From positions 9,613 to 73,612 of IMG/VR virus record IMGVR_UViG_3300027082_000001: a DNA stretch of 64,000 nucleotides; one strand, given 5' to 3'. Under the pieces are notes generated by a model, which was given only the letters and a program-made list of their open reading frames with translations, searched no databases and had not been told where the DNA came from. The stretch is from a virus. Below are positions 1 to 64,000 of the stretch, piece by piece (within the stretch, counting starts at the first letter, position 1; each line of letters starts with the position of its first letter). A program made the translations under genes and the position numbers.

Positions 1-1
1 C

Positions 2-997
2 CGGATTAAGAATGACTTCAACACAGGTGAGCAGCGGGTGATTCCAACTCCCAAATGGGAAGTCCATGACCGCACTCTGATCATCGTGGATGAAGCTTCA
101 ATGGTGAATCGGACTCTGTACGATTACATCGACAAAGGTACGACCAGTTCCTGTAAGATCTTGTTCGTCGGTGACAAAAACCAACTTGCCCCGGTTAAGG
201 AAAATATCTCCCCGGTGTATGCTAAGAACAAGACAGAGAGTATGCTGATTCAGCCTGTTCGTCAGGAAAACCAACAAGCTCTAATGGATCTCGCAGAGAT
301 AGCCAAGCAAACAGTCTTAACTGGTGAGTTCTTCCCTATTGAAGAAGTCCCCGGTGTGATTGACTTCGTGAATGGGAACCAAATGAAAGGTATTCTTGAG
401 AGAGACTATAATCAAGAAGACTCCAAGCGTCGTATCCTCTGCTACACCAACGAACGGGTTAGGGATTACAATCTCTATGTCCGTGAACTTCGTGGTTATA
501 CTCAACACTACGAAGTAGGTGAAATGCTCACCAACAATTCCAGTGCTGAACTGGTGGATAAAACTCGTCTCTATACCGATCAGGTTGTGGAAGTGATTGA
601 ACGTGGTGACGAATATCAGAATGATCAAATTATTCCCAATCACAGTCTGGACATGATTGATCTCGTGGTTCGAGATCCTGAGACTTTAGCTATTTATGAA
701 GTCACAGTCACAGCAGATCCAAACGACCGTGAAGAAGTCCTGAAATACTGGAAGTCCCGGAAGAAGTGGGATCGGTTTTTCAAGTTCCGTGATCACCATC
801 CAGATCTTCGTAGTGTAGCAGCCAGTACTACTCACAAAGCACAAGGTTCTACTTATGATGATGTCATTGTAGACCTTGGTGACATCGGAAAGTGTACCCA
901 GCCTGAGATGGCAGCACGTCTTCAGTACGTGGCTCTTACTCGTCCCAAAAACCGCCTCTTCATCCGAGGCAAACTCCCAGAAAGGTTTTTCAAATGA
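2..997 (+). CDS. Dda/RecD-like SF1 DNA helicase (5'-truncated by window edge)
   Basis: Motifs IIVDEASMV, VGDKNQLAPV, TTHKAQGSTY, YVALTR; frame is open back to the window start; sits just upstream of the DNA polymerase as in N4-like phages. Confidence 0.9.
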   Translation, partial: RIKNDFNTGEQRVIPTPKWEVHDRTLIIVDEASMVNRTLYDYIDKGTTSSCKILFVGDKNQLAPVKENISPVYAKNKTESMLIQPVRQENQQALMDLAEIAKQTVLTGEFFPIEEVPGVIDFVNGNQMKGILERDYNQEDSKRRILCYTNERVRDYNLYVRELRGYTQHYEVGEMLTNNSSAELVDKTRLYTDQVVEVIERGDEYQNDQIIPNHSLDMIDLVVRDPETLAIYEVTVTADPNDREEVLKYWKSRKKWDRFFKFRDHHPDLRSVAASTTHKAQGSTYDDVIVDLGDIGKCTQPEMAARLQYVALTRPKNRLFIRGKLPERFFK

Positions 998-1296
998 GCG
1001 AAATGGAAATGTGCGTATGTCGATTCGAAGAAGCCGATGATCAAACCATCTTCCCAGAAGACACCGATGACTTCTACGACATGGAAAAAGAACACGGCTG
1101 TCATTACGTCCGTGTGAACGGGAAAATTTTCAAATTCTGGAGTGTCCTCGACGTGGACTACTACGGTTTCCAGACCACACTGCCAGCACAGGATGGCCCT
1201 GTCATTCTGGCTGCGTGGTATAATGGTGGAGCCGGGATACATGAAGTCGTGGAAGAGACAATCAAGGATCTTCTGAATGATCAGCAAAGCGACTGA
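994..1296 (+). CDS. hypothetical protein
   Basis: ATGA overlap with helicase stop; 100 aa, acidic. Confidence 0.75.
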   Translation: MSEMEMCVCRFEEADDQTIFPEDTDDFYDMEKEHGCHYVRVNGKIFKFWSVLDVDYYGFQTTLPAQDGPVILAAWYNGGAGIHEVVEETIKDLLNDQQSD

Positions 1297-1681
1297 TTCG
1301 TTTACTCAGCGAATCTGGATGGCAGGTAACTACGCCAATGCGGAAGAGATCTGTCGAACATTCTGTGAACAAGGGATGTGTGTCTCCATCAGCCCAGCCA
1401 ACTACATCTATACAAGTGGAGAAGAAGCTGGGTTTGTGGTGACTCTCATCAACTATGCCAGATTCCCAAAAGACCCTGTTTTTTTGAAGGATCTGGCATT
1501 TTGCCTTGCCCTAGATCTCATGAACGGACTACACCAACAGTCCTTCTCGATTGAAGGACCAGAGGAGACTCTGTTTTTCTCAAAAAGACCTGAAGATGAA
1601 CAGAAAGCAATGTCAGAAACAGATCGCTGTCCTTACTGTGGAAAACCCGGTCCACCTTGTTTCAATTGCTCAAAGCCATGA
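1277..1681 (+). CDS. hypothetical phage protein with C-terminal CxxC-x6-CxxC motif
   Basis: Overlaps upstream gene, AAGGA RBS; ends CPYCGKPGPPCFNC. Confidence 0.75.
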   Translation: MISKATDSFTQRIWMAGNYANAEEICRTFCEQGMCVSISPANYIYTSGEEAGFVVTLINYARFPKDPVFLKDLAFCLALDLMNGLHQQSFSIEGPEETLFFSKRPEDEQKAMSETDRCPYCGKPGPPCFNCSKP

Positions 1682-1689
1682 GGTAAACT

Positions 1690-4305
1690 ATGCACTACGA
1701 AATCATTGGCAAAGGTGGTCCTGCTCGCATCGCTATCTTGGTTCCACGTATCCAGAAGAATGAGGTGATCAAACACTACATGCCAGTGCTTTCGCAGATA
1801 AATGAGGAGGTCATGATCTGTGACCTCTTCATCGACCGAAAGAAGAAAAAGACATCCAACTCCAACATCAAGGAATATCTTGATGATCTTCTGCCAAATC
1901 TGGCAGCCGCTGGGATTGAGATGCTGATTGTAACCCAGCCCGATTACTTTAAAGTACTGACAAAACAAGGAAAAACAGATGCAAACATCGGTGATATCTT
2001 TGATTCGGTTGCTGGTTTCAAAGCAACCTACTGCCCTAACTACACCCGTATTTTCTACGACCCGGAAAAGACCAAAGCAAAGGTTGATCAATCACTCCGG
2101 GCCGTTACCCACTACTTCGGAGGAACCCATCAGAAGGTCGGATCTTCTATCATCCATGGAGCCACGTATCCATCTACGCTGAAAGACAAGCTCGATTGGC
2201 TGGACAAGCTGATCAAGATGGATGTGGATCTCTCCTGTGATATCGAAGGCTTCTCTTTGAAGCACTACGATGCAGGGATCGGTACAATCACATTTTGCTG
2301 GGACGAACATAACGGCATAGCCTTTGAGGTGGACAACACTCGAACCAAGAAAGAAGATCCAGTCATTCGACAGGCACTGCGGAGGTTCTTCGAGAACTTC
2401 AAGCGCAGGATGATCTATCATAATGCCTGCTACGACGTGTACGTGTTGATCTTCCAGTTGTTCATGGACAATATCTTGGATCAGGAAGGTCTCCTCGAAG
2501 GTTTGGAGGTGATGCTGAGTAACTGGGAAGACTCCCAACTCATCACCTATCTCGCTACGAACTCCTGTGCTGGCAATGAGTTAGGTCTCAAAGCTCAAGC
2601 ACAGGAGTTCGCTGGTAACTATGCCGTCGAAGAGATCAACGACATCACCCAAATCCCACTGAATAATCTTTTGAAGTACAACCTCGTTGATGGTCTCAGC
2701 ACTTGGTACGTGTATAACAAGCACTACCCAACCATGATTGCTGACCAGCAGATGGAGACCTACCAGCACTTCAAAGAGTGGGCAGTGGATATCATTCAGA
2801 TGCAGTTGACCGGGCTTCCGGTGAACATGGAGAAAGTCGAAGCTCTCGACAAACTCCTAAACCAAGAGTCAGATCACTGTGTCTTTAAGATGAAATACAC
2901 CAAGATCGTTCAAGGGTTTGTGTATCAGCTTGAGGAAGATGCTCTCAAGAAGAAGAACGAGAAGCTGAAGACCAAAATTGTCACTCGTGCTGACCTTGGA
3001 TCGACCAAAGATCTCGTGGTTGAATTCAATCCGGGATCTGCTCCACAGCTTCAAAAACTGTTGTATTCCAAGGAGTTTCTTAGTTTGCCAGTCCTCGATC
3101 TGACAGACTCTGGACTTCCATCTACAGGTGCAGACACACTGGAGAAACTGCTTCAGCAGAACATCACTGAGGAAACCAAAGAATTCCTCAACATCCTATT
3201 GAAGTACAAGGCCAGTGCAATCATCATCAGCACATTCATCCCGGCATTCCTGAAAGCATGTCCGGGACCAGATGGATGGCATTACCTGTTTGGTAATTTC
3301 CGACTGGGTGGAACTCTTTCTGGTCGGTTGTCATCAAACAACCCCAATCTCCAGAACATTCCGAGCAGTGCAGGTGGTCCGCTGAAGAGCAGACTTGCCA
3401 AGCTGATCAAAGAATGTTTTGAAGCTCCTCCCGGATGGCTCTTTGTAGGTCTGGACTTCGATTCACTCGAAGACCGGATCTCTGCATTGCAGACGAAGGA
3501 TCCTGAGAAGCTGAAGGTTTATACTGACGGCTACGATGGTCACTCTCTGAGAGCCTACGGGTACTTCAGTGATCAGATGCCAGACATCGACCCTACGTCG
3601 GTGGAAAGCATCAACAGCATCGCCAAGAAGTATAAGCCACTGCGTCAGGAATCGAAGGCTCCAACCTTTGCTCTGACCTATCAGGGTACATTCCACACGC
3701 TGATGACGAACTGTGGTTTCAGCAAGGAGAAGGCTCAAATGATCGAGTCCAAGTACAAGAAGATGTACAAAGTCTCGATTGACTACGTGAACCAGAAACT
3801 GGAGCAAGCGACTCACGATGGCTATATCACAGTGGCCTTCGGACTGCGTGTACGGACACCTCTGTTGAAGCAGACTATTCTTGGTACAGGAAAGACCCCC
3901 AAGGAGGCAGCAGCAGAGGGCAGGACAGCAGGTAACGCCATGGGCCAGAGCTACTGTATGCTCAACTCACGGGCTGCCTGTGCCTTTCTCAAGAAGGCTC
4001 GTAAGTCCAAGCACCGTCTGGACATCAAACCATGTGCTCATATTCATGATGCTCAGTATTACCTCGTTCGTGACGGAGCGTATGAAGCACTCATGTATCT
4101 GAACACCGAACTTCCCAAAGAAGTCTCGTGGCAAGATGATCCTGAGATCTGGCACGATGAAGTAAAACTCTCTGGTTCAGTGGAGATCTTCTATCCGAAC
4201 TGGAACCATGGTTTCGACATCCCCAATACAGCGAATGAGAACACGATCAAAAACAAGATCAAAGAACATCTCGCTGACCTCAAAGAGAAAGGTATCGCAG
4301 CATGA
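1690..4305 (+). CDS. DNA polymerase, family A, with 3'-5' exonuclease (N4 gp39-like)
   Basis: Exo motifs CDIEG, YHNACYD, YNLVD; GRLSSNNPNLQNIP; motif A DFDSLEDRI, motif B RQESKAPTFALTY, motif C HIHDAQY; GAGG RBS. Confidence 0.96.
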   Translation: MHYEIIGKGGPARIAILVPRIQKNEVIKHYMPVLSQINEEVMICDLFIDRKKKKTSNSNIKEYLDDLLPNLAAAGIEMLIVTQPDYFKVLTKQGKTDANIGDIFDSVAGFKATYCPNYTRIFYDPEKTKAKVDQSLRAVTHYFGGTHQKVGSSIIHGATYPSTLKDKLDWLDKLIKMDVDLSCDIEGFSLKHYDAGIGTITFCWDEHNGIAFEVDNTRTKKEDPVIRQALRRFFENFKRRMIYHNACYDVYVLIFQLFMDNILDQEGLLEGLEVMLSNWEDSQLITYLATNSCAGNELGLKAQAQEFAGNYAVEEINDITQIPLNNLLKYNLVDGLSTWYVYNKHYPTMIADQQMETYQHFKEWAVDIIQMQLTGLPVNMEKVEALDKLLNQESDHCVFKMKYTKIVQGFVYQLEEDALKKKNEKLKTKIVTRADLGSTKDLVVEFNPGSAPQLQKLLYSKEFLSLPVLDLTDSGLPSTGADTLEKLLQQNITEETKEFLNILLKYKASAIIISTFIPAFLKACPGPDGWHYLFGNFRLGGTLSGRLSSNNPNLQNIPSSAGGPLKSRLAKLIKECFEAPPGWLFVGLDFDSLEDRISALQTKDPEKLKVYTDGYDGHSLRAYGYFSDQMPDIDPTSVESINSIAKKYKPLRQESKAPTFALTYQGTFHTLMTNCGFSKEKAQMIESKYKKMYKVSIDYVNQKLEQATHDGYITVAFGLRVRTPLLKQTILGTGKTPKEAAAEGRTAGNAMGQSYCMLNSRAACAFLKKARKSKHRLDIKPCAHIHDAQYYLVRDGAYEALMYLNTELPKEVSWQDDPEIWHDEVKLSGSVEIFYPNWNHGFDIPNTANENTIKNKIKEHLADLKEKGIAA

Positions 4306-4490
4306 ATTTCATCTCTGTGGCTAACATCAAATACGTGGACTCGGAAAACTTTGAAGAAGTCAGAGGCTATGACGATCTTACCGTCCAAACCAACTGTTTC
4401 ATCTTCCAGTGGTTCGAGTCTCAACAAACCTTGGTCATCCCAATGCACCGGATTGATTACCTCACCACATCTCAGGAGGAAGATTCATGA
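4302..4490 (+). CDS. hypothetical protein
   Basis: ATGA-coupled to the polymerase and to the next gene. Confidence 0.65.
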   Translation: MNFISVANIKYVDSENFEEVRGYDDLTVQTNCFIFQWFESQQTLVIPMHRIDYLTTSQEEDS

Positions 4491-4669
4491 GTCAGAAAGT
4501 CTATAAAAAAGGCTATATGCAAGCTCTAACTGATCTCGAAAAGAAGTTGGACAACGCCATAGCTAACGAAGGAGGTGTTCATTTCGGTAAGCACTTCGTT
4601 CTCAATGTCCACTGGGATCCTGAGATTCGTGACCAAATTGAAGAACTCAAAACGGAGTTTCGCAGATGA
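4487..4669 (+). CDS. hypothetical protein
   Basis: AGGAGG RBS, ATGA overlaps on both sides. Confidence 0.7.
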   Translation: MSQKVYKKGYMQALTDLEKKLDNAIANEGGVHFGKHFVLNVHWDPEIRDQIEELKTEFRR

Positions 4670-5661
4670 AACAGCTGACCAACAACCATCAGATCGACCT
4701 ACCCATTGCAGTCTGGCTTCTTCAGCAGGGCTACTATTCTGGAGCAGATGTCGCTCCAGAAGGAGAGTTGATCAGCGTCACAACCCTGATGAAACCGACT
4801 CGTCGGTTGATTCTGGAACGTCAGGTAGACCAGAGCCACGAGGTAATGGACGTATCTGATCTGATTGCCTCGCGGGTGGGTCATGGTCTTCATGATTCCA
4901 TCGAGCGAGCATGGACTGAGGGCGACTGGAAAGGGGCCATGCGGAGGCTTCGCTATCCCCAGTCAGTGATTGATCGTGTAAAGATCAATCCAGATCCTTC
5001 GGAGGTTGGTGAGAACGATATTCCCATCTTCTTGGAGCAGCGCCGATTCAAGGAAATCGGGGGTATTGTTCTCACTGGCCAACTGGATTTTGCCATCAAT
5101 GGGGCATACCGTGATGTAAAGACCACTTCTACTTTCAGTTATACTTCTGGATCCAAGGATAAAGATTACATTCTCCAAGGCTCCATGTATCGCTACATCA
5201 TGCCGGAACTGATCTGGCAGGATACCATGAGGATCGAGTTCATCTTCACCGACTGGCAGAAGTATCGAGCCAAAGGAGATCAGAACTATCCTCAAGCGAA
5301 AGTAGCTCACAAAGAATTCCCTCTAATGTCTGAAGCTGAGACAGAAGAGTGGATCCTCGACAAGCTGGCTGACATCAAGAAGAATGCCAAACACACGAAC
5401 AATCAGTCTAAGATGGTTCGATGCACTGATGAAGAACTGTGGAAGCAATCGGATCAGTACAAGTATTACGCCAATTCCGAAACAGCGAAGAAGGGTGGGC
5501 GTGCTCAAAAGACATTTGCCAATCTGGCAGATGCAGAACTCCACAAAAAAGAGAAAGGCAAAGGCACTATCGTCACTGTCAAAGGTGAAGTGAAAGCCTG
5601 CGACTATTGCCCTGCTTTCTCGGTCTGTGAACAACGCAAGGAGTATTTTCCAGATGTCTAA
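4666..5661 (+). CDS. PD-(D/E)xK / Cas4-like nuclease (N4 gp42-like)
   Basis: G-x2-LH, GQLD...DVKT nuclease core, Q-x3-Y, C-terminal CDYCPAFSVC cluster; syntenic position. Confidence 0.85.
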   Translation: MKQLTNNHQIDLPIAVWLLQQGYYSGADVAPEGELISVTTLMKPTRRLILERQVDQSHEVMDVSDLIASRVGHGLHDSIERAWTEGDWKGAMRRLRYPQSVIDRVKINPDPSEVGENDIPIFLEQRRFKEIGGIVLTGQLDFAINGAYRDVKTTSTFSYTSGSKDKDYILQGSMYRYIMPELIWQDTMRIEFIFTDWQKYRAKGDQNYPQAKVAHKEFPLMSEAETEEWILDKLADIKKNAKHTNNQSKMVRCTDEELWKQSDQYKYYANSETAKKGGRAQKTFANLADAELHKKEKGKGTIVTVKGEVKACDYCPAFSVCEQRKEYFPDV

Positions 5662-7810
5662 CTTCTATGATCTCAGTGTCATAGAGAACACGCCACATAA
5701 CCATGCAATGCAGGAACTGACTGATCTTCTCTGTCACCGTACAGGGCAAGTCAATCGGGACTTCTTTCAGGCAGAAGTGGCGTATTTTCTCGGCCTCATT
5801 CCATCCGCAATGCGATGCAAAATCCAGTCACCTGAACGTGGTGTGCTGCCTGTGAATATCTATTCCATCGGTCTGGCTACGTCCGGCTTTGGTAAAGGCC
5901 ATTCTGTGAGCCTGCTGGAAGATGTGCTCTCAGAGTTCAGAGAGATATACATGAAGAGCACTTTTGGTCAACTTTCTGAACAAAACCTCTTCAATCTCGC
6001 TGTAGACATTGCCGCTGCCAAAGGCGGTGATGAACAGAAAGAGCTTGAAGCACTCGAAACTGACTTCAAGAAGCAAGGTCATGCCCCGTTTATCTTTGAC
6101 TCGGGTACTGGTCCTGCTGTAAAGCAGCTTCGCTACAAGCTCCTACTCTCAGGGGTGGGGTCCATCAATTTTCAAATGGATGAGATGGGTTCTAACCTGT
6201 TGGGAAACAACGAAGTTCTCAACACACTGTTGGAGCTTTATGACCTTGGCAAGATCAAAGCCAAGTTGGTGAAGAACACCCCGGACAATGAAAGGGGTCT
6301 GGATATCGCTGGCTCAACACCAGCCAATGTCCTGATGTTCGGAACCAGTTCTAAGCTGTTCGACGGAGCCAAGATCGAGGAAGAGTTCTATTCCTTCCTC
6401 GCAACAGGCTACGCTCGACGCTGTTTTTTCGGGATGGGTAAGAGTGAAACCAAGTTTGCGAGTATCAATCCCGAAGATGTCTACAACGGGTTGGTGTCAA
6501 AGAATCAGTCTGCGGCACTCACCCGTTGGCAGACATTCCTCACCAAGTTTGCCGATCCTCGGTATTACAACCACACGTTGGACGTACCAAAGGACGTGGG
6601 TATCGAATTGATTAGCTATCGTCTTCAGTGTGAGGCGACAGCCAATGAAATGCCAGAGCATGAGGAAATCCGAAAAGCTGAACTGTCACATAGGTATTTC
6701 AAATCCCTGAAACTCGCTGGAGTGTATGCTTTCCTTGATGAGTCGAGTGAAATCCAGATTCAGCATCTCCGTCAGGCCATCAAGGTCGCGGAGGAGTCAG
6801 GTGCGTCTTTTCAGAAACTGCTGAAGCGCGAACGTAACTTCGTTCGATTGGCGAAGTACATTGCGACCAGCCCGGACAACCTTACTCATGCAGACTTGGT
6901 TGAGGATTTGCCCTACTACCCAACTTCGACTGTCGCTCGTAAAGAGATGATGGACTTGGCTATGGCGTGGGGTGTGAGCAACCATGTGGTCATCACCAAA
7001 AACGTGGTGCAACAGGTGGAATTTTTCTCTGGTTCAACTCTCACTGAGACGGATCTGAACAAACTGAAGTTCAGCTTCAGTGATCACTTTGCCTATGACT
7101 ACGAGGATCAGGAACAGCCTCTGGACAAGCTGGAGATTTTACTCAAGCAACCGAATCTTCACTGGTGTAATCACTCTTTCGAGGGTGGACACCGGAGCGA
7201 AGATAAGGTGATTCCCGGCTTCAACATGCTGGTGGTGGACGTAGATGGAGGCATTAAGCTCGATGCTGTCCATCAGCTTCTGGCTGACTATACGTTCATC
7301 ACAGCCACAACCAAGCGTCATACAGACGAGGAGAATCGCTTCCGGCTCATCATGCCTGCGAACTACCATCTCCACTTGGAAAAAAACGACTATAAGGAAT
7401 TCATGAATTCCTTTCTTTTGTGGCTTCCATTTGAGTCGGACTCGTCTGCCAATCAGCGTTCCAAGAAATGGCAAACTCATGAAGACTCTGTGGTTCACAT
7501 TAACCGTGGACCGCAAGTCATTGATGTTCTGCCATTTATCCCAAAGACCAAGGCAAACTCTGAGTATGTGAAACAAGTCGCAGACCTTGGAAACCTTGAA
7601 AATCTGGAGCGATGGTTCTTGAACAACATGGAGGTTGGGGGTAGGAATAACACCCTGCTCAACTACGCCATGATGCTCAAGGATGCAGGCATGAGCTACG
7701 ACGATTTGGAGAAAAAAGTTATCAAACTGAACTCTGAATCGGAGTCACCTCTCAAGAAGGACGAAATCTATTCGACCGTCCTCAAATCTGTGGCATCCAA
7801 AATACCATAA
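5654..7810 (+). CDS. DNA primase (N4 gp43/dns-like)
   Basis: SGFGKG loop, AEP-like VVDVDG and TTKRH...RFRLIMP, PriCT-like GGRNNTL; start chosen at the ATG after AAGGAG. Confidence 0.88.
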   Translation: MSNFYDLSVIENTPHNHAMQELTDLLCHRTGQVNRDFFQAEVAYFLGLIPSAMRCKIQSPERGVLPVNIYSIGLATSGFGKGHSVSLLEDVLSEFREIYMKSTFGQLSEQNLFNLAVDIAAAKGGDEQKELEALETDFKKQGHAPFIFDSGTGPAVKQLRYKLLLSGVGSINFQMDEMGSNLLGNNEVLNTLLELYDLGKIKAKLVKNTPDNERGLDIAGSTPANVLMFGTSSKLFDGAKIEEEFYSFLATGYARRCFFGMGKSETKFASINPEDVYNGLVSKNQSAALTRWQTFLTKFADPRYYNHTLDVPKDVGIELISYRLQCEATANEMPEHEEIRKAELSHRYFKSLKLAGVYAFLDESSEIQIQHLRQAIKVAEESGASFQKLLKRERNFVRLAKYIATSPDNLTHADLVEDLPYYPTSTVARKEMMDLAMAWGVSNHVVITKNVVQQVEFFSGSTLTETDLNKLKFSFSDHFAYDYEDQEQPLDKLEILLKQPNLHWCNHSFEGGHRSEDKVIPGFNMLVVDVDGGIKLDAVHQLLADYTFITATTKRHTDEENRFRLIMPANYHLHLEKNDYKEFMNSFLLWLPFESDSSANQRSKKWQTHEDSVVHINRGPQVIDVLPFIPKTKANSEYVKQVADLGNLENLERWFLNNMEVGGRNNTLLNYAMMLKDAGMSYDDLEKKVIKLNSESESPLKKDEIYSTVLKSVASKIP

Positions 7811-7828
7811 CCACCTGAAGGAGACACA

Positions 7829-8569
7829 ATGTCTGACGCCAACAATCCTCACAGCATCCTGATCTGTGGGGAGTCTGGGGCTGGTAAATCCATGTCCCTG
7901 TACTCTCTGCGTGATCGTACAGACGTGCTGTATCTTAACTGTGAGGGCGGGAAACCCCTGCCCTTCAAGAACAAGTTCAAGAACAAGGTGATCACCGATC
8001 CGGAAGACATCATCGACTGGCTTGCACAACTCGAAGAACTGGGATCTGAAAACCCCTATAACTTCGTTGTGATCGACACCATCAGTTTCATGATGGATAT
8101 GTACGAGACGGTCTATGTGATCGACTCTGCAAACACCCAGAAGGCATGGGGCAACTATTCCCAATTCTTCAAGCGTCTGATCAACGCATCTTCGAAAGTC
8201 AATGCTTTCTTCATTTTCATCGGTCACTTGGATCGTGAACTCGATGAAGAAGCAGGTGTCTTTCGTACCAGCGTACCCGTCAAGGGTGCTCTCAAGAAGA
8301 AAGGTCTCGAAGCCTATTTCACCACAGTGGTGAACGTCAGCAAGGAAACCATCAAGGATCTCCAGAAGTATCCTGAAAACTCGATGCTGAATATCACTGA
8401 GGAAGAAAAAGAACTGGGCTTCAAGCACGTTTTCCAAACCCGAACCACCAAGAAGACTGTCGGTGATCGGATCCGTTCTCCCATGGGAATGTGGGATCGT
8501 TCCGAACTTTACATCGACAATGACCTTACTCCTGTAATCAAACGATTGATTGCATACTACGAGGACTGA
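7829..8569 (+). CDS. AAA ATPase, Sak4-like (N4 gp44-like)
   Basis: Walker A GESGAGKS, Walker B VVIDTIS; AAGGAG RBS. Confidence 0.88.
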   Translation: MSDANNPHSILICGESGAGKSMSLYSLRDRTDVLYLNCEGGKPLPFKNKFKNKVITDPEDIIDWLAQLEELGSENPYNFVVIDTISFMMDMYETVYVIDSANTQKAWGNYSQFFKRLINASSKVNAFFIFIGHLDRELDEEAGVFRTSVPVKGALKKKGLEAYFTTVVNVSKETIKDLQKYPENSMLNITEEEKELGFKHVFQTRTTKKTVGDRIRSPMGMWDRSELYIDNDLTPVIKRLIAYYED

Positions 8570-8624
8570 CTCTTCTCTCTTGGTTTCGACCAAGTCAACT
8601 CATGAACCAAAAGAAGGACAAACC

Positions 8625-9443
8625 ATGAGCAACATTTTCTCGAAAGCAAAACCCGCTGCCAAGGCTGAAGTCGAAGACGACTTTCTCGGTGGTGGTGGCA
8701 TACTCGACACGGATATCTATCCGGCTGAGATCAAATATGCCTACATCGGCAAAGCTGCCCACAGCGATGCCCGCAACCTGACCCTCTGCTTGAAGGTCAA
8801 TGGCAAAACGGAAGTGACCCGTCAGACTTGGATGACCAACCGGAACGGTGATGTCACCTACAAGGACAAGAAGACTGGTGAAGCAAAGAACCTTCCCGGC
8901 TTCAATCAGGTGAACAGCCTGTGTATGCTCATCGCTTCAAAAGAAGTCGGTGACATGGAAGTAGAGGAGAAGACTCTGAATCTCTACGACTTCGATGCAC
9001 AGAAAGAAGTTCCTCAAGCTGTGGAGTGTTTCACCGAACTCCATGGTGAGAAGATCCAAGTCGCCATCCAGCGTCAGACGGTGGACAAGACTGAGAAAAA
9101 CGAAGCCACGGGTGACTATGAACCCACTGGCGAAACTCGTGATCAGAACGAGTTCATCAAGTTCTTCCCAGAAGATCGTCTGGTGACGATCAGCGAAGTG
9201 GCTCATTTTGTGAAGAGTCTTGGTGGTGACTTCGAAGAAGTTCTCAACGACGGTGATCTCGGCAAAGCCATCTCCAAGATGGACGAAGACGGTGATTATG
9301 CTCACAAGTGGCTGGAAAAGAACCGTGGCCAGACCTACGACAAATCCACCGGCAAGAAAGAAGGCAAAGCCTTCAAAAATGGCAAGTCTGACTCGTCTGG
9401 TGGAGGCGAGAAAAAGCAGAAGTCCAGCTTGTTCGACGATTGA
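8625..9443 (+). CDS. single-stranded DNA-binding protein / late transcription activator (N4 gp45-like)
   Basis: Synteny; LPGFNQVNSLC segment; C-terminal KSSLFDD tail; AAGGA RBS before ATG 8625. Confidence 0.85.
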   Translation: MSNIFSKAKPAAKAEVEDDFLGGGGILDTDIYPAEIKYAYIGKAAHSDARNLTLCLKVNGKTEVTRQTWMTNRNGDVTYKDKKTGEAKNLPGFNQVNSLCMLIASKEVGDMEVEEKTLNLYDFDAQKEVPQAVECFTELHGEKIQVAIQRQTVDKTEKNEATGDYEPTGETRDQNEFIKFFPEDRLVTISEVAHFVKSLGGDFEEVLNDGDLGKAISKMDEDGDYAHKWLEKNRGQTYDKSTGKKEGKAFKNGKSDSSGGGEKKQKSSLFDD

Positions 9444-10390
9444 ACCAAGCAGACTTCATAGAGGTCTTCGGACAGGTGGTGGATTCGTACTCATTGCGGA
9501 TCCCCACCTACGTTCATGTCAGCAAGAAAAACCAGAAAGCAGTCAACCTGAACGTCTATCGAAACCTCCATCACCATCATCTCAACACACAAAAGAAAAA
9601 CTTCGCAGATGAGGTGAAACCACTTCTGAGGGATAAGCCACGAGCAGAACGAGTGTGGATCCACTACACAGTCTTTGCCCCCAGAAATGGCCGACTCGAC
9701 ACGATGAATGTCGGGTCCATCGCTGACAAGTATTTCAGTGATACGATGGTGGAAGCTGGAAAGATCCCTGATGACAACATGGATCATATCGTGTTGTCCA
9801 CTTTTTCCTTTGGTGGTGTGGTTCCAATGGATGGCCATGCTATCGCAACAGTCAATATTCTCACAAAGGAGTCCGAAGATATGCGGATTATTCTCGACCA
9901 AGAGGACATCCAGAACGCCCTGAACGCATACGTCAAGACGCTGAATTTCCCCAATGCTGAACAAGCAGAAGTGGATCTGGACGTCGAAAACGATGAGATC
10001 GTCGCAGAGGTGGTCATGGGTGAAGCCAAGCCAAAAAACAAAGGCGGGCGTCCTCGCAAAAACACCACACGGAAGGCTCCGGCCAAGAAGCAGGAGGACA
10101 CCGATGTGGAAAACACTACTTCTGGCAGCGACGAAGGAGATAGCACTGACTCTGATTCAGGAGGAAGTACAGAGACGGAGGACGCTGCTGAAACAGGAGA
10201 GAAAAACTCTTCTGAAGACGCAAAACCCAAAACCACAACCGAAGAAGTCAAAGGGAACTCCAAAAAGGGAAACCTTTTCGGGGACGAGGAAACAAAATCC
10301 TCGGACTCAGCGACGACTGAGAGTGATTCCCCCAAATCAAAAACGGTTGTGAAGCCTGCAAAAAAGTCGAGCATTTTCGATGTGGACTAA
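9440..10390 (+). CDS. RusA-like resolvase (gp46-like) fused in frame to gp47-like protein
   Basis: N-half has D-x2-N-x5-K-x3-D...IPDDN RusA-type motif; C-half starts MRIILDQEDIQNAL at 9881 with its own AAAGGAG RBS; acidic low-complexity tail. Confidence 0.75.
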   Translation: MNQADFIEVFGQVVDSYSLRIPTYVHVSKKNQKAVNLNVYRNLHHHHLNTQKKNFADEVKPLLRDKPRAERVWIHYTVFAPRNGRLDTMNVGSIADKYFSDTMVEAGKIPDDNMDHIVLSTFSFGGVVPMDGHAIATVNILTKESEDMRIILDQEDIQNALNAYVKTLNFPNAEQAEVDLDVENDEIVAEVVMGEAKPKNKGGRPRKNTTRKAPAKKQEDTDVENTTSGSDEGDSTDSDSGGSTETEDAAETGEKNSSEDAKPKTTTEEVKGNSKKGNLFGDEETKSSDSATTESDSPKSKTVVKPAKKSSIFDVD

Positions 10391-10577
10391 ACTTTGCAAC
10401 ATTTTCAAAGCACTGGCAGGGACGATAGGTATCGTCCTTGCCTTTATCATCATAGCAATCATTGGAGTTGCTGTGTCCTTTGTCGGCTTCTTTCTATTCT
10501 GGGGCCTCATCGGCATTGCTGTTGTCATGTGCATTTTCTTCGTCATCTGGGCTATGCTCGACGAAGCAAAGGATTGA
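10380..10577 (+). CDS. small membrane protein
   Basis: 65 aa, two long hydrophobic segments; overlaps upstream stop. Confidence 0.7.
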   Translation: MWTKLCNIFKALAGTIGIVLAFIIIAIIGVAVSFVGFFLFWGLIGIAVVMCIFFVIWAMLDEAKD

Positions 10578-10578
10578 T

Positions 10579-10734
10579 CTTATTGGTGTGGCAACCAATA
10601 AGGTCTTTGGCCACCCGGTTGGTGCTCAACAAATTCCGGCGTTACCAGACCTGACGATAGAGAGGTCTTCCCGGCATCACAGAGTAGGTCGTAGACAGCA
10701 AGCCACTGTCATCCTGTGCGGGGATAGAGTGGTC
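10579..10734 (+). ncRNA. candidate structured RNA of unknown class
   Basis: At least five stems found by eye in the gap between converging gene blocks; strand not established. Confidence 0.35.
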
Positions 10735-10753
10735 AGGGGTCGCTCCCCTGACC
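10731..10753. terminator. GC-rich hairpin between convergent transcription units
   Basis: GGTCAGGGG-tcgct-CCCCTGACC perfect 9-bp stem next to the vRNAP stop; no clear U-tract. Confidence 0.6.
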
Positions 10754-10759
10754 CCCCTG

Positions 10760-13700
10760 TTACCTATTCATCAGATTGTACCACGGGTTGAGTTCTGGTG
10801 CGTTAAACATCATTCCAAGACCCGTGGCATAACCCAATCGGTTCTCACCAATCACAGTGAAAATGTTGTCTCCAACCGGAGAACCGACATCTAATGCTGA
10901 GTTCACAGCCAGAGCACGTACTGGATTGTCCCGAAGCTGCTGCATCGCAATCTTCGTGATCCGCAGTTTGAAGGCCATGAACCACAGCATACCATACCCT
11001 TCCAAAGCGGAACGACTACGACCCGGAAGAACACTGTAGTTGACGAATTCTTCGTTCATCTGAGTCAGTGCCTTATCCTCGCTAAGTCCCTGTTCAATCA
11101 GGTGGTCGTAATAGATAGACTTAGCCAAGAAGTCCCCATACTGAGTGGCACGGTTTGCCACATGATAGATCTGCGTGGACTTCGACACCAATCCCACTCC
11201 AGCAAGATCACCGGCTTTTGGATGCACTTTGTTTGCCATGGCTTCCATGTACTCACCAATACGACCAGAAGACACTTCAACATCCATCTCCGTGAGACCT
11301 TCAACAAGCTGTTTGTACGCACCCGCAGCCAGCACAGGAGCGATGCTCATTTTCTGGTTCAGGTCTTCAAGCACCTTGATCTTGTCATCAATGATCTGAC
11401 GCTGCTTGTCGTTCCGAGCCAGAAGCATCTTCTTGGCATCCAGTTCGATGATCTTCGTCCGGTTCTTGTTGTACTCCTCAACTTCAGCCAGTTTCCGACG
11501 GAAGCTCTTCTGAATAGTTTTCACAGGCACACCACGAGAAGCCAACTGAACGATATTGGCCTGAAGGTTCACACTCGGAACCACAAGAGACCTAATCAAA
11601 ATCCAGTCTTTAGCTGTAGACACAGTATCTTGCAGAATCTCCTCACCACCTGTGAGAATACGCATGGCCTTGGTCCCAAGGAAACGCTCACTGACACCTT
11701 TCACAGTCGCTTGGAGAGCCTTGGGCAATCGAGTCTTCCCAGACCACATATCGGCCAGTGAGAACTCCCTGTAGCCTACTGAGAGGTTCACCATCGACTT
11801 AGGGACCATGACACCATCATCACCAAACAAATTCTCCATGTAGAGCTTGGTAGACTGAGGGATGAGGCTCCATGAGTCTTTGTAGATTGGATCGTCTGTT
11901 TTACTCAAATCAATGAAAGTGGCTTCTTCGCCTGCTTCTCGGTTGTCCCAGATATTCTTCAGTTCGTCAGCCAACTGTTTATTGTACTGATCTGCCAGAC
12001 TTTCTTCCACCTGACGACCCTGCCAAGCACCAAGCATCACAGCAAGGTTTTCATCACGACCCATGTGAGTGTCGATCATCTCTTGAGAGATAGACCGCTC
12101 GAAACCAATGATGTCACCATCAGGACCGAAAACAGGCATCAGGGCTTCTTGATCATTTTCCAGTTCCACAGACTCATCCAGTTGGTTCTCCATGATCCGT
12201 TGAATCGCACCATCTTCACCAGAGATGAAACCAGCAGTATCACCTGTCACAGTCAGTCCCGTGTTCACATCCACACCACGATAAGTCATAGCCACGTTCT
12301 GGACCACACCCTGAGAATAGATACCCTGACGACGGACAGTGGACACATAGTAGGACCGAGGAAAGATCGAATCAGTCTCCCCAGTGTACGAAATATTCAG
12401 CTTCTTGTAGCCTTTCCGTTCCATATCTCCTTCAGCCTCATCCAGAGCCACAGTGATGTGTACGTTCTTGGCTCCCTCGTTCGGGATGTAGCCTTTGTAT
12501 CCATTCAGACGGGCTTGCTCCGAGATGTCTTTGGCTTCTTCAGCCTCATTCAACTGTTGCAAATATGCCACAATCCCAAGGATCCCAACGGGATCTTCCT
12601 GCCACAGACGAACAGTTTCTTCCCGAGTCTGCGAATCCATCTTGTCCACAGCTTCAAGAGTGATCCACCGATCCAGCAGATCAATCGTAGCCTGATCCAC
12701 ATCACCTTCGAGGTTCTTCCCGATGGCATAAGCATTGCGAACCAAGAGTTTACCGACAGACTGTCCATTCATATAGGCAGCCAGTTGACGACCTTTTTCA
12801 ATGGCAGCTTGGAAGTTCGAACCAGACAGAGATTGCTGAAGCTGGGTTTCGATACGCTGCATTTCAGCATGACGAGCACCAGACTCTTCCATGAAACGCA
12901 TGGATCCCTTCATATTCTCCAGATCCACCATGCGAGAGAAGTCAGTCTTGGCCAGAGTCTGGAACATCGAAGTCCATTGTTCCTTAGTCGGAGCCTCTTT
13001 GAAGGACCGATCCAAGATCACCGGAAGATCTTGCCGGAATGCCTGACGCATACCCGACACAGAAGCGTTCACACGGTCGAGAAGAGCCACAACATTTTTA
13101 TTCTGAGCATCAGTCCCTACCATCTCCGACACCAGTTCCCGAATAGGAACCAAGGAAAGGAAGGGGATACCCATGTGAGTGACACGCTTGGCAGCCTTGT
13201 TCGTCAGATCAGTACCCGGCTTGTCCAGATAGTTAGTTGCGAACGTAGCAGCAGCCACAAGGTATTTCTGAGTATCCGAACGAATCGAAGCCTGCACCTC
13301 ACGGTTCTTGGCACGCATCAAATCAGCCGACTGGGTGAATTTCCCAGACACATACTCATCAGCAGCAGTAAGAGTTTCCGTGGCTTTCTTCAGTACACGA
13401 AATTCACGCTCCACATCATGATCAATAATTGTACCAGCCACAGTTGCTAGAACATCTGCCGGAACCTTATTGGTTTCCATCGACCCAGTAAGTTTCTGCA
13501 TCGTAAATGCAGCAGTCTTGGTCAGAAAATCATTTAGAGATCCATCACCAACCGGACCACTTTCCGGAGCAGGGATTTGATCCAGAGCATTCCGGAATTT
13601 CTCAGAGGTCTGGCTCAATGCGAAGAGTACAGCCACAGCATGACTCGGTTCTTTGGACTCACGAAGAGCATTCAGAACAGCAGAGTAGGTGTTACCTGCT

Positions 13701-16700
13701 TCTGAATCTGTGCCAAACATTTCAGGAGAGAGGTTGTCTTCGATGTGACCAAAGATCTTTGTCAGACCGATCAAAGCATTGCTGTTCAGTTTCATGTCAG
13801 ACAACACAATACCGTAGATCGCTTTGAAAGTGGCTTTGTCCTTGTTGTTCCGCAGCATTCCAGCTTGACGCAGGTTTTCCAAAACACGTTTAGCACGAGC
13901 TAGATCTAGAGAGGTTTTCATGAGTTTCGGATCTTGCGTCTCCGCAAGTCCTGCCATGTAGTCCTTGATGTTCTGGATCCAATAGTTCGTGAATTCACCA
14001 AACGGACCAGACGATTCCGAAGGACCACCATCTCCACCGTCATCTCCACCAGAACCATTGCCACCATTATCCACAGGAGTCGCGTTCAAAACACGAGTAT
14101 TGAACACCACCTGCGAGAACATATCAGAAGGGACACCACCCATCACACGACGAAGCAACTGGATTACCTTGTTTTTCATCGAAGCAAGGATATTGGCTTG
14201 CGTACCTTCTAGCTTCTGACGGACCTGAGAAGACGACAAAGCATAAGCCATGAACTCATTGAGAGCATTGGCATTTGCTACAGGAGTGTTCTTCACCAGA
14301 CGACGGTTGATGGCTGCCTGTGCTTCTCGGATCTTTTTCTCACCGTCCAGTTCCATGAACTGCGCCATAAGAGCTTCAAGTCGTTCCACAGCAGGGTTGG
14401 TCTCACCTTTATAGTGGGCCAGAACCTTGTTGTAGGTTGCAGCATGAACCATCTCATGAAGCAGGGTTTCACCCGTAGCAGTGGTCATGAAGACGATATC
14501 GTTTGCTGCATCGTACTGGCCTTTGGCTTTCAACACGACACCATCTTGAGCAACGTGCTCACCACGCCACTTATTCAGTTGATCAAGCGTACCAAAGACC
14601 ACACGAGTCTCACCCATGAGAGGTTTCAAGATCCCCACAACCTTCTTCTGAGCTTCAGTCCACCGAGTATTTTCCAGCACAGCTTTGCCCGTCAGAACAC
14701 GAACAGGAGTTTTCACTTGCTCTTGAGCATCAGGATCACGACCTTCCATCTCACGTTCGATTCGTTGGTTCACAGTATGAAAGTCCCATTCATGACCATC
14801 ACGAGTGAATCCCACATCAGAACCACCCATCTGATCGACAGACACAGCCATCTGTTTCATGACTTTCTTACGAGCACGGTTTTCTCGAAGACGACGCTGC
14901 ATCTGCTCCAGAAGATCTGCCGCATTGGAAGTCTGGACAGTCTCTTTTTTGAAGTCTCCAATGACTTCAGATTCTGCTTCTTGCAAGAGATCCGGATCCG
15001 AAATGGAATTAAGGAAACCTTCAAAATTCATAATTGGCATAGCCAGAACATCACGATCCCAAGACTTCAGAACCTGTTGATTCACATAAGGAGCATATTG
15101 TTTGATTTTGCCAACAGGAACGTCCACCCCATCATGAATTCCCAACACATCATTTGGTGCGTCTTTTGAACCAAAGATGAGATTCATCATCATCGCATCA
15201 CCCGTACCAATAACAATGTATGGAATAGCTTTGACTCCAACATCATCAGGACGACGCATTCTTGCAGGCTGTTTAAGCCTTTCATTGAAATTGCTAGAAA
15301 ACTTGAATGTTGTCAGTTTCTTTTGGAAACCACCAATAGCAAGAGTCTGATCATCAGACACAAATATTGGTCCTAGTTGGCTAAGTTCCTCTTCCAATTT
15401 TTTCCATTCTGCACGAGGAATTTGCCCATGAATTGGAACACCTTTCTTGTTTCGACCAATTTTACCTTCATTGGCCAGATGTTCTGCCAGTTGTTCGACA
15501 CGACGATCAAAGAGTTTCTGAAGATAACGATTCTGAATGTTGGTCGATAGGACCAGCATATCATTCAGTTCCTGAATACGATTACCCAGTACTTCACGAG
15601 TCGAGTCGGTTAGAACACGACCAATGGTGAACATGATCGACTTTCGGAAATTCTCCACTTGCTCTTTTGGAAAGACGAAATTTTCATCATATTCTTGAGG
15701 CAGTTTCAGACCCATGGTTGCCATGTCCTGCTCGAAGCCAGCATAAAACACATCATCTATAGTTGTTTCTTCAGTGAGAGTCTGAAGCTTTTCATAAAAT
15801 GCCAGCAGCATGTCATCTGCCACACCAATAGCAACACCCATCACACCTGAACCATAATTGACTTTGGTTACAGGATTTTTGGCTGTTTCTCTGGTCATTT
15901 TGTAAGTGTAAGTTCCGTCAGAGTTTTTCACAATCTCGAAATTACCAATAGATGCAGCCAAACGCTGTGCAGCAGCACGCTGTTCTTTTTGCCATGGTTT
16001 CAGACGATGACCACCCAAAGCCATCATTCGATCACCAACCTTACTCACGGTTTGGTAGAGATCGACATTTGTCTTATCTTTGAAATAGTCATTTAAGGTC
16101 ATTCCTTTTTTACCAAGGTAAAGACCCACACGCTTCAGATTCTCCCATTCATCTGGAGTAAACAAACCATGACCAAAGTTCACCATCATATTGGCTGCAC
16201 CATTGGTTTTACCATCCATCTCAAAGCTCTGAGACATACGAAATTCAGATTCACCATTCTCTTTGGCAATTTCCATAGAAGCAACAGATTCAATTGCACC
16301 CAATACTTCCGGATCAACTATTCCCACAACAGTTGCGAAAGCATCTGCATCAAACGAACCTTCTTCCAATAGTTCTTTTATCATGACCACAGCAGGACCA
16401 AAATCCTCTGCAAAGTCTTCTTGAATGTTTTTAATATGAGCTTCTTGATCAATCATCTCTGGTTTTATCAAACCAGTTGCTTGTCCAACACCTAACCAGA
16501 ACTCATCCATATCATTTTTAGAAGCAAAGCTAAGTGTATTCCACGTCGGAGTGGCAAGCATACGAAGCAGCTTGTTTGTCTGAGCATTTGGTCCTTGGTG
16601 GTGATGTCTACCTCCTTTAGAGATAGCAATAGGGTAGTAAATAGGTTGAGACACATCTCCTTCTAGAGACCCAACCAAATTCACCACATCTCGAATGTTC

Positions 16701-19700
16701 TTATCAATAGAAGCATTTTTTCCGATAGCAGATTTTCGAAGAATGACATGAGTCATATTTTCAGCATCAGGAATCCAACCAAGCATACGCATTAGAGGAC
16801 CGTCTCCCAAAGCTTCCAATAGTTTAAGACGAGCTTCATTTACATAATGAGGAATGTTTTGTTCTTGCTTTATAGCATTACGCTCAAGCTCAGACAAAGA
16901 TACATTTCCTCTGTCTTGATAAGAAGGAACGTGTTTGATCTTCTTACCAATTGAATACATCTCACGTTTTTCATTGAAAACTTTTTCACGAACTGTGTTT
17001 GGCACACCTTTTTGAGTACTCGAACGAATACGATCCTGAAGCTCTTTAAGTCGTGTTGTATTCACTTTAATAGAATCTGCAAAAGCAGTTTCTGTTACAG
17101 TAGATTTTTCTCCTGTATCTGGATTTATCACATCATAAGTGTATTGCTCTTTACTTTCGATTTTCAAAAATTCTACGATCTTCATTTTTTGCAAAGCAGT
17201 CAAAAGTTCTGCTGCAAAACCTTGAGCAATGCCTTGAAGATCTGCTTCAGCAGATTGCTCATTAGGTTTCAAGTTCATCAGACGAATAAAATCATCTGCA
17301 AGCTGGTCTTTAAGCTGACTCACTGGCACACTGTTAAGAATGTTTTTCAACATACTTTCATCAATTTCATTGATAGTTGTGCCAAGATCCTCAAGTGTAT
17401 CATCCAACTTATTGGGATCAATTGGATTTGCAGTTGCAATGAAATCTGTAATTACAATTGCAGCCATATCCATAATACGGTTGTCATATTGCTTTGTCTC
17501 AGGGTTTACAAACGTACCTGCTTGAAACTGAGTAAACTGAACCAGACCATCTTTGATAAAATCAATTACTCTCTTGTATCGACCACCGTTTCGTACATGT
17601 TCTTTGAGACGTTTATTCATAGTTTCTGCCAATTCAGGCAAAAGCTCACGAACTACAGAAACATGTTCCGGATTGAATTCAGCATTCTCCAGATCAGAAA
17701 TACTGTTCAGAGGAGCTTCAGTCTTACGAGTCTCATAGTGCTCATCCAGCATAGGATGAGTGACCACCGGGGTTGTTCCAGTGGTTTCACCCAAACCAGC
17801 TTCATTGTTGATTTCAACAACACCAGTATTGTAGATTTTACGACCAGTTTGGTATTGCTCTTCTAGCCACATTTGACGACCAGCAGCATCATCTATACCA
17901 ACGCGATTGATGTACTCCTCAGCAAATTGAAGCCATTTGGAATATAGATTCCTAGATCTTTCAGAATATCCTCGTTTTTTACTCCATTCGAGAGTATTTT
18001 CTGGTTTCACATTATCTGGGTAATTCCCACCATGAAATTCATCCGCAGACGTTTGCAAGGCCAAGTAATCGTATACCGTTTCTAGGTCAGCATCAGACAG
18101 ATTTTCTGGATTTCTATTCAAAAGATTTACAGGTACTTCCGGGACGTGTGTTTCCAAACGATATAGGCCATTTGGAATCTCTGAAGCATTTCCATCATAG
18201 AGTGGATAATCTTTTATTTCGGGGAAGGTTGATCCTTCAGCGGTATCTCCTCCGTCGGAGGTACTGGTGTCTTCGGTATCGGTTCCCAATTCCTCACCCG
18301 TCGTAGTCGCGTCCGTCGCTGTCGCTCCGGTCTCGTCTACTCCGTTCTCGGAATCGCTCACCTCTTCGTCAGCCGTTGGGTTTTCACCTAACAACTGATC
18401 AATAAGTTGAATTTTTCGACTCTGTGGAATTTGATCCCAACTACGTTTTGCAGCTTTTTCAATTGTATTATCTGATAGATTGGGAAATGCTTCAGAAAGT
18501 TCACCTTCTTTTCGTTCTTGAGACAGGTTTTCCCAAATTTCTTTTGCTTGTGTTTCTCGATCTTGATCAGAATTCTTTTCATTATTCGCTATGAACAAAG
18601 AAACATTAGGATCCCATTCCTTATTTTGAATACGATCTTGTGCAATGTCTTCCAAAAGATGAACATTATAATTTTCATCAGAATTAGGATAAATACCTGC
18701 ATTATCCATTGCTTTACGTTCTTTATTTGTAAGTTGAGAACGGTTTAGATCACCCTCTCTAGCAAGCATAAGTACACGTTGAGGAATTTTTGAATAATCT
18801 ACATCCTCGCTGGTGCTCGTCGCTTCCTCCCCTTTGGGGTCGGAAGACTCCTCGACACCCGTTGGTTGCTCGGATTCATTTACAGTATCAGCAGGTGTCA
18901 AAGACACAGGTTCAATTGCAGGCATATTTTCGAAGGTCTCAGGAAATTCTTTCCGGAGAGTGTTGTACACTTCGATCAGATCATTCTGGTCCTGTGCAAC
19001 CTGTTGCGCAAATGCAACACTATTGGGGTTGTCCGGAGAGTAAAATACTCCCCGAAGGTTGTTTGAACCAAGGGAAGAGCTTTGAAACTTGCCATTCACC
19101 AACCCTTCATAGTCTTTTTTGACTCCTTCACGGAGACCTTTCTTATTGGTAAAGCTCTCAGCAACAGAATCGTTCAATGCCTGCACTTTGTTCTTCATGT
19201 GCTGGGCAAAGTTACTCATTTGTTGAGTAACTTGTCGAACAGGAACTACCTCTCCTTTTTGGTTGATGACTGTAGCATCTGCGGGATAGGCACCTGTCTG
19301 TTCCCCGGATTGCACAGCACTCAGGATGTCCCGTGCGAAGTCATTGATGGACCGGTATTTGGCCTTTAGGTCATTGTCGGTCTTTCCTTCAGCGTGAATT
19401 TGCCGTGAAACTCCTTCCACAGTAAGATCACGTTTCTTCGGACGGGACGCCTGAGTGAGATTGATGTTCTCATTGGTCCGGATTTCCACCTGTTTCTCAA
19501 GGTTCCGGTTCACAATACGACCGATCTTTGAAGCCACACGCACATAACGTGCTTCTTCCGGAGTGAGATCTTCACCCGACTCTTCAAGAATCTTGTCAGC
19601 CACATCTGGATTGACGTTGGCTGGATTGGTTTTCGCCACATTCACAGTGGTGGTGACATCTGCTTCTTCCGGGTTACGGTTCAGATCAAGTTTCTCAGCC

Positions 19701-21643
19701 TTGGCAGAGACATCCTTAGCCACTTTGGATGCCAAAATCCGACCAGCCTTTGTCCGAAGATCCTTCGGGAGAGAACCAACCACAGAACGAAGTTTCTGGT
19801 ATTGAGCAGCAGCATATGCTGTGTCAGCATTTGAAGCTCGGAACTTCCGAGATCCCATCTTGGCAGTGATCCCAATGATGTTGTCCATCAGAGAGTTGTT
19901 ACCACCAGCCACGTCAGTAAAGCTGGCAGACGGAGTATCTGTATCAGGCTGTGATACGATCTTAGAGACCGTATCTTCAAGCTGACCTGTTTCGACAGCT
20001 TCACGCAAACCTTCGGTAATGTTCACCGCAGCTTTCACAGACTGAGTGACTTCTTTGGATGAAGGACGATTCGCATACTCCTGAACCTGTTCAGAGACTC
20101 GTCCACCCACCTCAAAAGCCCGTGTACGAGCTTTGTTGACCATAGGGGCCACACGGTCCACGACAGGCTTGATAGCAGGCCCAGCGGCTTCAGCAGCCGT
20201 ACGCAGACCTTCTCCGACAGTTCGGGCTGCATTACGAGCACGAGAATCACCAACAATATCCTGACGAGTAGAGTCATTGTAAGTGGTTTCATTAAAGAGT
20301 GCATCGGCTGCACTGCGAGCAGTATTCGCCCCAGCACGAACAGTACCTACAGTAGTGGCAGGAGCACTCATAACACCTGCCATTCCTGCACCTGCGATCA
20401 AACCAGTCGCAAATTCTTCAGGAGCATTTTCAAAAGTATTTCGATTAGGATCTACTTCTTCTTGAATTGCCAAATTACTTGTAACAGTTCCACTGAGTCC
20501 TTGAAGACTTTCTTCTCCAGCCTGAGAAGCAACTGTACGAGTAGATTTAACCAATCCATTACCTACAAAAGAACCAATTGGAGCAGCCTCAAAACGACCA
20601 CCAACAACACCAATACCAGTAGCCATTGGAAAGGACATTTTAAATGACTGCCACCCAGCATCGGCTGCCAACATTTGTTTAGCTTCTTCAGATGTATGAT
20701 TTTCCAGTAAATTTTGATACTGAACTGATGTCTCCATAAGTTGATCATGAGACATATTCAGAATTTCATTGACAGTTTGTGAATACACACCAGACGCTTC
20801 GCTAACACCAACAGAAGCTGCAATTGCTGATTTTTCTACAGCTTTGGCACCGCGTTCAATTAAACGAGTTCCACGAGTCGGATTTATGGCATTAGCAAGA
20901 ATTGCTGCCTTAAATGTGTTTGTACCTGTGACTGCTTGAGAGGCAACCCCAGCAAGTTTGGCACTCGGTCCAAGAGAGCCAATACCTTGAGCAACAACAT
21001 CACCAGCTATAGCAGGATCAGAAGCCAACCGTTCTAGATTATTAAGAGTGCCTCGACCAAACCAACTCAATTCATCAATAAATGAAGAGTCTTTTCCATT
21101 ATCCGTATCATTATTGTATTGAGCCACATTGTCAGCAGCATCAAGTTCTGCTTCAATCAGCGAAAGCTCACGACGATCTTTGAATTCATCAGTATAAAAC
21201 TGATCCAACCAACTAACAGCGTCTTCTGTTTTCTTTGAAGTGATAGTGGCAAGATCTGAAAATCCTGTATTTTCAGGATCAAAATATTCATCAACTTTAC
21301 CAGCACCAGCAAAAAGCAAAGAACCTAAAGAACCAACAGTGTTAGAAAACCCAGACGCCACCCCAATCGCAGTATCATCTAAAATTTCACCATTTTGTCT
21401 TTTTTGTTTTTCAATCCGGTCTACCTCATTTGAGGTGTAATACTGACCCATGGAAGCAAGATAACCTTCATCTCCGTACTTAGCACGAATCTCCAAGTCG
21501 TTCATCGACCGCATGTCTTGAATCAGTTCATCTTCGTTTCCGGTATTCCGGTTTCGAGAGACTGCGACTTGTTTTTGGAATTTGGGATCCCAAAGACGTT
21601 GAGCGATCAATTCGGCTGCAAGAGTTTCGTCGCGTTCAGACAT
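10760..21643 (-). CDS. virion-encapsidated RNA polymerase (N4 vRNAP, gp50-like)
   Basis: 3627 aa; T7-family motifs SKGGRH, A: EMDGKTNG, B: RETAKNPVTKVNYGS, C: IHDG; no Cys seen by eye, as in N4 vRNAP. Confidence 0.97.
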   Translation of the reverse strand: MSERDETLAAELIAQRLWDPKFQKQVAVSRNRNTGNEDELIQDMRSMNDLEIRAKYGDEGYLASMGQYYTSNEVDRIEKQKRQNGEILDDTAIGVASGFSNTVGSLGSLLFAGAGKVDEYFDPENTGFSDLATITSKKTEDAVSWLDQFYTDEFKDRRELSLIEAELDAADNVAQYNNDTDNGKDSSFIDELSWFGRGTLNNLERLASDPAIAGDVVAQGIGSLGPSAKLAGVASQAVTGTNTFKAAILANAINPTRGTRLIERGAKAVEKSAIAASVGVSEASGVYSQTVNEILNMSHDQLMETSVQYQNLLENHTSEEAKQMLAADAGWQSFKMSFPMATGIGVVGGRFEAAPIGSFVGNGLVKSTRTVASQAGEESLQGLSGTVTSNLAIQEEVDPNRNTFENAPEEFATGLIAGAGMAGVMSAPATTVGTVRAGANTARSAADALFNETTYNDSTRQDIVGDSRARNAARTVGEGLRTAAEAAGPAIKPVVDRVAPMVNKARTRAFEVGGRVSEQVQEYANRPSSKEVTQSVKAAVNITEGLREAVETGQLEDTVSKIVSQPDTDTPSASFTDVAGGNNSLMDNIIGITAKMGSRKFRASNADTAYAAAQYQKLRSVVGSLPKDLRTKAGRILASKVAKDVSAKAEKLDLNRNPEEADVTTTVNVAKTNPANVNPDVADKILEESGEDLTPEEARYVRVASKIGRIVNRNLEKQVEIRTNENINLTQASRPKKRDLTVEGVSRQIHAEGKTDNDLKAKYRSINDFARDILSAVQSGEQTGAYPADATVINQKGEVVPVRQVTQQMSNFAQHMKNKVQALNDSVAESFTNKKGLREGVKKDYEGLVNGKFQSSSLGSNNLRGVFYSPDNPNSVAFAQQVAQDQNDLIEVYNTLRKEFPETFENMPAIEPVSLTPADTVNESEQPTGVEESSDPKGEEATSTSEDVDYSKIPQRVLMLAREGDLNRSQLTNKERKAMDNAGIYPNSDENYNVHLLEDIAQDRIQNKEWDPNVSLFIANNEKNSDQDRETQAKEIWENLSQERKEGELSEAFPNLSDNTIEKAAKRSWDQIPQSRKIQLIDQLLGENPTADEEVSDSENGVDETGATATDATTTGEELGTDTEDTSTSDGGDTAEGSTFPEIKDYPLYDGNASEIPNGLYRLETHVPEVPVNLLNRNPENLSDADLETVYDYLALQTSADEFHGGNYPDNVKPENTLEWSKKRGYSERSRNLYSKWLQFAEEYINRVGIDDAAGRQMWLEEQYQTGRKIYNTGVVEINNEAGLGETTGTTPVVTHPMLDEHYETRKTEAPLNSISDLENAEFNPEHVSVVRELLPELAETMNKRLKEHVRNGGRYKRVIDFIKDGLVQFTQFQAGTFVNPETKQYDNRIMDMAAIVITDFIATANPIDPNKLDDTLEDLGTTINEIDESMLKNILNSVPVSQLKDQLADDFIRLMNLKPNEQSAEADLQGIAQGFAAELLTALQKMKIVEFLKIESKEQYTYDVINPDTGEKSTVTETAFADSIKVNTTRLKELQDRIRSSTQKGVPNTVREKVFNEKREMYSIGKKIKHVPSYQDRGNVSLSELERNAIKQEQNIPHYVNEARLKLLEALGDGPLMRMLGWIPDAENMTHVILRKSAIGKNASIDKNIRDVVNLVGSLEGDVSQPIYYPIAISKGGRHHHQGPNAQTNKLLRMLATPTWNTLSFASKNDMDEFWLGVGQATGLIKPEMIDQEAHIKNIQEDFAEDFGPAVVMIKELLEEGSFDADAFATVVGIVDPEVLGAIESVASMEIAKENGESEFRMSQSFEMDGKTNGAANMMVNFGHGLFTPDEWENLKRVGLYLGKKGMTLNDYFKDKTNVDLYQTVSKVGDRMMALGGHRLKPWQKEQRAAAQRLAASIGNFEIVKNSDGTYTYKMTRETAKNPVTKVNYGSGVMGVAIGVADDMLLAFYEKLQTLTEETTIDDVFYAGFEQDMATMGLKLPQEYDENFVFPKEQVENFRKSIMFTIGRVLTDSTREVLGNRIQELNDMLVLSTNIQNRYLQKLFDRRVEQLAEHLANEGKIGRNKKGVPIHGQIPRAEWKKLEEELSQLGPIFVSDDQTLAIGGFQKKLTTFKFSSNFNERLKQPARMRRPDDVGVKAIPYIVIGTGDAMMMNLIFGSKDAPNDVLGIHDGVDVPVGKIKQYAPYVNQQVLKSWDRDVLAMPIMNFEGFLNSISDPDLLQEAESEVIGDFKKETVQTSNAADLLEQMQRRLRENRARKKVMKQMAVSVDQMGGSDVGFTRDGHEWDFHTVNQRIEREMEGRDPDAQEQVKTPVRVLTGKAVLENTRWTEAQKKVVGILKPLMGETRVVFGTLDQLNKWRGEHVAQDGVVLKAKGQYDAANDIVFMTTATGETLLHEMVHAATYNKVLAHYKGETNPAVERLEALMAQFMELDGEKKIREAQAAINRRLVKNTPVANANALNEFMAYALSSSQVRQKLEGTQANILASMKNKVIQLLRRVMGGVPSDMFSQVVFNTRVLNATPVDNGGNGSGGDDGGDGGPSESSGPFGEFTNYWIQNIKDYMAGLAETQDPKLMKTSLDLARAKRVLENLRQAGMLRNNKDKATFKAIYGIVLSDMKLNSNALIGLTKIFGHIEDNLSPEMFGTDSEAGNTYSAVLNALRESKEPSHAVAVLFALSQTSEKFRNALDQIPAPESGPVGDGSLNDFLTKTAAFTMQKLTGSMETNKVPADVLATVAGTIIDHDVEREFRVLKKATETLTAADEYVSGKFTQSADLMRAKNREVQASIRSDTQKYLVAAATFATNYLDKPGTDLTNKAAKRVTHMGIPFLSLVPIRELVSEMVGTDAQNKNVVALLDRVNASVSGMRQAFRQDLPVILDRSFKEAPTKEQWTSMFQTLAKTDFSRMVDLENMKGSMRFMEESGARHAEMQRIETQLQQSLSGSNFQAAIEKGRQLAAYMNGQSVGKLLVRNAYAIGKNLEGDVDQATIDLLDRWITLEAVDKMDSQTREETVRLWQEDPVGILGIVAYLQQLNEAEEAKDISEQARLNGYKGYIPNEGAKNVHITVALDEAEGDMERKGYKKLNISYTGETDSIFPRSYYVSTVRRQGIYSQGVVQNVAMTYRGVDVNTGLTVTGDTAGFISGEDGAIQRIMENQLDESVELENDQEALMPVFGPDGDIIGFERSISQEMIDTHMGRDENLAVMLGAWQGRQVEESLADQYNKQLADELKNIWDNREAGEEATFIDLSKTDDPIYKDSWSLIPQSTKLYMENLFGDDGVMVPKSMVNLSVGYREFSLADMWSGKTRLPKALQATVKGVSERFLGTKAMRILTGGEEILQDTVSTAKDWILIRSLVVPSVNLQANIVQLASRGVPVKTIQKSFRRKLAEVEEYNKNRTKIIELDAKKMLLARNDKQRQIIDDKIKVLEDLNQKMSIAPVLAAGAYKQLVEGLTEMDVEVSSGRIGEYMEAMANKVHPKAGDLAGVGLVSKSTQIYHVANRATQYGDFLAKSIYYDHLIEQGLSEDKALTQMNEEFVNYSVLPGRSRSALEGYGMLWFMAFKLRITKIAMQQLRDNPVRALAVNSALDVGSPVGDNIFTVIGENRLGYATGLGMMFNAPELNPWYNLMNR

Positions 21644-21717
21644 GATATGACACCTTAGAACAGGATTTGTGTGGTTCCTGCTCTAAGTGGCATAATACTT
21701 ATAAACAATCAAGAGAG

Positions 21718-23820
21718 TTAGCGAGATTGCCTGCGACCGTTGCCCCACGGGTGTCCGGGGGCGCGTGGTGCAGGTGCAGGAGAAGATTCTTCTCTGGCAG
21801 TCTCAGGGACAATTTGTGGATTCGGACGCTCAGGTTCCTCATTAGTTTTCTCAGATGTATCTTTTGAGAGTATTGCTGCATCGTTGATCAAACGATCCAG
21901 ACGTTTGCTCAGGTTCTGATAACGCGAATCATCAGTATTACCTGATGCTTCGAAACGATTCATCTGACTGAGAATCTGACGCTGTTGTAATGCGTTCTGT
22001 TCAAGACGGGTTTCAAGGATCTCAATTTCGGTACGAGCACGATCATATTCAGCCATTCGTTCAGGTGTCAGTTGGTCCGCCGCAGCCTTTACCGCAGCTT
22101 TATCAAACTGATTTCTAAGAGTGTTGAGAGTCAGGTCATTGTCGTACCAAAAGCTCGAATACGGATCATCACCCGGATCAGGATTGTAGACATCACGCAT
22201 TGCCACAGCAACGACAGCAGGTTCTACTTCCATATCAACCGCATACTCATTAACCAGACGACGCAACATCTCCGGACGATAACTTCCAAGAGTTTGAGGA
22301 TCTTCCGGAATACCCAGATCTGTTGCCAGTTGCAGGTGAGGTTGTTCAGCCTGACGATAGCGTTCAACATCCTGCATTGCCCGAAATTGATCATTACCTG
22401 CCAGATTACGATTGGCTTGGGTAATGGCATTCGTCAGAGCTTCATTGATCACAGTATTTTGTGCTTCAGTGGTTCGTCCACGATTGAATTCTGCACTCAT
22501 CGCAGCACTTGATTCGATGTTTTTAATAGCATCAGCAGCCAAATCAGTAGCTTTAGATGTGGAATAGTCTCCACTATCAATCAATTCCTGTCGAATTGCA
22601 GCCTCAGCACTGGCTGCATCACCCGGAATGAAATTATCAGCAGAAACTACGTTCTGCGTGATGCCAGTAACCAAATCAGCAGTATATGCTGCACGTTGAC
22701 TGTCAATTTCACCTTGCCCTGCAACCGCTGCATCACGAATAGGATCAATCTTTTCAAGAATTTCTGGACCACTGAAAAGCCCAGTTTCAATAAGATACCG
22801 AGCATAATCAGAACCACCTCGATTAATCGCAGTAGGCTGAAACCCACTTTGTTGAGAGCCAGTGGTATTTCCAGCATGAGTACGAGCGTAGTCAGAAAGA
22901 CTGGTTCCATTGTCATCAGCCGGGTTGTATTGACCACCGGACTTTAGATACTGACGCATACCATTAAACCCACCAAGGTGAGCCATTGCGACCATACCAT
23001 CACGAGTGATTTCAACACCCCCAATGTTCTGTCCAATATACTTTTCCAAACCATTGGAAGAGATACGATCCTGAATGTCACCGAAGTGCCAGTCTTCAGC
23101 AGCGATCTGAGCACGAATAGCTTCAGGAGTATCTTGACCAAACTGTTCAATGGTCATGTCCGGAGGAACAACACCAGCAGCTTTTGCTTCTGCAAAGCGA
23201 GCACGACCAAACTGAACACGCCCAAAGTGACCTTTACCACCTGCACCTTCAGCGTTGTTACGGGCAGCAAAGTTCCCACCTGATTCAGTCCGAACCAAGG
23301 AAGCAGGAGCAAGACCTTTAGTGAAAGCATTCTGTTCACCTGTAACAAAGAGATCAGCCCCTTCACGCAGTGCATCACGACGTTCAAGAGTATCTGCACG
23401 ATTTTCGTTTTTCCAATCAAATTGAGTAGCTTGGCGTCCTTCAGCAGCAGCGGCTCTCCCATCTGCATTCCATGCACGGGTATTTTGATCACCAGCAATC
23501 TGCATACCTTGACGATTTTGAGCATAGTCCAAGACGTTGCCTTGATGACCCAACATAGTATCCAGCAGGCCAGCAGAGACATTACGGCCATTCAGACCGC
23601 CACTTTTGAACCAAGCATCCAGTTCTTCTTGGGTGTCGATTCCGGCAAGTTCTTGTGCCACTTCCGCATCAAACTTTGATTTCTGACCTTTATCATACGA
23701 CTCCAGAATCCCCTGAGCAGCTTCACCTGCTTTGTTGATTCCACTCTGAGCCGTGGATAAAAGGCCAGACACGTTTGGAGACGCGATCTGAAGTGATTTC
23801 CATCCGGGTCCATATGCCAT
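21718..23820 (-). CDS. virion ejection protein (gp51 position) with lysozyme/transglycosylase-like domain
   Basis: LVRTESGGN...GHFGRVQF...AMAHLG lysozyme-fold pattern; directly upstream of vRNAP. Confidence 0.75.
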   Translation of the reverse strand: MAYGPGWKSLQIASPNVSGLLSTAQSGINKAGEAAQGILESYDKGQKSKFDAEVAQELAGIDTQEELDAWFKSGGLNGRNVSAGLLDTMLGHQGNVLDYAQNRQGMQIAGDQNTRAWNADGRAAAAEGRQATQFDWKNENRADTLERRDALREGADLFVTGEQNAFTKGLAPASLVRTESGGNFAARNNAEGAGGKGHFGRVQFGRARFAEAKAAGVVPPDMTIEQFGQDTPEAIRAQIAAEDWHFGDIQDRISSNGLEKYIGQNIGGVEITRDGMVAMAHLGGFNGMRQYLKSGGQYNPADDNGTSLSDYARTHAGNTTGSQQSGFQPTAINRGGSDYARYLIETGLFSGPEILEKIDPIRDAAVAGQGEIDSQRAAYTADLVTGITQNVVSADNFIPGDAASAEAAIRQELIDSGDYSTSKATDLAADAIKNIESSAAMSAEFNRGRTTEAQNTVINEALTNAITQANRNLAGNDQFRAMQDVERYRQAEQPHLQLATDLGIPEDPQTLGSYRPEMLRRLVNEYAVDMEVEPAVVAVAMRDVYNPDPGDDPYSSFWYDNDLTLNTLRNQFDKAAVKAAADQLTPERMAEYDRARTEIEILETRLEQNALQQRQILSQMNRFEASGNTDDSRYQNLSKRLDRLINDAAILSKDTSEKTNEEPERPNPQIVPETAREESSPAPAPRAPGHPWGNGRRQSR

Positions 23821-23830
23821 AGTCTATTCC

Positions 23831-24301
23831 TTACAAGCTGTGCTGGTCGATTTCACCCTGAAGCTGGTCTTCAGAGCGTGTACCCGTCGCATAACGACCA
23901 CGAATACGATCTTCCAGAGAGGTGTTGTACGTCTGGGTTTGGTTTTCAAGGTTCGTATCCCACTGTTCACGCGCAAAAGCCATCTTTTCTTTGGCCATCT
24001 TGTGAGCTTGGAAACTGGACCACAGATTTCCAAGAACCTTCACACCACCCAGAATCAAACCAGCACCACCATCCTTCGACCAGAAGTCATCTTTTGACCA
24101 GAAGTTATTGGCTTCTCCAGTTTGAGCATCAACCTGTGGAGTATCGGGAGCCTGAACCGTGACATCTGCAATAGCAGGAGCACCAACTTGAATGGGTTGT
24201 CCCAAGCTCAAACTATTTGCAGCAAACCCAGTCGTTCCCAATTGAGAACCATTGGTTGTTGCATTGTTGTAATTCCCAAAGGAAAGTTTAGGTGTGGTCA
24301 T
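23831..24301 (-). CDS. virion structural/ejection protein (N4 gp52-like)
   Basis: 156 aa; YNTSLEDRIRGR motif; synteny. Confidence 0.8.
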   Translation of the reverse strand: MTTPKLSFGNYNNATTNGSQLGTTGFAANSLSLGQPIQVGAPAIADVTVQAPDTPQVDAQTGEANNFWSKDDFWSKDGGAGLILGGVKVLGNLWSSFQAHKMAKEKMAFAREQWDTNLENQTQTYNTSLEDRIRGRYATGTRSEDQLQGEIDQHSL

Positions 24302-24304
24302 GGC

Positions 24305-27031
24305 TTAATTCCTCGGCAGTGTACGGGCAATCGTCACGTATTCATACACCATGTTGTGGGTGAGTTCTACGATTTGAGTCCCAGTCATTGTTGTTCGACG
24401 GATGTACTGTTCTGCGGTTTCCGGGAGGTATCCACGAGAATTGCCACGTTCTTTTGCCCTTGTAAGGAACATCGGATTGAAATTCAAATTACTTTCACCA
24501 TCCAAGCCGTCGATTAGATCTTGGATGTAGTCCATTTTCTCCTCGTACTCACTTCGATCAGCTTCCAAATCAGATTGCATCTCAGCAATATCACCTTGAA
24601 CCCACCCCGCATAACCATTGGCCAGAGCATTACCTAAACCAAGAAGACCTTCTGCGCTGAAGAGCGATGTACCAGAAATGGCCGCACCCAGAGCAAATCC
24701 AGCAATAGCAGAAAACAACGCACCCCACTTCTCCCCTAACAACTCGGTCCCAACGATCTTGAGAACCTCTGCAATGATGATCGACGCGATGTAGTTGGCC
24801 ACAACGCCCGCCACAAGAGCGGCTGTACCTGTCAATCCAAGGGCCGTGCCAACGGCCAGATTCCCTCCCAGAATCCCGCTTCCAGCAGAAAATGATCCCG
24901 GAAACACCACAACTGCTATGATGATGATTGCAATAACCAAAAGGATTTTGAAGATCCCTCGCTGATACCACTTTTGTTTTGTTACCTCATATGAGTTGAA
25001 CAGGATGTGCGAGTTTGCAGTACAAAGCTGCGTGTAGTCGATGATGTTCATTTCCAACATGGTTGGATAATGTAGCGGAACCAAGAAACCAGATTCCTCA
25101 TCATCTTCCAAAGCTTGTTTAGAAGTGATTGTGACAGCTTTCCCACCATAGATGTAGTTCTGAGAAACCAGTCCCCAAATGGTCAGCACACGATAAGTGT
25201 TGTCGTCGATTTGACGATAGATCTTCATCGACGGAATTGAGTTAGAAAGCAAACGAGTCGATTCGTCATCCCGAGTATTGTACGATTCTTCAACTTGCCA
25301 TGTTACATCAGGACCAACTTCCATCTTACAGTCTTTGATACGAGACTGAATTTCGGAAACAACTTCAAATGTCCCATTGAACTGTTCTTCTTCGATATGA
25401 ACCCACGATAAACGATAATCAATACCAATCGAATCATCTCGAAGACGGATCGTAGTTGTAGGGGGTGGATCCAAGGAAGGAATTTTCGGACGAGGAGGAA
25501 TGTCCTGCCACCAGTAATTGAAATTTCCCCCATCTTGTTGGCCATATTGAGACAACCAATTTTCAAGCTCTTGTTTGGCTTGATCATATGCAGCAATACG
25601 AGTTTCGAAATCACTCATTACAGACCCTGAGCCAGAATCCTGAAATGGAATCATCTTCTTGAAAAAATCATAGGTGTATATTTTTGCTGAATTATCTTTG
25701 GCATTCAGGGAAGTACCCCAGCACAGATACGCATAGTCAATGTCGTCGATAGACGGATTATCTTCAACAGTCTCAACCAATTGCCCAAAACGTTTGCCGG
25801 AAAATCCTCGACGATAAATCGCTTTATTCTCTTCTAACAAATCAGCATACTGCGGTTCTTCAATCGAGACATTGTCAATCCGAACAGGAACAAATGGAAA
25901 GAATTCCTGAAAACTAGACGCATCTATATCCGAAACCAAAGTATCGAGATTGGTATTTCCAGTCCCGATTTCATAGATGAAGATCTGTTCTGGACCATAC
26001 TGCTCACCAATAAACAGATCCTGAGTGTCATATCGAGTCGTCCAAGACTCAACGACTTCTTCTCCTGTAGTAGTTGAAGTCTCTGTACGAATTACCCCAT
26101 CACCAAGATCAGTCGTCGTCACTACTGTATTACTATAGGTATTAGCGACGTTATCAGTTCCGGTGAAGTTCCAGATCTGACGCTCACCTTGCATTTTCAC
26201 TCCATTCTGCTCAATGGTCACGTCACGTTGATAGATATCTTCAGACGTGTTGAGAGTGTCAGCAACATCAGCATCCACTTCGTCTTCAATGGTTTCGTCC
26301 GGATCTCCATTGTTGTAGCTGTAAACTGTGGTTCGGGTACGTTGAAGAGTCACGTTCGTGAACGTGTTGGTTTTCTGGATCTCGTTCCAACTAGAGACAT
26401 CAGGAAGGGAAGTGACACCTGTTGTTAATGTACCTTCCACCAGATCTGCTTCACTGGAGGAAATAAACTCAATATACTTCGCAATGACATACTGTTTCTG
26501 GGAACTGAAAATAGGTCCGACAGACCCATCATTATCCCATGCAAAGAAGTCATTGTTTGGGAACTCAACCGAAAAGGTATCAGTGCTGGGTTCATATTCT
26601 CCAAGCCAGTCTTCACCAATTCGTTCTGGATAGTTTCCCAGAATCCATTTCTCAATCCATGGTTCGAAATCTCCATCACTGACGAAAGAGTTATATGCAG
26701 AGATTTCCAACCCTGAACGTGCTGAAGGAACAGAAGTCAATGGAATCTCAGCCGCCACTGCTGCTGAATCCAAAGGAGCCGTGTTCACAATCGAAGTCGT
26801 TGGCATGATGGAATAATTCATCTGCTGACAGTATCGAAAGAACTGAAGCTGTTTCTGTCCCGGACCATTGAAATAGGCACCAGTCAAATCTTCGGCCAGC
26901 GATGGAGCATCTGCCATCACTGAACCGAAGATAGTCCCTTTCAGGAAGTCTGGACGGTCATCCTCGTCTCCAGCCATGTTGTACAATGTACTGGAGACGG
27001 TGATGATCTTCTTTGAGGAGAACAAACCCAT
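24305..27031 (-). CDS. structural protein (N4 gp53-like)
   Basis: MGLFSSKKIITVSSTLYNMAG start; C-terminal hydrophobic helices after KWYQRGIFK; synteny. Confidence 0.85.
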   Translation of the reverse strand: MGLFSSKKIITVSSTLYNMAGDEDDRPDFLKGTIFGSVMADAPSLAEDLTGAYFNGPGQKQLQFFRYCQQMNYSIMPTTSIVNTAPLDSAAVAAEIPLTSVPSARSGLEISAYNSFVSDGDFEPWIEKWILGNYPERIGEDWLGEYEPSTDTFSVEFPNNDFFAWDNDGSVGPIFSSQKQYVIAKYIEFISSSEADLVEGTLTTGVTSLPDVSSWNEIQKTNTFTNVTLQRTRTTVYSYNNGDPDETIEDEVDADVADTLNTSEDIYQRDVTIEQNGVKMQGERQIWNFTGTDNVANTYSNTVVTTTDLGDGVIRTETSTTTGEEVVESWTTRYDTQDLFIGEQYGPEQIFIYEIGTGNTNLDTLVSDIDASSFQEFFPFVPVRIDNVSIEEPQYADLLEENKAIYRRGFSGKRFGQLVETVEDNPSIDDIDYAYLCWGTSLNAKDNSAKIYTYDFFKKMIPFQDSGSGSVMSDFETRIAAYDQAKQELENWLSQYGQQDGGNFNYWWQDIPPRPKIPSLDPPPTTTIRLRDDSIGIDYRLSWVHIEEEQFNGTFEVVSEIQSRIKDCKMEVGPDVTWQVEESYNTRDDESTRLLSNSIPSMKIYRQIDDNTYRVLTIWGLVSQNYIYGGKAVTITSKQALEDDEESGFLVPLHYPTMLEMNIIDYTQLCTANSHILFNSYEVTKQKWYQRGIFKILLVIAIIIIAVVVFPGSFSAGSGILGGNLAVGTALGLTGTAALVAGVVANYIASIIIAEVLKIVGTELLGEKWGALFSAIAGFALGAAISGTSLFSAEGLLGLGNALANGYAGWVQGDIAEMQSDLEADRSEYEEKMDYIQDLIDGLDGESNLNFNPMFLTRAKERGNSRGYLPETAEQYIRRTTMTGTQIVELTHNMVYEYVTIARTLPRN

Positions 27032-27043
27032 ATGGAAGTCTCC

Positions 27044-28396
27044 TTACAAGTTGTTGTTCGACTTCACGTTGCCAAACACACTAGAGACATTCGACTCAGA
27101 GAATTCAGCAGGAACTGGAACACCGATATCAAGAGTTTTCCGAGTGATCCACGAGTCCAGATACATCTTCGCAGTCTTGTGCTGTGCATCTTTAATGAAC
27201 GAGTCGATCTGTTGATCATACAGGTCTTTTTGCTTTCCAACTGAACCTTCGACAGTGGCTCCATCACTCCGAGTATCCAGAGTTTTAGCACGTTCTGCTT
27301 CAGTTTGTTCCTCAGTGAATTTGATCTGCTCACCAACCAGTTCGACCTGACGAGGTAGCGTGTTATCAAGGTTGTAATCCTTGATGTCAGCATCAGACAC
27401 GAGATTCCGTTTCTGGAGTCCAATGACACCAGAGACCGGAGTGAGACCATCCACACGAGTGTCCAGAGTATTTGCCCGCTGAGTTTCGATCTGTTCTTTG
27501 ACAAGACTCGTTTCAGCAGGTTGACGCTGGTTGAGGATGTGCTGTTGTTGCGCCAGTTCGACAGGCAGCATGTTGTCACGACGGAACTCTTCAATATCCG
27601 CAGCTACCGGAACAATCCGATCACGTTGCAGCTTTTGAAGATCCGCCTGAAGCGGCTGGAGAACTTGATTCTCATATTCACTGATGGCAGCCTGTGCAGG
27701 AAGGATCCGATCCGTCTGAAGCTCATTCATGGCCACAGTGGAAGGCATCACAGCAGTACGTTCGTAGTGCGTGACAGCAAGATCAGCAGGTTGTTGGTAG
27801 TTCCGCTGGAACTGTTTGATCGCCACATCAGCAGTCACAGAGTCGTGGTTCGCTTCTTCTGTGGCAATCTGCATCTTGGTCAAACCATACTGAGCAGCAG
27901 TCAGGTTCAACTGGAAATTCGCTTGAGCAGCTTCGATCTTGGTTTTCTCAAGCTCCACCAGAGCCTGAGTTGCTTGGATCTCAGCAATACGGGCCTGCAT
28001 CTGTGCAGTCACAGCAGCCCATCGTGCTTGGTCTTTCTGGAGAGTAAAAGAGACAGCTTGTCCCATAACTTGGTTTGCAATAGCCGTATAGACCTCTGCA
28101 TACTGGGAACCAGTAAGACGATTCCCTTTGAACTCCCGTTCAAGGTGTTTGTCCATGGCTTGCATGAACACATCAAAAGCACCCGGACCTTCCAGAGTAC
28201 CTTCACCAGCAGTTACTTCTGCAATAGTTGCACCAACAATGTCTGAATAAAGATTTGAGGTTTGATCTGGAGTGATATCAAATTTGGAATCACTGAAGTC
28301 AGGAGAGGCGGGGATCGTAATCCCCGCCGTCAATGTGGTGAACAAATCATTCGCCAACGCAGACGAATTATCGGTGTTTACAAATTCATTGCTCAT
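27044..28396 (-). CDS. structural protein (N4 gp54-like)
   Basis: GAFDVFMQAMDKHLEREF, GSVGKQKDLYDQQI motifs; synteny. Confidence 0.85.
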   Translation of the reverse strand: MSNEFVNTDNSSALANDLFTTLTAGITIPASPDFSDSKFDITPDQTSNLYSDIVGATIAEVTAGEGTLEGPGAFDVFMQAMDKHLEREFKGNRLTGSQYAEVYTAIANQVMGQAVSFTLQKDQARWAAVTAQMQARIAEIQATQALVELEKTKIEAAQANFQLNLTAAQYGLTKMQIATEEANHDSVTADVAIKQFQRNYQQPADLAVTHYERTAVMPSTVAMNELQTDRILPAQAAISEYENQVLQPLQADLQKLQRDRIVPVAADIEEFRRDNMLPVELAQQQHILNQRQPAETSLVKEQIETQRANTLDTRVDGLTPVSGVIGLQKRNLVSDADIKDYNLDNTLPRQVELVGEQIKFTEEQTEAERAKTLDTRSDGATVEGSVGKQKDLYDQQIDSFIKDAQHKTAKMYLDSWITRKTLDIGVPVPAEFSESNVSSVFGNVKSNNNL

Positions 28397-28436
28397 CGCA
28401 CTGATCTCCTTGTTTTCTCAACCCGATATAGCGGGT

Positions 28437-29162
28437 TTACTCGTGAGCGTCCACGGCTCCACGAGCTTTCTGGTCTTTCGCCAGAGATTCGACTTCTTCT
28501 TTTGAAAGAGGAGGAAGCTCTTCGATTGAAAAACGAGGCATGAGAACAGTCTTGTACTGCTTCACACCGAAGCTCTGGCCACGTTGTTTGATCTCTTTTC
28601 GCATCGGATAGCGTTCTTCACGCATCGAATTGATGAGGATTTCGGGAACGTGATAGCCCAGTTCATTCTCTTCACCAAAGGGAATATACTTCGAAACCTT
28701 GCCACAAAACTTGTTGTAGACGGTCTTGATGGAACCCGGCAGAGCAGAATCATTTGGATCCAGATTGGTGATCCGCACACGATGAAGACGCATTGCCTTG
28801 GCACGAACGATGGCACGCTGTTCAGCCTGAGTCAGTCCGGGAGTATGGGGATTCAGCAGAGCCTGTGCAGTACGAGGAAGGTCCATGACAGATTTTTTCT
28901 TCAGAACTGCTTTCGTTTCGTCCGTCGTCTGGTTCTTCAGAGCCTGCATCAAAGTCTGATCGACTTCATCATCTGGTTCATTCTCAGACTCTTGTCGGTT
29001 CAGAAGAACCGGGAGAATCTTCTCCTTCAGAGTGCCAGCACCAGTATTGCCAGAGAACGAGACTTCGAGTTCATTGGCGATGTAACGAAGCACTTCCTTG
29101 TCATCCGTGTTGTCCACGATTTCCAGAAGCTCTTCAGTGGTTTTGTTGGAGATATCATCCAT
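28437..29162 (-). CDS. N4 gp55-like morphogenesis protein
   Basis: AMRLHRVRITNLDP...YIPFG...YHVP...LAKDQ; follows the capsid gene. Confidence 0.82.
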   Translation of the reverse strand: MDDISNKTTEELLEIVDNTDDKEVLRYIANELEVSFSGNTGAGTLKEKILPVLLNRQESENEPDDEVDQTLMQALKNQTTDETKAVLKKKSVMDLPRTAQALLNPHTPGLTQAEQRAIVRAKAMRLHRVRITNLDPNDSALPGSIKTVYNKFCGKVSKYIPFGEENELGYHVPEILINSMREERYPMRKEIKQRGQSFGVKQYKTVLMPRFSIEELPPLSKEEVESLAKDQKARGAVDAHE

Positions 29163-29196
29163 TGGGTTTTTCCTTTTGAGTTACCATGGTGCAGTC

Positions 29197-29225
29197 CGCT
29201 TAACACAGCCTAAAAACCAAGACAA
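29197..29225 (-). promoter_or_regulatory. putative host sigma70-type late promoter
   Basis: TTGTCT-N17-TAAGCG just after the capsid terminator and upstream of gp55. Confidence 0.35.
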
Positions 29226-29254
29226 GAAATGAAAGAGGCACCCGAAGGTGCCTC
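29223..29254 (-). terminator. intrinsic terminator after major capsid gene
   Basis: Minus strand GAGGCACC-TTCG-GGTGCCTC followed by TTTCATTTCTTG. Confidence 0.85.
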
Positions 29255-29276
29255 AATCAGTCTTATGTACCTGAGA

Positions 29277-30719
29277 TTACTCAGGGATGGGGCTGTAGGC
29301 CACGGCCATACGTTCACCACGAAGCTTGATGAAGCCGTAGAAGAACTTGACCGAGGAGAACCCGATCTTGCCGTAGGGGTCAGTCCGGTCAGCAGTCTTC
29401 TCACCGGGCTTCTTGACGATGATGCGGAACTTGGACTTGCCTTTCCCACCCATGCCCTGAAGGCCGATGGTTGCGAATGCTTCGTCACCGATCACAAGCA
29501 GCGGAGCAACATCATAGCGACCACCAGTGGCTTGATAGCCATCATTGGTGCTTTCAGTTGCACCAACACCCTGCCAGCGCATCATCTGCGGAACCACGAT
29601 GATCCGAAGATGAGCAGTCGGAATTGCACCGATCTCACCATTCATGATCGTTGCAGCATCTGCATACTTCTCAACGGGTATGAAGTCTGCCCAATCACTG
29701 ATCATGATTTGCAGTTCAGAACCGATGTAAGCGATACGCGATGCCGAGATCACACGGGTGTCAGTCATCCGCGAACCCTTGATGATACGGGTTTTCTTCG
29801 GAGTCCGGTTGTCATCGAGGATGACGCTCAGACGCTTCAGATCACCGACATCGAGAGCCGTGACAGAACCATCTTCACCAGAGACTTCAGCCACCGAAGT
29901 TGCAGTACCGGGGAAGATCTTCACGTCCGCAGCCGACAGGAGGTCAGCTTGCAGAAGGTCTTCGTAGATCTCGTTCGCACCACGGAGCATCTCACGCGAG
30001 AGATGGCCGTAGAGGTCCGAGTCGGTATCGAACATCAGCGAATCTTCAGTCCATTCCATGAAGAAGCCGTGCTCTTGGATTTCACCCTTGCGCTCCAAAC
30101 GGGTAAAGCCGACGCGGTTCACACGACCACCTTGTTCCGTCAGAGTCGGCATTTTGCCGAGGATCGTACCCACGTCACGCGAACCACCGTACAGAGAACC
30201 AGCGTTCTCCATCTTCACACCGGCACCAGCAGCAGAGATTGCTGCGTCAGCATCGGTTTCGTTCGCGTAGTGAACCACATAGTCGGTCATACCAATCAGG
30301 GTCAGACCAGTACCACCAGTGTCGTCAGCAGCATCGGTCGCAACCGTTTCTGCCGTACCAGTGGCCGAGTTCACGTTGTCGTTGATAGCAGTTACGGCAG
30401 CAGCCGAGCCAGCATTGGCGACAGTCAGCGGGTTGGGGAACGTCACAGTGAACGTGCCGGGGACACGGGCCACACCATTGGCGTCGATGCCTTGGTCGTT
30501 GATGTTCAGTTCGTCCAGAAGCGGCACGTAGTAGTATACGCGCAGTTCTTTACCGTAGTGCTTCGGCATAGACTTCGCATCCGCCAGCGGCGAGAAATAC
30601 ATCTCTTCGGCAGCGTCGATCAGCGATTTTCGATCCCAGTAGTGGGTGTTGAACTGGGGGCCAACGCTGGACTGGTTGCCAGCCTCGTTGACCTTCGGGG
30701 CGTTATAGATCTGAGCCAT
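29277..30719 (-). CDS. major capsid protein (N4 gp56 family)
   Basis: MPKHYGK, YYVPLLDELNINDQGIDA, PTLTEQGGRVNRVGF, DPYGKIGFSS; strongly biased codons. Confidence 0.96.
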   Translation of the reverse strand: MAQIYNAPKVNEAGNQSSVGPQFNTHYWDRKSLIDAAEEMYFSPLADAKSMPKHYGKELRVYYYVPLLDELNINDQGIDANGVARVPGTFTVTFPNPLTVANAGSAAAVTAINDNVNSATGTAETVATDAADDTGGTGLTLIGMTDYVVHYANETDADAAISAAGAGVKMENAGSLYGGSRDVGTILGKMPTLTEQGGRVNRVGFTRLERKGEIQEHGFFMEWTEDSLMFDTDSDLYGHLSREMLRGANEIYEDLLQADLLSAADVKIFPGTATSVAEVSGEDGSVTALDVGDLKRLSVILDDNRTPKKTRIIKGSRMTDTRVISASRIAYIGSELQIMISDWADFIPVEKYADAATIMNGEIGAIPTAHLRIIVVPQMMRWQGVGATESTNDGYQATGGRYDVAPLLVIGDEAFATIGLQGMGGKGKSKFRIIVKKPGEKTADRTDPYGKIGFSSVKFFYGFIKLRGERMAVAYSPIPE

Positions 30720-30747
30720 GGTGTTTTCCTTTCAGTGTCTCAGAGTT

Positions 30748-32133
30748 TCACTCGGGAGGAGCCATCTTCAGGAATTCCTCATCCGACATTTTATCGAAGT
30801 CAGGTTCTTTCGGGGTCATATTCCCGGTCTGCTTCGAGGGAGGTGTCGAAGAAAGATGTGGATTGGCAGCAGGCTTCTTCGTACCTGTCTGCTTCCTCGC
30901 CCCCTGTGCAACTGGCTGATTCTGAGGTTGGCCCGATTGGAGCGGAGCCATAGAATTACCACCTTGCGCGGGATTTTGTTGAGGTTGATTGAATACTCCA
31001 GCGTTCTTCATGGCTTCTCCGACTTGATCGAAGGCTTGAAGGAAGGGAACTCCCTGCAAATAACCAATCGAGCGTTGATAATTCAACTCCTCTACCACCT
31101 TGTCGTAGATCCCACTCGCTTTCATTTCAGAGAGATTGCCGATAATTCCCGGATTCTCTCGAAGTTTGGCTTTGGACGGTTTGTCCCAGTCTTTGTGGAT
31201 ATGCGATACCAGAGCCTGACCTTCAGGTGTAGCAAGTGCATTATCCAACGCATCCCGGAACTCGTTATCCTGTGGGTCGCCTTGGTAGTTACTAGCCTGA
31301 TAACCCGAATCTTTTTCCGTATCAAGGTCCATTGGGTCGATATTGTGACTTTTTAGCAACTGTGTGATTGCGCCTTTGTCACCTTTCGATAGGTCGATAA
31401 GGAAATTCAACTTGTTTGGATCGTTCAAACCTTGGTCTGTCAGCATCCGATTCAGTTGCTTCATTGGCTTGATTTCCTGCATCCGACGCGAATAATTCAC
31501 GCCTTGCTGCATCAAGCGAATTGCATCTTCCGGAGAACGCACAGTGAAATCTTTCCCATCCGCTTTGAATGGTTTGGTAATCTCTTGATAAAAACCAAGA
31601 GCAGTATCCATCTGTGCAGTGTCCATGCCATCAGGGAGTTTGTAGTATCCAGCTTTGGCAGGAGTTTCTTTACCTTTTACAGATTTTTCTTCTCCGGTTT
31701 CGCCATCGGGAGTCTTCCCTTCTTCCCCGGTGTCTGTTTGGGATTGCTTACCTTTCGATGAATCTTCCTCGCCGGTAGCTTCTTTTCCTTCACCGGCCAT
31801 GGGGTCAGTGTTGTTTTCGGTATTTTCCGGGTCTTCTTCTTCGGACCCGTCAGTGATGCCGGAATCAGAACCATCGTCGGACTCGCCAGACTTATCAGTG
31901 TCAGTAGATGCGTCAGACCCGTCAGGATCATTGCTATCATCTTCTTCTTTTCCATCTTGTGGTTCGTCTTCTGGGTCGTTCGATCCTTGTACTGGAGCAT
32001 CGTAGTCTTCCTCGCTAGTCAGAGATGTTTCACCGTCCGGAACATTTCCCGAATAGTCTTCTTCTGACAGCTTGAGGAAATCCTCATCGCTCATGTTTTC
32101 AAAATCGTTGCGTGTGGTAGGTTCTTTAGCCAT
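30748..32133 (-). CDS. N4 gp57-like protein (probable scaffold)
   Basis: MSDEDF / MSDEEF at both termini, PFKADGK, LMQQGVNYSRRMQ; acidic N-half. Confidence 0.85.
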   Translation of the reverse strand: MAKEPTTRNDFENMSDEDFLKLSEEDYSGNVPDGETSLTSEEDYDAPVQGSNDPEDEPQDGKEEDDSNDPDGSDASTDTDKSGESDDGSDSGITDGSEEEDPENTENNTDPMAGEGKEATGEEDSSKGKQSQTDTGEEGKTPDGETGEEKSVKGKETPAKAGYYKLPDGMDTAQMDTALGFYQEITKPFKADGKDFTVRSPEDAIRLMQQGVNYSRRMQEIKPMKQLNRMLTDQGLNDPNKLNFLIDLSKGDKGAITQLLKSHNIDPMDLDTEKDSGYQASNYQGDPQDNEFRDALDNALATPEGQALVSHIHKDWDKPSKAKLRENPGIIGNLSEMKASGIYDKVVEELNYQRSIGYLQGVPFLQAFDQVGEAMKNAGVFNQPQQNPAQGGNSMAPLQSGQPQNQPVAQGARKQTGTKKPAANPHLSSTPPSKQTGNMTPKEPDFDKMSDEEFLKMAPPE

Positions 32134-32178
32134 GATTCTTCTCCATCATTGGGCTTAGGGAAATGACGAAAGCCGGGA

Positions 32179-32568
32179 TTATCCGGCTGCCGCTTCTTCT
32201 GCTTTGATTGCTTCGTCACGAGCCTCTTCGAGAGCAACCATCTCATCACGGGCCATGTTACCCTGTTCGATGATATTCTTCATGTAGGTTCGGAAATCAC
32301 CAATCGAAACCAATTGACGAGAACAGTCTTCTCGAACTTTCTCATTCAGACGACCAGAAGCAACCAGTTCTGCCAGTCGTTGCGGTTCATCGGTAAGATA
32401 ACCTTCCATTACGAGAGCCTTGAAATCTGCATTATCTGCAAGACGACGGGCTGCATCAGCACGTTCAATGATCGTACTGTAATGAGCTTTGGCTTCTTCG
32501 TATTGTTCGAGGGTCAGTTCAATGGGGGATTCGTCTTCTTCCCCCATGGATGCGTTGTATAGATCCAT
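32179..32568 (-). CDS. N4 gp58-like protein
   Basis: RLADNADFKALVMEGY motif; between portal and gp57. Confidence 0.8.
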   Translation of the reverse strand: MDLYNASMGEEDESPIELTLEQYEEAKAHYSTIIERADAARRLADNADFKALVMEGYLTDEPQRLAELVASGRLNEKVREDCSRQLVSIGDFRTYMKNIIEQGNMARDEMVALEEARDEAIKAEEAAAG

Positions 32569-32589
32569 TTGCAGTCTCCAGTATTGGAC

Positions 32590-32614
32590 CGGGGGACCGA
32601 GGTTTCAGTCCCCC
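32590..32614 (-). terminator. hairpin after portal gene
   Basis: GGGGGAC...GTCCCCC inverted repeat directly after the portal stop; no clear U-tract. Confidence 0.45.
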
Positions 32615-32621
32615 TTCAGTC

Positions 32622-34997
32622 TTATTGGCTGCTTAATGGCCCCATTGGAACTCTTTGTCCACCCCCTTGGCTAAATTCCGGGACCATGGAAGGGTCTGAA
32701 AACCCTGAACCAAGAGCAGGAGCACCTGAAGGTTGACCCGGTGCAGGACCACTGGCAACCGGAGGAACAACCCCTGCTCCAGCTTTCACGTCGTCCTTGG
32801 CATCCGACAGAGCGTTGTATCCGACGGCTGCCTCAATATTCTGCGGAGGAGTTTCACCTTCCAGCAGAGCCTTGGTAACTTCCAGACTACGATTGCCAGC
32901 AGCTTGAGCACCCATCTTCTCAACTTCTCGCTGATGAGAGACACCAGAGACATCATTAGTGACTTCTTCCAGTAGTTTTGCAGCACGAGCACGAGCTTCT
33001 TCTGCACGGGCTTCGTCCAGAGCAACTTCACTTTGAAGTTTGGCCAGTTCTGCCTTGGCAGTTTCTACAGCAATCGGATCAGGTTGAGGCTCATAAGAAC
33101 GAATCTGTTCGGCAAGGTCAGGCATACGCTTGAGATCTGCAATCTTGCCAAGCACGATTTTCCGAAGATTGGGATCCATATCCGGACCCACAGTCTGAAG
33201 AACCATACCAAGATCATTGGCTTTTTGTTCATCAACAGAAGCAGTTGAGATATCAACTTTGAGGTCGAAGTTACCTTCGAGTTCTGCACGAGAAACTTCA
33301 ACGAACTCTTCGTTTGTGACTCGAACAATTTCTTGCTCACTCAAGAATTTAGCGTTCATGGCAATGATCTTGGTGCCAATATCTTGCATACCTTTGGCAA
33401 GACGACGAAGAATCGACATCTCACGAGTTGCAGCCGAATCCAGAGCACCACGGATACCCGTAGCAACTGAACCATAGGCATCACCAGAAATACCTCCACT
33501 GAACGATTTCACACCTGTAAGTGCTTCAGCTTCAGCATTCTGCATCTGAATGGTTTCATGAGCAGAGCGAGGAATCTCCGGATATTCCATCTGACGGATG
33601 TTGGTTTTCGGATCATTATTTGGATTGAATTCGAAATCCTCACCATTCACAAACCGACGTTTGTTGATTGGATCGAGAAAGCCTTTGGCATAACCAGTCT
33701 GAGAATTGGCAGAGCGACCCATGAGGTCAATGACTCCACGAGTGACAGCACCAATGATACGCTGGTTGTCTTGGAGCAGCGATGCATCGGCCTCACCAAA
33801 AACCGATTTGAGAATGGGCATATAAGGAATGATGACGAACGGAGGCTTGTTGTCCGGAAATGGGTTTTCACGCATCTCGATGATAGTTTCACCAACCCAT
33901 GTCACGACAATAGGAACCATGACACCAGTTTCGTAGATGTCGTAATAACCCCAGTATTCGTAAACCAGAATCTTCTGTTTATCAGCAGAACCAGATTCAG
34001 CCCCTGTACGCATGTCGTTGTTCGGTGTGTTGGATTCGTGATCTGGGTTCCCATGTTGAGATTGAATCTTTGCAGACTCCCAATTCACTTGATCCAGATT
34101 CTGATACTGATCCTTCCGAGCCTTCAGTTCAGACGAAGTGGCTTCATAGGTATGAATCATATACTGGGCATTCTCCCAGTCACCATCACACGACGGATCA
34201 ACGAACAGGTTTGCCACGTTGATGATACGAATAGACGGACAGTTCTTCACCATCCGCTCTTCTACAGTTTCAATCACCCCATCTGCTTCAGCAGTGACAG
34301 GTTGACCAAGTTCAGCACTCATCTCAGCAGCAGCTTTCAAAGATTCAGGCAGGGATTCCCAATCAGGAACCTGTGCCTGCATCATTTGTACAGCTTGCAT
34401 GATCAACTGAGCTTCACGTTCATCTTGAACCGGGAAATAATTGAAATTCGTGGTTTCGACCTTTTCAGTCCGGTATTCCTGTTCCCAACCAACACGAACC
34501 ACCACAGAACCTTCATCCACAGCAGTTCGAACATAGCGGTCGATGAAGTCCACTTTGTTGATCTTGGTATCAAACTGCCAGTTCAGAAGGATCTGGTTTT
34601 GCTTGGCTTTGGGTGCATCTTCGTGCGTACGTGGAAGCACTTGAAACATCCGGTCGGTATTGAGGAAAGGCTCACTCAAAGCCGGATAGCGCCATTCGTT
34701 GTGTTTGCGGATCAGTTTGGGCTGAACAGCGGATCGACCCGGTTTCGCTTTTTTGGGAGCTTCTGCTCCTGTTGCGTTCCGGAGATCCAGCCATCCTTCG
34801 ACGTTGCTTTTCTGATCGTCAGTTTCCTGACGTGCAAATTCAAGATCCTGACGCAAATCTGCAAGATCAGGTTCTTTTTTCCACTTTGTCAGTTTTGGTT
34901 TGGGCTGCACATCCAATTGTTCAGGGTCCACGTCTTGAGCACCGGACATCTCGTTCCGGTCTTCCGACTGTACCTTGTATTCGTCATTCATTTCCAT
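32622..34997 (-). CDS. portal protein (N4 gp59-like)
   Basis: PKLIRKHNEWRYPALSEPFL, ENPFPD, EAEALTGVKSFSGG. Confidence 0.93.
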   Translation of the reverse strand: MEMNDEYKVQSEDRNEMSGAQDVDPEQLDVQPKPKLTKWKKEPDLADLRQDLEFARQETDDQKSNVEGWLDLRNATGAEAPKKAKPGRSAVQPKLIRKHNEWRYPALSEPFLNTDRMFQVLPRTHEDAPKAKQNQILLNWQFDTKINKVDFIDRYVRTAVDEGSVVVRVGWEQEYRTEKVETTNFNYFPVQDEREAQLIMQAVQMMQAQVPDWESLPESLKAAAEMSAELGQPVTAEADGVIETVEERMVKNCPSIRIINVANLFVDPSCDGDWENAQYMIHTYEATSSELKARKDQYQNLDQVNWESAKIQSQHGNPDHESNTPNNDMRTGAESGSADKQKILVYEYWGYYDIYETGVMVPIVVTWVGETIIEMRENPFPDNKPPFVIIPYMPILKSVFGEADASLLQDNQRIIGAVTRGVIDLMGRSANSQTGYAKGFLDPINKRRFVNGEDFEFNPNNDPKTNIRQMEYPEIPRSAHETIQMQNAEAEALTGVKSFSGGISGDAYGSVATGIRGALDSAATREMSILRRLAKGMQDIGTKIIAMNAKFLSEQEIVRVTNEEFVEVSRAELEGNFDLKVDISTASVDEQKANDLGMVLQTVGPDMDPNLRKIVLGKIADLKRMPDLAEQIRSYEPQPDPIAVETAKAELAKLQSEVALDEARAEEARARAAKLLEEVTNDVSGVSHQREVEKMGAQAAGNRSLEVTKALLEGETPPQNIEAAVGYNALSDAKDDVKAGAGVVPPVASGPAPGQPSGAPALGSGFSDPSMVPEFSQGGGQRVPMGPLSSQ

Positions 34998-35007
34998 GGT
35001 CGGACCC

Positions 35008-35298
35008 TTATTTCAGGATTTCAGTCAGTTGCTGATAACCCTCTACAGCAATATCCTTTTCTTGACCACACTCGATAAGAGCATCACCAAGACGGCCCAT
35101 CCGGAGTTCATCTGAACCAACGGAAGTACCAGAGACAGTTCTGATCACATCCAAAGGATGAGGACAAGGATCAGATACATTCTCAGGGAGTGGTTGAACT
35201 TTCACTCCATCTGCGTTCCAACCGGCGCAACCCGCCAGTAGTAGCAACGCCGGGATTATCAGCACCTTCGGCTGCCAGAGCTTGTTGTTCAAGGTCAT
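35008..35298 (-). CDS. o-spanin (Rz1-like lipoprotein)
   Basis: Lipobox LLAGC after a hydrophobic stretch, Pro/Cys pattern; overlaps the i-spanin in another frame. Confidence 0.8.
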   Translation of the reverse strand: MTLNNKLWQPKVLIIPALLLLAGCAGWNADGVKVQPLPENVSDPCPHPLDVIRTVSGTSVGSDELRMGRLGDALIECGQEKDIAVEGYQQLTEILK

Positions 35299-35515
35299 TG
35301 ATTAACCCTTCCTTTTCACGGTTCAGCCGAAGAATCTCTGTGTTCTTCTGATTGAGATCGAGATTCAAATCAAGGATTTCATCTTGAAGCTTTTGCTTGG
35401 CTTCCAAATTCTTTTCAATTTGCCAAACTGTACCTTTGTGGACTCCAAAGGCAAAAGCCCCACCAATCATGGCGAGGCTGATACCCAACGCAATCAATTT
35501 ACGTTTTACAATCAT
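35183..35515 (-). CDS. i-spanin (Rz-like)
   Basis: N-terminal TM helix followed by coiled coil; directly after the endolysin. Confidence 0.8.
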   Translation of the reverse strand: MIVKRKLIALGISLAMIGGAFAFGVHKGTVWQIEKNLEAKQKLQDEILDLNLDLNQKNTEILRLNREKEGLINDLEQQALAAEGADNPGVATTGGLRRLERRWSESSTTP

Positions 35516-36171
35516 AGAAATCGCTCCAGCAGTCGTTCTCGAAGAATATTCCCAATGGCCACAGGGTCTTGGAAACCATTGGTATCACCGGGAAGTACAG
35601 TGTAATCCCATTTCCAGCGTTGCTTCACACCCAGAGTGGGTTCGACTTCTGCATGAGTGAGAGTGGTCCATTTCGAGACCGGAATGCCGTATTCCTCAAC
35701 CAGTTCAGCAGACTGTTCCAGCATTGCATCAATGCCTACCCAAGTAATGGGGTTGGATCCCCAAACCATGGGATTCGCTTGCTTCGAACCAGCCATAGCA
35801 TCGACAGATTGACCGATCCATCCAGTGTTCATCGACTTGGTGTGAGAGGCACCAATACCACGACGCCAATCATACATGACTTGTTCAGCCACAGTGGCAT
35901 CGCCTTGAATGGTATCACCCGTCGTAGAGTGGAGAAAGTTGTAGGCTTTCGTTTCAAGGTCAATGAAGCCTTTGGCTCCAGCCGTCCAATGCCAGACAAT
36001 CCCTCGAACTCCTCGATCAAAGAGATCTTGCTGACGAGAGACTCCACGTTTTCGCATGGCTTTCTCGATACCCTTTCGAGTGTTCGGACCCATGATCCCA
36101 TCAACTGTTAGAACGGCACCCCGAAGAATGCCGTTCACTCGCCCTTGGTAGTCTCGTACTGTGATGCTCAT
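35512..36171 (-). CDS. endolysin, N-acetylmuramoyl-L-alanine amidase with N-terminal PG-binding-like segment
   Basis: VDGIMGPNT segment; IVWHWTAG, ASHT, LTHAEV, KWD amidase_2 Zn-site pattern. Confidence 0.88.
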   Translation of the reverse strand: MSITVRDYQGRVNGILRGAVLTVDGIMGPNTRKGIEKAMRKRGVSRQQDLFDRGVRGIVWHWTAGAKGFIDLETKAYNFLHSTTGDTIQGDATVAEQVMYDWRRGIGASHTKSMNTGWIGQSVDAMAGSKQANPMVWGSNPITWVGIDAMLEQSAELVEEYGIPVSKWTTLTHAEVEPTLGVKQRWKWDYTVLPGDTNGFQDPVAIGNILRERLLERFL

Positions 36172-36725
36172 CGGATGATATCCTCATTGGTTAGGTTGTA
36201 GATCAAAGTGTTTCGTTCTGGTTCATTGGGGTAGAAAACATTGGAACAAAAGTTCTTCGTAGAATCATCAACTCCAGAGTCGTTTGCTTTCACATCATAT
36301 CGAACACAGACATAAAATGATTCCGTTGGAACATCCGGAGGATCTGAGTTTTCATTGTCAAACCATGCAGCCCAACTCCAGTATTTAGGTTCGTCTTTCG
36401 CGTCAGTATAGTTTCCCTTTCCTTTCCGGGAAGTCAACCGAGTGCCATTTGCCTGATACACAGCAGCAGTCCATGTTCCAGATACAGGTTGAAGCGCATC
36501 AGCGTCATACTTGACCAAAGGTGCCAGATTGGAATCCACGTAGACAAGCTCTACAGTGGCACTGACAAAAGGACGATCAGCCAAAAAGGCATCATAAAAT
36601 TTGGTGTATGCTCCGTGCAGCATAATCAACAAAATGCAGAACACAGAACCTGCAATCATCACACGAAGATCGTCTCGATTCCTCGTGGTCTTTTCGGCGC
36701 GAATTTGTGGGACATATAAAGTCAT
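36168..36725 (-). CDS. membrane-anchored protein in lysis cassette
   Basis: One N-terminal TM helix, soluble domain with two Cys; ATGA overlaps with holin and endolysin. Confidence 0.7.
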   Translation of the reverse strand: MTLYVPQIRAEKTTRNRDDLRVMIAGSVFCILLIMLHGAYTKFYDAFLADRPFVSATVELVYVDSNLAPLVKYDADALQPVSGTWTAAVYQANGTRLTSRKGKGNYTDAKDEPKYWSWAAWFDNENSDPPDVPTESFYVCVRYDVKANDSGVDDSTKNFCSNVFYPNEPERNTLIYNLTNEDIIR

Positions 36726-37132
36726 TGGTTTTCCTCCGGGGTAGGAACTTGTTCCTCCTCTTCCAAACGACCATCAGGGCCATATTGGCGAATAGTAGGT
36801 GCAGTCGGTTCATTGGCTTCGCCTGAGATTAACCGCTCAACCAATGTCACAGCCACAAGGCCGATCAGAAACGAAGCAGCGGTGAGAGTTCCCATCGCTC
36901 CTGCCATCTCATCAGGAAGATCTCCAATCCAGGGTCGCATAATCACAGGCCCAAGTACACCAACGCCAAATGCGACGGCTCCACCTACGAATACAACTCG
37001 AAGACCCTCACGCCAAGTGGTCTTCAAGACTGCGGCACGTACAGATCCACCCAATGTACCAAAAAACGTAAGAATCGCAGCACGTTGGTTGAAAACTTCG
37101 AAAAATAGATTCGGATCCTTACTATCGCTCAT
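36722..37132 (-). CDS. putative holin
   Basis: Three hydrophobic helices, charged C-tail, first gene of the lysis cassette. Confidence 0.7.
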   Translation of the reverse strand: MSDSKDPNLFFEVFNQRAAILTFFGTLGGSVRAAVLKTTWREGLRVVFVGGAVAFGVGVLGPVIMRPWIGDLPDEMAGAMGTLTAASFLIGLVAVTLVERLISGEANEPTAPTIRQYGPDGRLEEEEQVPTPEENQ

Positions 37133-37800
37133 TAGACAAATCCTCGGTCTTGGAAGCGAGTATCCTCATCCATAACCTCTGATGTCTGAGATTTGTTCTC
37201 AATGACATCATCACCCATCATTTTTAGATAAAGGCCATAGTAGGAATCTCCCTTTGCAGTGTGTTCTTCACCACCCATGTGGCTGAGATATATCCCTGAG
37301 ACATAAAGTACCAGCACTTCATAAAGATGATACGGAAGTTCCATTGCGTCATTCAGTCCAATCTTCGGATGACGGGTTTGGAATTTGAGATCAACCGCAG
37401 GTGTGTAATCAGCCATGAAGGCATCGGTGAATCGCACAGTGCTGGGGGATGGAATTGTGATTTGGTTGTTCGTTTTTGGAATGAAGGTTTTCTCGTTTTC
37501 TGGAATCACTTTCATGTTTTTGTGAACACCGTGTACGGACAAGAGCCGTACATAGTTGGTGAAGACAGGATCGAGATTTTCATCGAGAGTGTAGATGTTC
37601 TGTCCGGGGATAAAGGACAGTGCATACGTCGTCTCGAACAACTTCAACCGGGTACTGATGTCAGCCAGTCCCTGATTAGTCAGTTCAAGTAGTTGATCTT
37701 CGTGTCCCGGATGCAGTTCACCCAGATCTTGATCGGCTACGGCTCCCGTGTTCTTGAGTTGACCCCAAGCCAGCTTGGTAATGAAATCTGTGAATTGCAT
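37132..37800 (-). CDS. virion adaptor/structural protein (N4 gp67-like)
   Basis: LAWGQL start, RFQDRGFV end; follows terminase. Confidence 0.8.
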   Translation of the reverse strand: MQFTDFITKLAWGQLKNTGAVADQDLGELHPGHEDQLLELTNQGLADISTRLKLFETTYALSFIPGQNIYTLDENLDPVFTNYVRLLSVHGVHKNMKVIPENEKTFIPKTNNQITIPSPSTVRFTDAFMADYTPAVDLKFQTRHPKIGLNDAMELPYHLYEVLVLYVSGIYLSHMGGEEHTAKGDSYYGLYLKMMGDDVIENKSQTSEVMDEDTRFQDRGFV

Positions 37801-37810
37801 GTATCATTCC

Positions 37811-39424
37811 TCATACCACATAGGCGTCAATGCCAACTTCTTCATCCATTTCGGCCTCTGTACCCCAAATAGGGTCAGTAGTCGATACTTCTTCCGGTGT
37901 TTGCTCTTCTTCCGGGTTTGGTTTCCATGGGTTCATAACAGACAGCATTGAGATTGTATCTAGGCAGTCATCCTTGCCCATAATACCGTCCCGAGTTGCA
38001 AGACTGATCTGTTCCATGAATAGACCAAGCGTTTTCGTCTCTTTCAGTTCCAACGCAAAATGGATCTTTCCAGCTTTGAAAAATGGAACCACAAGATTGA
38101 ACCGCGACAGTTTGTCTGTCATCGGACGAATTCCGGGTTTGTTGGTTTTTGGATCATGGGTCAAATTGAAGTAGACACCCCGACGATCCATCTCGGCCAT
38201 GATCCATGGAATGAAACCACCCTGCTGACCAGTGACTTCGATACCGACACCTTGAGGTTCATACTCCTGTGCAAAATTGAACAGATCGTTGATAGTTTTG
38301 CCCATCTGTTGACGTTCGCACAGACCATCCACCCATGTCCAATGACCGTCTTTGTCATAGGCCCAGACCGAAATTACAGTGTAATCAGCGGTTTGTTTGG
38401 ACGACGTAGCAAAGTCAGTGGTGATGTAGAAGTTGTAATCCTTTTTGCGCTGAAGGATTTGCTGTCGAGACTTCCAACCAATTTCTGCTTCCTGAACCAA
38501 ACGAGATTCATCAGAGGTAATCCGAAGCATAAGCTCCTGACGGAACGACTTTTCTTTGCCTTCTTGTACAGCCGACTCATACATATCCTTGACGTATTCA
38601 AAGGTGAATCGGTCTTCCCAAGCGCCCGAGAACTCTGCTTCAGTACAAGGAAATTCTTTACAAATAGGCCAGACGTTCACTTCCCATGCACCAGACTCAA
38701 TTGCCTGATACACGATGTCGTCTTTGTTGAATGGAGTTCCGTTGAGGATCATCTTGTGACGGGTGGGGTCCAGAGCATACTGCACACCCGAGTAGACCGT
38801 ATCATTTATTGCTTCCATCGCAGTGGGAGACTTAGAGTCAGCATCTGAGATCAAGTCATCCATAACTGCAAGCACAGGACGACGGTTGAAAATCTTTGTA
38901 CCTCGGATACCAGACTTGGCACCAAACATCTTTACACCAAAACGACCACCGCTTTTATTGAAGAATTCCATATACTTCTCAGTGAAACGAACATTTTCTT
39001 CTGGCAACCAATACTGAAGAAACTCCGAAGAAAAGTATCGTGACTTCACTGATTCACGCATCGACTGAACACCGTTATCCATCGAATCTGAAATATACAA
39101 CATTCCCGAGACTGATCCAAAACCGGGAATGTGATTGAACATTGCCAAATACAGAATCAGATATTCAGCCATCAATGTGGTCTTTGCCGTACCACGAGCA
39201 CAGAGATTCGTGATCTTCTTTTTCTTGGTGGGTAGTTTATCAAGCATAGCTAAGTGCATTGTAGGGGTCTTGTTGTCTTCACCACGACCATCATTGCACA
39301 GTTTAATGAAGTTCATGAATTCGAGACTGAACTTTGAAGGAATGTAACCCCCGTTGTTCAGCCAATCGAAATCCACTTCATTCAGATAATCATCTACCGT
39401 CTTATTTCCGAAAAACTTACTCAT
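37811..39424 (-). CDS. terminase large subunit (N4 gp68-like)
   Basis: ARGTAKTT Walker A, AVMDD Walker B, GTPF, TTDFATS, KDDCLD nuclease acids. Confidence 0.95.
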   Translation of the reverse strand: MSKFFGNKTVDDYLNEVDFDWLNNGGYIPSKFSLEFMNFIKLCNDGRGEDNKTPTMHLAMLDKLPTKKKKITNLCARGTAKTTLMAEYLILYLAMFNHIPGFGSVSGMLYISDSMDNGVQSMRESVKSRYFSSEFLQYWLPEENVRFTEKYMEFFNKSGGRFGVKMFGAKSGIRGTKIFNRRPVLAVMDDLISDADSKSPTAMEAINDTVYSGVQYALDPTRHKMILNGTPFNKDDIVYQAIESGAWEVNVWPICKEFPCTEAEFSGAWEDRFTFEYVKDMYESAVQEGKEKSFRQELMLRITSDESRLVQEAEIGWKSRQQILQRKKDYNFYITTDFATSSKQTADYTVISVWAYDKDGHWTWVDGLCERQQMGKTINDLFNFAQEYEPQGVGIEVTGQQGGFIPWIMAEMDRRGVYFNLTHDPKTNKPGIRPMTDKLSRFNLVVPFFKAGKIHFALELKETKTLGLFMEQISLATRDGIMGKDDCLDTISMLSVMNPWKPNPEEEQTPEEVSTTDPIWGTEAEMDEEVGIDAYVV

Positions 39425-40121
39425 CCACAGTCTCCGCTTCCGGAATGTTTAAGGGCATTCCTGCAACATCTTCCACGGACATGGCTTTTCCTTCGATGGT
39501 TTTCATCTGCATCTCAGCCATTTCACTCAGACGTTGTTCCAGAGCTTTCATACCATCGTTCAGACCAATCTCGACTTTCAGTTCAGCTTTGTTGGATTCA
39601 GGCTTTTTCAGATGAGTTAGAATCGAGTTTGCAGCTTCCACACGCACTTTATCACTCACGCTCACGTCGTTCATGATCTCATACTGGGTGTTCAGCGCAG
39701 ATTGGAACATATCCTGATTCAGAACCCATGTTGGAATCATGGCTCGTTCATAAACCATGTTGACCAGCTTGCCTTTGTTGTACGCGGAAACATAACTGGC
39801 AATGTCTTTGGGCTGCCGTCCGTTGGCTACCATTTGTTGATGTCGATCTGGAAATGTTGCCTTGTAGGCTTCGAGATTCGATTTCCCCATAACCTTGTGA
39901 GACACGTACATGACTGCACGCACATAATCTCCCAGTTTGAAACGACCTTCAGACAAAACTTGACTGAATGAGATAAAATTCTCTCTAATGTACCGAGCTT
40001 CTTCTGGATCTTTAGATAGAGCATTTAGTTGGTTGACCATATCCTGCGTAATATGACCTTTTTGGCCAGCGGGCAGGCTGTCTTGAACTTCTTTTAATGT
40101 CAGCATTGTTTTCAGCTCCAT
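39417..40121 (-). CDS. N4 gp69-like protein (probable terminase small subunit)
   Basis: AYKATFPDR, AYNKGKLVN, AANSILTHLKKPE; directly upstream of TerL. Confidence 0.82.
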   Translation of the reverse strand: MELKTMLTLKEVQDSLPAGQKGHITQDMVNQLNALSKDPEEARYIRENFISFSQVLSEGRFKLGDYVRAVMYVSHKVMGKSNLEAYKATFPDRHQQMVANGRQPKDIASYVSAYNKGKLVNMVYERAMIPTWVLNQDMFQSALNTQYEIMNDVSVSDKVRVEAANSILTHLKKPESNKAELKVEIGLNDGMKALEQRLSEMAEMQMKTIEGKAMSVEDVAGMPLNIPEAETVDE

Positions 40122-40228
40122 AACCTTAGAATAAGAGTTTTTCTAACACTCCTATAACCTAAACAAAGACTAAAAAACAAATACTGCTTACAGGTCGAGC
40201 GAAACAGTCTTCATGGCTGGTGCGCCTG

Positions 40229-40741
40229 TTACTTTGACAGAGTGCCGCTCCACGACAAAATCTCATCCATCACAGCCAGCAGACACGCAAACGTGTCACG
40301 GGCCTGTTGGGTGTGCTGGATCTTGCCCCTCACCGATTTCACCCACGCCTGCGCCTCATCGGGATTTCGGTAGCAGATATGACCACAGGGCAATCCGCGC
40401 TTGACCAGCGTTGGGGCCAACACTCGCCCACCGCTGCGATGTGCTCCGTGCAGAACGTAGGCAGATCCCGTGATATCCTGATCTTTGAGAGTTTCCGCAA
40501 ACCGAACAGCCGACTCGCTCGTTTCAGCCAAGGGCAGAACAGACAGGTCGGCTTGCAGCAACACCTCCCGATTCATATGATCTGGAAGACCGAGATCAAT
40601 CACTGCGTGCAGGGTTTGAAAGGCGGTCAGCCAATATGCCCACTCCGCGCGGGTGACGTTTCCGGCAAACATCCGTTGTCCGACCGGGTGTGCCTCACAG
40701 GCATGATGTAGATCGCGGGTAGCTTCATAAAGTGTCTTCAT
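40229..40741 (-). CDS. heme oxygenase-like protein
   Basis: LYEATRDLHHACE proximal-His helix, LLQADL, YVLHGAHRSGG distal-helix-like motif, ARDTF end helix. Confidence 0.75.
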   Translation of the reverse strand: MKTLYEATRDLHHACEAHPVGQRMFAGNVTRAEWAYWLTAFQTLHAVIDLGLPDHMNREVLLQADLSVLPLAETSESAVRFAETLKDQDITGSAYVLHGAHRSGGRVLAPTLVKRGLPCGHICYRNPDEAQAWVKSVRGKIQHTQQARDTFACLLAVMDEILSWSGTLSK

Positions 40742-41022
40742 ATCTTTTCCAGTCTGTTGTTGTGTTCCAAGGTTTTCAAAGCATCGGAAACTTCAACGGT
40801 CCATGCGTTCGCGCAGTGATCCTCTTCCCACCAGAGTGGTAGGTGTCGAAAAAAGGAGTCGATCCGACGTTCAGCCACCGGCCATTCCAGATGTGCTCTT
40901 GCGCTGACGCTCTGTCGGGTCGAGCCACCGAGAAAGGCGGCGTTGGCAAACCGTGACGCCACCTGCCCCAGCGCCTCGAAGACCCGCAGAACGATGTAGA
41001 CGGGACGCGGCAGACGCATCAC
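40738..41022 (-). CDS. conserved small phage protein
   Basis: N-x4-GG-x3-S-x-SAR...W...ID...HC pattern; 4-nt overlaps on both sides. Confidence 0.7.
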   Translation of the reverse strand: MMRLPRPVYIVLRVFEALGQVASRFANAAFLGGSTRQSVSARAHLEWPVAERRIDSFFRHLPLWWEEDHCANAWTVEVSDALKTLEHNNRLEKI

Positions 41023-41561
41023 CCCATCACCTCGATATAGGCTGCGTCAAAAGCCGCTTCGACGTTAACAGTTGGGTCAGCCGTTAGCATGGCCGCAACA
41101 GCTTCCTCAGCCTCGAAACACGCTCTGACGTGACCTGCGATAGCACCGGCCACCTGCATCAGTTGCTCGGAAGACAGTTCCACCCAGCCGCTCTCGGCCT
41201 TCCAGCGCACCGGTAGTTCGATTAAACCAAGGTTGGCGCTCAATACCGTGGCTGTGATCTGAGATTGCGACTCCCGTGAGGTCAGAAGGGAAAGGCCGTT
41301 TGGAAGAATTAGCCCCCCAACCTCCCGCTGCCAACGGACCCACGCCAAACGGGCAAACGGCTCTGTCGGAGCGGCGGTCTTTTGTGCTGCCTCGGGGTTG
41401 GCTTTGATCTCGCGCAGCCGGGACTGAAAGTTGCTTTCGACCGAGAAGGTTTCAAAGAACTTTGCACCCGTGGAAAGGGTGGCCCCGGCAGACAGAAAAC
41501 CACTGCCCACCGTTTCACCATGCGCGATCCACCACGTTGGTTCAGTTGCCGTGTAATTCAT
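41019..41561 (-). CDS. DUF4376-like tail fibre-associated protein
   Basis: RWQREVGG, TSRESQ, WKAESGWVEL, HVRACFEAE. Confidence 0.8.
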   Translation of the reverse strand: MNYTATEPTWWIAHGETVGSGFLSAGATLSTGAKFFETFSVESNFQSRLREIKANPEAAQKTAAPTEPFARLAWVRWQREVGGLILPNGLSLLTSRESQSQITATVLSANLGLIELPVRWKAESGWVELSSEQLMQVAGAIAGHVRACFEAEEAVAAMLTADPTVNVEAAFDAAYIEVMG

Positions 41562-44164
41562 CAGACCAGCCCTCCATCAGATATGGTCCAGCCCGCACCA
41601 CCGGGAGTGCTCCCCGTCAGATAGGTGCGACCTTCAACAGCGTCTTCGTAAGTTTCGCCAACAAAATAATCGGTGGCATCATATGTGCGGAAACTGAAAT
41701 CCGCCGAAAGCCCGAACGGTCCGCTATTCAATGTTATGTTATTCGCCCAGCCAGCCAGCAACTTGGAATAATTCTCGGTAGAGAAGCCGTGGGTTGTTTC
41801 ACTACCGCCACCCATGAACCCTTCCAAATTAACTCCAGCAGGGTTTAACTGCCAACTGGAAATGTCTTGGTTAAAAGGAATCACATTGGGTCGATTAGTG
41901 CCGTCAATACACCCGAACATGTAACTCATATCCACGACATTTGAAACGTCCCAACCGGCAAGAGGCTGATTGAAACTTGATTTTCGCTCACTAGCACTCG
42001 CTTTAGTTTTTGAAAACATGCCTTTCATTGTTACGACACTCGACACATCCCAACTCTCGATAGGTTGATTGAACGCATAGGCAATGTTGGTCCCTTGAAA
42101 CATGTAACTCATATTCGTTACGTTCGATGTGTTCCAGTTCCCGATGGGCTGGTTGAAGACGTTTGCACCTAGAAACAAATCAGCCATATTAGTGACGCCG
42201 GATGTGTCCCATGTCGTGATGGAAGGATGGTTGAACGCGAAAGCATATTTGAACATCCCACTTATATTTGCTGGCAACACCCATCCGCTGACATCGTTGT
42301 TAAATTGCGAAACAGAAAACATGCGATCAACATTTGTAGCCGATGACAGGTTCCAGTCAGTTAAGGGCTGGTTGAAAGATGTGTTAGCAAACATCCAGTC
42401 AAAACTTGTGACATTGGACACGTCCCATCCGGCTATGGGCTGATTAAACTCATTTGCTGCTTTGAACATGCCTTCCATCGTGACCGCGCTTGAAACATCC
42501 CAGCCGGATATATCCTCGTTCCAGTAGCGCCCCCGGTTGCTGTCGCTGTCTCCAAACATGTACGAGAAGTCAGTGACCTTAGAGACGTTCCAGCCGGTCA
42601 CACCATACTGAAAAAGACCGCCGCCGTTATAGGTGTCTCCGTCGATAGCAGCACTGTCGCTATTGGTGCCAAACATGTGGGACATGGTTGTGGCACTGCT
42701 GGTGTCCCACGCGCTCAGATCCTGATTGAATACCGGGTTGCGGATAAACATGCCGCTGAAGGTCGTGACGTTCGACACATCCCAGACGCCTATGGATGGG
42801 TGGTTGAACTTGGTCCGGTCCACATAGCCATAGAACATCTCGCGCATATTTGTCGCGCTGCCCGTGTTCCATTCCAGCGGGCCGTTGTAGTCCGAGTAAA
42901 AGAACATACGCTCGAAGGTCTGGACATTCGACATGTCGAGTGCAGAGACGTTGAAGCCGGGGTTGGCCTCCCAAAACATGCCGGTGCAATCCGTCACCTG
43001 CGGTGGCAAAGCCGGGTTCACATAAGTCGTATTACTGGTGCAGTTGCGGAACATTTCGCGCAGTGAAGTCAGCCCCAGTTTGAAGCCGATGTTGTCCACC
43101 CGCACCAAACCCTGAAGGTTCGCATTGCCACCATATTGTTCAAGCTGCCCACTAATCGTGACCACGCGCAAGCTGTCGTCGCCTTCTGCGTAGGTGTGGC
43201 TGACGTTGCCGCTAGACTGAACAGTTTGCGTGGACCCGTCACCCCATGCGATCAGCACATCAACGATGCCGCCGTAGATACCCAGCGGAAGAGTAATCGT
43301 CCGATTCTGCGCCTTTACAGGATCATAGACCATGATCATGGACGCAGCACCGTTCAAGATCGTGCGAACAGATGACCAATCGGTGTAAGTGATCGCACCT
43401 GCCCCACCTACACGCCCGCCGTAGCGACCGCGCCAAAGGTAAGCGTTACCATCAACCAACGTATCAGGTAGAAAAACAGACGCACCAACAACCGATGTGA
43501 CCGTTTCCAACGGCGGATCGACTTCGGGATCAGACCCTTCATCCCAAAGTTCGATCTGGGTTTCGACATAGGACAGCCCAAAAGCGGAATTGAACGCGGT
43601 AAGTTCAACGGCACCACTGGTAGCACCCTCGGCAGTCACGGCGCTAGGATCGTCAATCAGATCAGGGTAAACCTGACGGAACGGCAAGGAAAACTCCGAC
43701 TGCCCACCCTCGGTGCCAGTGTATAAACCACGCCACCAAAACTCTTGGCCGGGGGTTAGGCCGTCTCCGGGGTAGATCGTCTCATATTCACTGGCCGTGG
43801 TACTGGTTATATCGCGCGTCAATATAGGATTGTCGAACCCGTCCTGAGAAGCCGCCACTTCAAAATACACCCCGGTTTGTGTCAAACCGCGTGGGCTGAA
43901 AAACTGCGTCAAACGCAGCTTCTTTGCTTCTTCGCTATTTGTAGGGGGCAGCGCACTCGGTCTCCCGATGTCCACGACTCCCGTGGGGATTCGCCATTGA
44001 ACACCATCCGAGTAGTAAAACTGGCCATCAGAGCCGTAGATCGCCGCGCCCTCATAAAGCGTGGCATCGAGAGATTCTTCTACGGGCGACTGGACGGGCC
44101 TACCGCGACCAAGAAATTGCGGCTGTCCAAGAAAACGAAGGCCGGTATTCAGAAATCTGCTCAT
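41561..44164 (-). CDS. BspA/DUF285 repeat protein (putative receptor-binding adhesin)
   Basis: More than ten W(D/N)(V/T)SxVTxMxxMF...FNQ repeats; PKD-like IAWGDG...HTY; ends GWTISDGG. Confidence 0.85.
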   Translation of the reverse strand: MSRFLNTGLRFLGQPQFLGRGRPVQSPVEESLDATLYEGAAIYGSDGQFYYSDGVQWRIPTGVVDIGRPSALPPTNSEEAKKLRLTQFFSPRGLTQTGVYFEVAASQDGFDNPILTRDITSTTASEYETIYPGDGLTPGQEFWWRGLYTGTEGGQSEFSLPFRQVYPDLIDDPSAVTAEGATSGAVELTAFNSAFGLSYVETQIELWDEGSDPEVDPPLETVTSVVGASVFLPDTLVDGNAYLWRGRYGGRVGGAGAITYTDWSSVRTILNGAASMIMVYDPVKAQNRTITLPLGIYGGIVDVLIAWGDGSTQTVQSSGNVSHTYAEGDDSLRVVTISGQLEQYGGNANLQGLVRVDNIGFKLGLTSLREMFRNCTSNTTYVNPALPPQVTDCTGMFWEANPGFNVSALDMSNVQTFERMFFYSDYNGPLEWNTGSATNMREMFYGYVDRTKFNHPSIGVWDVSNVTTFSGMFIRNPVFNQDLSAWDTSSATTMSHMFGTNSDSAAIDGDTYNGGGLFQYGVTGWNVSKVTDFSYMFGDSDSNRGRYWNEDISGWDVSSAVTMEGMFKAANEFNQPIAGWDVSNVTSFDWMFANTSFNQPLTDWNLSSATNVDRMFSVSQFNNDVSGWVLPANISGMFKYAFAFNHPSITTWDTSGVTNMADLFLGANVFNQPIGNWNTSNVTNMSYMFQGTNIAYAFNQPIESWDVSSVVTMKGMFSKTKASASERKSSFNQPLAGWDVSNVVDMSYMFGCIDGTNRPNVIPFNQDISSWQLNPAGVNLEGFMGGGSETTHGFSTENYSKLLAGWANNITLNSGPFGLSADFSFRTYDATDYFVGETYEDAVEGRTYLTGSTPGGAGWTISDGGLV

Positions 44165-44631
44165 TATGATGCCTCCGGCTCGTGTTGTTCTGCGGCCCCT
44201 TCGGAGCCTGTGCTGGTGACGCTCACTACGCCCGCTGTGGAGGCTTTGACCTGAAGCCGATCTCCGTTGGTGGAGTCTTTGTCCAGCTTCAAAAGACGTT
44301 GTCCCGGCGAAGGATGCAAGTAGGTTTCTAGTGTCGTGATCTGGATGACAGCCTGAACGACACGGGTTCCGTCTTCCTGCAAGATGCTGATTTCCACTGT
44401 CACCGTGTCGAGACTGCGGTTGTGAAACATAATTGGAGCTTCAACTAGAGCAAAACCCGGTTGAACGCGGCGCTCATTGTCCGCTGGATCACGATCAGTA
44501 GGCCACCGTAGCTGCGGGTCCGGCACTGAAAAATCCGGCGCTTCCAAGATTGTCTCCCATACCGTTCCGATGGATTCGATTGCGATGGACTTCGGGACTG
44601 CTGCCCCAGCTTGACGAACAGTGTATCTCAT
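44164..44631 (-). CDS. putative tail-associated structural protein
   Basis: 155 aa, beta-rich, GDRLQVKAS; coupled to both neighbours. Confidence 0.7.
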   Translation of the reverse strand: MRYTVRQAGAAVPKSIAIESIGTVWETILEAPDFSVPDPQLRWPTDRDPADNERRVQPGFALVEAPIMFHNRSLDTVTVEISILQEDGTRVVQAVIQITTLETYLHPSPGQRLLKLDKDSTNGDRLQVKASTAGVVSVTSTGSEGAAEQHEPEAS

Positions 44632-47522
44632 GTCTGGCCTCCAGTAATCATGGCAGCGCGACGGGCACGCGGCAGAATGGTGCGGTCAATCGGGGGGCCT
44701 TCAAGCTGCCCTGTTAGCGGGTTCACCAGCGCGCCACCTGTGAAGTATTGCTTGCCGTTCTCATCAACGCCAGAGTAAACCACACGACCCAAGTTTTTTT
44801 CGACGATGCTCTGTGGAACTTCTTGAGAGGGGCGCGAAAAGGCTCGTCCGTTAACTCCACTCAAGGTCTGGTTCCACTGGTGATTCTGGGCGCTCACGAC
44901 GCTGGGGATGCGCTTGGTGGGAATTGTGGAAGCATTGGTGGTCCCAATCAGAACATCGTCGATCAAAGTTGTCACCATCGCTTGCGCCCCAGCCGAAACC
45001 AGAGCGTTGATCTCGTCCCTGATCTTCTCCCAAGCCATCGTGAACCACGACAAGTCTCCCGAACTCCAAACGGGAACAGCGTTCCAGTTGAACATACCTT
45101 GGGTGAATAGCTTTACCGAGTTTTGTTGCCCGGCCTCCAGATCGTAGCGCAGCGACAAGAGCAAAAAGGTAGCATCTTTGCGTGTATGCGCCTCAAGAGA
45201 CGCCGCTGATTCCGTGGAAAGCCCGTTCGTGTATCCTTCCGCGACAAGGTGACTCCACATGGCGTCCTGAATCGCGGTTTCATTGCTCTCGATAGCAGAA
45301 GCCGCCGTTGGGTAGGCGCTGATCGCCGCCGTGTTGGCGTCGTAGGATTCGACTTGATTGCGATAACCCTCTGACCACAAAGACCAGTCCCCAGCTTGAG
45401 AGGCGCAGCCCGAGGCAATGATAAGACCACCGTTCAAGGCCATATACTGCTTATGGGACCACAAGGCGATGGCATTAATGGCGTTAATGAAAGCGCCGTT
45501 CTTGGCGCAGTAACCAATACCGTTGGGGTTGCTGGGCGTGGCTCCCCACGCCATGATCTGCGGGAATACCGAGTAGGGGCTGACCACATCGCGGTCGGCA
45601 AGAATGACTCCACCACCGCGCCCGACCATCGGGTTCTGATTGGCTCGGTCAAGCGGTGGTGGGATCAGCACCGGATTCCCCGTGCGATACATCACGATGT
45701 TATGGGCGTAAACCGTGCGGTTGATGACGGCTCCGGGACGAAAGGATATGGCGAAACCTTCGGTGGGATTATCGAGGTCATCGACGCGCCAGCCACCTTC
45801 GAAGCTGAAGCCCTGCACATAACCACCATTACCCATGCGGAACACATTACGCTCCTCATAACCCGGCGCGGGGATGATTTTGGTGGAGCGCGCCGCAGTG
45901 GCAGAAATGACGCCCGTGCAATTATCGGGAAAATCAATATGCCCCTGTGTCTGGTAGGTTCCCGGCCACACTTGGATCGACCACAGCGTTGTATCGTCGG
46001 CTGCGGCAATGTCTCTGGCTTGCTCGATACTTCGTACTGCGTTTCGTAAGCTTCGGCCATTATTTGAATCATCGCCTCCCTCGGAAACAAAAATTGTCCG
46101 AGCTACAGGTTCTCCCGGAATCCATTCCGACGGCCATTCAAACTCAGGTTCCGAGGTATAGACGCCTTCAGCTCTGACTTTAACCGTTTCTTTGCTCCAT
46201 TGAGGAACTGTTCGCAGCATAAGTAAATCTACAGCAGTCGAATGATCTACACCAAAAAACTCAACTTCAACAGTCGCGTATTTTGCACCAGTAGGTGGAA
46301 TAATCTTATCCGCAATTGAAGCATTCCAAGAAATGATTTTGATGACTGTTTTATAGCCATCAGCAACAGTTAGACTGCTATCATTTACAATTTGTTCTGC
46401 ACCAATCCATGTTTTGGATTGATCAAAATAACGAATTCGAACTTGCACTGCATCGTTTGCTGGATCGAGAGATTCAACAGTACGGTAGTATCCAACTTTC
46501 AGTTCAAGCGATGAACCTTCTTCAATTGCTACAAGTTCTAAAGGTTTCACAATTGTTGCAGTAGATGTTACCGCAGCAGTTCCATGTGGAGTAACTTGAA
46601 CAGTTGCTTCACCAAGATCAAATACACCCGGAACATCACCCGGACGAAATCGCATTTCCGCGCGTTTATAGTATGTTTCGTTTGTGACACCTGCATCTAC
46701 AACATTATCTTCAAGCGCAACAATTCTTTGTTGCCAATCTGCTTCAAGATTATTCACTAATGCAGCTTCTCGGATCAGATTGCTCGAAGCATCTCGTGCA
46801 ATTTCTGCATCTGTTTTGGCTGCAATAACTTCTGTTTTTGTTGCAACAACAATATCTTTATCTGTTTCCACTTGAGAAGCTAGGGACGTAACAGTATTTT
46901 TATCAGTTGCAGCTTGGGATGCAGAAGCATTCGCCAGTTTTTGACTATTCAAACTTTGTTCTGAATAATTTTTCGACGTTTCAGAATAAGTTTTTGCTGA
47001 ATCCTTATAGGATTTACTATTTTGTTCTGCTTGTTGAGATTGCTCAACAGCAGTATCCAAAGCACCCAGATCAACTCGATTTGCTGCTTCTTCAGCATTA
47101 GCTGCATTTGTTTCGGCAGAAGAAACCAAACCCAGCATAGTTGCATATAGATCAAAAGATCCCGGACTATACTCAGACGTGATATTCAAATCTGCAATAC
47201 AAAATGGTCCTGAACCAGTAAGAGAAACTGTACCAAGAAATTTTTTAATCCTCGGATCATACAATCTATGTTTCGAGTTTTGATCAATGTACGAAACATA
47301 AATCTCGTACACGGTCTGATTAATGCCGTTTGTGTTGGTAAACAAAGTTACTTCAAAATTACCTTGTGCATCCACATCTGCAACATAAGGACCAGCGACA
47401 AAAACATCATCATTTGGATTGGCATCCCAAGATGTCAGATCAAATATGATTTTAGCATCTTCAAGAGCAACAAGTCCGGGAGAATACAAAGGACCATGAA
47501 CAACTGTCGATTGAATTGGCAT
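44628..47522 (-). CDS. tail fibre / tailspike
   Basis: N-terminal anchor, Ala/Ser-rich coiled segment, FVSEGGDDSNNGRS...SIEQA...PGTY pectin-lyase-like beta-helix start. Confidence 0.8.
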   Translation of the reverse strand: MPIQSTVVHGPLYSPGLVALEDAKIIFDLTSWDANPNDDVFVAGPYVADVDAQGNFEVTLFTNTNGINQTVYEIYVSYIDQNSKHRLYDPRIKKFLGTVSLTGSGPFCIADLNITSEYSPGSFDLYATMLGLVSSAETNAANAEEAANRVDLGALDTAVEQSQQAEQNSKSYKDSAKTYSETSKNYSEQSLNSQKLANASASQAATDKNTVTSLASQVETDKDIVVATKTEVIAAKTDAEIARDASSNLIREAALVNNLEADWQQRIVALEDNVVDAGVTNETYYKRAEMRFRPGDVPGVFDLGEATVQVTPHGTAAVTSTATIVKPLELVAIEEGSSLELKVGYYRTVESLDPANDAVQVRIRYFDQSKTWIGAEQIVNDSSLTVADGYKTVIKIISWNASIADKIIPPTGAKYATVEVEFFGVDHSTAVDLLMLRTVPQWSKETVKVRAEGVYTSEPEFEWPSEWIPGEPVARTIFVSEGGDDSNNGRSLRNAVRSIEQARDIAAADDTTLWSIQVWPGTYQTQGHIDFPDNCTGVISATAARSTKIIPAPGYEERNVFRMGNGGYVQGFSFEGGWRVDDLDNPTEGFAISFRPGAVINRTVYAHNIVMYRTGNPVLIPPPLDRANQNPMVGRGGGVILADRDVVSPYSVFPQIMAWGATPSNPNGIGYCAKNGAFINAINAIALWSHKQYMALNGGLIIASGCASQAGDWSLWSEGYRNQVESYDANTAAISAYPTAASAIESNETAIQDAMWSHLVAEGYTNGLSTESAASLEAHTRKDATFLLLSLRYDLEAGQQNSVKLFTQGMFNWNAVPVWSSGDLSWFTMAWEKIRDEINALVSAGAQAMVTTLIDDVLIGTTNASTIPTKRIPSVVSAQNHQWNQTLSGVNGRAFSRPSQEVPQSIVEKNLGRVVYSGVDENGKQYFTGGALVNPLTGQLEGPPIDRTILPRARRAAMITGGQT

Positions 47523-47563
47523 GATTTTAGACCTTTTTGTAGAGTCACTTTGGCGCTTTGGTC

Positions 47564-47592
47564 TCTGTAGGTTACCAGTCTGATACTGTCAA
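47564..47592 (-). promoter_or_regulatory. putative sigma70-type promoter for the tail cassette
   Basis: TTGACA-N17-TACAGA about 40 nt upstream of the tail fibre start. Confidence 0.5.
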
Positions 47593-47662
47593 CTGACTTT
47601 TCTTTTGTGATATCTCATAGGTCATGAGTCTGACGACACAATATCAACAAAAAGGAAAACCC

Positions 47663-48001
47663 ATGCCTGACTTCAAAGTTTACATTGCCGGTCCCATGAG
47701 TGGGATCAAAGACCACAACAAATCTGCATTTCTCAAGGCTGAAGAAGATATCGTGGCTATGCTCGAAGGGGAAACCAAGGAAGTCTTCAACCCGATCTCC
47801 CACGAGGCTTCTCTCATGGTTCAGACGGGTCAAGTCCGGGATACACAGGAAGCCTACCGTATGTGTATGGCCATCGACTGTGAGTATATCTGCAAGCACG
47901 CCACGCACATCTATATGCTCAAAGGCTGGGAATACTCCAAGGGTGCCATGGCAGAATGGACGCTGGCCAAGTGTCTGAGGCTGGAGATCTGGTATGAGTA
48001 G
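47663..48001 (+). CDS. DUF4406 (nucleoside deoxyribosyltransferase-like fold) protein
   Basis: VYIAGPMSG, FNP, IYMLKGWEYSKGAMAE; AAGGA RBS. Confidence 0.85.
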   Translation: MPDFKVYIAGPMSGIKDHNKSAFLKAEEDIVAMLEGETKEVFNPISHEASLMVQTGQVRDTQEAYRMCMAIDCEYICKHATHIYMLKGWEYSKGAMAEWTLAKCLRLEIWYE

Positions 48002-48224
48002 GTTTCCATATACCCATGCTGCGGACTTCATTCGACAGATCGTCAGTCTACAGGTATCTCGATCTGAGGCTTCCCAGCTTCGTCAGAAGATTGCTGAAGC
48101 TCTTGACATGGAAGATTCTGAACTCGCAGCCAAACTGGCTATCATTTTCATGCGAGAGAATGATCTCCTGCCTAAACCAACGATGACATCAGACGAACTC
48201 ATGGCTCTCACACGAGAGAAATAG
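47994..48224 (+). CDS. hypothetical protein
   Basis: GGAG RBS, overlaps upstream stop. Confidence 0.65.
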   Translation: MSRFPYTHAADFIRQIVSLQVSRSEASQLRQKIAEALDMEDSELAAKLAIIFMRENDLLPKPTMTSDELMALTREK

Positions 48225-48529
48225 CGTGCCTCTTCTGCAACTGTGCAAAAATACACACCCCTTGTGCAAAAATGCAGATCTTGACAGGCTGATTTGAAAA
48301 ATCTACCTCGTAGGGCAGGGCTGCGGCCTTGGGGGCAAGCCAGGGTGAAATCCGTTCTCACTACAGTGATAACCAGACCGGCCCCGTTCCCTTACTGTAT
48401 CCCTCCAGTACACTCACCCCTCACCCGAAAGGGAACAGAGTTACTGATCCTGCACCCCTCCTGAGAAGATCCTTTACCTATACCCATCGGTTATCGACGA
48501 ACAAACGCCAGTTTGTGAGGAGCATATCT

Positions 48530-48661
48530 ATGTCTAAACCAAGTCTGACAGATCTCATGAACCAGATCGAAAACTGGAAGATTCAAACCATGAAAGAGAT
48601 TGAGCTTTATGACCGTCGAGAGTTAGCTCGTGGAGTAGCTTCTGCATTACTCTCAAAATAG
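48530..48661 (+). CDS. small hypothetical protein (43 aa)
   Basis: GAGGAG RBS before ATG 48530; MSKPSLTDLMNQIENWK. Confidence 0.5.
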   Translation: MSKPSLTDLMNQIENWKIQTMKEIELYDRRELARGVASALLSK

Positions 48662-48820
48662 CTCTTAAAATGGGGGTCTGGGAGATTAATAACCCCACTA
48701 ATCTGAGAGTAAGTTTCTGTTCTCAGTTTGTTCCCCTATATGGTGACAGCCTCAGCATAAAATTTCCATTGGTGATTTTCGCTATACTGTCGAGGGTGGA
48801 GGGGTTTCTGTGTGTGGAGT

Positions 48821-48918
48821 TACACACCCTGACCCCACCCCCCCACCTTCAAATTACACACATTGGACTGCCCCCCATTTATTACACACCCTGATACACA
48901 CCCAGATCATTACACTCC
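48821..48918 (+). repeat. TACACAC(CC) short direct repeats in probable terminal region
   Basis: Copies at 48821, 48855, 48883, 48895, degenerate at 48911; another at 48252. Confidence 0.7.
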
Positions 48919-48925
48919 AGTTATG

Positions 48926-48944
48926 CAGGCTTCGCCTGTCTTGG
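48926..48944 (+). promoter_or_regulatory. vRNAP hairpin early promoter P1
   Basis: CAGGC-TTC-GCCTG-TCTTGG; template strand gives a 5-bp stem with C-GAA-G triloop as in N4 early promoters. Confidence 0.8.
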
Positions 48945-48974
48945 CACTTCAACCCAGTCATAGGAGATCATACC

Positions 48975-49262
48975 ATGGGAATCTTTGCCTCAACTCGCAA
49001 TGCCATCTGCTCCGTCCTCGATACCGTCACCGATGTGGCTGATACCGCAGGAAAAAGCGTCAGCATGGCAACCACTTATGTGGACAATCGTGCATTCGTC
49101 TTCGAAGATGAAGATGCTGCCGTAGTTGCTACTGCCTCTGCTAAACGTCAAGCTGAACTCAAGCGTGAACTGGAAGCCGACGAGGATGCAACCGAGATCT
49201 ACAACGACCTCATCAAGCGCATGGAAACTCGTCGTGAAGCACGTCGCTCCAACCGCACCTAA
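48975..49262 (+). CDS. first early gene, hypothetical
   Basis: AGGAG RBS, directly after P1, followed by a hairpin. Confidence 0.8.
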   Translation: MGIFASTRNAICSVLDTVTDVADTAGKSVSMATTYVDNRAFVFEDEDAAVVATASAKRQAELKRELEADEDATEIYNDLIKRMETRREARRSNRT

Positions 49263-49269
49263 CCAACTG

Positions 49270-49296
49270 GCTCTCCCTACCACCATAGGGGGAGTC
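49270..49296 (+). terminator. hairpin terminator after first early gene
   Basis: CTCTCCCTA-ccacca-TAGGGGGAG stem. Confidence 0.6.
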
Positions 49297-49397
49297 GGAA
49301 CCGTTTCCCAGATAGACTGACTGATAGACCACTATACTCAGACTAAAGTCTAGCTTGGTAACTGAATTCAACTTTCCCTCAACTCAGGAGAACTCAG

Positions 49398-49685
49398 ATG
49401 ACACCTGTCATGCCCTCTGTCACGTATGTCTACGCTCAACTGCTCCAAGGTCGTGACATCCTCTCTCAGAAGATCTCAGACCAAGCCAATTGGATTCACT
49501 GCATGATTGGAGTCATGAGCAATATCAAACCAACCAGCTTAGATATTGCTCAACTCGAAGACGCGAAAACCAGAAGAGATCAGATGATCCAAGACCTTGA
49601 CTGGTGCGAGAAGTTCATCACTGAAATCGAAACCTGTGGCTGTCTTGAAAAAGACATAGAAGCTCAACCTCTCAACATCCCCTAA
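49398..49685 (+). CDS. early hypothetical protein
   Basis: AGGAG RBS; 95 aa. Confidence 0.7.
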   Translation: MTPVMPSVTYVYAQLLQGRDILSQKISDQANWIHCMIGVMSNIKPTSLDIAQLEDAKTRRDQMIQDLDWCEKFITEIETCGCLEKDIEAQPLNIP

Positions 49686-49707
49686 ATTTCTGTGAAAGGA
49701 TACCAGC

Positions 49708-49866
49708 ATGAAACTGTTCTGGAACCTCATCACCATCATTGGACTGCTGCTTGTAGTGGGGGCAATCCTTACCTTTCCACCTCTGCTACTGACTCTCACC
49801 CTATTCCACGAAGGCAAAATGCCTTGGAACAGAGAGAAAGAAGCAGGAATCTCAGGAGATATCTGA
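49708..49866 (+). CDS. small early membrane protein (52 aa)
   Basis: AAAGGA RBS; MKLFWNLITIIGLLLVVGAIL; fills the gap; below the ORF-track cutoff. Confidence 0.6.
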   Translation: MKLFWNLITIIGLLLVVGAILTFPPLLLTLTLFHEGKMPWNREKEAGISGDI

Positions 49867-49867
49867 A

Positions 49868-50176
49868 ATGACAACATCAAACGTCATCCACACAATGGAT
49901 GCACAACAACAGAACCAACTGATCGAACAAGATCGGGTAAACTACCAATTCACCATTGGTGGTGAACTGTTCCGTGCATCCTATCTGCCTTTCCTCAAGA
50001 CCATCGTCTTCACACAGATCACACACAATCACAGTGAAGAGGCTAAGATGGAGGCAGGTCAATTCGTCCTGACCAGACGGTTCATAAATCCTACACCTCA
50101 CCAATCCTTGGTCTGGAACGAAGTCGTCAATTACCTCGATCACACACCCGCAGAAAGGGAGAAATACTATGCTTGA
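49868..50176 (+). CDS. early hypothetical protein
   Basis: AGGAG RBS; 102 aa. Confidence 0.7.
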   Translation: MTTSNVIHTMDAQQQNQLIEQDRVNYQFTIGGELFRASYLPFLKTIVFTQITHNHSEEAKMEAGQFVLTRRFINPTPHQSLVWNEVVNYLDHTPAEREKYYA

Positions 50177-50375
50177 AATCATCCTCTACGTCCTTATGGC
50201 AGCACCTTCTGCCACTGATGATCACGTCATGAACTATGCTGTTCCTCTGGGAATCTACTCCTCAGCTTTGGACTGTGCTGAAGCAGCAAGCTGGATTGAC
50301 GAACATGGCATGACACTGCCGCGTCATCTGTTCTGTATGCCAATGCAGATCATCCCGGAAGGGGAAGCTTTGTGA
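50169..50375 (+). CDS. early hypothetical protein with hydrophobic N-terminus and two Cys
   Basis: GGGAG RBS; overlaps upstream stop. Confidence 0.65.
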   Translation: MLEIILYVLMAAPSATDDHVMNYAVPLGIYSSALDCAEAASWIDEHGMTLPRHLFCMPMQIIPEGEAL

Positions 50376-50504
50376 CTTCACCTGTGAAATCTCATGGCAA
50401 CAAAGCACATCTCTTTCCCCCATTGATGACCCAAGAAAAGATAGATGCTGACGTATCTGTGACTCTCTGTTCTCGGTGCATTCAATGGACCATCAACCTC
50501 AGAA

Positions 50505-50524
50505 ACCGGCTTCGCCGGTCTTGG
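50505..50524 (+). promoter_or_regulatory. vRNAP hairpin early promoter P2
   Basis: CCGGC-TTC-GCCGG-TCTTGG upstream of the gp2 homolog. Confidence 0.8.
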
Positions 50525-50575
50525 GAATAATCCCAAACATCAACCAACTAACCATGCAATGAAGGAGAAATCATC

Positions 50576-50980
50576 ATGGCTTTCAAACCCGCAGCAAGTA
50601 AGACTGTTCCGACCTCGAAGAAGCGTTCCAACGTCGATGAAGACGAGTTCGCAGGTCTGTGGATCAACGTCGGCGTCGTTACCGCACCGGAAGGTGAAGA
50701 AGGTGCCGAGAAGTTCAACCGTCTGCCTCGTGGCATCGCAGTGAGCGACCTCGAACAGCACCGTATCTATGCGAACGCGCATGAGCGGAATCCCGAATGG
50801 GCCGAAGAGGCTCAGATCGTGAACGCTCTGATCCAGAAGATCCGCGAGAAATCGGCTACGTTGGGTGAAGGTGAGTCCATGCCGCTGAACTTCAGCGTTC
50901 AACTCTACCGTCGTCAGGAGCAGGTCGAATCCGTGGCCGCTCCGGAGGTCAGCGTGGACCTCGACTCTCTGTTCGGCTAA
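50576..50980 (+). CDS. N4 gp2/Drc-like ssDNA-binding RNAPII coactivator
   Basis: WINVG...F-x2-LP-x-GI...N-x-L...L-x2-GE...VQL-x-R matches the N4 gp2 pattern; AAGGAG RBS. Confidence 0.82.
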   Translation: MAFKPAASKTVPTSKKRSNVDEDEFAGLWINVGVVTAPEGEEGAEKFNRLPRGIAVSDLEQHRIYANAHERNPEWAEEAQIVNALIQKIREKSATLGEGESMPLNFSVQLYRRQEQVESVAAPEVSVDLDSLFG

Positions 50981-51057
50981 GGCTCGAACCCATGTCCTGA
51001 GCATGACATAAAACTGCTCATCGTCATCATCATCATCCTCATCTGGAGATATATCTC

Positions 51058-51234
51058 ATGCCGATGAACCCCAACATCACTCCTGCCATGAAACCTGAAG
51101 TCCAGAATCCTCAGATTCCGGATCTTCAACAGTATATCAAGGACAAACTCAAAGAAATTATTCACATGAAGGCGTCGAAGTCGCAAGACTACGACACCTC
51201 GTTTACGTGGGCATTCGTGAAAGCACTTCACTGA
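51058..51234 (+). CDS. small hypothetical protein (58 aa)
   Basis: GGAG RBS; MPMNPNITPAMKPEV; ends before a terminator. Confidence 0.55.
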   Translation: MPMNPNITPAMKPEVQNPQIPDLQQYIKDKLKEIIHMKASKSQDYDTSFTWAFVKALH

Positions 51235-51255
51235 ACCATGTTCATACGACTAAAG

Positions 51256-51298
51256 ACTGGCTTCTCAACTTCATGTTGGGAAGCCAGTTCTTTTTTTC
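51256..51298 (+). terminator. intrinsic terminator
   Basis: ACTGGCTTCTCAAC...GTTGGGAAGCCAGT followed by TCTTTTTTT. Confidence 0.85.
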
Positions 51299-51362
51299 CA
51301 ACTCAAGTTCTTGTTTTTTGGAGAGCAGATAGACCTGAGATCTGACTCACACCTATATGGTG

Positions 51363-51380
51363 GCGGCTTCGCCGCTCTTG
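51363..51380 (+). promoter_or_regulatory. vRNAP hairpin early promoter P3
   Basis: GCGGC-TTC-GCCGC-TCTTG upstream of RNAP1. Confidence 0.8.
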
Positions 51381-51484
51381 CGCTTTGCGCCTAACTCGGG
51401 ATTCCAACATCTATAAACTGAAAGTTCCGAAATGTGGCTGAAGTGACTAAACTAAACCCAACACTAACCACAGGAGAAAACCCC

Positions 51485-52276
51485 ATGGAAATGACTGAAA
51501 ACATGGTCGAAACTCAGCGAAATCTTGAGGAACTGTTCCATCGGAATCAGTTGCTGGATGTACTGCGTGAGCAATTCCAGCCTCTGACTGATGACCCGTT
51601 CAAACTCGACTGTGTGGTACAGATCTACCTGCACAAGCAGGCTGATGTACCAACCATGGTGGGACTGTTCAGCCCGAAGTGGGGAACACCACAAGAAGTG
51701 GCTGAGATGCTCAAGGAAGTCGTGGAAGATGACCTCATCGACTTCAACATGGAACACATGAAGTTCGTGTTAAAGTACGAGATCACTGCTGATGTGGAAG
51801 AACAACTGGCCAACTACCAGTTTCCTCTGCCAATGGTGGTTCCACCTCGCAAGGTGCAGAACAATCACATGGGCAGTGGCTACATCGACCGTCGTGGGAA
51901 AATCATCCTTAATGGATCTGATGTCTTCGACGACGAAGACGTATGTCTCGACCATATAAACCGAGCCAACAGTGTCGGTCTGTCTCTGAACATGAATGTC
52001 ATCGCATCTGAAGAAGGTCACATGATCCTACCCAAGAGAAAGATCGGTGAGAGCTTCGACGAATTCCAGAAGCGTCAGAAACAAGCCAAGGTGTTCTATG
52101 AGAACTCTATGAATGTCATGCAGGGACTGCTGACTCTCGGAAACGAGTTCTGGCTGACATGGAAATATGATAGACGTGGAAGGTCATACTGTGTAGGATA
52201 TCACGTAAACGCACAAGGAACGGAATATAACAAAGCGGTCCTTGAGCTTCACAACAAAGAGGTCATTACAGGATGA
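51485..52276 (+). CDS. RNA polymerase II subunit 1 (N4 gp15-like)
   Basis: QFPLPMVVPP, YDRRGRSY (DxxGR), GYHVNAQG; AGGAG RBS. Confidence 0.92.
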   Translation: MEMTENMVETQRNLEELFHRNQLLDVLREQFQPLTDDPFKLDCVVQIYLHKQADVPTMVGLFSPKWGTPQEVAEMLKEVVEDDLIDFNMEHMKFVLKYEITADVEEQLANYQFPLPMVVPPRKVQNNHMGSGYIDRRGKIILNGSDVFDDEDVCLDHINRANSVGLSLNMNVIASEEGHMILPKRKIGESFDEFQKRQKQAKVFYENSMNVMQGLLTLGNEFWLTWKYDRRGRSYCVGYHVNAQGTEYNKAVLELHNKEVITG

Positions 52277-52800
52277 AAACAAAACCACTTCCATCACAAG
52301 CTGAGTTATGTGAACTGCTTGAGTATGATCCAGTCACTGGATCTCTCAAGTGGAAACCAAGATCTGACAAATACTCAGATTATTTGAGGTTCAATAAACG
52401 ACATGCAGGACGTGAAGCATTTACTTGTGTCTCACGAGGGTATCGCACAGGATCGATTTATGGAACTAACTACAAAGCTGCACGAGTGATTTGGAAAATG
52501 ATTCATGGACATGATCCAGAAATCATTGACCATACTGATGGCAATAAGCTCAACAATCGATTGAGCAATCTCATCAACACTACACAAGCTCAAAATACCA
52601 AAAACCGAGCCAACTACAAAAACAATACATCCGGTTATTCGGGTGTATCTTGGATTACTCGACTTCAGAAATGGCAAGTGACGACTGGTGGTGCGAAGAA
52701 TCGCAAATACCATGGCACGTATGCTGATCTTGATGAAGCAATCAAAGTTAAACAACAAGCAGAAAAGGATGAACAATACCATGCAAACCATGGACGATAA
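52273..52800 (+). CDS. HNH homing endonuclease (HNH_3 with AP2-like C-terminus)
   Basis: YDPVTG, IDHTDGNKLNNRLSNL, NNTSGYSGVSW. Confidence 0.9.
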   Translation: MKTKPLPSQAELCELLEYDPVTGSLKWKPRSDKYSDYLRFNKRHAGREAFTCVSRGYRTGSIYGTNYKAARVIWKMIHGHDPEIIDHTDGNKLNNRLSNLINTTQAQNTKNRANYKNNTSGYSGVSWITRLQKWQVTTGGAKNRKYHGTYADLDEAIKVKQQAEKDEQYHANHGR

Positions 52801-52838
52801 CAAAGCTGTGCTCGAACTGAGCAGAAAGGAAGTCATCA

Positions 52839-53168
52839 ATGGCTGATCGTAGCTATTTCCCGATGGACGATCTTCGTAAACTCATGGACGTAGAGTTTGT
52901 GAACAAAAGCAAGATCACCTGCATCAAACATCTACGTTCAATGACAGGAGAAAATCTGAGGGAAATCAAAGACTTCTTCGAACAAGAGTGGTTGCCATTC
53001 ATCAATGGCACTCGCACACCACCGAAAGAGATCAAAACCTACATCAGTGAAACTCCTGAATTTGAAGCACTTGTGCAGCAGGTTCGGAAACTCTCTGAAG
53101 AGGTCGATTCTCTCAAGTCCATGAACACACGTTCACGGACAGCAACCATCTTCAACGATGAGGAGTAA
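52839..53168 (+). CDS. hypothetical protein with L7/L12 C-terminal-like motif
   Basis: KITCIKHLRSMTGENLREIKDFFE resembles the KIxAIKxxRxxTGxxLxEAKxxVE pattern. Confidence 0.7.
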   Translation: MADRSYFPMDDLRKLMDVEFVNKSKITCIKHLRSMTGENLREIKDFFEQEWLPFINGTRTPPKEIKTYISETPEFEALVQQVRKLSEEVDSLKSMNTRSRTATIFNDEE

Positions 53169-53172
53169 ACCA

Positions 53173-53277
53173 ATGAAATGGCCTTTGAATTCATTCTGGT
53201 ATGATCTCTGGGAGAAGATCCTTGGATCTGATCACATGCAGCGAAACTATATCCGCTGTTCCACTGTGAAGTATTGA
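53173..53277 (+). CDS. small hypothetical protein (34 aa)
   Basis: GAGGAG RBS; MKWPLNSFWYDLWEK. Confidence 0.45.
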   Translation: MKWPLNSFWYDLWEKILGSDHMQRNYIRCSTVKY

Positions 53278-53404
53278 TCATGATTATCGTCAATGGTCAG
53301 ACCAAATCCTTGGTCATCTTCGGGGAAGTCACACCCAATGACTTCCAAAAATTCATGGCTCAAATGGCTCATGCCATCAGCCTACATCATGGAGGAGATC
53401 CAGC

Positions 53405-53650
53405 ATGATTACTGGAGAAGACGTACAACGCTGCAAAGAAGAGAAGCAAGGAGTGAAACTCGTTGTCGTCGATACGATGCAGTTCTTCGAATTCGAGATT
53501 CCTGAAACCATGGATCCCGAAGAGTTCGTAGATTCTGATACCTGTCGCATGGAGTGTGCGATGAGGATCATGAATCAAACCACTGATCTCATTATCGACC
53601 GTGTTTGCACTCAGTATGATACGGAAAATGAAATGTGGCATGACATATGA
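53405..53650 (+). CDS. hypothetical protein
   Basis: GGAGGAG RBS; 81 aa, acidic. Confidence 0.7.
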   Translation: MITGEDVQRCKEEKQGVKLVVVDTMQFFEFEIPETMDPEEFVDSDTCRMECAMRIMNQTTDLIIDRVCTQYDTENEMWHDI

Positions 53651-53931
53651 GCCACGAAATCCCAAAGACAGCATTGGAGGACAGGCACTATCTGTGTCTG
53701 TCCATTTCAGAGTACAAAGCATTCGCTGAAGCCTTGGCGAACAACTGCTTTCTGAATCGTGATGCACAACCGTGCTCCATTCGAAAGGCTAGAACCAAAA
53801 AGCTCAAGAATATCCGTGCAAACATTCGCAAGCATAAATTCCTGATGAACTCTCTCATCTGGAAGGAGCAATTGCGTCGGATTGAAATGGAGCTTGTCAA
53901 AAGACAGAAGGAACCTCGTCATGCCCGGTAA
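53647..53931 (+). CDS. hypothetical basic protein
   Basis: ATGA overlap; 94 aa. Confidence 0.65.
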   Translation: MSHEIPKTALEDRHYLCLSISEYKAFAEALANNCFLNRDAQPCSIRKARTKKLKNIRANIRKHKFLMNSLIWKEQLRRIEMELVKRQKEPRHAR

Positions 53932-54124
53932 CAGGGAAACTTTTCTATGGTGGTCATAAGCCAACGCAGCAAAGCACCTAGTCGTGCCTGAGTCTGCCAG
54001 CAAAGCCGAGATCCACAGAGATTCTGAAGGCTACTGGCTCAACGTCTGGTGGTTATGTGGAGTCATTGCTCCCCTCACCATTCAAGAACACATACAAGCA
54101 TCTGAAGGAGAAGTATCATGCTGA
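53921..54124 (+). pseudogene. small ORF interrupted by one in-frame TAA
   Basis: ATG 53921 with AAGGA RBS, TAA at 53957-59, frame then stays open to a TGA overlapping the RNAP2 start. Confidence 0.4.
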
Positions 54125-55314
54125 AGGTCCAGCAATTTCGTGAACTAACAGGCAAAGAGTATCTCATGGCTGACATCGCCTGTAAGCACGACAAAGCCTA
54201 TGAAAAACTGGGCTGGGATGAGCGACTGGCTCACTTCGCAGAGATCGACTTCAAGGACAAAAAGACGTTCAAGGAAGCATCAAACCCCGTGGGACTGCGT
54301 GCAGCTTATCTGGCTATGGAAGATGCCATGAACCAAAAACCCAGTGGTTACATGATCAGCCTCGACGCCGCATCGTCAGGACTGCAACTGCTGGCACTCT
54401 TGGTTTCCTGTCCTACAAGCTGGAAACTATGTGGTGGTGACGAAAGTATTCTCGATGCCTATGCAGAGATCTTCGTTCACATGAACACTGATCTGAACAT
54501 CGACCGAAAAGATGTGAAACAGTCGATCATGACTGCACTCTATGGTTCCACTGCCACACCTAAAGCTGTCTTCGGTGAAGATGTGGATGTGTTCTACGAC
54601 ACCATGGAGAAGCTGGCACCCGGAGCATGGGATCTCAATCTTGGGATTCAGGAACTTTGGGATGAAATCGACGGCACAACTTACGACTGGGTGTTGCCTG
54701 ACAATTTCTATGCCTGCATCGAGACGCACGACAAGGAGATTATTCCTTTTCACTTCTTGGATCAGGAATTCCAAGTGATCCAGAAGGTGAATGAACGGCC
54801 TCGGTTCCACAAGGGACTGGGACCGAATCTCATCCACAGCATCGACGGTATGATCGTCCGTGAGATGTATCGTCGGTGTCAGTTCGATCAGCATGTGACT
54901 GCACGAGTGGCAAATCTCATTATCGAAGGTGCCAATGGCACTGATGGAAAATCCGCTGACATGGTGAAGACACTATGGACCCTCTACGAAGAGTCTGGTT
55001 TTCTGAGTGTGCGTATTCTCGACTATCTCTTTGAGGATACAATTGGTCTGGTTGATGCACTGACCATCGCCAAGCTCATTCAGTCTCTGCCAAACCAGAG
55101 CTTCCAACTGGTCTGTGTGCATGACTGCTTCCGCTGTCATCCGAACTATGGCAACGATCTTCGTCGTCAGTACAACACCATCCTGTGTCAGATTGCGAAC
55201 AGTGAGCTTCTCAGGTTCATTGCTTCACAAGTTGCTGATCAAGACATCAAGGCTAAGAAGGTAGGCAAGATTCCTGATGAAGTAATCTTGAATGCCAACT
55301 ATGCACTTTCTTGA
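54118..55314 (+). CDS. RNA polymerase II subunit 2 (N4 gp16-like)
   Basis: Motif A LDAASSGLQ, motif B RKDVKQSIMTALYGS, HSIDG, motif C VHDCF. Confidence 0.95.
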   Translation: MLKVQQFRELTGKEYLMADIACKHDKAYEKLGWDERLAHFAEIDFKDKKTFKEASNPVGLRAAYLAMEDAMNQKPSGYMISLDAASSGLQLLALLVSCPTSWKLCGGDESILDAYAEIFVHMNTDLNIDRKDVKQSIMTALYGSTATPKAVFGEDVDVFYDTMEKLAPGAWDLNLGIQELWDEIDGTTYDWVLPDNFYACIETHDKEIIPFHFLDQEFQVIQKVNERPRFHKGLGPNLIHSIDGMIVREMYRRCQFDQHVTARVANLIIEGANGTDGKSADMVKTLWTLYEESGFLSVRILDYLFEDTIGLVDALTIAKLIQSLPNQSFQLVCVHDCFRCHPNYGNDLRRQYNTILCQIANSELLRFIASQVADQDIKAKKVGKIPDEVILNANYALS

Positions 55315-55341
55315 TCTATCCTAAGATAGATCTAGACAACA

Positions 55342-55378
55342 TAACCTCATCCCTTTATAGGGGTGAGGTTACTTTTTT
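55342..55378 (+). terminator. intrinsic terminator after RNAP2
   Basis: TAACCTCATCCCT-tt-AGGGGTGAGGTTA-type stem followed by CTTTTTT. Confidence 0.8.
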
Positions 55379-55389
55379 CGGAGAACATC

Positions 55390-55920
55390 ATGGGCTACGC
55401 TGATCCAAAAACCTACCAAAACAAATATCATACAGATCCAATCACATACTTCAGACGTGTCTGGCACAACCAAAAGAAAACAGCCAAAGCCCGTGGCATG
55501 GCTCCACCTGATTACACACTTGACGAATTCATAGACTGGCTGAAGCAACAGCCTCATCTCACAGATCTTTGGACTGCATGGCAAAAATCAGGACATCAAC
55601 GAAAGCTCGCTCCATCTGTAGATCGAAAAGATGACTCCATATCCTACACGTTGAGTAATATCACTCTGATGACATGGGAAGAAAACAACCGTAAGTCTCA
55701 TAAAGATCTTCGTGCTGGTAAGTTGAATCCTAACAGTATTACTTCAGCTAAACGTCTTGGTCAGTACCACAAAGATGGGACTTTTATTGCTGAATATCTA
55801 TCTGCTGGACATGCAGAAAAACAGTTAGGTCTTTGCAAAGGAGCACGAACAAACATTCGAGCCGCAGCTTTAGGTAAACTACAAACAGCCTATGGATATG
55901 TGTGGAAAGACCTGTCGTGA
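55390..55920 (+). CDS. putative homing endonuclease (His-Me finger-like core plus NUMOD1-like domain)
   Basis: PSVDRKD...Y-x3-N...TWEEN; QY-x2-DG-x-FI-x2-Y-x-S...TAYGYVW. Confidence 0.8.
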   Translation: MGYADPKTYQNKYHTDPITYFRRVWHNQKKTAKARGMAPPDYTLDEFIDWLKQQPHLTDLWTAWQKSGHQRKLAPSVDRKDDSISYTLSNITLMTWEENNRKSHKDLRAGKLNPNSITSAKRLGQYHKDGTFIAEYLSAGHAEKQLGLCKGARTNIRAAALGKLQTAYGYVWKDLS

Positions 55921-55927
55921 CAAGAAA

Positions 55928-55963
55928 CCCCTCTAGCTGTATAGCTAGAGGGGAATCTTTTTT
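55928..55963 (+). terminator. intrinsic terminator
   Basis: CCCCTCTAGCT-gtat-AGCTAGAGGGG followed by AATCTTTTTT. Confidence 0.8.
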
Positions 55964-55985
55964 GACCAACCAAGAGGAGAGTGTC

Positions 55986-56186
55986 ATGACCAACCAGCCA
56001 GTAGAAACCTACTACTACTATGATGCGGACACAAGAACTGTCTTTCATTCCACTGAAATGGTGGAAGATAGACCTGACCTCATGTTCATGGGTTCATCAT
56101 TGAATCCAAACCATCGAATGACTGTGGCTGTGATGGCCAGAGACTTCGATCAAGTACATGGATACAAGATCAAGCCACTTCCCTGA
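55986..56186 (+). CDS. hypothetical protein
   Basis: GAGGAG RBS before ATG 55986. Confidence 0.7.
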   Translation: MTNQPVETYYYYDADTRTVFHSTEMVEDRPDLMFMGSSLNPNHRMTVAVMARDFDQVHGYKIKPLP

Positions 56187-56228
56187 CTTTTTCTTTTTGG
56201 TTTTGTATTCAACTAAGAGGAAACCCCA

Positions 56229-57410
56229 ATGTCGTCGTCAATTATGCAACTGTCTCCCTCGGAGACCTACGAATTCGTGACCGCTGCTCTGGCCTGTCGT
56301 CAGGTTCCATATGTGGCTGGTCCTCCTGCAATCGGGAAATCTCAAGTCATTCATCAGGTGGCAGAAGATGCCAATGCCATGATGATCGACCTGCGTCTGA
56401 GTCAGATGCTCAGTGAAGACATGACCGGATTGCCTGAACGTGATGAGAAGCGTGGCAAAGCCATCTATCTCCCGTTCGATACCTTCCCCCTCGAAGGAGA
56501 TCCCATCCCTGATGGATACTCCGGCTGGCTTCTGTTCCTTGACGAACTCTCCAGTGCAACAGAAGAAGTCCTTGCTGCTGCCTACTCGATCATTTTGGAT
56601 CGCATGGTTGGTGGCAAGAAGCTCCATTCCAAGTGTGTGGTGGTGGCCGCAGGCAACCGTGCCAGTGACTCTGCAATCGCTCGTGAACTGCCGGACACTC
56701 TCATCACCCGAATGCTGCCCTGTGAGATGAAGGTCTCATCGACAGACTGGATCCGCTGGGCCAAGCAGCACGGCAAGCGGCATGATACAGTCGTGGACTT
56801 CATCAGCAAGAATTCCAACATGTTGTACGCTCCGACCAAATCCAAAGAGCGTGAAGAACTGGAAACTTATCCGACGCCTCGTGGTTGGGAAAAGGTGTTT
56901 GCTCACGTCAACATGCACGAGCGTGAAACCATGAAGGAAGAAGAAGGCGTGGACAACGCTGGTGTTCCGACTGGTCAGATCGTGCAAAGTGGTCAGCCCA
57001 TCAGTGCTATGTGCTTCAATCTCATGGCTGCTGCTGTTGGTACAATGGCTGCTCGTACCTTCAAAGAAGAGTACGACGAGAACATCCAACTGCCCTATCC
57101 GTGGGAAATCGCTCAGAGTCCTGCCTCGACTCGAATTCCCGGTGGTGGTGTCCAGAAAGCCCGTCTCATGACCGATCTGGCAAAGTATTTCATGGAGTCT
57201 GATAACCAGACCCGTGACAATTGCTTGGTTTATGTCAATCGTGTCGGGGGCGAATACTCGGAACTCTTCCTGAGTGAGATCAAAGGCAAGACCGGAGAAA
57301 CTCCCAGTGACAAACGTCTTGTTCAGTACATCTCTGAGCGTTTGAACATTGACCCTCTTCTTAGGAGCGCTCTGAAAGGAGGTGACTCCTCTGGGAGTAA
57401 TCCCTTTTGA
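56229..57410 (+). CDS. MoxR-like AAA+ ATPase (N4 gp24-like)
   Basis: GPPAIGKS, LFLDEL, AAGNR, PTPRGWE. Confidence 0.9.
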   Translation: MSSSIMQLSPSETYEFVTAALACRQVPYVAGPPAIGKSQVIHQVAEDANAMMIDLRLSQMLSEDMTGLPERDEKRGKAIYLPFDTFPLEGDPIPDGYSGWLLFLDELSSATEEVLAAAYSIILDRMVGGKKLHSKCVVVAAGNRASDSAIARELPDTLITRMLPCEMKVSSTDWIRWAKQHGKRHDTVVDFISKNSNMLYAPTKSKEREELETYPTPRGWEKVFAHVNMHERETMKEEEGVDNAGVPTGQIVQSGQPISAMCFNLMAAAVGTMAARTFKEEYDENIQLPYPWEIAQSPASTRIPGGGVQKARLMTDLAKYFMESDNQTRDNCLVYVNRVGGEYSELFLSEIKGKTGETPSDKRLVQYISERLNIDPLLRSALKGGDSSGSNPF

Positions 57411-57478
57411 TTCTGAAAAGAAACAAAAGGCACGTCAGAAACTTCAGAGCAACCCATTGAGTGGAAAAGGAAAATCCT

Positions 57479-58795
57479 ATGGAAACCATGTCGAATCAAG
57501 CTGGGGAAAACATATCAAACCAACAGATGACCCAGACCCCCTCGATGACCTCTGGAACGATGGTCAATGGTAATGATCTTCTCAGTGCTGACGACACATT
57601 GAGGAGCTATGTGGAAGAGATGTTGATCACAGACAAACGCTTCAAAGGCATGAGTCGCTATGTGTTCGACATCTCCTTCTACTGGTCCACCTCGATTCCG
57701 ACAGCCTGTGCTGGTCATGGTTTCATCTTCTTCAATCCTCAGTGGTGGGACCAACTAGCCCATGAAGAACGGAAAACCGTGATTGCACATGAGATCTGGC
57801 ACCTCATTCTGAACCATCTGGAACGAGGCAAGGACAAAGATCCTGAGTCCTACAACATCGCAGGTGATCATGTGATCAATTTGACCTGTAATGATGATGG
57901 ATTCGCTACCACTCTCAATGGCCGTGCTCAAACCGACTTCGGTGGAAAAGGTATGGTCATTGATGAGCGGTTCCGTGGAATGGGAACTGATGCCATCTAT
58001 GCTATCGTCCACAAAGAACGGAAGAAGGATCCCCAATCTCATGGTCAATCCGGTGCTCCAAGCACTGATCAGGTCGAAGATCTGGTCAAGCAAGCTCTTG
58101 AAGGCACTGGAAAAGATCTGAAACAGCAAGCTGAAGAGAATGAGCAAGATCGCCAAAAAGCCATCGCAAATGGCAAGCAAGCTGGTGATCAACCCGGAGC
58201 GATTCAGGAGATCCTGAAAACTGAAGGGAAAACCGTCTTCATCCAGAAGGCTGACTATGAAGAAATCTTCGAAGACTATCTCACCGATCCTCTGAGTGGT
58301 GGGAAACGTACCTTCATGCGTCCTTCACGTCGTCAGAAAAGAGATGGACTCAGGCTCAAAGGCAAATACCCTAAGCGTGGTCGAAAGAACCGTCTGACCC
58401 ACTTGGTTTATGCCTTGGATGTTTCTGGTTCGATCACCTCTCAGCAGAAACGTCAGTTCTTGGCTTCGGCTAAGACACTGAAAGAAAAGCTGAATCCGAC
58501 TCTGATGACTGTCATCCTGTGGGATACCCAGATCCAGTTCGAGAAAGTCTTCCGTGAAGATGAAACTCTCGATCACATTCATGTGATGTCTGGTGGTGGT
58601 ACATCTTTGCATCCGGTGTACAAACGAGTGCAAGAAATCAACCCTGAAGCTCTTGTCATCTTCACTGATCTCTGTGTATCAATCCCTCCCAAACCTGACT
58701 GGGATACCATTTGGTTCGTTCCTGACGAGCATGTGTCTGAAAGACTTCTTGAAACAGTCACTTACGGTGAGGTCTACCTCATCCCGGAGAAGTGA
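57479..58795 (+). CDS. metallopeptidase-like plus vWA domain protein (N4 gp25/DUF2201-like)
   Basis: HEIWH (HExxH), NIAGDHVIN, MIDAS DVSGS, GGGTS, IFTD; start may be GTG 57461. Confidence 0.88.
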   Translation: METMSNQAGENISNQQMTQTPSMTSGTMVNGNDLLSADDTLRSYVEEMLITDKRFKGMSRYVFDISFYWSTSIPTACAGHGFIFFNPQWWDQLAHEERKTVIAHEIWHLILNHLERGKDKDPESYNIAGDHVINLTCNDDGFATTLNGRAQTDFGGKGMVIDERFRGMGTDAIYAIVHKERKKDPQSHGQSGAPSTDQVEDLVKQALEGTGKDLKQQAEENEQDRQKAIANGKQAGDQPGAIQEILKTEGKTVFIQKADYEEIFEDYLTDPLSGGKRTFMRPSRRQKRDGLRLKGKYPKRGRKNRLTHLVYALDVSGSITSQQKRQFLASAKTLKEKLNPTLMTVILWDTQIQFEKVFREDETLDHIHVMSGGGTSLHPVYKRVQEINPEALVIFTDLCVSIPPKPDWDTIWFVPDEHVSERLLETVTYGEVYLIPEK

Positions 58796-58796
58796 T

Positions 58797-59285
58797 ATGA
58801 TCCTCAATCGTGACAGTCTACTCAAAGCCGCACCCATTGAAGGCATGTGCCAATCGAAAAAGAAATTTGCTGGGTACAGTTACGGCATGTCTGAAGCTGG
58901 CTATGACATCCGCATCAAACAGAAGATAGTTTTCGACAATCGCCAAGGTCGAAATATCGTCTGGGTAGATGATGTTCCCAGTTCTGGCTCTTTTTGTTTG
59001 GCTTCGGCCATTGAACGGTTCCAGATGCCCACCAACCTCACAGGTATTGTCCATGACAAATCTACGTGGGCCAGACAGGGTCTCTCCGTTTTCAACACGG
59101 TCATCGAACCGGGATGGCACGGTTGGCTTACATTGGAGCTTGCCTTCAAAGGGCAAGGACTTCTGGAGATTCCTGCTGGTGTGGGGATTGCTCAAGTAGT
59201 TTTCCATCTCACTTCTGATCATGCTCAGTACGATGGAAAATACCAAAACCAAGAAGACAAACCGCAGGAGGCAAAACTGCAATAA
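58797..59285 (+). CDS. dcd: dCTP deaminase / trimeric dUTPase family
   Basis: GYDIR, DKSTWARQG, NTVIEPGWHGWLTLE, IAQ, YDGKYQNQ. Confidence 0.88.
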   Translation: MILNRDSLLKAAPIEGMCQSKKKFAGYSYGMSEAGYDIRIKQKIVFDNRQGRNIVWVDDVPSSGSFCLASAIERFQMPTNLTGIVHDKSTWARQGLSVFNTVIEPGWHGWLTLELAFKGQGLLEIPAGVGIAQVVFHLTSDHAQYDGKYQNQEDKPQEAKLQ

Positions 59286-59299
59286 CAAGGGAGGCGACC

Positions 59300-59458
59300 A
59301 TGCTGTTTTGGCTATGGTACATCATCTGGATTGAATCCCACTGTTCCACTCAGAAGAAGCCTTTGTCTCAGCTTCTTCGTCATGTAGGCTTCGATACGTT
59401 AATCCGTCGAGTTCTGGACTCGATCTGGATCCCGGAGAAGCCACCGGGAATAGTGTGA
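59300..59458 (+). CDS. small Trp-rich ORF (52 aa), possible leader peptide
   Basis: GGGAGG RBS; MLFWLWYIIWIE; runs into a structured region. Confidence 0.4.
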   Translation: MLFWLWYIIWIESHCSTQKKPLSQLLRHVGFDTLIRRVLDSIWIPEKPPGIV

Positions 59459-59530
59459 AGAGACATATAAGCGAAAGTCGTTAAGAGCGGCAGACAGGCT
59501 TGACCTGACGAGGGGGTGAAAGTCCCCCAC
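59372..59530 (+). ncRNA. candidate structured RNA / leader element
   Basis: Four to five adjacent hairpins plus a long-range alternative pairing, directly before an AAGGAGG RBS. Confidence 0.35.
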
Positions 59531-59543
59531 CAAGGAGGATCCG

Positions 59544-59831
59544 ATGACCCAACGTCTATACTGTGTCTGGAGGGTAGATGGAGAGTTCTCCATTACAGAC
59601 ATTGATGTGTCTTTCCGAGACGAAGACTTCGACACTATCATCACAGAAGCTATCCGTCAGGATGCTGATGATATGGGGATGTCTGCTTTCCATAATCTGG
59701 AAGACAAGGAAAACCACATCAACAACCTCATCGCAATTGCAACTGACCCTAATGATCCGTACTTCATGGGTTATGAAATGCCGATGGTCATTGTTGCAAA
59801 CCCTGAAACCATTGAATTCATTGGAGCTTAA
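59544..59831 (+). CDS. hypothetical acidic protein
   Basis: AAGGAGG RBS; 95 aa. Confidence 0.75.
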   Translation: MTQRLYCVWRVDGEFSITDIDVSFRDEDFDTIITEAIRQDADDMGMSAFHNLEDKENHINNLIAIATDPNDPYFMGYEMPMVIVANPETIEFIGA

Positions 59832-59832
59832 A

Positions 59833-60291
59833 ATGACCAAAGCCAAGACCAATCTGACTTCTGTTATCACCACAGAAGAATCTCCCAGCTACAAACGGAA
59901 ACGTATGAAAGAAGTCCGAACGATGGTTGCTAGTGCTCACAAGCAGGGCAAGCGTATCGACCAGATGGACTTCGAAGGCACTGACATTCCTCGTGCCATG
60001 ATTGCTCTGCAAGATCTTCTCACGAAGACTCAGGAGCGTCATCGCAAAGCCACTCAGCACATCGCATTTGTCAAGCAGATGGATGAGTTCTTTGCTGCTA
60101 TTATGGATGAAGCCACAGCTTCAATCATGGAACAGCAAGCCCATATCGGTGAACTGTCTTCGGCTCTCTACGACGAACGTAGGAGTCATGCGGAGACTGC
60201 GACAATGCTGCATCAGATGTACAGCGAGAGGCTCGATGTGCAGCAAGATCTGGACGCTGTAAAACGGTCCATGAAGGTTCTGAATGGCTGA
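59833..60291 (+). CDS. coiled-coil hypothetical protein
   Basis: GGAG RBS before ATG 59833; helical heptads. Confidence 0.75.
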   Translation: MTKAKTNLTSVITTEESPSYKRKRMKEVRTMVASAHKQGKRIDQMDFEGTDIPRAMIALQDLLTKTQERHRKATQHIAFVKQMDEFFAAIMDEATASIMEQQAHIGELSSALYDERRSHAETATMLHQMYSERLDVQQDLDAVKRSMKVLNG

Positions 60292-60721
60292 GTGGGGTCA
60301 AATAGCCACGGGTGCTCAACGGCAATCTATCGGAACCAAGATTGACACTGATTTGGTTCCGTTTGAGTTGCAGGTTGCAGCCGCTGTGGGCCTTGGCCTC
60401 GGTGAGTATAAATATGCTGCCCGTAACTTTGAGAAGGGGCTGAGTTATCGCTCCCTGATCAATTCCATCGAACGACACTGCAAAGCTCTGAAAGACGGGG
60501 AAGAATTGGATCCGGATACGAAAATCCCTCATTACATGCTGATCGCTTCGTCTACTGCTATGCTCGTTCACAATATCATGCAAGGTGTCATCATTGACGA
60601 CCGTGCTGTTCCTAAGACTTCGAATTTGGATGTCGGTCAACTGGCTGAACTGGGACAGACAGAACTCGCCAAAGCAATTGCCTTTTGGCAAAACAAGCAG
60701 GAGAAAATGCCAGATGAATAA
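60284..60721 (+). CDS. dATP/dGTP diphosphohydrolase-like protein (DUF5664)
   Basis: DLVP...GEYKYAARNFEKG...S-x2-RH...DPDT-x2-PH pattern. Confidence 0.8.
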   Translation: MAEWGQIATGAQRQSIGTKIDTDLVPFELQVAAAVGLGLGEYKYAARNFEKGLSYRSLINSIERHCKALKDGEELDPDTKIPHYMLIASSTAMLVHNIMQGVIIDDRAVPKTSNLDVGQLAELGQTELAKAIAFWQNKQEKMPDE

Positions 60722-61661
60722 CGTCGTATATTCGCATCCGGGACAGCCTCAGATGCAAGTGGAGGTCATCTTGGCCTCTGCTGCCAATGGCTGTCCACAC
60801 ATTTATACCATCAGGATGCGATACCCGCGTCCGATTCATGGTGAGATCATGACCCATCGGGTCTTTGGTCGAAATGCGCGTTCTTCTCGTGCTGTACCTG
60901 TCCGAACCATGCTCAATGAGGTTCGAAATATTCCTTACGTGCCTTGGCATTGGGGTAAGAACCAAAAGGGAATGCAAGCTGACGAAGAATGTAACGAACC
61001 TACCCTCATCACCGATTACTTCCGGGATGACGAGCAGGCATTCACTCGCCTTATGACGGTCGAAATGTCTCGTGAAGAAGCATGGCTTCATGCTCGTGAT
61101 GTAGCTGCTGACGTAGCCGAAGCCTTCATGGACGCTGGCTACCACAAGCAGAACCCCAATCGTCTATTGGAACCGTTCTCGTGGATCGACACACTGATTA
61201 CAGCAACCCAGTGGGACAACTTCCTCTGGCTCCGTCAGCATCATGCTGCTGAACCGCATCTTCAAGATCTAGCAAACCTCGTGGCACAAGCCATTGCACA
61301 TGCTGATGTTCAGAATCTGACGTTAGGGGAATGGCACTTGCCATACATCACTGATGTCGAAAAGACACAGTATCACTCTGATGTGCTGCTGAAGATCTCT
61401 GCTGCTCGGTGTGCTCGGATCTCTTACAAACCTTTCAATGGTGATGGGTCCATTATTGCTGAATTGCAGCGTGCAGATCTGCTCATGAATGATGAACGTG
61501 TTCATGCTTCACCATTTGAACATCAAGCCAAACCTGATGAAAGAATCAGATACTCCACTTCTGGTAATCCGGAAGGATGGCAGTCTGAACACCTCCATGG
61601 CAATCTTACAGGATGGATTCAGCACCGAAAGCTGATCCCGAATGAAGTTTACCACGGATAG
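60714..61661 (+). CDS. thyX: FAD-dependent thymidylate synthase
   Basis: THRVFGRNARSSRAVP, HKQNPNRLLEPF, SAARCARISY, HASPFEHQA. Confidence 0.9.
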   Translation: MNNVVYSHPGQPQMQVEVILASAANGCPHIYTIRMRYPRPIHGEIMTHRVFGRNARSSRAVPVRTMLNEVRNIPYVPWHWGKNQKGMQADEECNEPTLITDYFRDDEQAFTRLMTVEMSREEAWLHARDVAADVAEAFMDAGYHKQNPNRLLEPFSWIDTLITATQWDNFLWLRQHHAAEPHLQDLANLVAQAIAHADVQNLTLGEWHLPYITDVEKTQYHSDVLLKISAARCARISYKPFNGDGSIIAELQRADLLMNDERVHASPFEHQAKPDERIRYSTSGNPEGWQSEHLHGNLTGWIQHRKLIPNEVYHG

Positions 61662-61708
61662 TCAGCATGATAGGGAGTCCCTACCTTAGCCAAGAAGGGA
61701 CTCCCACC

Positions 61709-62866
61709 ATGAGCAAATACTATGACTATTGGTCCCAGAATGGACAGCCAACTTATCAAATTGTAGCTGACTACTTTGGAGTCAATGAATCTACTGCACG
61801 ACGATCTATCCAAACCAAACTCCAAAAACTCCAAAGTCGTTCCGAAGCAGAACCAGCAGTTATTGCTGGGATGGACACTCTAGGGTTTGAAGGACAACCC
61901 CACTCTGGATGGATCAAGTCTGAAACACCAGATGCGAATGGAAACACCTATTCGTATTACTTCCTTAACAAAGAGGAAGAGAAGACCGAAGAAGAACGAA
62001 TGCAAGCCATTGCAGACAAGTTCACCGGCATACCTCCTGTTTTATTCAAACCACCAGCTTACAAGCTCACTCCTCGAACCAAGAAAGCCTTTATCTCCAT
62101 CAACGATCTCCATTCAGGTGCTCTCGCATGGGGTGCGGAAACTGGATACGGAGACTGGGATCTTCAGATCGCCATGACCCGTCTACATGACTGGCTTTGC
62201 CGTCTGTTCGACCATGTAGACAAGGAAAATGTCCAAGAGATTATCCTGTACTACAATGGTGACGTTCTTCACGCCAATGGTCAGGTGCCAATGACTGCCA
62301 CTCACGGATCGGATCATATTCTTGATATTGATTCTCGGCACTTCAAAGTGGTTGATATCACAGGAGAACAAATCATCCATACCACTGATATCGCTGCACA
62401 AATTTCTGATGTCCGTCTAGTCATCAAAAGAGGAAACCATGATGGAGACAGTTATCTGTCACTTCTTCAGGGTGCCAAGTGGCGGTATCACAACCAACCA
62501 AATGTCAATGTCGAAATGAATCCCAATGCCTATTGGGCACACATCTTTAGCAAAGTGGCAATCTTCGGTCATCATGGTGACAAAATAAAACCTGATCGCC
62601 TCGTCATGCAGTTTCTTCAGAGGTATCGCAAAGACTTAGCCGAAGTCGAACACATCACCGTCTGGACAGGGGACAAGCACCATCGTAAGGTCGAGCAGTT
62701 CCCCGGAGTGATGTGGGAGCAAGCCTCTAATTGGTCTGAGCCTGATCTTTATGGTTCAGCCTACGGAGAAACAGCGATGGCTCAAGCAGTCATCTATGAT
62801 GAACTCGAAGGAGAGGTATCTCGCTTCACAGTGAAAGCCTCTTCAGTATTTGGAGAAACCTCATGA
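61709..62866 (+). CDS. calcineurin-like metallophosphoesterase with N-terminal HTH
   Basis: NDLH, GDVLH, GNHD, HHGD, GDKHH; N-terminal YQIVADYFGVNESTARR HTH. Confidence 0.85.
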   Translation: MSKYYDYWSQNGQPTYQIVADYFGVNESTARRSIQTKLQKLQSRSEAEPAVIAGMDTLGFEGQPHSGWIKSETPDANGNTYSYYFLNKEEEKTEEERMQAIADKFTGIPPVLFKPPAYKLTPRTKKAFISINDLHSGALAWGAETGYGDWDLQIAMTRLHDWLCRLFDHVDKENVQEIILYYNGDVLHANGQVPMTATHGSDHILDIDSRHFKVVDITGEQIIHTTDIAAQISDVRLVIKRGNHDGDSYLSLLQGAKWRYHNQPNVNVEMNPNAYWAHIFSKVAIFGHHGDKIKPDRLVMQFLQRYRKDLAEVEHITVWTGDKHHRKVEQFPGVMWEQASNWSEPDLYGSAYGETAMAQAVIYDELEGEVSRFTVKASSVFGETS

Positions 62867-63096
62867 CCTTTTCTTTCTCACGAGCACTGGAGATCCTTAA
62901 AACAGGCTCTGGTCGAGTTGCTCGTCAAGGATGGAATGGTAAGGGTATGTGGCTGGAGCTTCAGGTTCCTAATGACCACAGCAAAATGACCTTGCCGTAC
63001 ATCTACATGAACACTGCTGATAAACATCAAGTCCCATGGCTCGCAAGCCAGACTGATCTGTTGGCTGAAGACTGGGAGATAGTATCCAATGGATGA
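62863..63096 (+). CDS. DUF2829 protein, Tad2 (Thoeris anti-defence 2) family
   Basis: FSRALEILK, VARQGWNGKGMW, LPYIYM, VPWLASQTDLLAEDW. Confidence 0.85.
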   Translation: MTFSFSRALEILKTGSGRVARQGWNGKGMWLELQVPNDHSKMTLPYIYMNTADKHQVPWLASQTDLLAEDWEIVSNG

Positions 63097-63301
63097 AACC
63101 AAAGTGAACAGCCTTTTTCGGTACGAGCATCTGCCTCCTCACCTTCAGGAAGCCTCGAAACCATTTCACGACCTTGCCATGCAACTGGTCAAGACACTGC
63201 CTAAGTCAGCAGAACTGACTCTTGCACTTCGCTCCCTCTGGGAAGCCAAGAATTTGGCAGTATTCGCAACCGTTGAAGCAAAGGAGGTGCAAAATGTTTG
63301 A
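63089..63301 (+). CDS. helical-hairpin protein, possibly Acb2/Tad1-like
   Basis: FRYEHLPPHLQ...F-x2-LA...LP-x-SAELTLALRSLWEAK; the function call is tentative. Confidence 0.7.
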   Translation: MDETKVNSLFRYEHLPPHLQEASKPFHDLAMQLVKTLPKSAELTLALRSLWEAKNLAVFATVEAKEVQNV

Positions 63302-63398
63302 ACTCGTACTGGGGGTAGGAATCGGTCTTGTGGTCGGCTGGAATGTCTTTCCCCAACCGCAATGGGTCCAAAACCTTTACTCCCGCTGGTTCAGCTAG
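63294..63398 (+). CDS. small membrane protein (34 aa)
   Basis: AAGGAGGT RBS; MFELVLGVGIGLVVGWNVFPQPQWV. Confidence 0.7.
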   Translation: MFELVLGVGIGLVVGWNVFPQPQWVQNLYSRWFS

Positions 63399-63453
63399 GG
63401 AGGAGGTGATCCATATCTCCCTTGATTCATAGAAATCATGTGGTAAAGCATTG

Positions 63454-63487
63454 CCCTGCCCCAAAAATGGGGCAGGGTTTCTTTTTC
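63454..63487 (+). terminator. intrinsic terminator
   Basis: CCCTGCCCCA-aaaa-TGGGGCAGGG followed by TTTCTTTTT. Confidence 0.85.
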
Positions 63488-63762
63488 GGAGTGTGGGAAA
63501 AGTAGTAATACGTCGGGCTGAGAATCAAAAGAAAGACTTGCACTACGCAGTAGATATCCAAGATCATCCCTTGAGGTATCTACACCTTTCTGGCACGAAG
63601 CTGACTACAGATAAGACCTATGCTTGGTATGGAACCAAACAACAATTTGTCAATCTGTGTCGAATTCATGAATGGGACGGTTTGTGTCTCATAAATCGCC
63701 CAAAATGAAACACAAACCACTTTGTCTTTCGTGGGTGTATCACAAACCAGAAAGGAAACTGA

Positions 63763-64000
63763 ATGTTTACCCAACAACTCCCCGCTGCTGTCTTTGAGAA
63801 ACAGCGGGAATTCATCGCTGCGATGGATGCTAACCGTGACTTCGTATGGTGGGCTGATAGCCTGATCGCTGAAGAAACCAAGGAACTGATGCAAGCTTAT
63901 GAAGCCAAAGAACTCAGTGATGAGAACATGGCTCATATCTTCAAAGAACTGGGTGATGTGATCTACGTTGTGGCTGGTTTCTACAACACCATGCCAGTCT
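63763..64000 (+). CDS. MazG-like NTP pyrophosphohydrolase (3'-truncated)
   Basis: AAAGGA RBS; LIAEETKEL...KELGDVIYV (ExxE...ExxD); runs off the window and is absent from the ORF track. Confidence 0.8.
   Translation, partial: MFTQQLPAAVFEKQREFIAAMDANRDFVWWADSLIAEETKELMQAYEAKELSDENMAHIFKELGDVIYVVAGFYNTMPV

Follow-up and report, generated by a model that had tools for sequence, protein, structure and literature searches.

A plausible sponge cassette at the end of a nucleotide-metabolism transcription unit in a marine N4-like roseophage

Signal sponges are one of the main routes by which phages get past Thoeris, CBASS, and Pycsar. In marine roseophages, such proteins have scarcely been looked for, and a search for literature on Thoeris and CBASS in Roseobacter found none. 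The closest described systems are the anti-Thoeris sponge Tad2, the Acb2/Tad1 hairpin proteins, which are CBASS/Thoeris sponges, and a hotspot of N4-like phages. Tad2 is a homotetramer built as a dimer of dimers with two pockets, and the helical-hairpin protomers of Acb2 interlock into a hexamer. In Tad2 of phage SPO1 (gp34.65), gcADPR is contacted by W25, N26, I63, T65, D67, H71, W73, S76, T78, and D79, and the segment between strands beta2 and beta3 holds helix alpha2, part of the dimer interface (Yirmiya preprint, partial text). In the same text, DUF2829 proteins are argued to be anti-Thoeris rather than anti-CRISPR. In HgmTad2 and SptTad2, the pocket for cGG and cGAMP is formed by a long insertion that separates beta2 from beta5 (about 41 residues in HgmTad2), and a loss of gcADPR binding is predicted for about 1% of Tad2 proteins (Li et al. 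preprint, partial text). The pocket of Acb2 is lined by Y11 and K26 (PMC10312549, partial text). In N4-like phages, a hotspot of anti-signalling genes has been published between the genes for DNA primase-polymerase and virion RNA polymerase, and Tad2 is listed among the genes of N4-related phages (Fedorova et al. preprint 2026, partial text).

The window, that is, the whole stretch of 64,000 nucleotides analysed here, belongs to a marine N4-like roseophage (Schitoviridae, Rhodovirinae-like). The locus consists of the following features:

61709..62866 (open reading frame from 61667), + strand: gene 1, HTH-metallophosphoesterase, 385 aa
62863..63096, + strand: gene 2, short-form Tad2-like protein (DUF2829), 77 aa
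63089..63301, + strand: gene 3, helical-hairpin protein of the phrog_1761 family, 70 aa
63294..63398, + strand: gene 4, hydrophobic microprotein, 34 aa, nested in a longer frame (63222-63398)
about 63453..63488, + strand: intrinsic terminator closing the transcription unit, with stem, loop, and T-run placed at 63453-63478 by the terminator scan

Consecutive genes overlap by 4, 8, and 8 nt (ATGA, ATGGATGA, and ATGTTTGA, respectively). The start of gene 1 at ATG 61709, which yields 385 aa, is shared by the orthologue in EE36phi1. In the scan, the terminator appears as a hairpin with a stem of 11 pairs (8 of them G-C) and a loop of 4 nt, followed by a T-rich tail. Terminator-like sites are not enriched in the region, as 6 were observed against 4.6 +/- 2.3 in shuffles, and the site at 63453 is by far the strongest of them. 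An equivalent G+C-rich hairpin and T-run lies at the same position in EE36phi1, as judged by eye. Thus, the four overlapping genes and the strong terminator reported in the first-pass annotation are borne out. The operon claimed there stands as an overlapping four-gene set but not as a self-contained unit. The ThyX gene ends at 61661, only 47 bp before 61709, and no strong + strand terminator was found by the scan between 59083 and 63453; therefore, the four genes are read as the last part of a longer transcription unit for nucleotide metabolism. All four open reading frames match PHROG phage protein families, and an NCBIfam search with the four proteins gave no match for any of them.

By its sequence, gene 2 is clearly a member of the Tad2 family, as had been claimed. 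It matches the Tad2-like Pfam family PF11195 over residues 4-74 with E 1.2e-24 and 87 bits (gathering cut-off 25 bits) and phrog_1048 with E 6.3e-26. Seven solved Tad2/AcrIIA7 sequences, including SptTad2, SPO1 gp34.65, HgmTad2/AcrIIA7, and ModTad2, are matched at E 2.9e-13 to 2.7e-11; the domain is the same as in SPO1 Tad2 over the whole gene 2 protein, which was aligned to five solved Tad2 homologues. The gcADPR contacts were mapped by means of a HMMER alignment of gene 2 to 8sme_A and the residue list in the partial preprint text, and correspond to W24, N25, M49, T51, D53, V57, W59, S62, T64, and D65. Eight of the ten are identical, I63 is conservatively replaced by M49, and H71 is replaced by V57. 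The Trp-Asn of the beta1-beta2 loop and the C-terminal W..S.TD, holding gcADPR in SPO1 according to that text, are thereby conserved, and the pocket is largely intact. As W24, N25, W59, S62, T64, and D65 are invariant among 15 short-form homologues, the pocket appears to be under selection. Gene 2 probably encodes a sponge for a gcADPR-type signal. Nevertheless, the protein is shorter than known Tad2 proteins (77 aa vs 89-104 aa). Its beta2-beta3 segment comprises about 11 residues (query 35-45) against 24 in SPO1 Tad2, so that the alpha2 dimer contact may differ and the tetramer could differ or not form. The long insertion for cyclic dinucleotides is absent from gene 2, with about 11 residues between the aligned blocks. 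Because this insertion is minimal, the cGG/cGAMP site of HgmTad2 and SptTad2 is considered missing, which makes the earlier hint of cyclic-dinucleotide binding unlikely.

Gene 3 matches phrog_1761 with E 5.1e-31 and belongs to a large, unannotated family of 2487 representative clusters (50% identity) at E <= 1e-3, with members in Vibrio, Erwinia, Acinetobacter, Gordonia, and Mycobacterium phages. Its AF2 model is a helical hairpin with a pLDDT of 96.8. The multimer structure prediction called for in the first-pass annotation was run as a dimer and gave a homodimer with an ipSAE of 0.70, compared to 0.00 for the best control; among solved structures, 20 of 30 homodimers and 1 of 23 single-chain proteins reach this mark. 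The dimer runs share at least 97% of their contacts, with a partner pLDDT of at least 86. Conserved residues of the family include F10, Y12 (72 of 87 sequences), H14, S23, K24 (54 Lys and 12 Arg among 87), R48, E52, and K54, with the aromatic/His/Lys cluster situated in the N-terminal loop rather than in the predicted dimer interface. The domain also occurs in natural tandem duplications (P0063, P0067, and P0074) and fused to Clp_N (P0155) or, in Erwinia phages, to a P-loop-like N-terminus; when ten long fused forms were scanned with Pfam, the one Clp_N fusion was all that was found. In Vibrio, Acinetobacter, and Gordonia phages, homologues are placed in a moron-like manner within head/neck modules. 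Nine neighbours of the hairpin in Vibrio, Acinetobacter, and Erwinia phages were scanned with Pfam, along with the open reading frame that fills the slot of locus L095 (see below), and gave no known anti-defence domain.

The gene 3 model resembles the Acb2/Tad1 hairpin in its two long antiparallel helices, which follow an N-terminal segment with a conserved aromatic residue, and in the dimer as predicted basic unit. The Y-x-x-L of this segment is like Y11/L14 of Acb2 (Hadary preprint, partial text), and the moron-like placement of the homologues is similar to that of acb2 in JBD67. When the gene 3 family was aligned by hhalign to 65 PF24729-type sequences, an E-value of 2.3e-5 and a probability of 76% over 59 columns were obtained, as against 0.17 for the reversed and 0.023 for the best of 30 column-shuffled profiles (31 controls). 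A smaller profile of 9 PF24729-type sequences gave E 0.0013. Additionally, phrog_1454 is matched by gene 3 (E 0.006), its Erwinia homologue (0.0014), and PF24729 proteins (about 1e-29), and 8 PF24729-type open reading frames match the gene 3 family HMM at 3.8e-4. The PF24729 label is carried by 18%, 14%, and 51% of the members of the three nearest ESM-Atlas clusters. Among the 50 BFVD structure matches listed, 14 are named 'Acb2/Tad1 hairpin domain-containing', the best at rank 6 with E 0.025 and a TM-score of 0.65. Together, these comparisons give the proposed kinship with the Acb2/Tad1 hairpin domain (PF24729/DUF7681) indirect but real support; gene 3 is distantly related to that domain and a candidate for a second sponge.

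The kinship with Acb2 and Tad1 proposed earlier for the 70-aa protein thus holds for the fold, the predicted dimer, and the PF24729 profile link, but not for the characterised Acb2 clade. The Pfam model of PF24729 does not recognise gene 3, for which a Pfam search gave no match of any kind at E <= 1, and only 1 of 87 relatives matches PF24729 at E <= 0.01 (E 0.0033). Against the characterised Acb2 clade of JBD67/PaMx33 type, in which T4 Vs.4 is also counted, there is no direct signal: hhalign found no direct similarity to a 62-sequence JBD67-type profile (E 0.41), and the comparisons with JBD67 Acb2 alone (E 0.6) and with gp5 of Mycobacterium phage MalagasyRose alone were not significant. At the thresholds used, sequence and profile searches of the PDB with gene 3 returned neither Acb2 nor Tad1, only chance or designed helical repeats. 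Furthermore, Foldseek with the gene 3 model gave 0 PDB matches at E <= 0.001 and no sponge among the best 50 of 283. The protein is also shorter than Acb2 (70 vs about 94-108 aa), lacks its extra C-terminal helix region, and has a strong family motif of its own, F-x-Y-x-H-L-P-P-H-L-Q..S-K-P-F. The spacing from Tyr to Lys is 12 residues in gene 3 and 15 in Acb2 (from the partial text on its pocket), and no reliable alignment ties these residues to one another. Other described factors were weighed for gene 3 and the phosphoesterase and dropped: Sequestin was rejected for the 70-aa protein, which has no PF21825 match at E <= 1, and neither Lockin nor Acb5, which is not a metallophosphoesterase, was retained.

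Gene 4 matches phrog_20849 (E 8.7e-23) and was found by tblastn in 23 phage records, all of them N4-like roseophages. It lies directly 3' of the hairpin gene at every locus examined, namely in EE36phi1 and six IMG/VR loci. With a maximum Kyte-Doolittle mean of 2.15 over 15 residues and a strong AAGGAGG upstream of its ATG, it probably encodes a single-pass or membrane-associated peptide that is translationally coupled to the hairpin gene. In 80 IMG/VR loci, small hydrophobic open reading frames after PF24729-type hairpins are mostly out-of-frame noise of high-GC DNA, and a 41-aa hydrophobic frame occurs in only one group of five near-identical loci. A general rule of hairpin plus micropeptide is not established by this mostly noisy output.

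The stretch behind the phosphoesterase gene is variable. EE36phi1 and DSS3phi2 lack the Tad2-like gene, and their phosphoesterase gene runs straight into the hairpin gene with an overlap; just one of six IMG/VR relatives with the hairpin has the Tad2-like gene. As none of the isolated relatives examined carries it, the Tad2-like gene is regarded as an acquired insertion. No hairpin lies 3' of the phosphoesterase gene in 17 of 23 IMG/VR loci, and in one locus (L095) a different open reading frame occupies the slot; the hairpin follows the phosphoesterase only within a narrow roseophage clade. Compared to the IMG/VR relative L093, the Tad2-like and hairpin proteins are 93.5% and 94.3% identical, while the flanking phosphoesterase and microprotein reach 80.6% and 73%, which suggests that the two inner genes travel together. 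Moreover, in MalagasyRose, a Tad2-like gene (gp4, 56% identity) is directly followed by gp5, a PF24729 protein (E 2.4e-22). Among 80 IMG/VR loci with Tad2-like genes, a PF24729-type hairpin lies within about 200 bp in 5 and the 70-aa type in 1; conversely, a Tad2-like neighbour is found at 1 of 80 PF24729-type hairpin loci and 2 of 80 JBD67-type Acb2 loci. The adjacency recurs across unrelated phages, yet it is rare in absolute terms (6/80, 1/80, and 2/80), and several of the loci are near-duplicates. A similar arrangement of adjacent small sponge-family genes in a variable slot is described for gp59-61 of Ab09, an N4-like phage of the Migulavirinae (Fedorova et al. preprint 2026, partial text). 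Whereas Tad2 in N4-like phages is reported from the primase-vRNAP hotspot in that text, the cassette described here is some 40 kb distant, behind the ThyX and phosphoesterase genes, and would therefore represent a second acquisition site. The equivalent of the published hotspot in the window, at roughly 7.8-10.8 kb, contains no known sponge by Pfam.

Gene 1 matches phrog_704 with E 3.2e-94. Its match to Pfam Metallophos (E 0.035, 15 bits) falls under the 21.5-bit cut-off. Across 48 sequences, there is no variation at D133, H135, D185, H188, N243, H244, H288, H289, and H324, and we take these residues to represent all five metal-binding motifs of calcineurin-like metallophosphoesterases (MPEs). 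The AF2 model (pLDDT 80) has 233 Foldseek matches in the PDB at E <= 0.001, and the best 50 listed all have the MPE sandwich fold. These matches are generic, including PolD DP1, purple acid phosphatase, Mre11, and Rv0805 (rank 10, E 4e-6), and Mre11 chains score no better than the others. No MPE subfamily can be assigned, as the TM-scores to solved MPEs are low (0.26-0.42). While sharing motifs and fold with PHROG 704, Mre11/SbcD, PolD DP1, and Rv0805, gene 1 differs from these MPEs by an N-terminal HTH of DNA-binding type, a small beta-hairpin linker, and the lack of an adjoining SbcC/Rad50-like partner gene. HTH Pfam families are recorded for some relatives, and relatives are annotated as 'DNA repair exonuclease'. 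The family is present in 1972 phage records, mostly without neighbouring sponge genes; in two T1-like/Jersey-like contexts it adjoins genes for a methylase, a polynucleotide kinase, and a dNMP kinase. In the window, its neighbours include genes for dCTP deaminase, a MazG-like protein, and ThyX. The enzyme is most likely directed at DNA or nucleic-acid ends within a replication/nucleotide module, and it probably does not act together with the sponges.

In the first-pass annotation, the locus had been taken for a sequester-and-destroy operon, in which the metallophosphoesterase would hydrolyse the immune signals that Tad2 and the hairpin sequester. Overlap and co-transcription with the sponge genes, the five intact motifs, the cyclic-nucleotide phosphodiesterase Rv0805 among the fold matches, and the precedent of other phage enzyme folds that degrade signals, such as Acb1 and Acb5 (PMC12265669, partial text), speak for such an arrangement. 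We nevertheless consider it very improbable, since nuclease matches (PolD DP1 exonuclease and Mre11/SbcD) are equal or better, the HTH points to a nucleic-acid target, the two T1-like/Jersey-like contexts hold no sponge gene, and the sequence 3' of the gene varies as described above. As the family is widespread without sponge genes, a signal-degrading role finds no support; the earlier model is borne out only in part, by a sponge cassette that stays plausible. Gp48 of mycobacteriophage A10ZJ24, a phage metallophosphoesterase with phosphodiesterase activity, disrupts host DNA rather than signals (PMC12287305, partial text), which both weighs against signal hydrolysis and offers another analogy, namely that gene 1 may, as is reported for Gp48, damage host DNA early in infection and so silence defence genes. 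The HTH and nuclease-like matches fit this improbable role, but the dCTP deaminase, MazG-like, and ThyX neighbours are just as compatible with DNA processing or the salvage of nucleotides.

The small helical hairpin is a widespread fold whose members often bind proteins, not nucleotides. The 70-aa hairpin may be a small protein-binding factor, such as a modulator of some host or phage protein, possibly acting with the 34-aa peptide, so that only the Tad2-like gene would be anti-defence. This alternative is somewhat unlikely, though it would explain the lack of a detectable link to validated Acb2 or, among the matches listed, to any solved sponge, as well as the fusions to varied partners. The hairpin is clade-conserved in roseophages and tied to the microprotein in 23 records, less like a freely exchanged sponge, and few of its Pfam relatives (DUF7681) are functionally characterised. 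Against it stand the PF24729 remote homology with clean controls, the repeated adjacency to Tad2-like genes, the moron-like placement shared with acb2, and a conserved N-terminal cluster resembling the placement of Y11 and K26 in Acb2 (PMC10312549, partial text). It is also conceivable, but quite unlikely, that the Tad2-like protein has diverged from a sponge role, for example towards the anti-CRISPR activity formerly attributed to AcrIIA7; the reason would be a beta2-beta3 segment too short for the tetramer. SPO1 Tad2 and HgmTad2 have 24 and 41 residues where gene 2 has about 11, and in SPO1 Tad2 this segment holds the helix alpha2 that contributes to the dimer interface; the valine in place of H71 agrees with such a divergence. 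[quoted passage not shown]

The preferred explanation is an accessory slot with a candidate two-sponge cassette next to a probably unrelated phosphoesterase, and we give it, taken as a whole, an even chance. The locus would close, at the 3' side, an operon of middle genes for nucleotide metabolism in the roseophage, with a variable accessory slot between the conserved HTH-metallophosphoesterase gene and the terminator. We infer that the short-form Tad2 protein would most likely oligomerise and sequester ADPR-derived signals made by TIR proteins (gcADPR/3'cADPR type), by which a Thoeris-like defence would be blunted. The 70-aa hairpin, predicted to form a symmetric dimer via its second helix, would represent a large family without annotation that is sister to the Acb2/Tad1 hairpin domain, and would most likely act as a second nucleotide-signal sponge. 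The 34-aa hydrophobic peptide would be co-translated with the hairpin. A broader, unlikely reading goes further. The 70-aa dimer would then sequester a nucleotide signal, of immunity or of another kind, outside the range of known sponges, and its branch, at least 2487 clusters at 50% identity, would be a part of the Acb2/Tad1-hairpin superfamily that Pfam does not name. The short-form Tad2 and the hairpin would form a mobile cassette, a pairing also seen in a mycobacteriophage, N4-like phages would have in the slot behind the phosphoesterase a second hotspot of anti-signalling genes, and the co-translated membrane peptide could anchor or regulate the sponge.

The four-gene locus is overall a plausible sponge cassette, which probably disarms bacterial signalling defences. 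For annotation, caution is advised, as gene 1 is so far supported neither as a 'DNA repair exonuclease' nor as a signal-degrading enzyme. The slot behind the phosphoesterase offers a second variable place in N4-like genomes in which anti-defence genes can be sought. If confirmed, the short-form Tad2 would be the smallest architecture that still binds gcADPR. Furthermore, should the 70-aa family prove to bind a nucleotide, the repertoire of sponges would grow by thousands of small phage proteins that now lack annotation, and the family might expose a new ligand.

The four overlapping plus-strand ORFs and the strong terminator described in the first-pass annotation were confirmed at their positions. 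The mutual overlaps are 4, 8 and 8 nt, and the genes are as follows:

61709..62866, plus strand, gene 1, HTH-metallophosphoesterase (385 aa)
62863..63096, plus strand, gene 2, Tad2-like protein (77 aa)
63089..63301, plus strand, gene 3, helical hairpin protein (70 aa, phrog_1761 family)
63294..63398, plus strand, gene 4, microprotein (34 aa)
63453-63478, terminator, stem of 11 pairs (8 G-C) followed by a T tail

All four ORFs are real genes, as each has a phage protein family match at E 1e-23 or better. However, they do not constitute the self-contained operon that had been proposed. Since only 47 bp separate ThyX from gene 1, and no terminator comparable to that at 63453-63478 was found upstream of gene 1, the four genes are the tail of a longer transcription unit.

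The cassette sits within the nucleotide-metabolism part of the phage genome, where genes for a vWA protein, a dCTP deaminase, a dATP/dGTP diphosphohydrolase (PF18909, E 2e-21) and ThyX lie upstream. Nucleotide pyrophosphohydrolase genes are present on both flanks, namely the dATP/dGTP diphosphohydrolase (60284-60721) and a MazG-like ORF (63763-63999) that is truncated by the record end. Together, the two pyrophosphohydrolases, the dCTP deaminase and ThyX form a dense dNTP-remodelling cluster. The source virus record is 73,612 bp long with a completeness estimate of 99%, and the window covers its bases 9613-73612. A minus-strand ORF of 3627 aa (10760-21643) has the length of the N4-type virion RNA polymerase, and the region 59000-64000 shares 74-78% DNA identity with the N4-like roseophages EE36phi1, DSS3phi2, DFL12phi1 and Roseovarius Plymouth podovirus.

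The assignment of gene 2 to the Tad2 family, as originally proposed, is sound: the protein matches PF11195 at E 1.2e-24 and, with E values between 2.9e-13 and 2.7e-11, seven different Tad2/AcrIIA7 sequences of solved structure. The ligand or water contacts reported for SPO1 Tad2 in the preprint of Yirmiya et al. (W25, N26, I63, T65, D67, H71, W73, S76, T78 and D79) map to W24, N25, M49, T51, D53, V57, W59, S62, T64 and D65 by HMMER alignment to 8sme_A, with the numbering offset by one. Eight of the ten are identical, I63 to M49 is a conservative change, and H71 is replaced by Val; W24, N25, W59, S62, T64 and D65 are invariant among 15 short-form homologues. Relatives of gene 2 are encoded in 329 phage-collection records, the best being from an N4-like Acinetobacter phage (68%) and then Mycobacterium phage MalagasyRose (56%). 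Judging from sequence, gene 2 probably encodes a working cADPR-type sponge.

The gap between the two aligned blocks spans about 11 residues in gene 2, compared with 24 in SPO1 Tad2 and 41 in HgmTad2. According to the preprint of Li et al., HgmTad2 uses its long insertion to bind cGG and cGAMP. The gene 2 protein should therefore be without this site, and binding of cyclic dinucleotides, as seen in some family members, is unlikely for it. The same inter-block segment holds the dimer-interface helix alpha2 in SPO1 Tad2 (Yirmiya et al. preprint), so that a Tad2-like oligomer cannot be assumed for the shortened protein. Moreover, Tad2 homologues are reported to differ in specificity, with 3'cADPR, His-ADPR, N7-cADPR and cUMP among their ligands (Hadary et al. 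preprint); thus, the exact ligand of gene 2 is not readable from the family name.

Gene 3 has no named match in Pfam, NCBIfam or PDB, and it belongs to a large family with 2487 representative clusters in an exhaustive phmmer search (E <= 1e-3). By tblastn, relatives are encoded in 279 records from phages of Vibrio (99), Erwinia (48), Acinetobacter (45), Gordonia (24) and others, often placed between head and neck genes, which is the same kind of genomic position as that of acb2 in JBD67. Some relatives consist of two tandem domain copies and others carry varied N-terminal fusions. Such tandem or fused forms are found among homologues P0063, P0067, P0074, P0155, P0165 and P0097, and fusion partners include Clp_N (P0155) and a P-loop-like N-terminal domain in Erwinia jumbo phages (P0062). 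The AlphaFold2 model built from 87 sequences (pLDDT 96.8) places a short helix before a loop with an F-x-Y-x-H-L-P motif and two long antiparallel helices. The homodimer prediction scored 0.70 against 0.00 for the best of three controls; among proteins of solved structure, the score mark was attained by 20 of 30 homodimers and 1 of 23 single-chain cases. With contact agreement between runs of at least 97% and partner pLDDT of at least 86, the prediction supports a symmetric homodimer whose interface involves helix 2 and a portion of helix 1. The conserved N-terminal motif lies outside this predicted interface.

Whether gene 3 is a second sponge, as had been guessed, depends on its relation to the Acb2/Tad1 hairpin domain PF24729. 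This domain is carried by 18%, 14% and 51% of the members of the three ESM-Atlas clusters nearest to gene 3, and 14 among the 50 BFVD fold matches listed are named "Acb2/Tad1 hairpin domain-containing". Gene 3 and its Erwinia homologue match phrog_1454 at E 0.006 and 0.0014, respectively, and PF24729 proteins match the same family at about 1e-29. In hhalign, the 87-sequence gene 3 family aligned with nine PF24729 proteins at E 0.0013, and with 65 non-redundant PF24729-type IMG/VR ORFs at E 2.3e-5 (probability 76%, 59 co-linear columns), compared with 0.17 for a reversed profile and 0.023 for the best of 30 column shuffles. On the other hand, the Pfam PF24729 model does not match gene 3 and matches only one of its 87 relatives, and no signal was obtained against a 62-sequence JBD67-type Acb2 profile (E 0.41). 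The PF24729-type profile itself did not detect that Acb2 profile (E 0.081). The Pfam model does span both JBD67 Acb2 (E 3.4e-16) and MalagasyRose gp5 (E 2.4e-22), and the link from gene 3 to proven sponges is therefore two steps long. Acb2 is reported to bind dinucleotides through Y11, L14 and K26 (PMC10312549; Hadary preprint); the gene 3 family resembles it in a conserved Y12-x-x-L15 and a frequent K24, but differs in residue spacing. A second sponge is hence credible but unproven, with the chances somewhat against it.

Tad2-like and hairpin genes also meet elsewhere. In MalagasyRose (L009, 707-1509), the gene for the 71-aa Tad2-like gp4, 56% identical to the gene 2 protein, runs into the beginning of the gene for gp5, in whose 195 aa a PF24729 hairpin is combined with an additional C-terminal domain (phrog_2864). 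Both genes are located at the left genome end, ahead of terminase. Among 80 IMG/VR short Tad2-like loci, five have a PF24729-type hairpin within about 200 bp (L013-L015, apparently a single phage, together with L086 and a weak case, L047), and one, the close relative L010, has an adjoining hairpin of the 70-aa type. Conversely, a Tad2-like neighbour was seen at 1 of 80 PF24729-type loci and at 2 of 80 JBD67-type Acb2 loci, these two being near-identical. The association is infrequent, yet recurrent across unrelated lineages, in line with the known tendency of anti-defence genes to cluster. In Mycobacterium phage Pharaoh (L116, 183-1295), genes for thymidylate synthase and ribonucleotide reductase immediately precede a PF24729-type hairpin gene, a setting that recalls the nucleotide-metabolism surroundings of the hairpin gene in the roseophage.

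The region behind the phosphoesterase gene is variable. In EE36phi1 and DSS3phi2, this gene directly overlaps the hairpin gene, after which come a microprotein ORF of 37 aa that lacks annotation and a terminator, and the locus has no Tad2 gene. Hairpin and microprotein genes lie directly 3' of the phosphoesterase relative in 6 of 23 IMG/VR loci, all with phosphoesterase identity of at least 77%, and are missing from those at 69% and below; only L093 among the six has a Tad2-like gene. Identity between the window and L093 is 93.5% for the Tad2-like protein and 94.3% for the hairpin, versus 80.6% for the phosphoesterase and 73% for the microprotein, and we read this as exchange of the Tad2 and hairpin genes as one unit. 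In L095, a more distant N4-like contig and the one locus of the lower-identity group whose slot was read, that position is taken by an unrelated ORF of 203 aa (3668-4279) without Pfam matches, another candidate accessory gene.

Gene 4 is preceded by a strong Shine-Dalgarno sequence, and its product is hydrophobic in the N-terminal half (Kyte-Doolittle mean of at most 2.15 over 15 residues). Its matches in 23 phage records are all from N4-like roseophages, and it lies directly 3' of the hairpin gene at every locus read (EE36phi1 and six IMG/VR loci). A 2026 preprint on mycobacteriophage D29 describes a 29-36-aa ORF as the partner of PF24729 ORFs in A5/A8 phages, although a general rule of hairpin plus micropeptide was not established among the PF24729-type IMG/VR loci checked. 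In one group of near-identical IMG/VR contigs (L153-L158, 1737-1862), a PF24729-type hairpin gene is immediately followed by an ORF for a strongly hydrophobic product of 41 aa, an arrangement reminiscent of the roseophage pair and of the cassette reported in the D29 preprint.

Gene 1 begins with three or four helices that give weak HTH matches here; its relatives have clear precomputed HTH matches. In the metallophosphoesterase domain, D133, H135, D185, H188, N243, H244, H288, H289 and H324 are invariant, and we take these to be the canonical metal motifs. Foldseek returned 233 PDB matches for the model at E <= 0.001, but their TM-scores are low (0.26-0.42). In the ranking, the PolD DP1 exonuclease, purple acid phosphatase, Mre11/SbcD, Pol delta/zeta B subunits, Rv0805 and Vps29 are mixed together, so the fold cannot tell nuclease and cyclic-nucleotide phosphodiesterase apart. 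Family members are encoded in 1972 phage records, chiefly of T1-like and Jersey-like siphoviruses; in the two contexts read, the neighbouring genes encode a DNA methylase, a polynucleotide kinase and a dNMP kinase. In the T1-like Klebsiella phage vB_Kpn_1KM2 (L091, 3465-5700), the homologue overlaps a polynucleotide kinase gene followed by a dNMP kinase gene, which hints at a role of the family in nucleic-acid end-healing or nucleotide salvage. The HTH, the kinase and methylase neighbourhoods and the presence of sponge genes 3' in only one roseophage clade point to an enzyme that acts on nucleic acids. Mycobacteriophage Gp48, a phage metallophosphoesterase in counter-defence, is reported to act by damaging host DNA (PMC12287305), and Acb5, the newest signal-cleaving enzyme, is described as not being a metallophosphoesterase (PMC12265669). 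Degradation of nucleotide signals by gene 1 is thus unsupported and very improbable. The proposed combination of sequestering and destroying signals is accordingly supported only in part, for the Tad2 protein and, more tentatively, for the hairpin.

According to the 2026 preprint of Fedorova et al., N4-related phages have an anti-signalling hotspot between primase-polymerase and virion RNA polymerase, with Tad2, Tad3, Acb4 and Sequestin among its contents. The equivalent region here (7829-10791), between primase-polymerase (5627-7810, PriCT_1) and virion RNA polymerase, contains a RecA-like gene of the AAA_24 type plus three ORFs of 297, 316 and 109 aa without a Pfam match, and Pfam detected no known sponge in it. 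The present cassette differs from the reported hotspot in genome place and, lying outside that interval, would be a second acquisition site in the roseophage lineage. The locus combines variants of already known kinds of system, and it is of interest mainly because the hairpin family is large and has no name, and because Tad2 and hairpin genes apparently form a two-gene unit.
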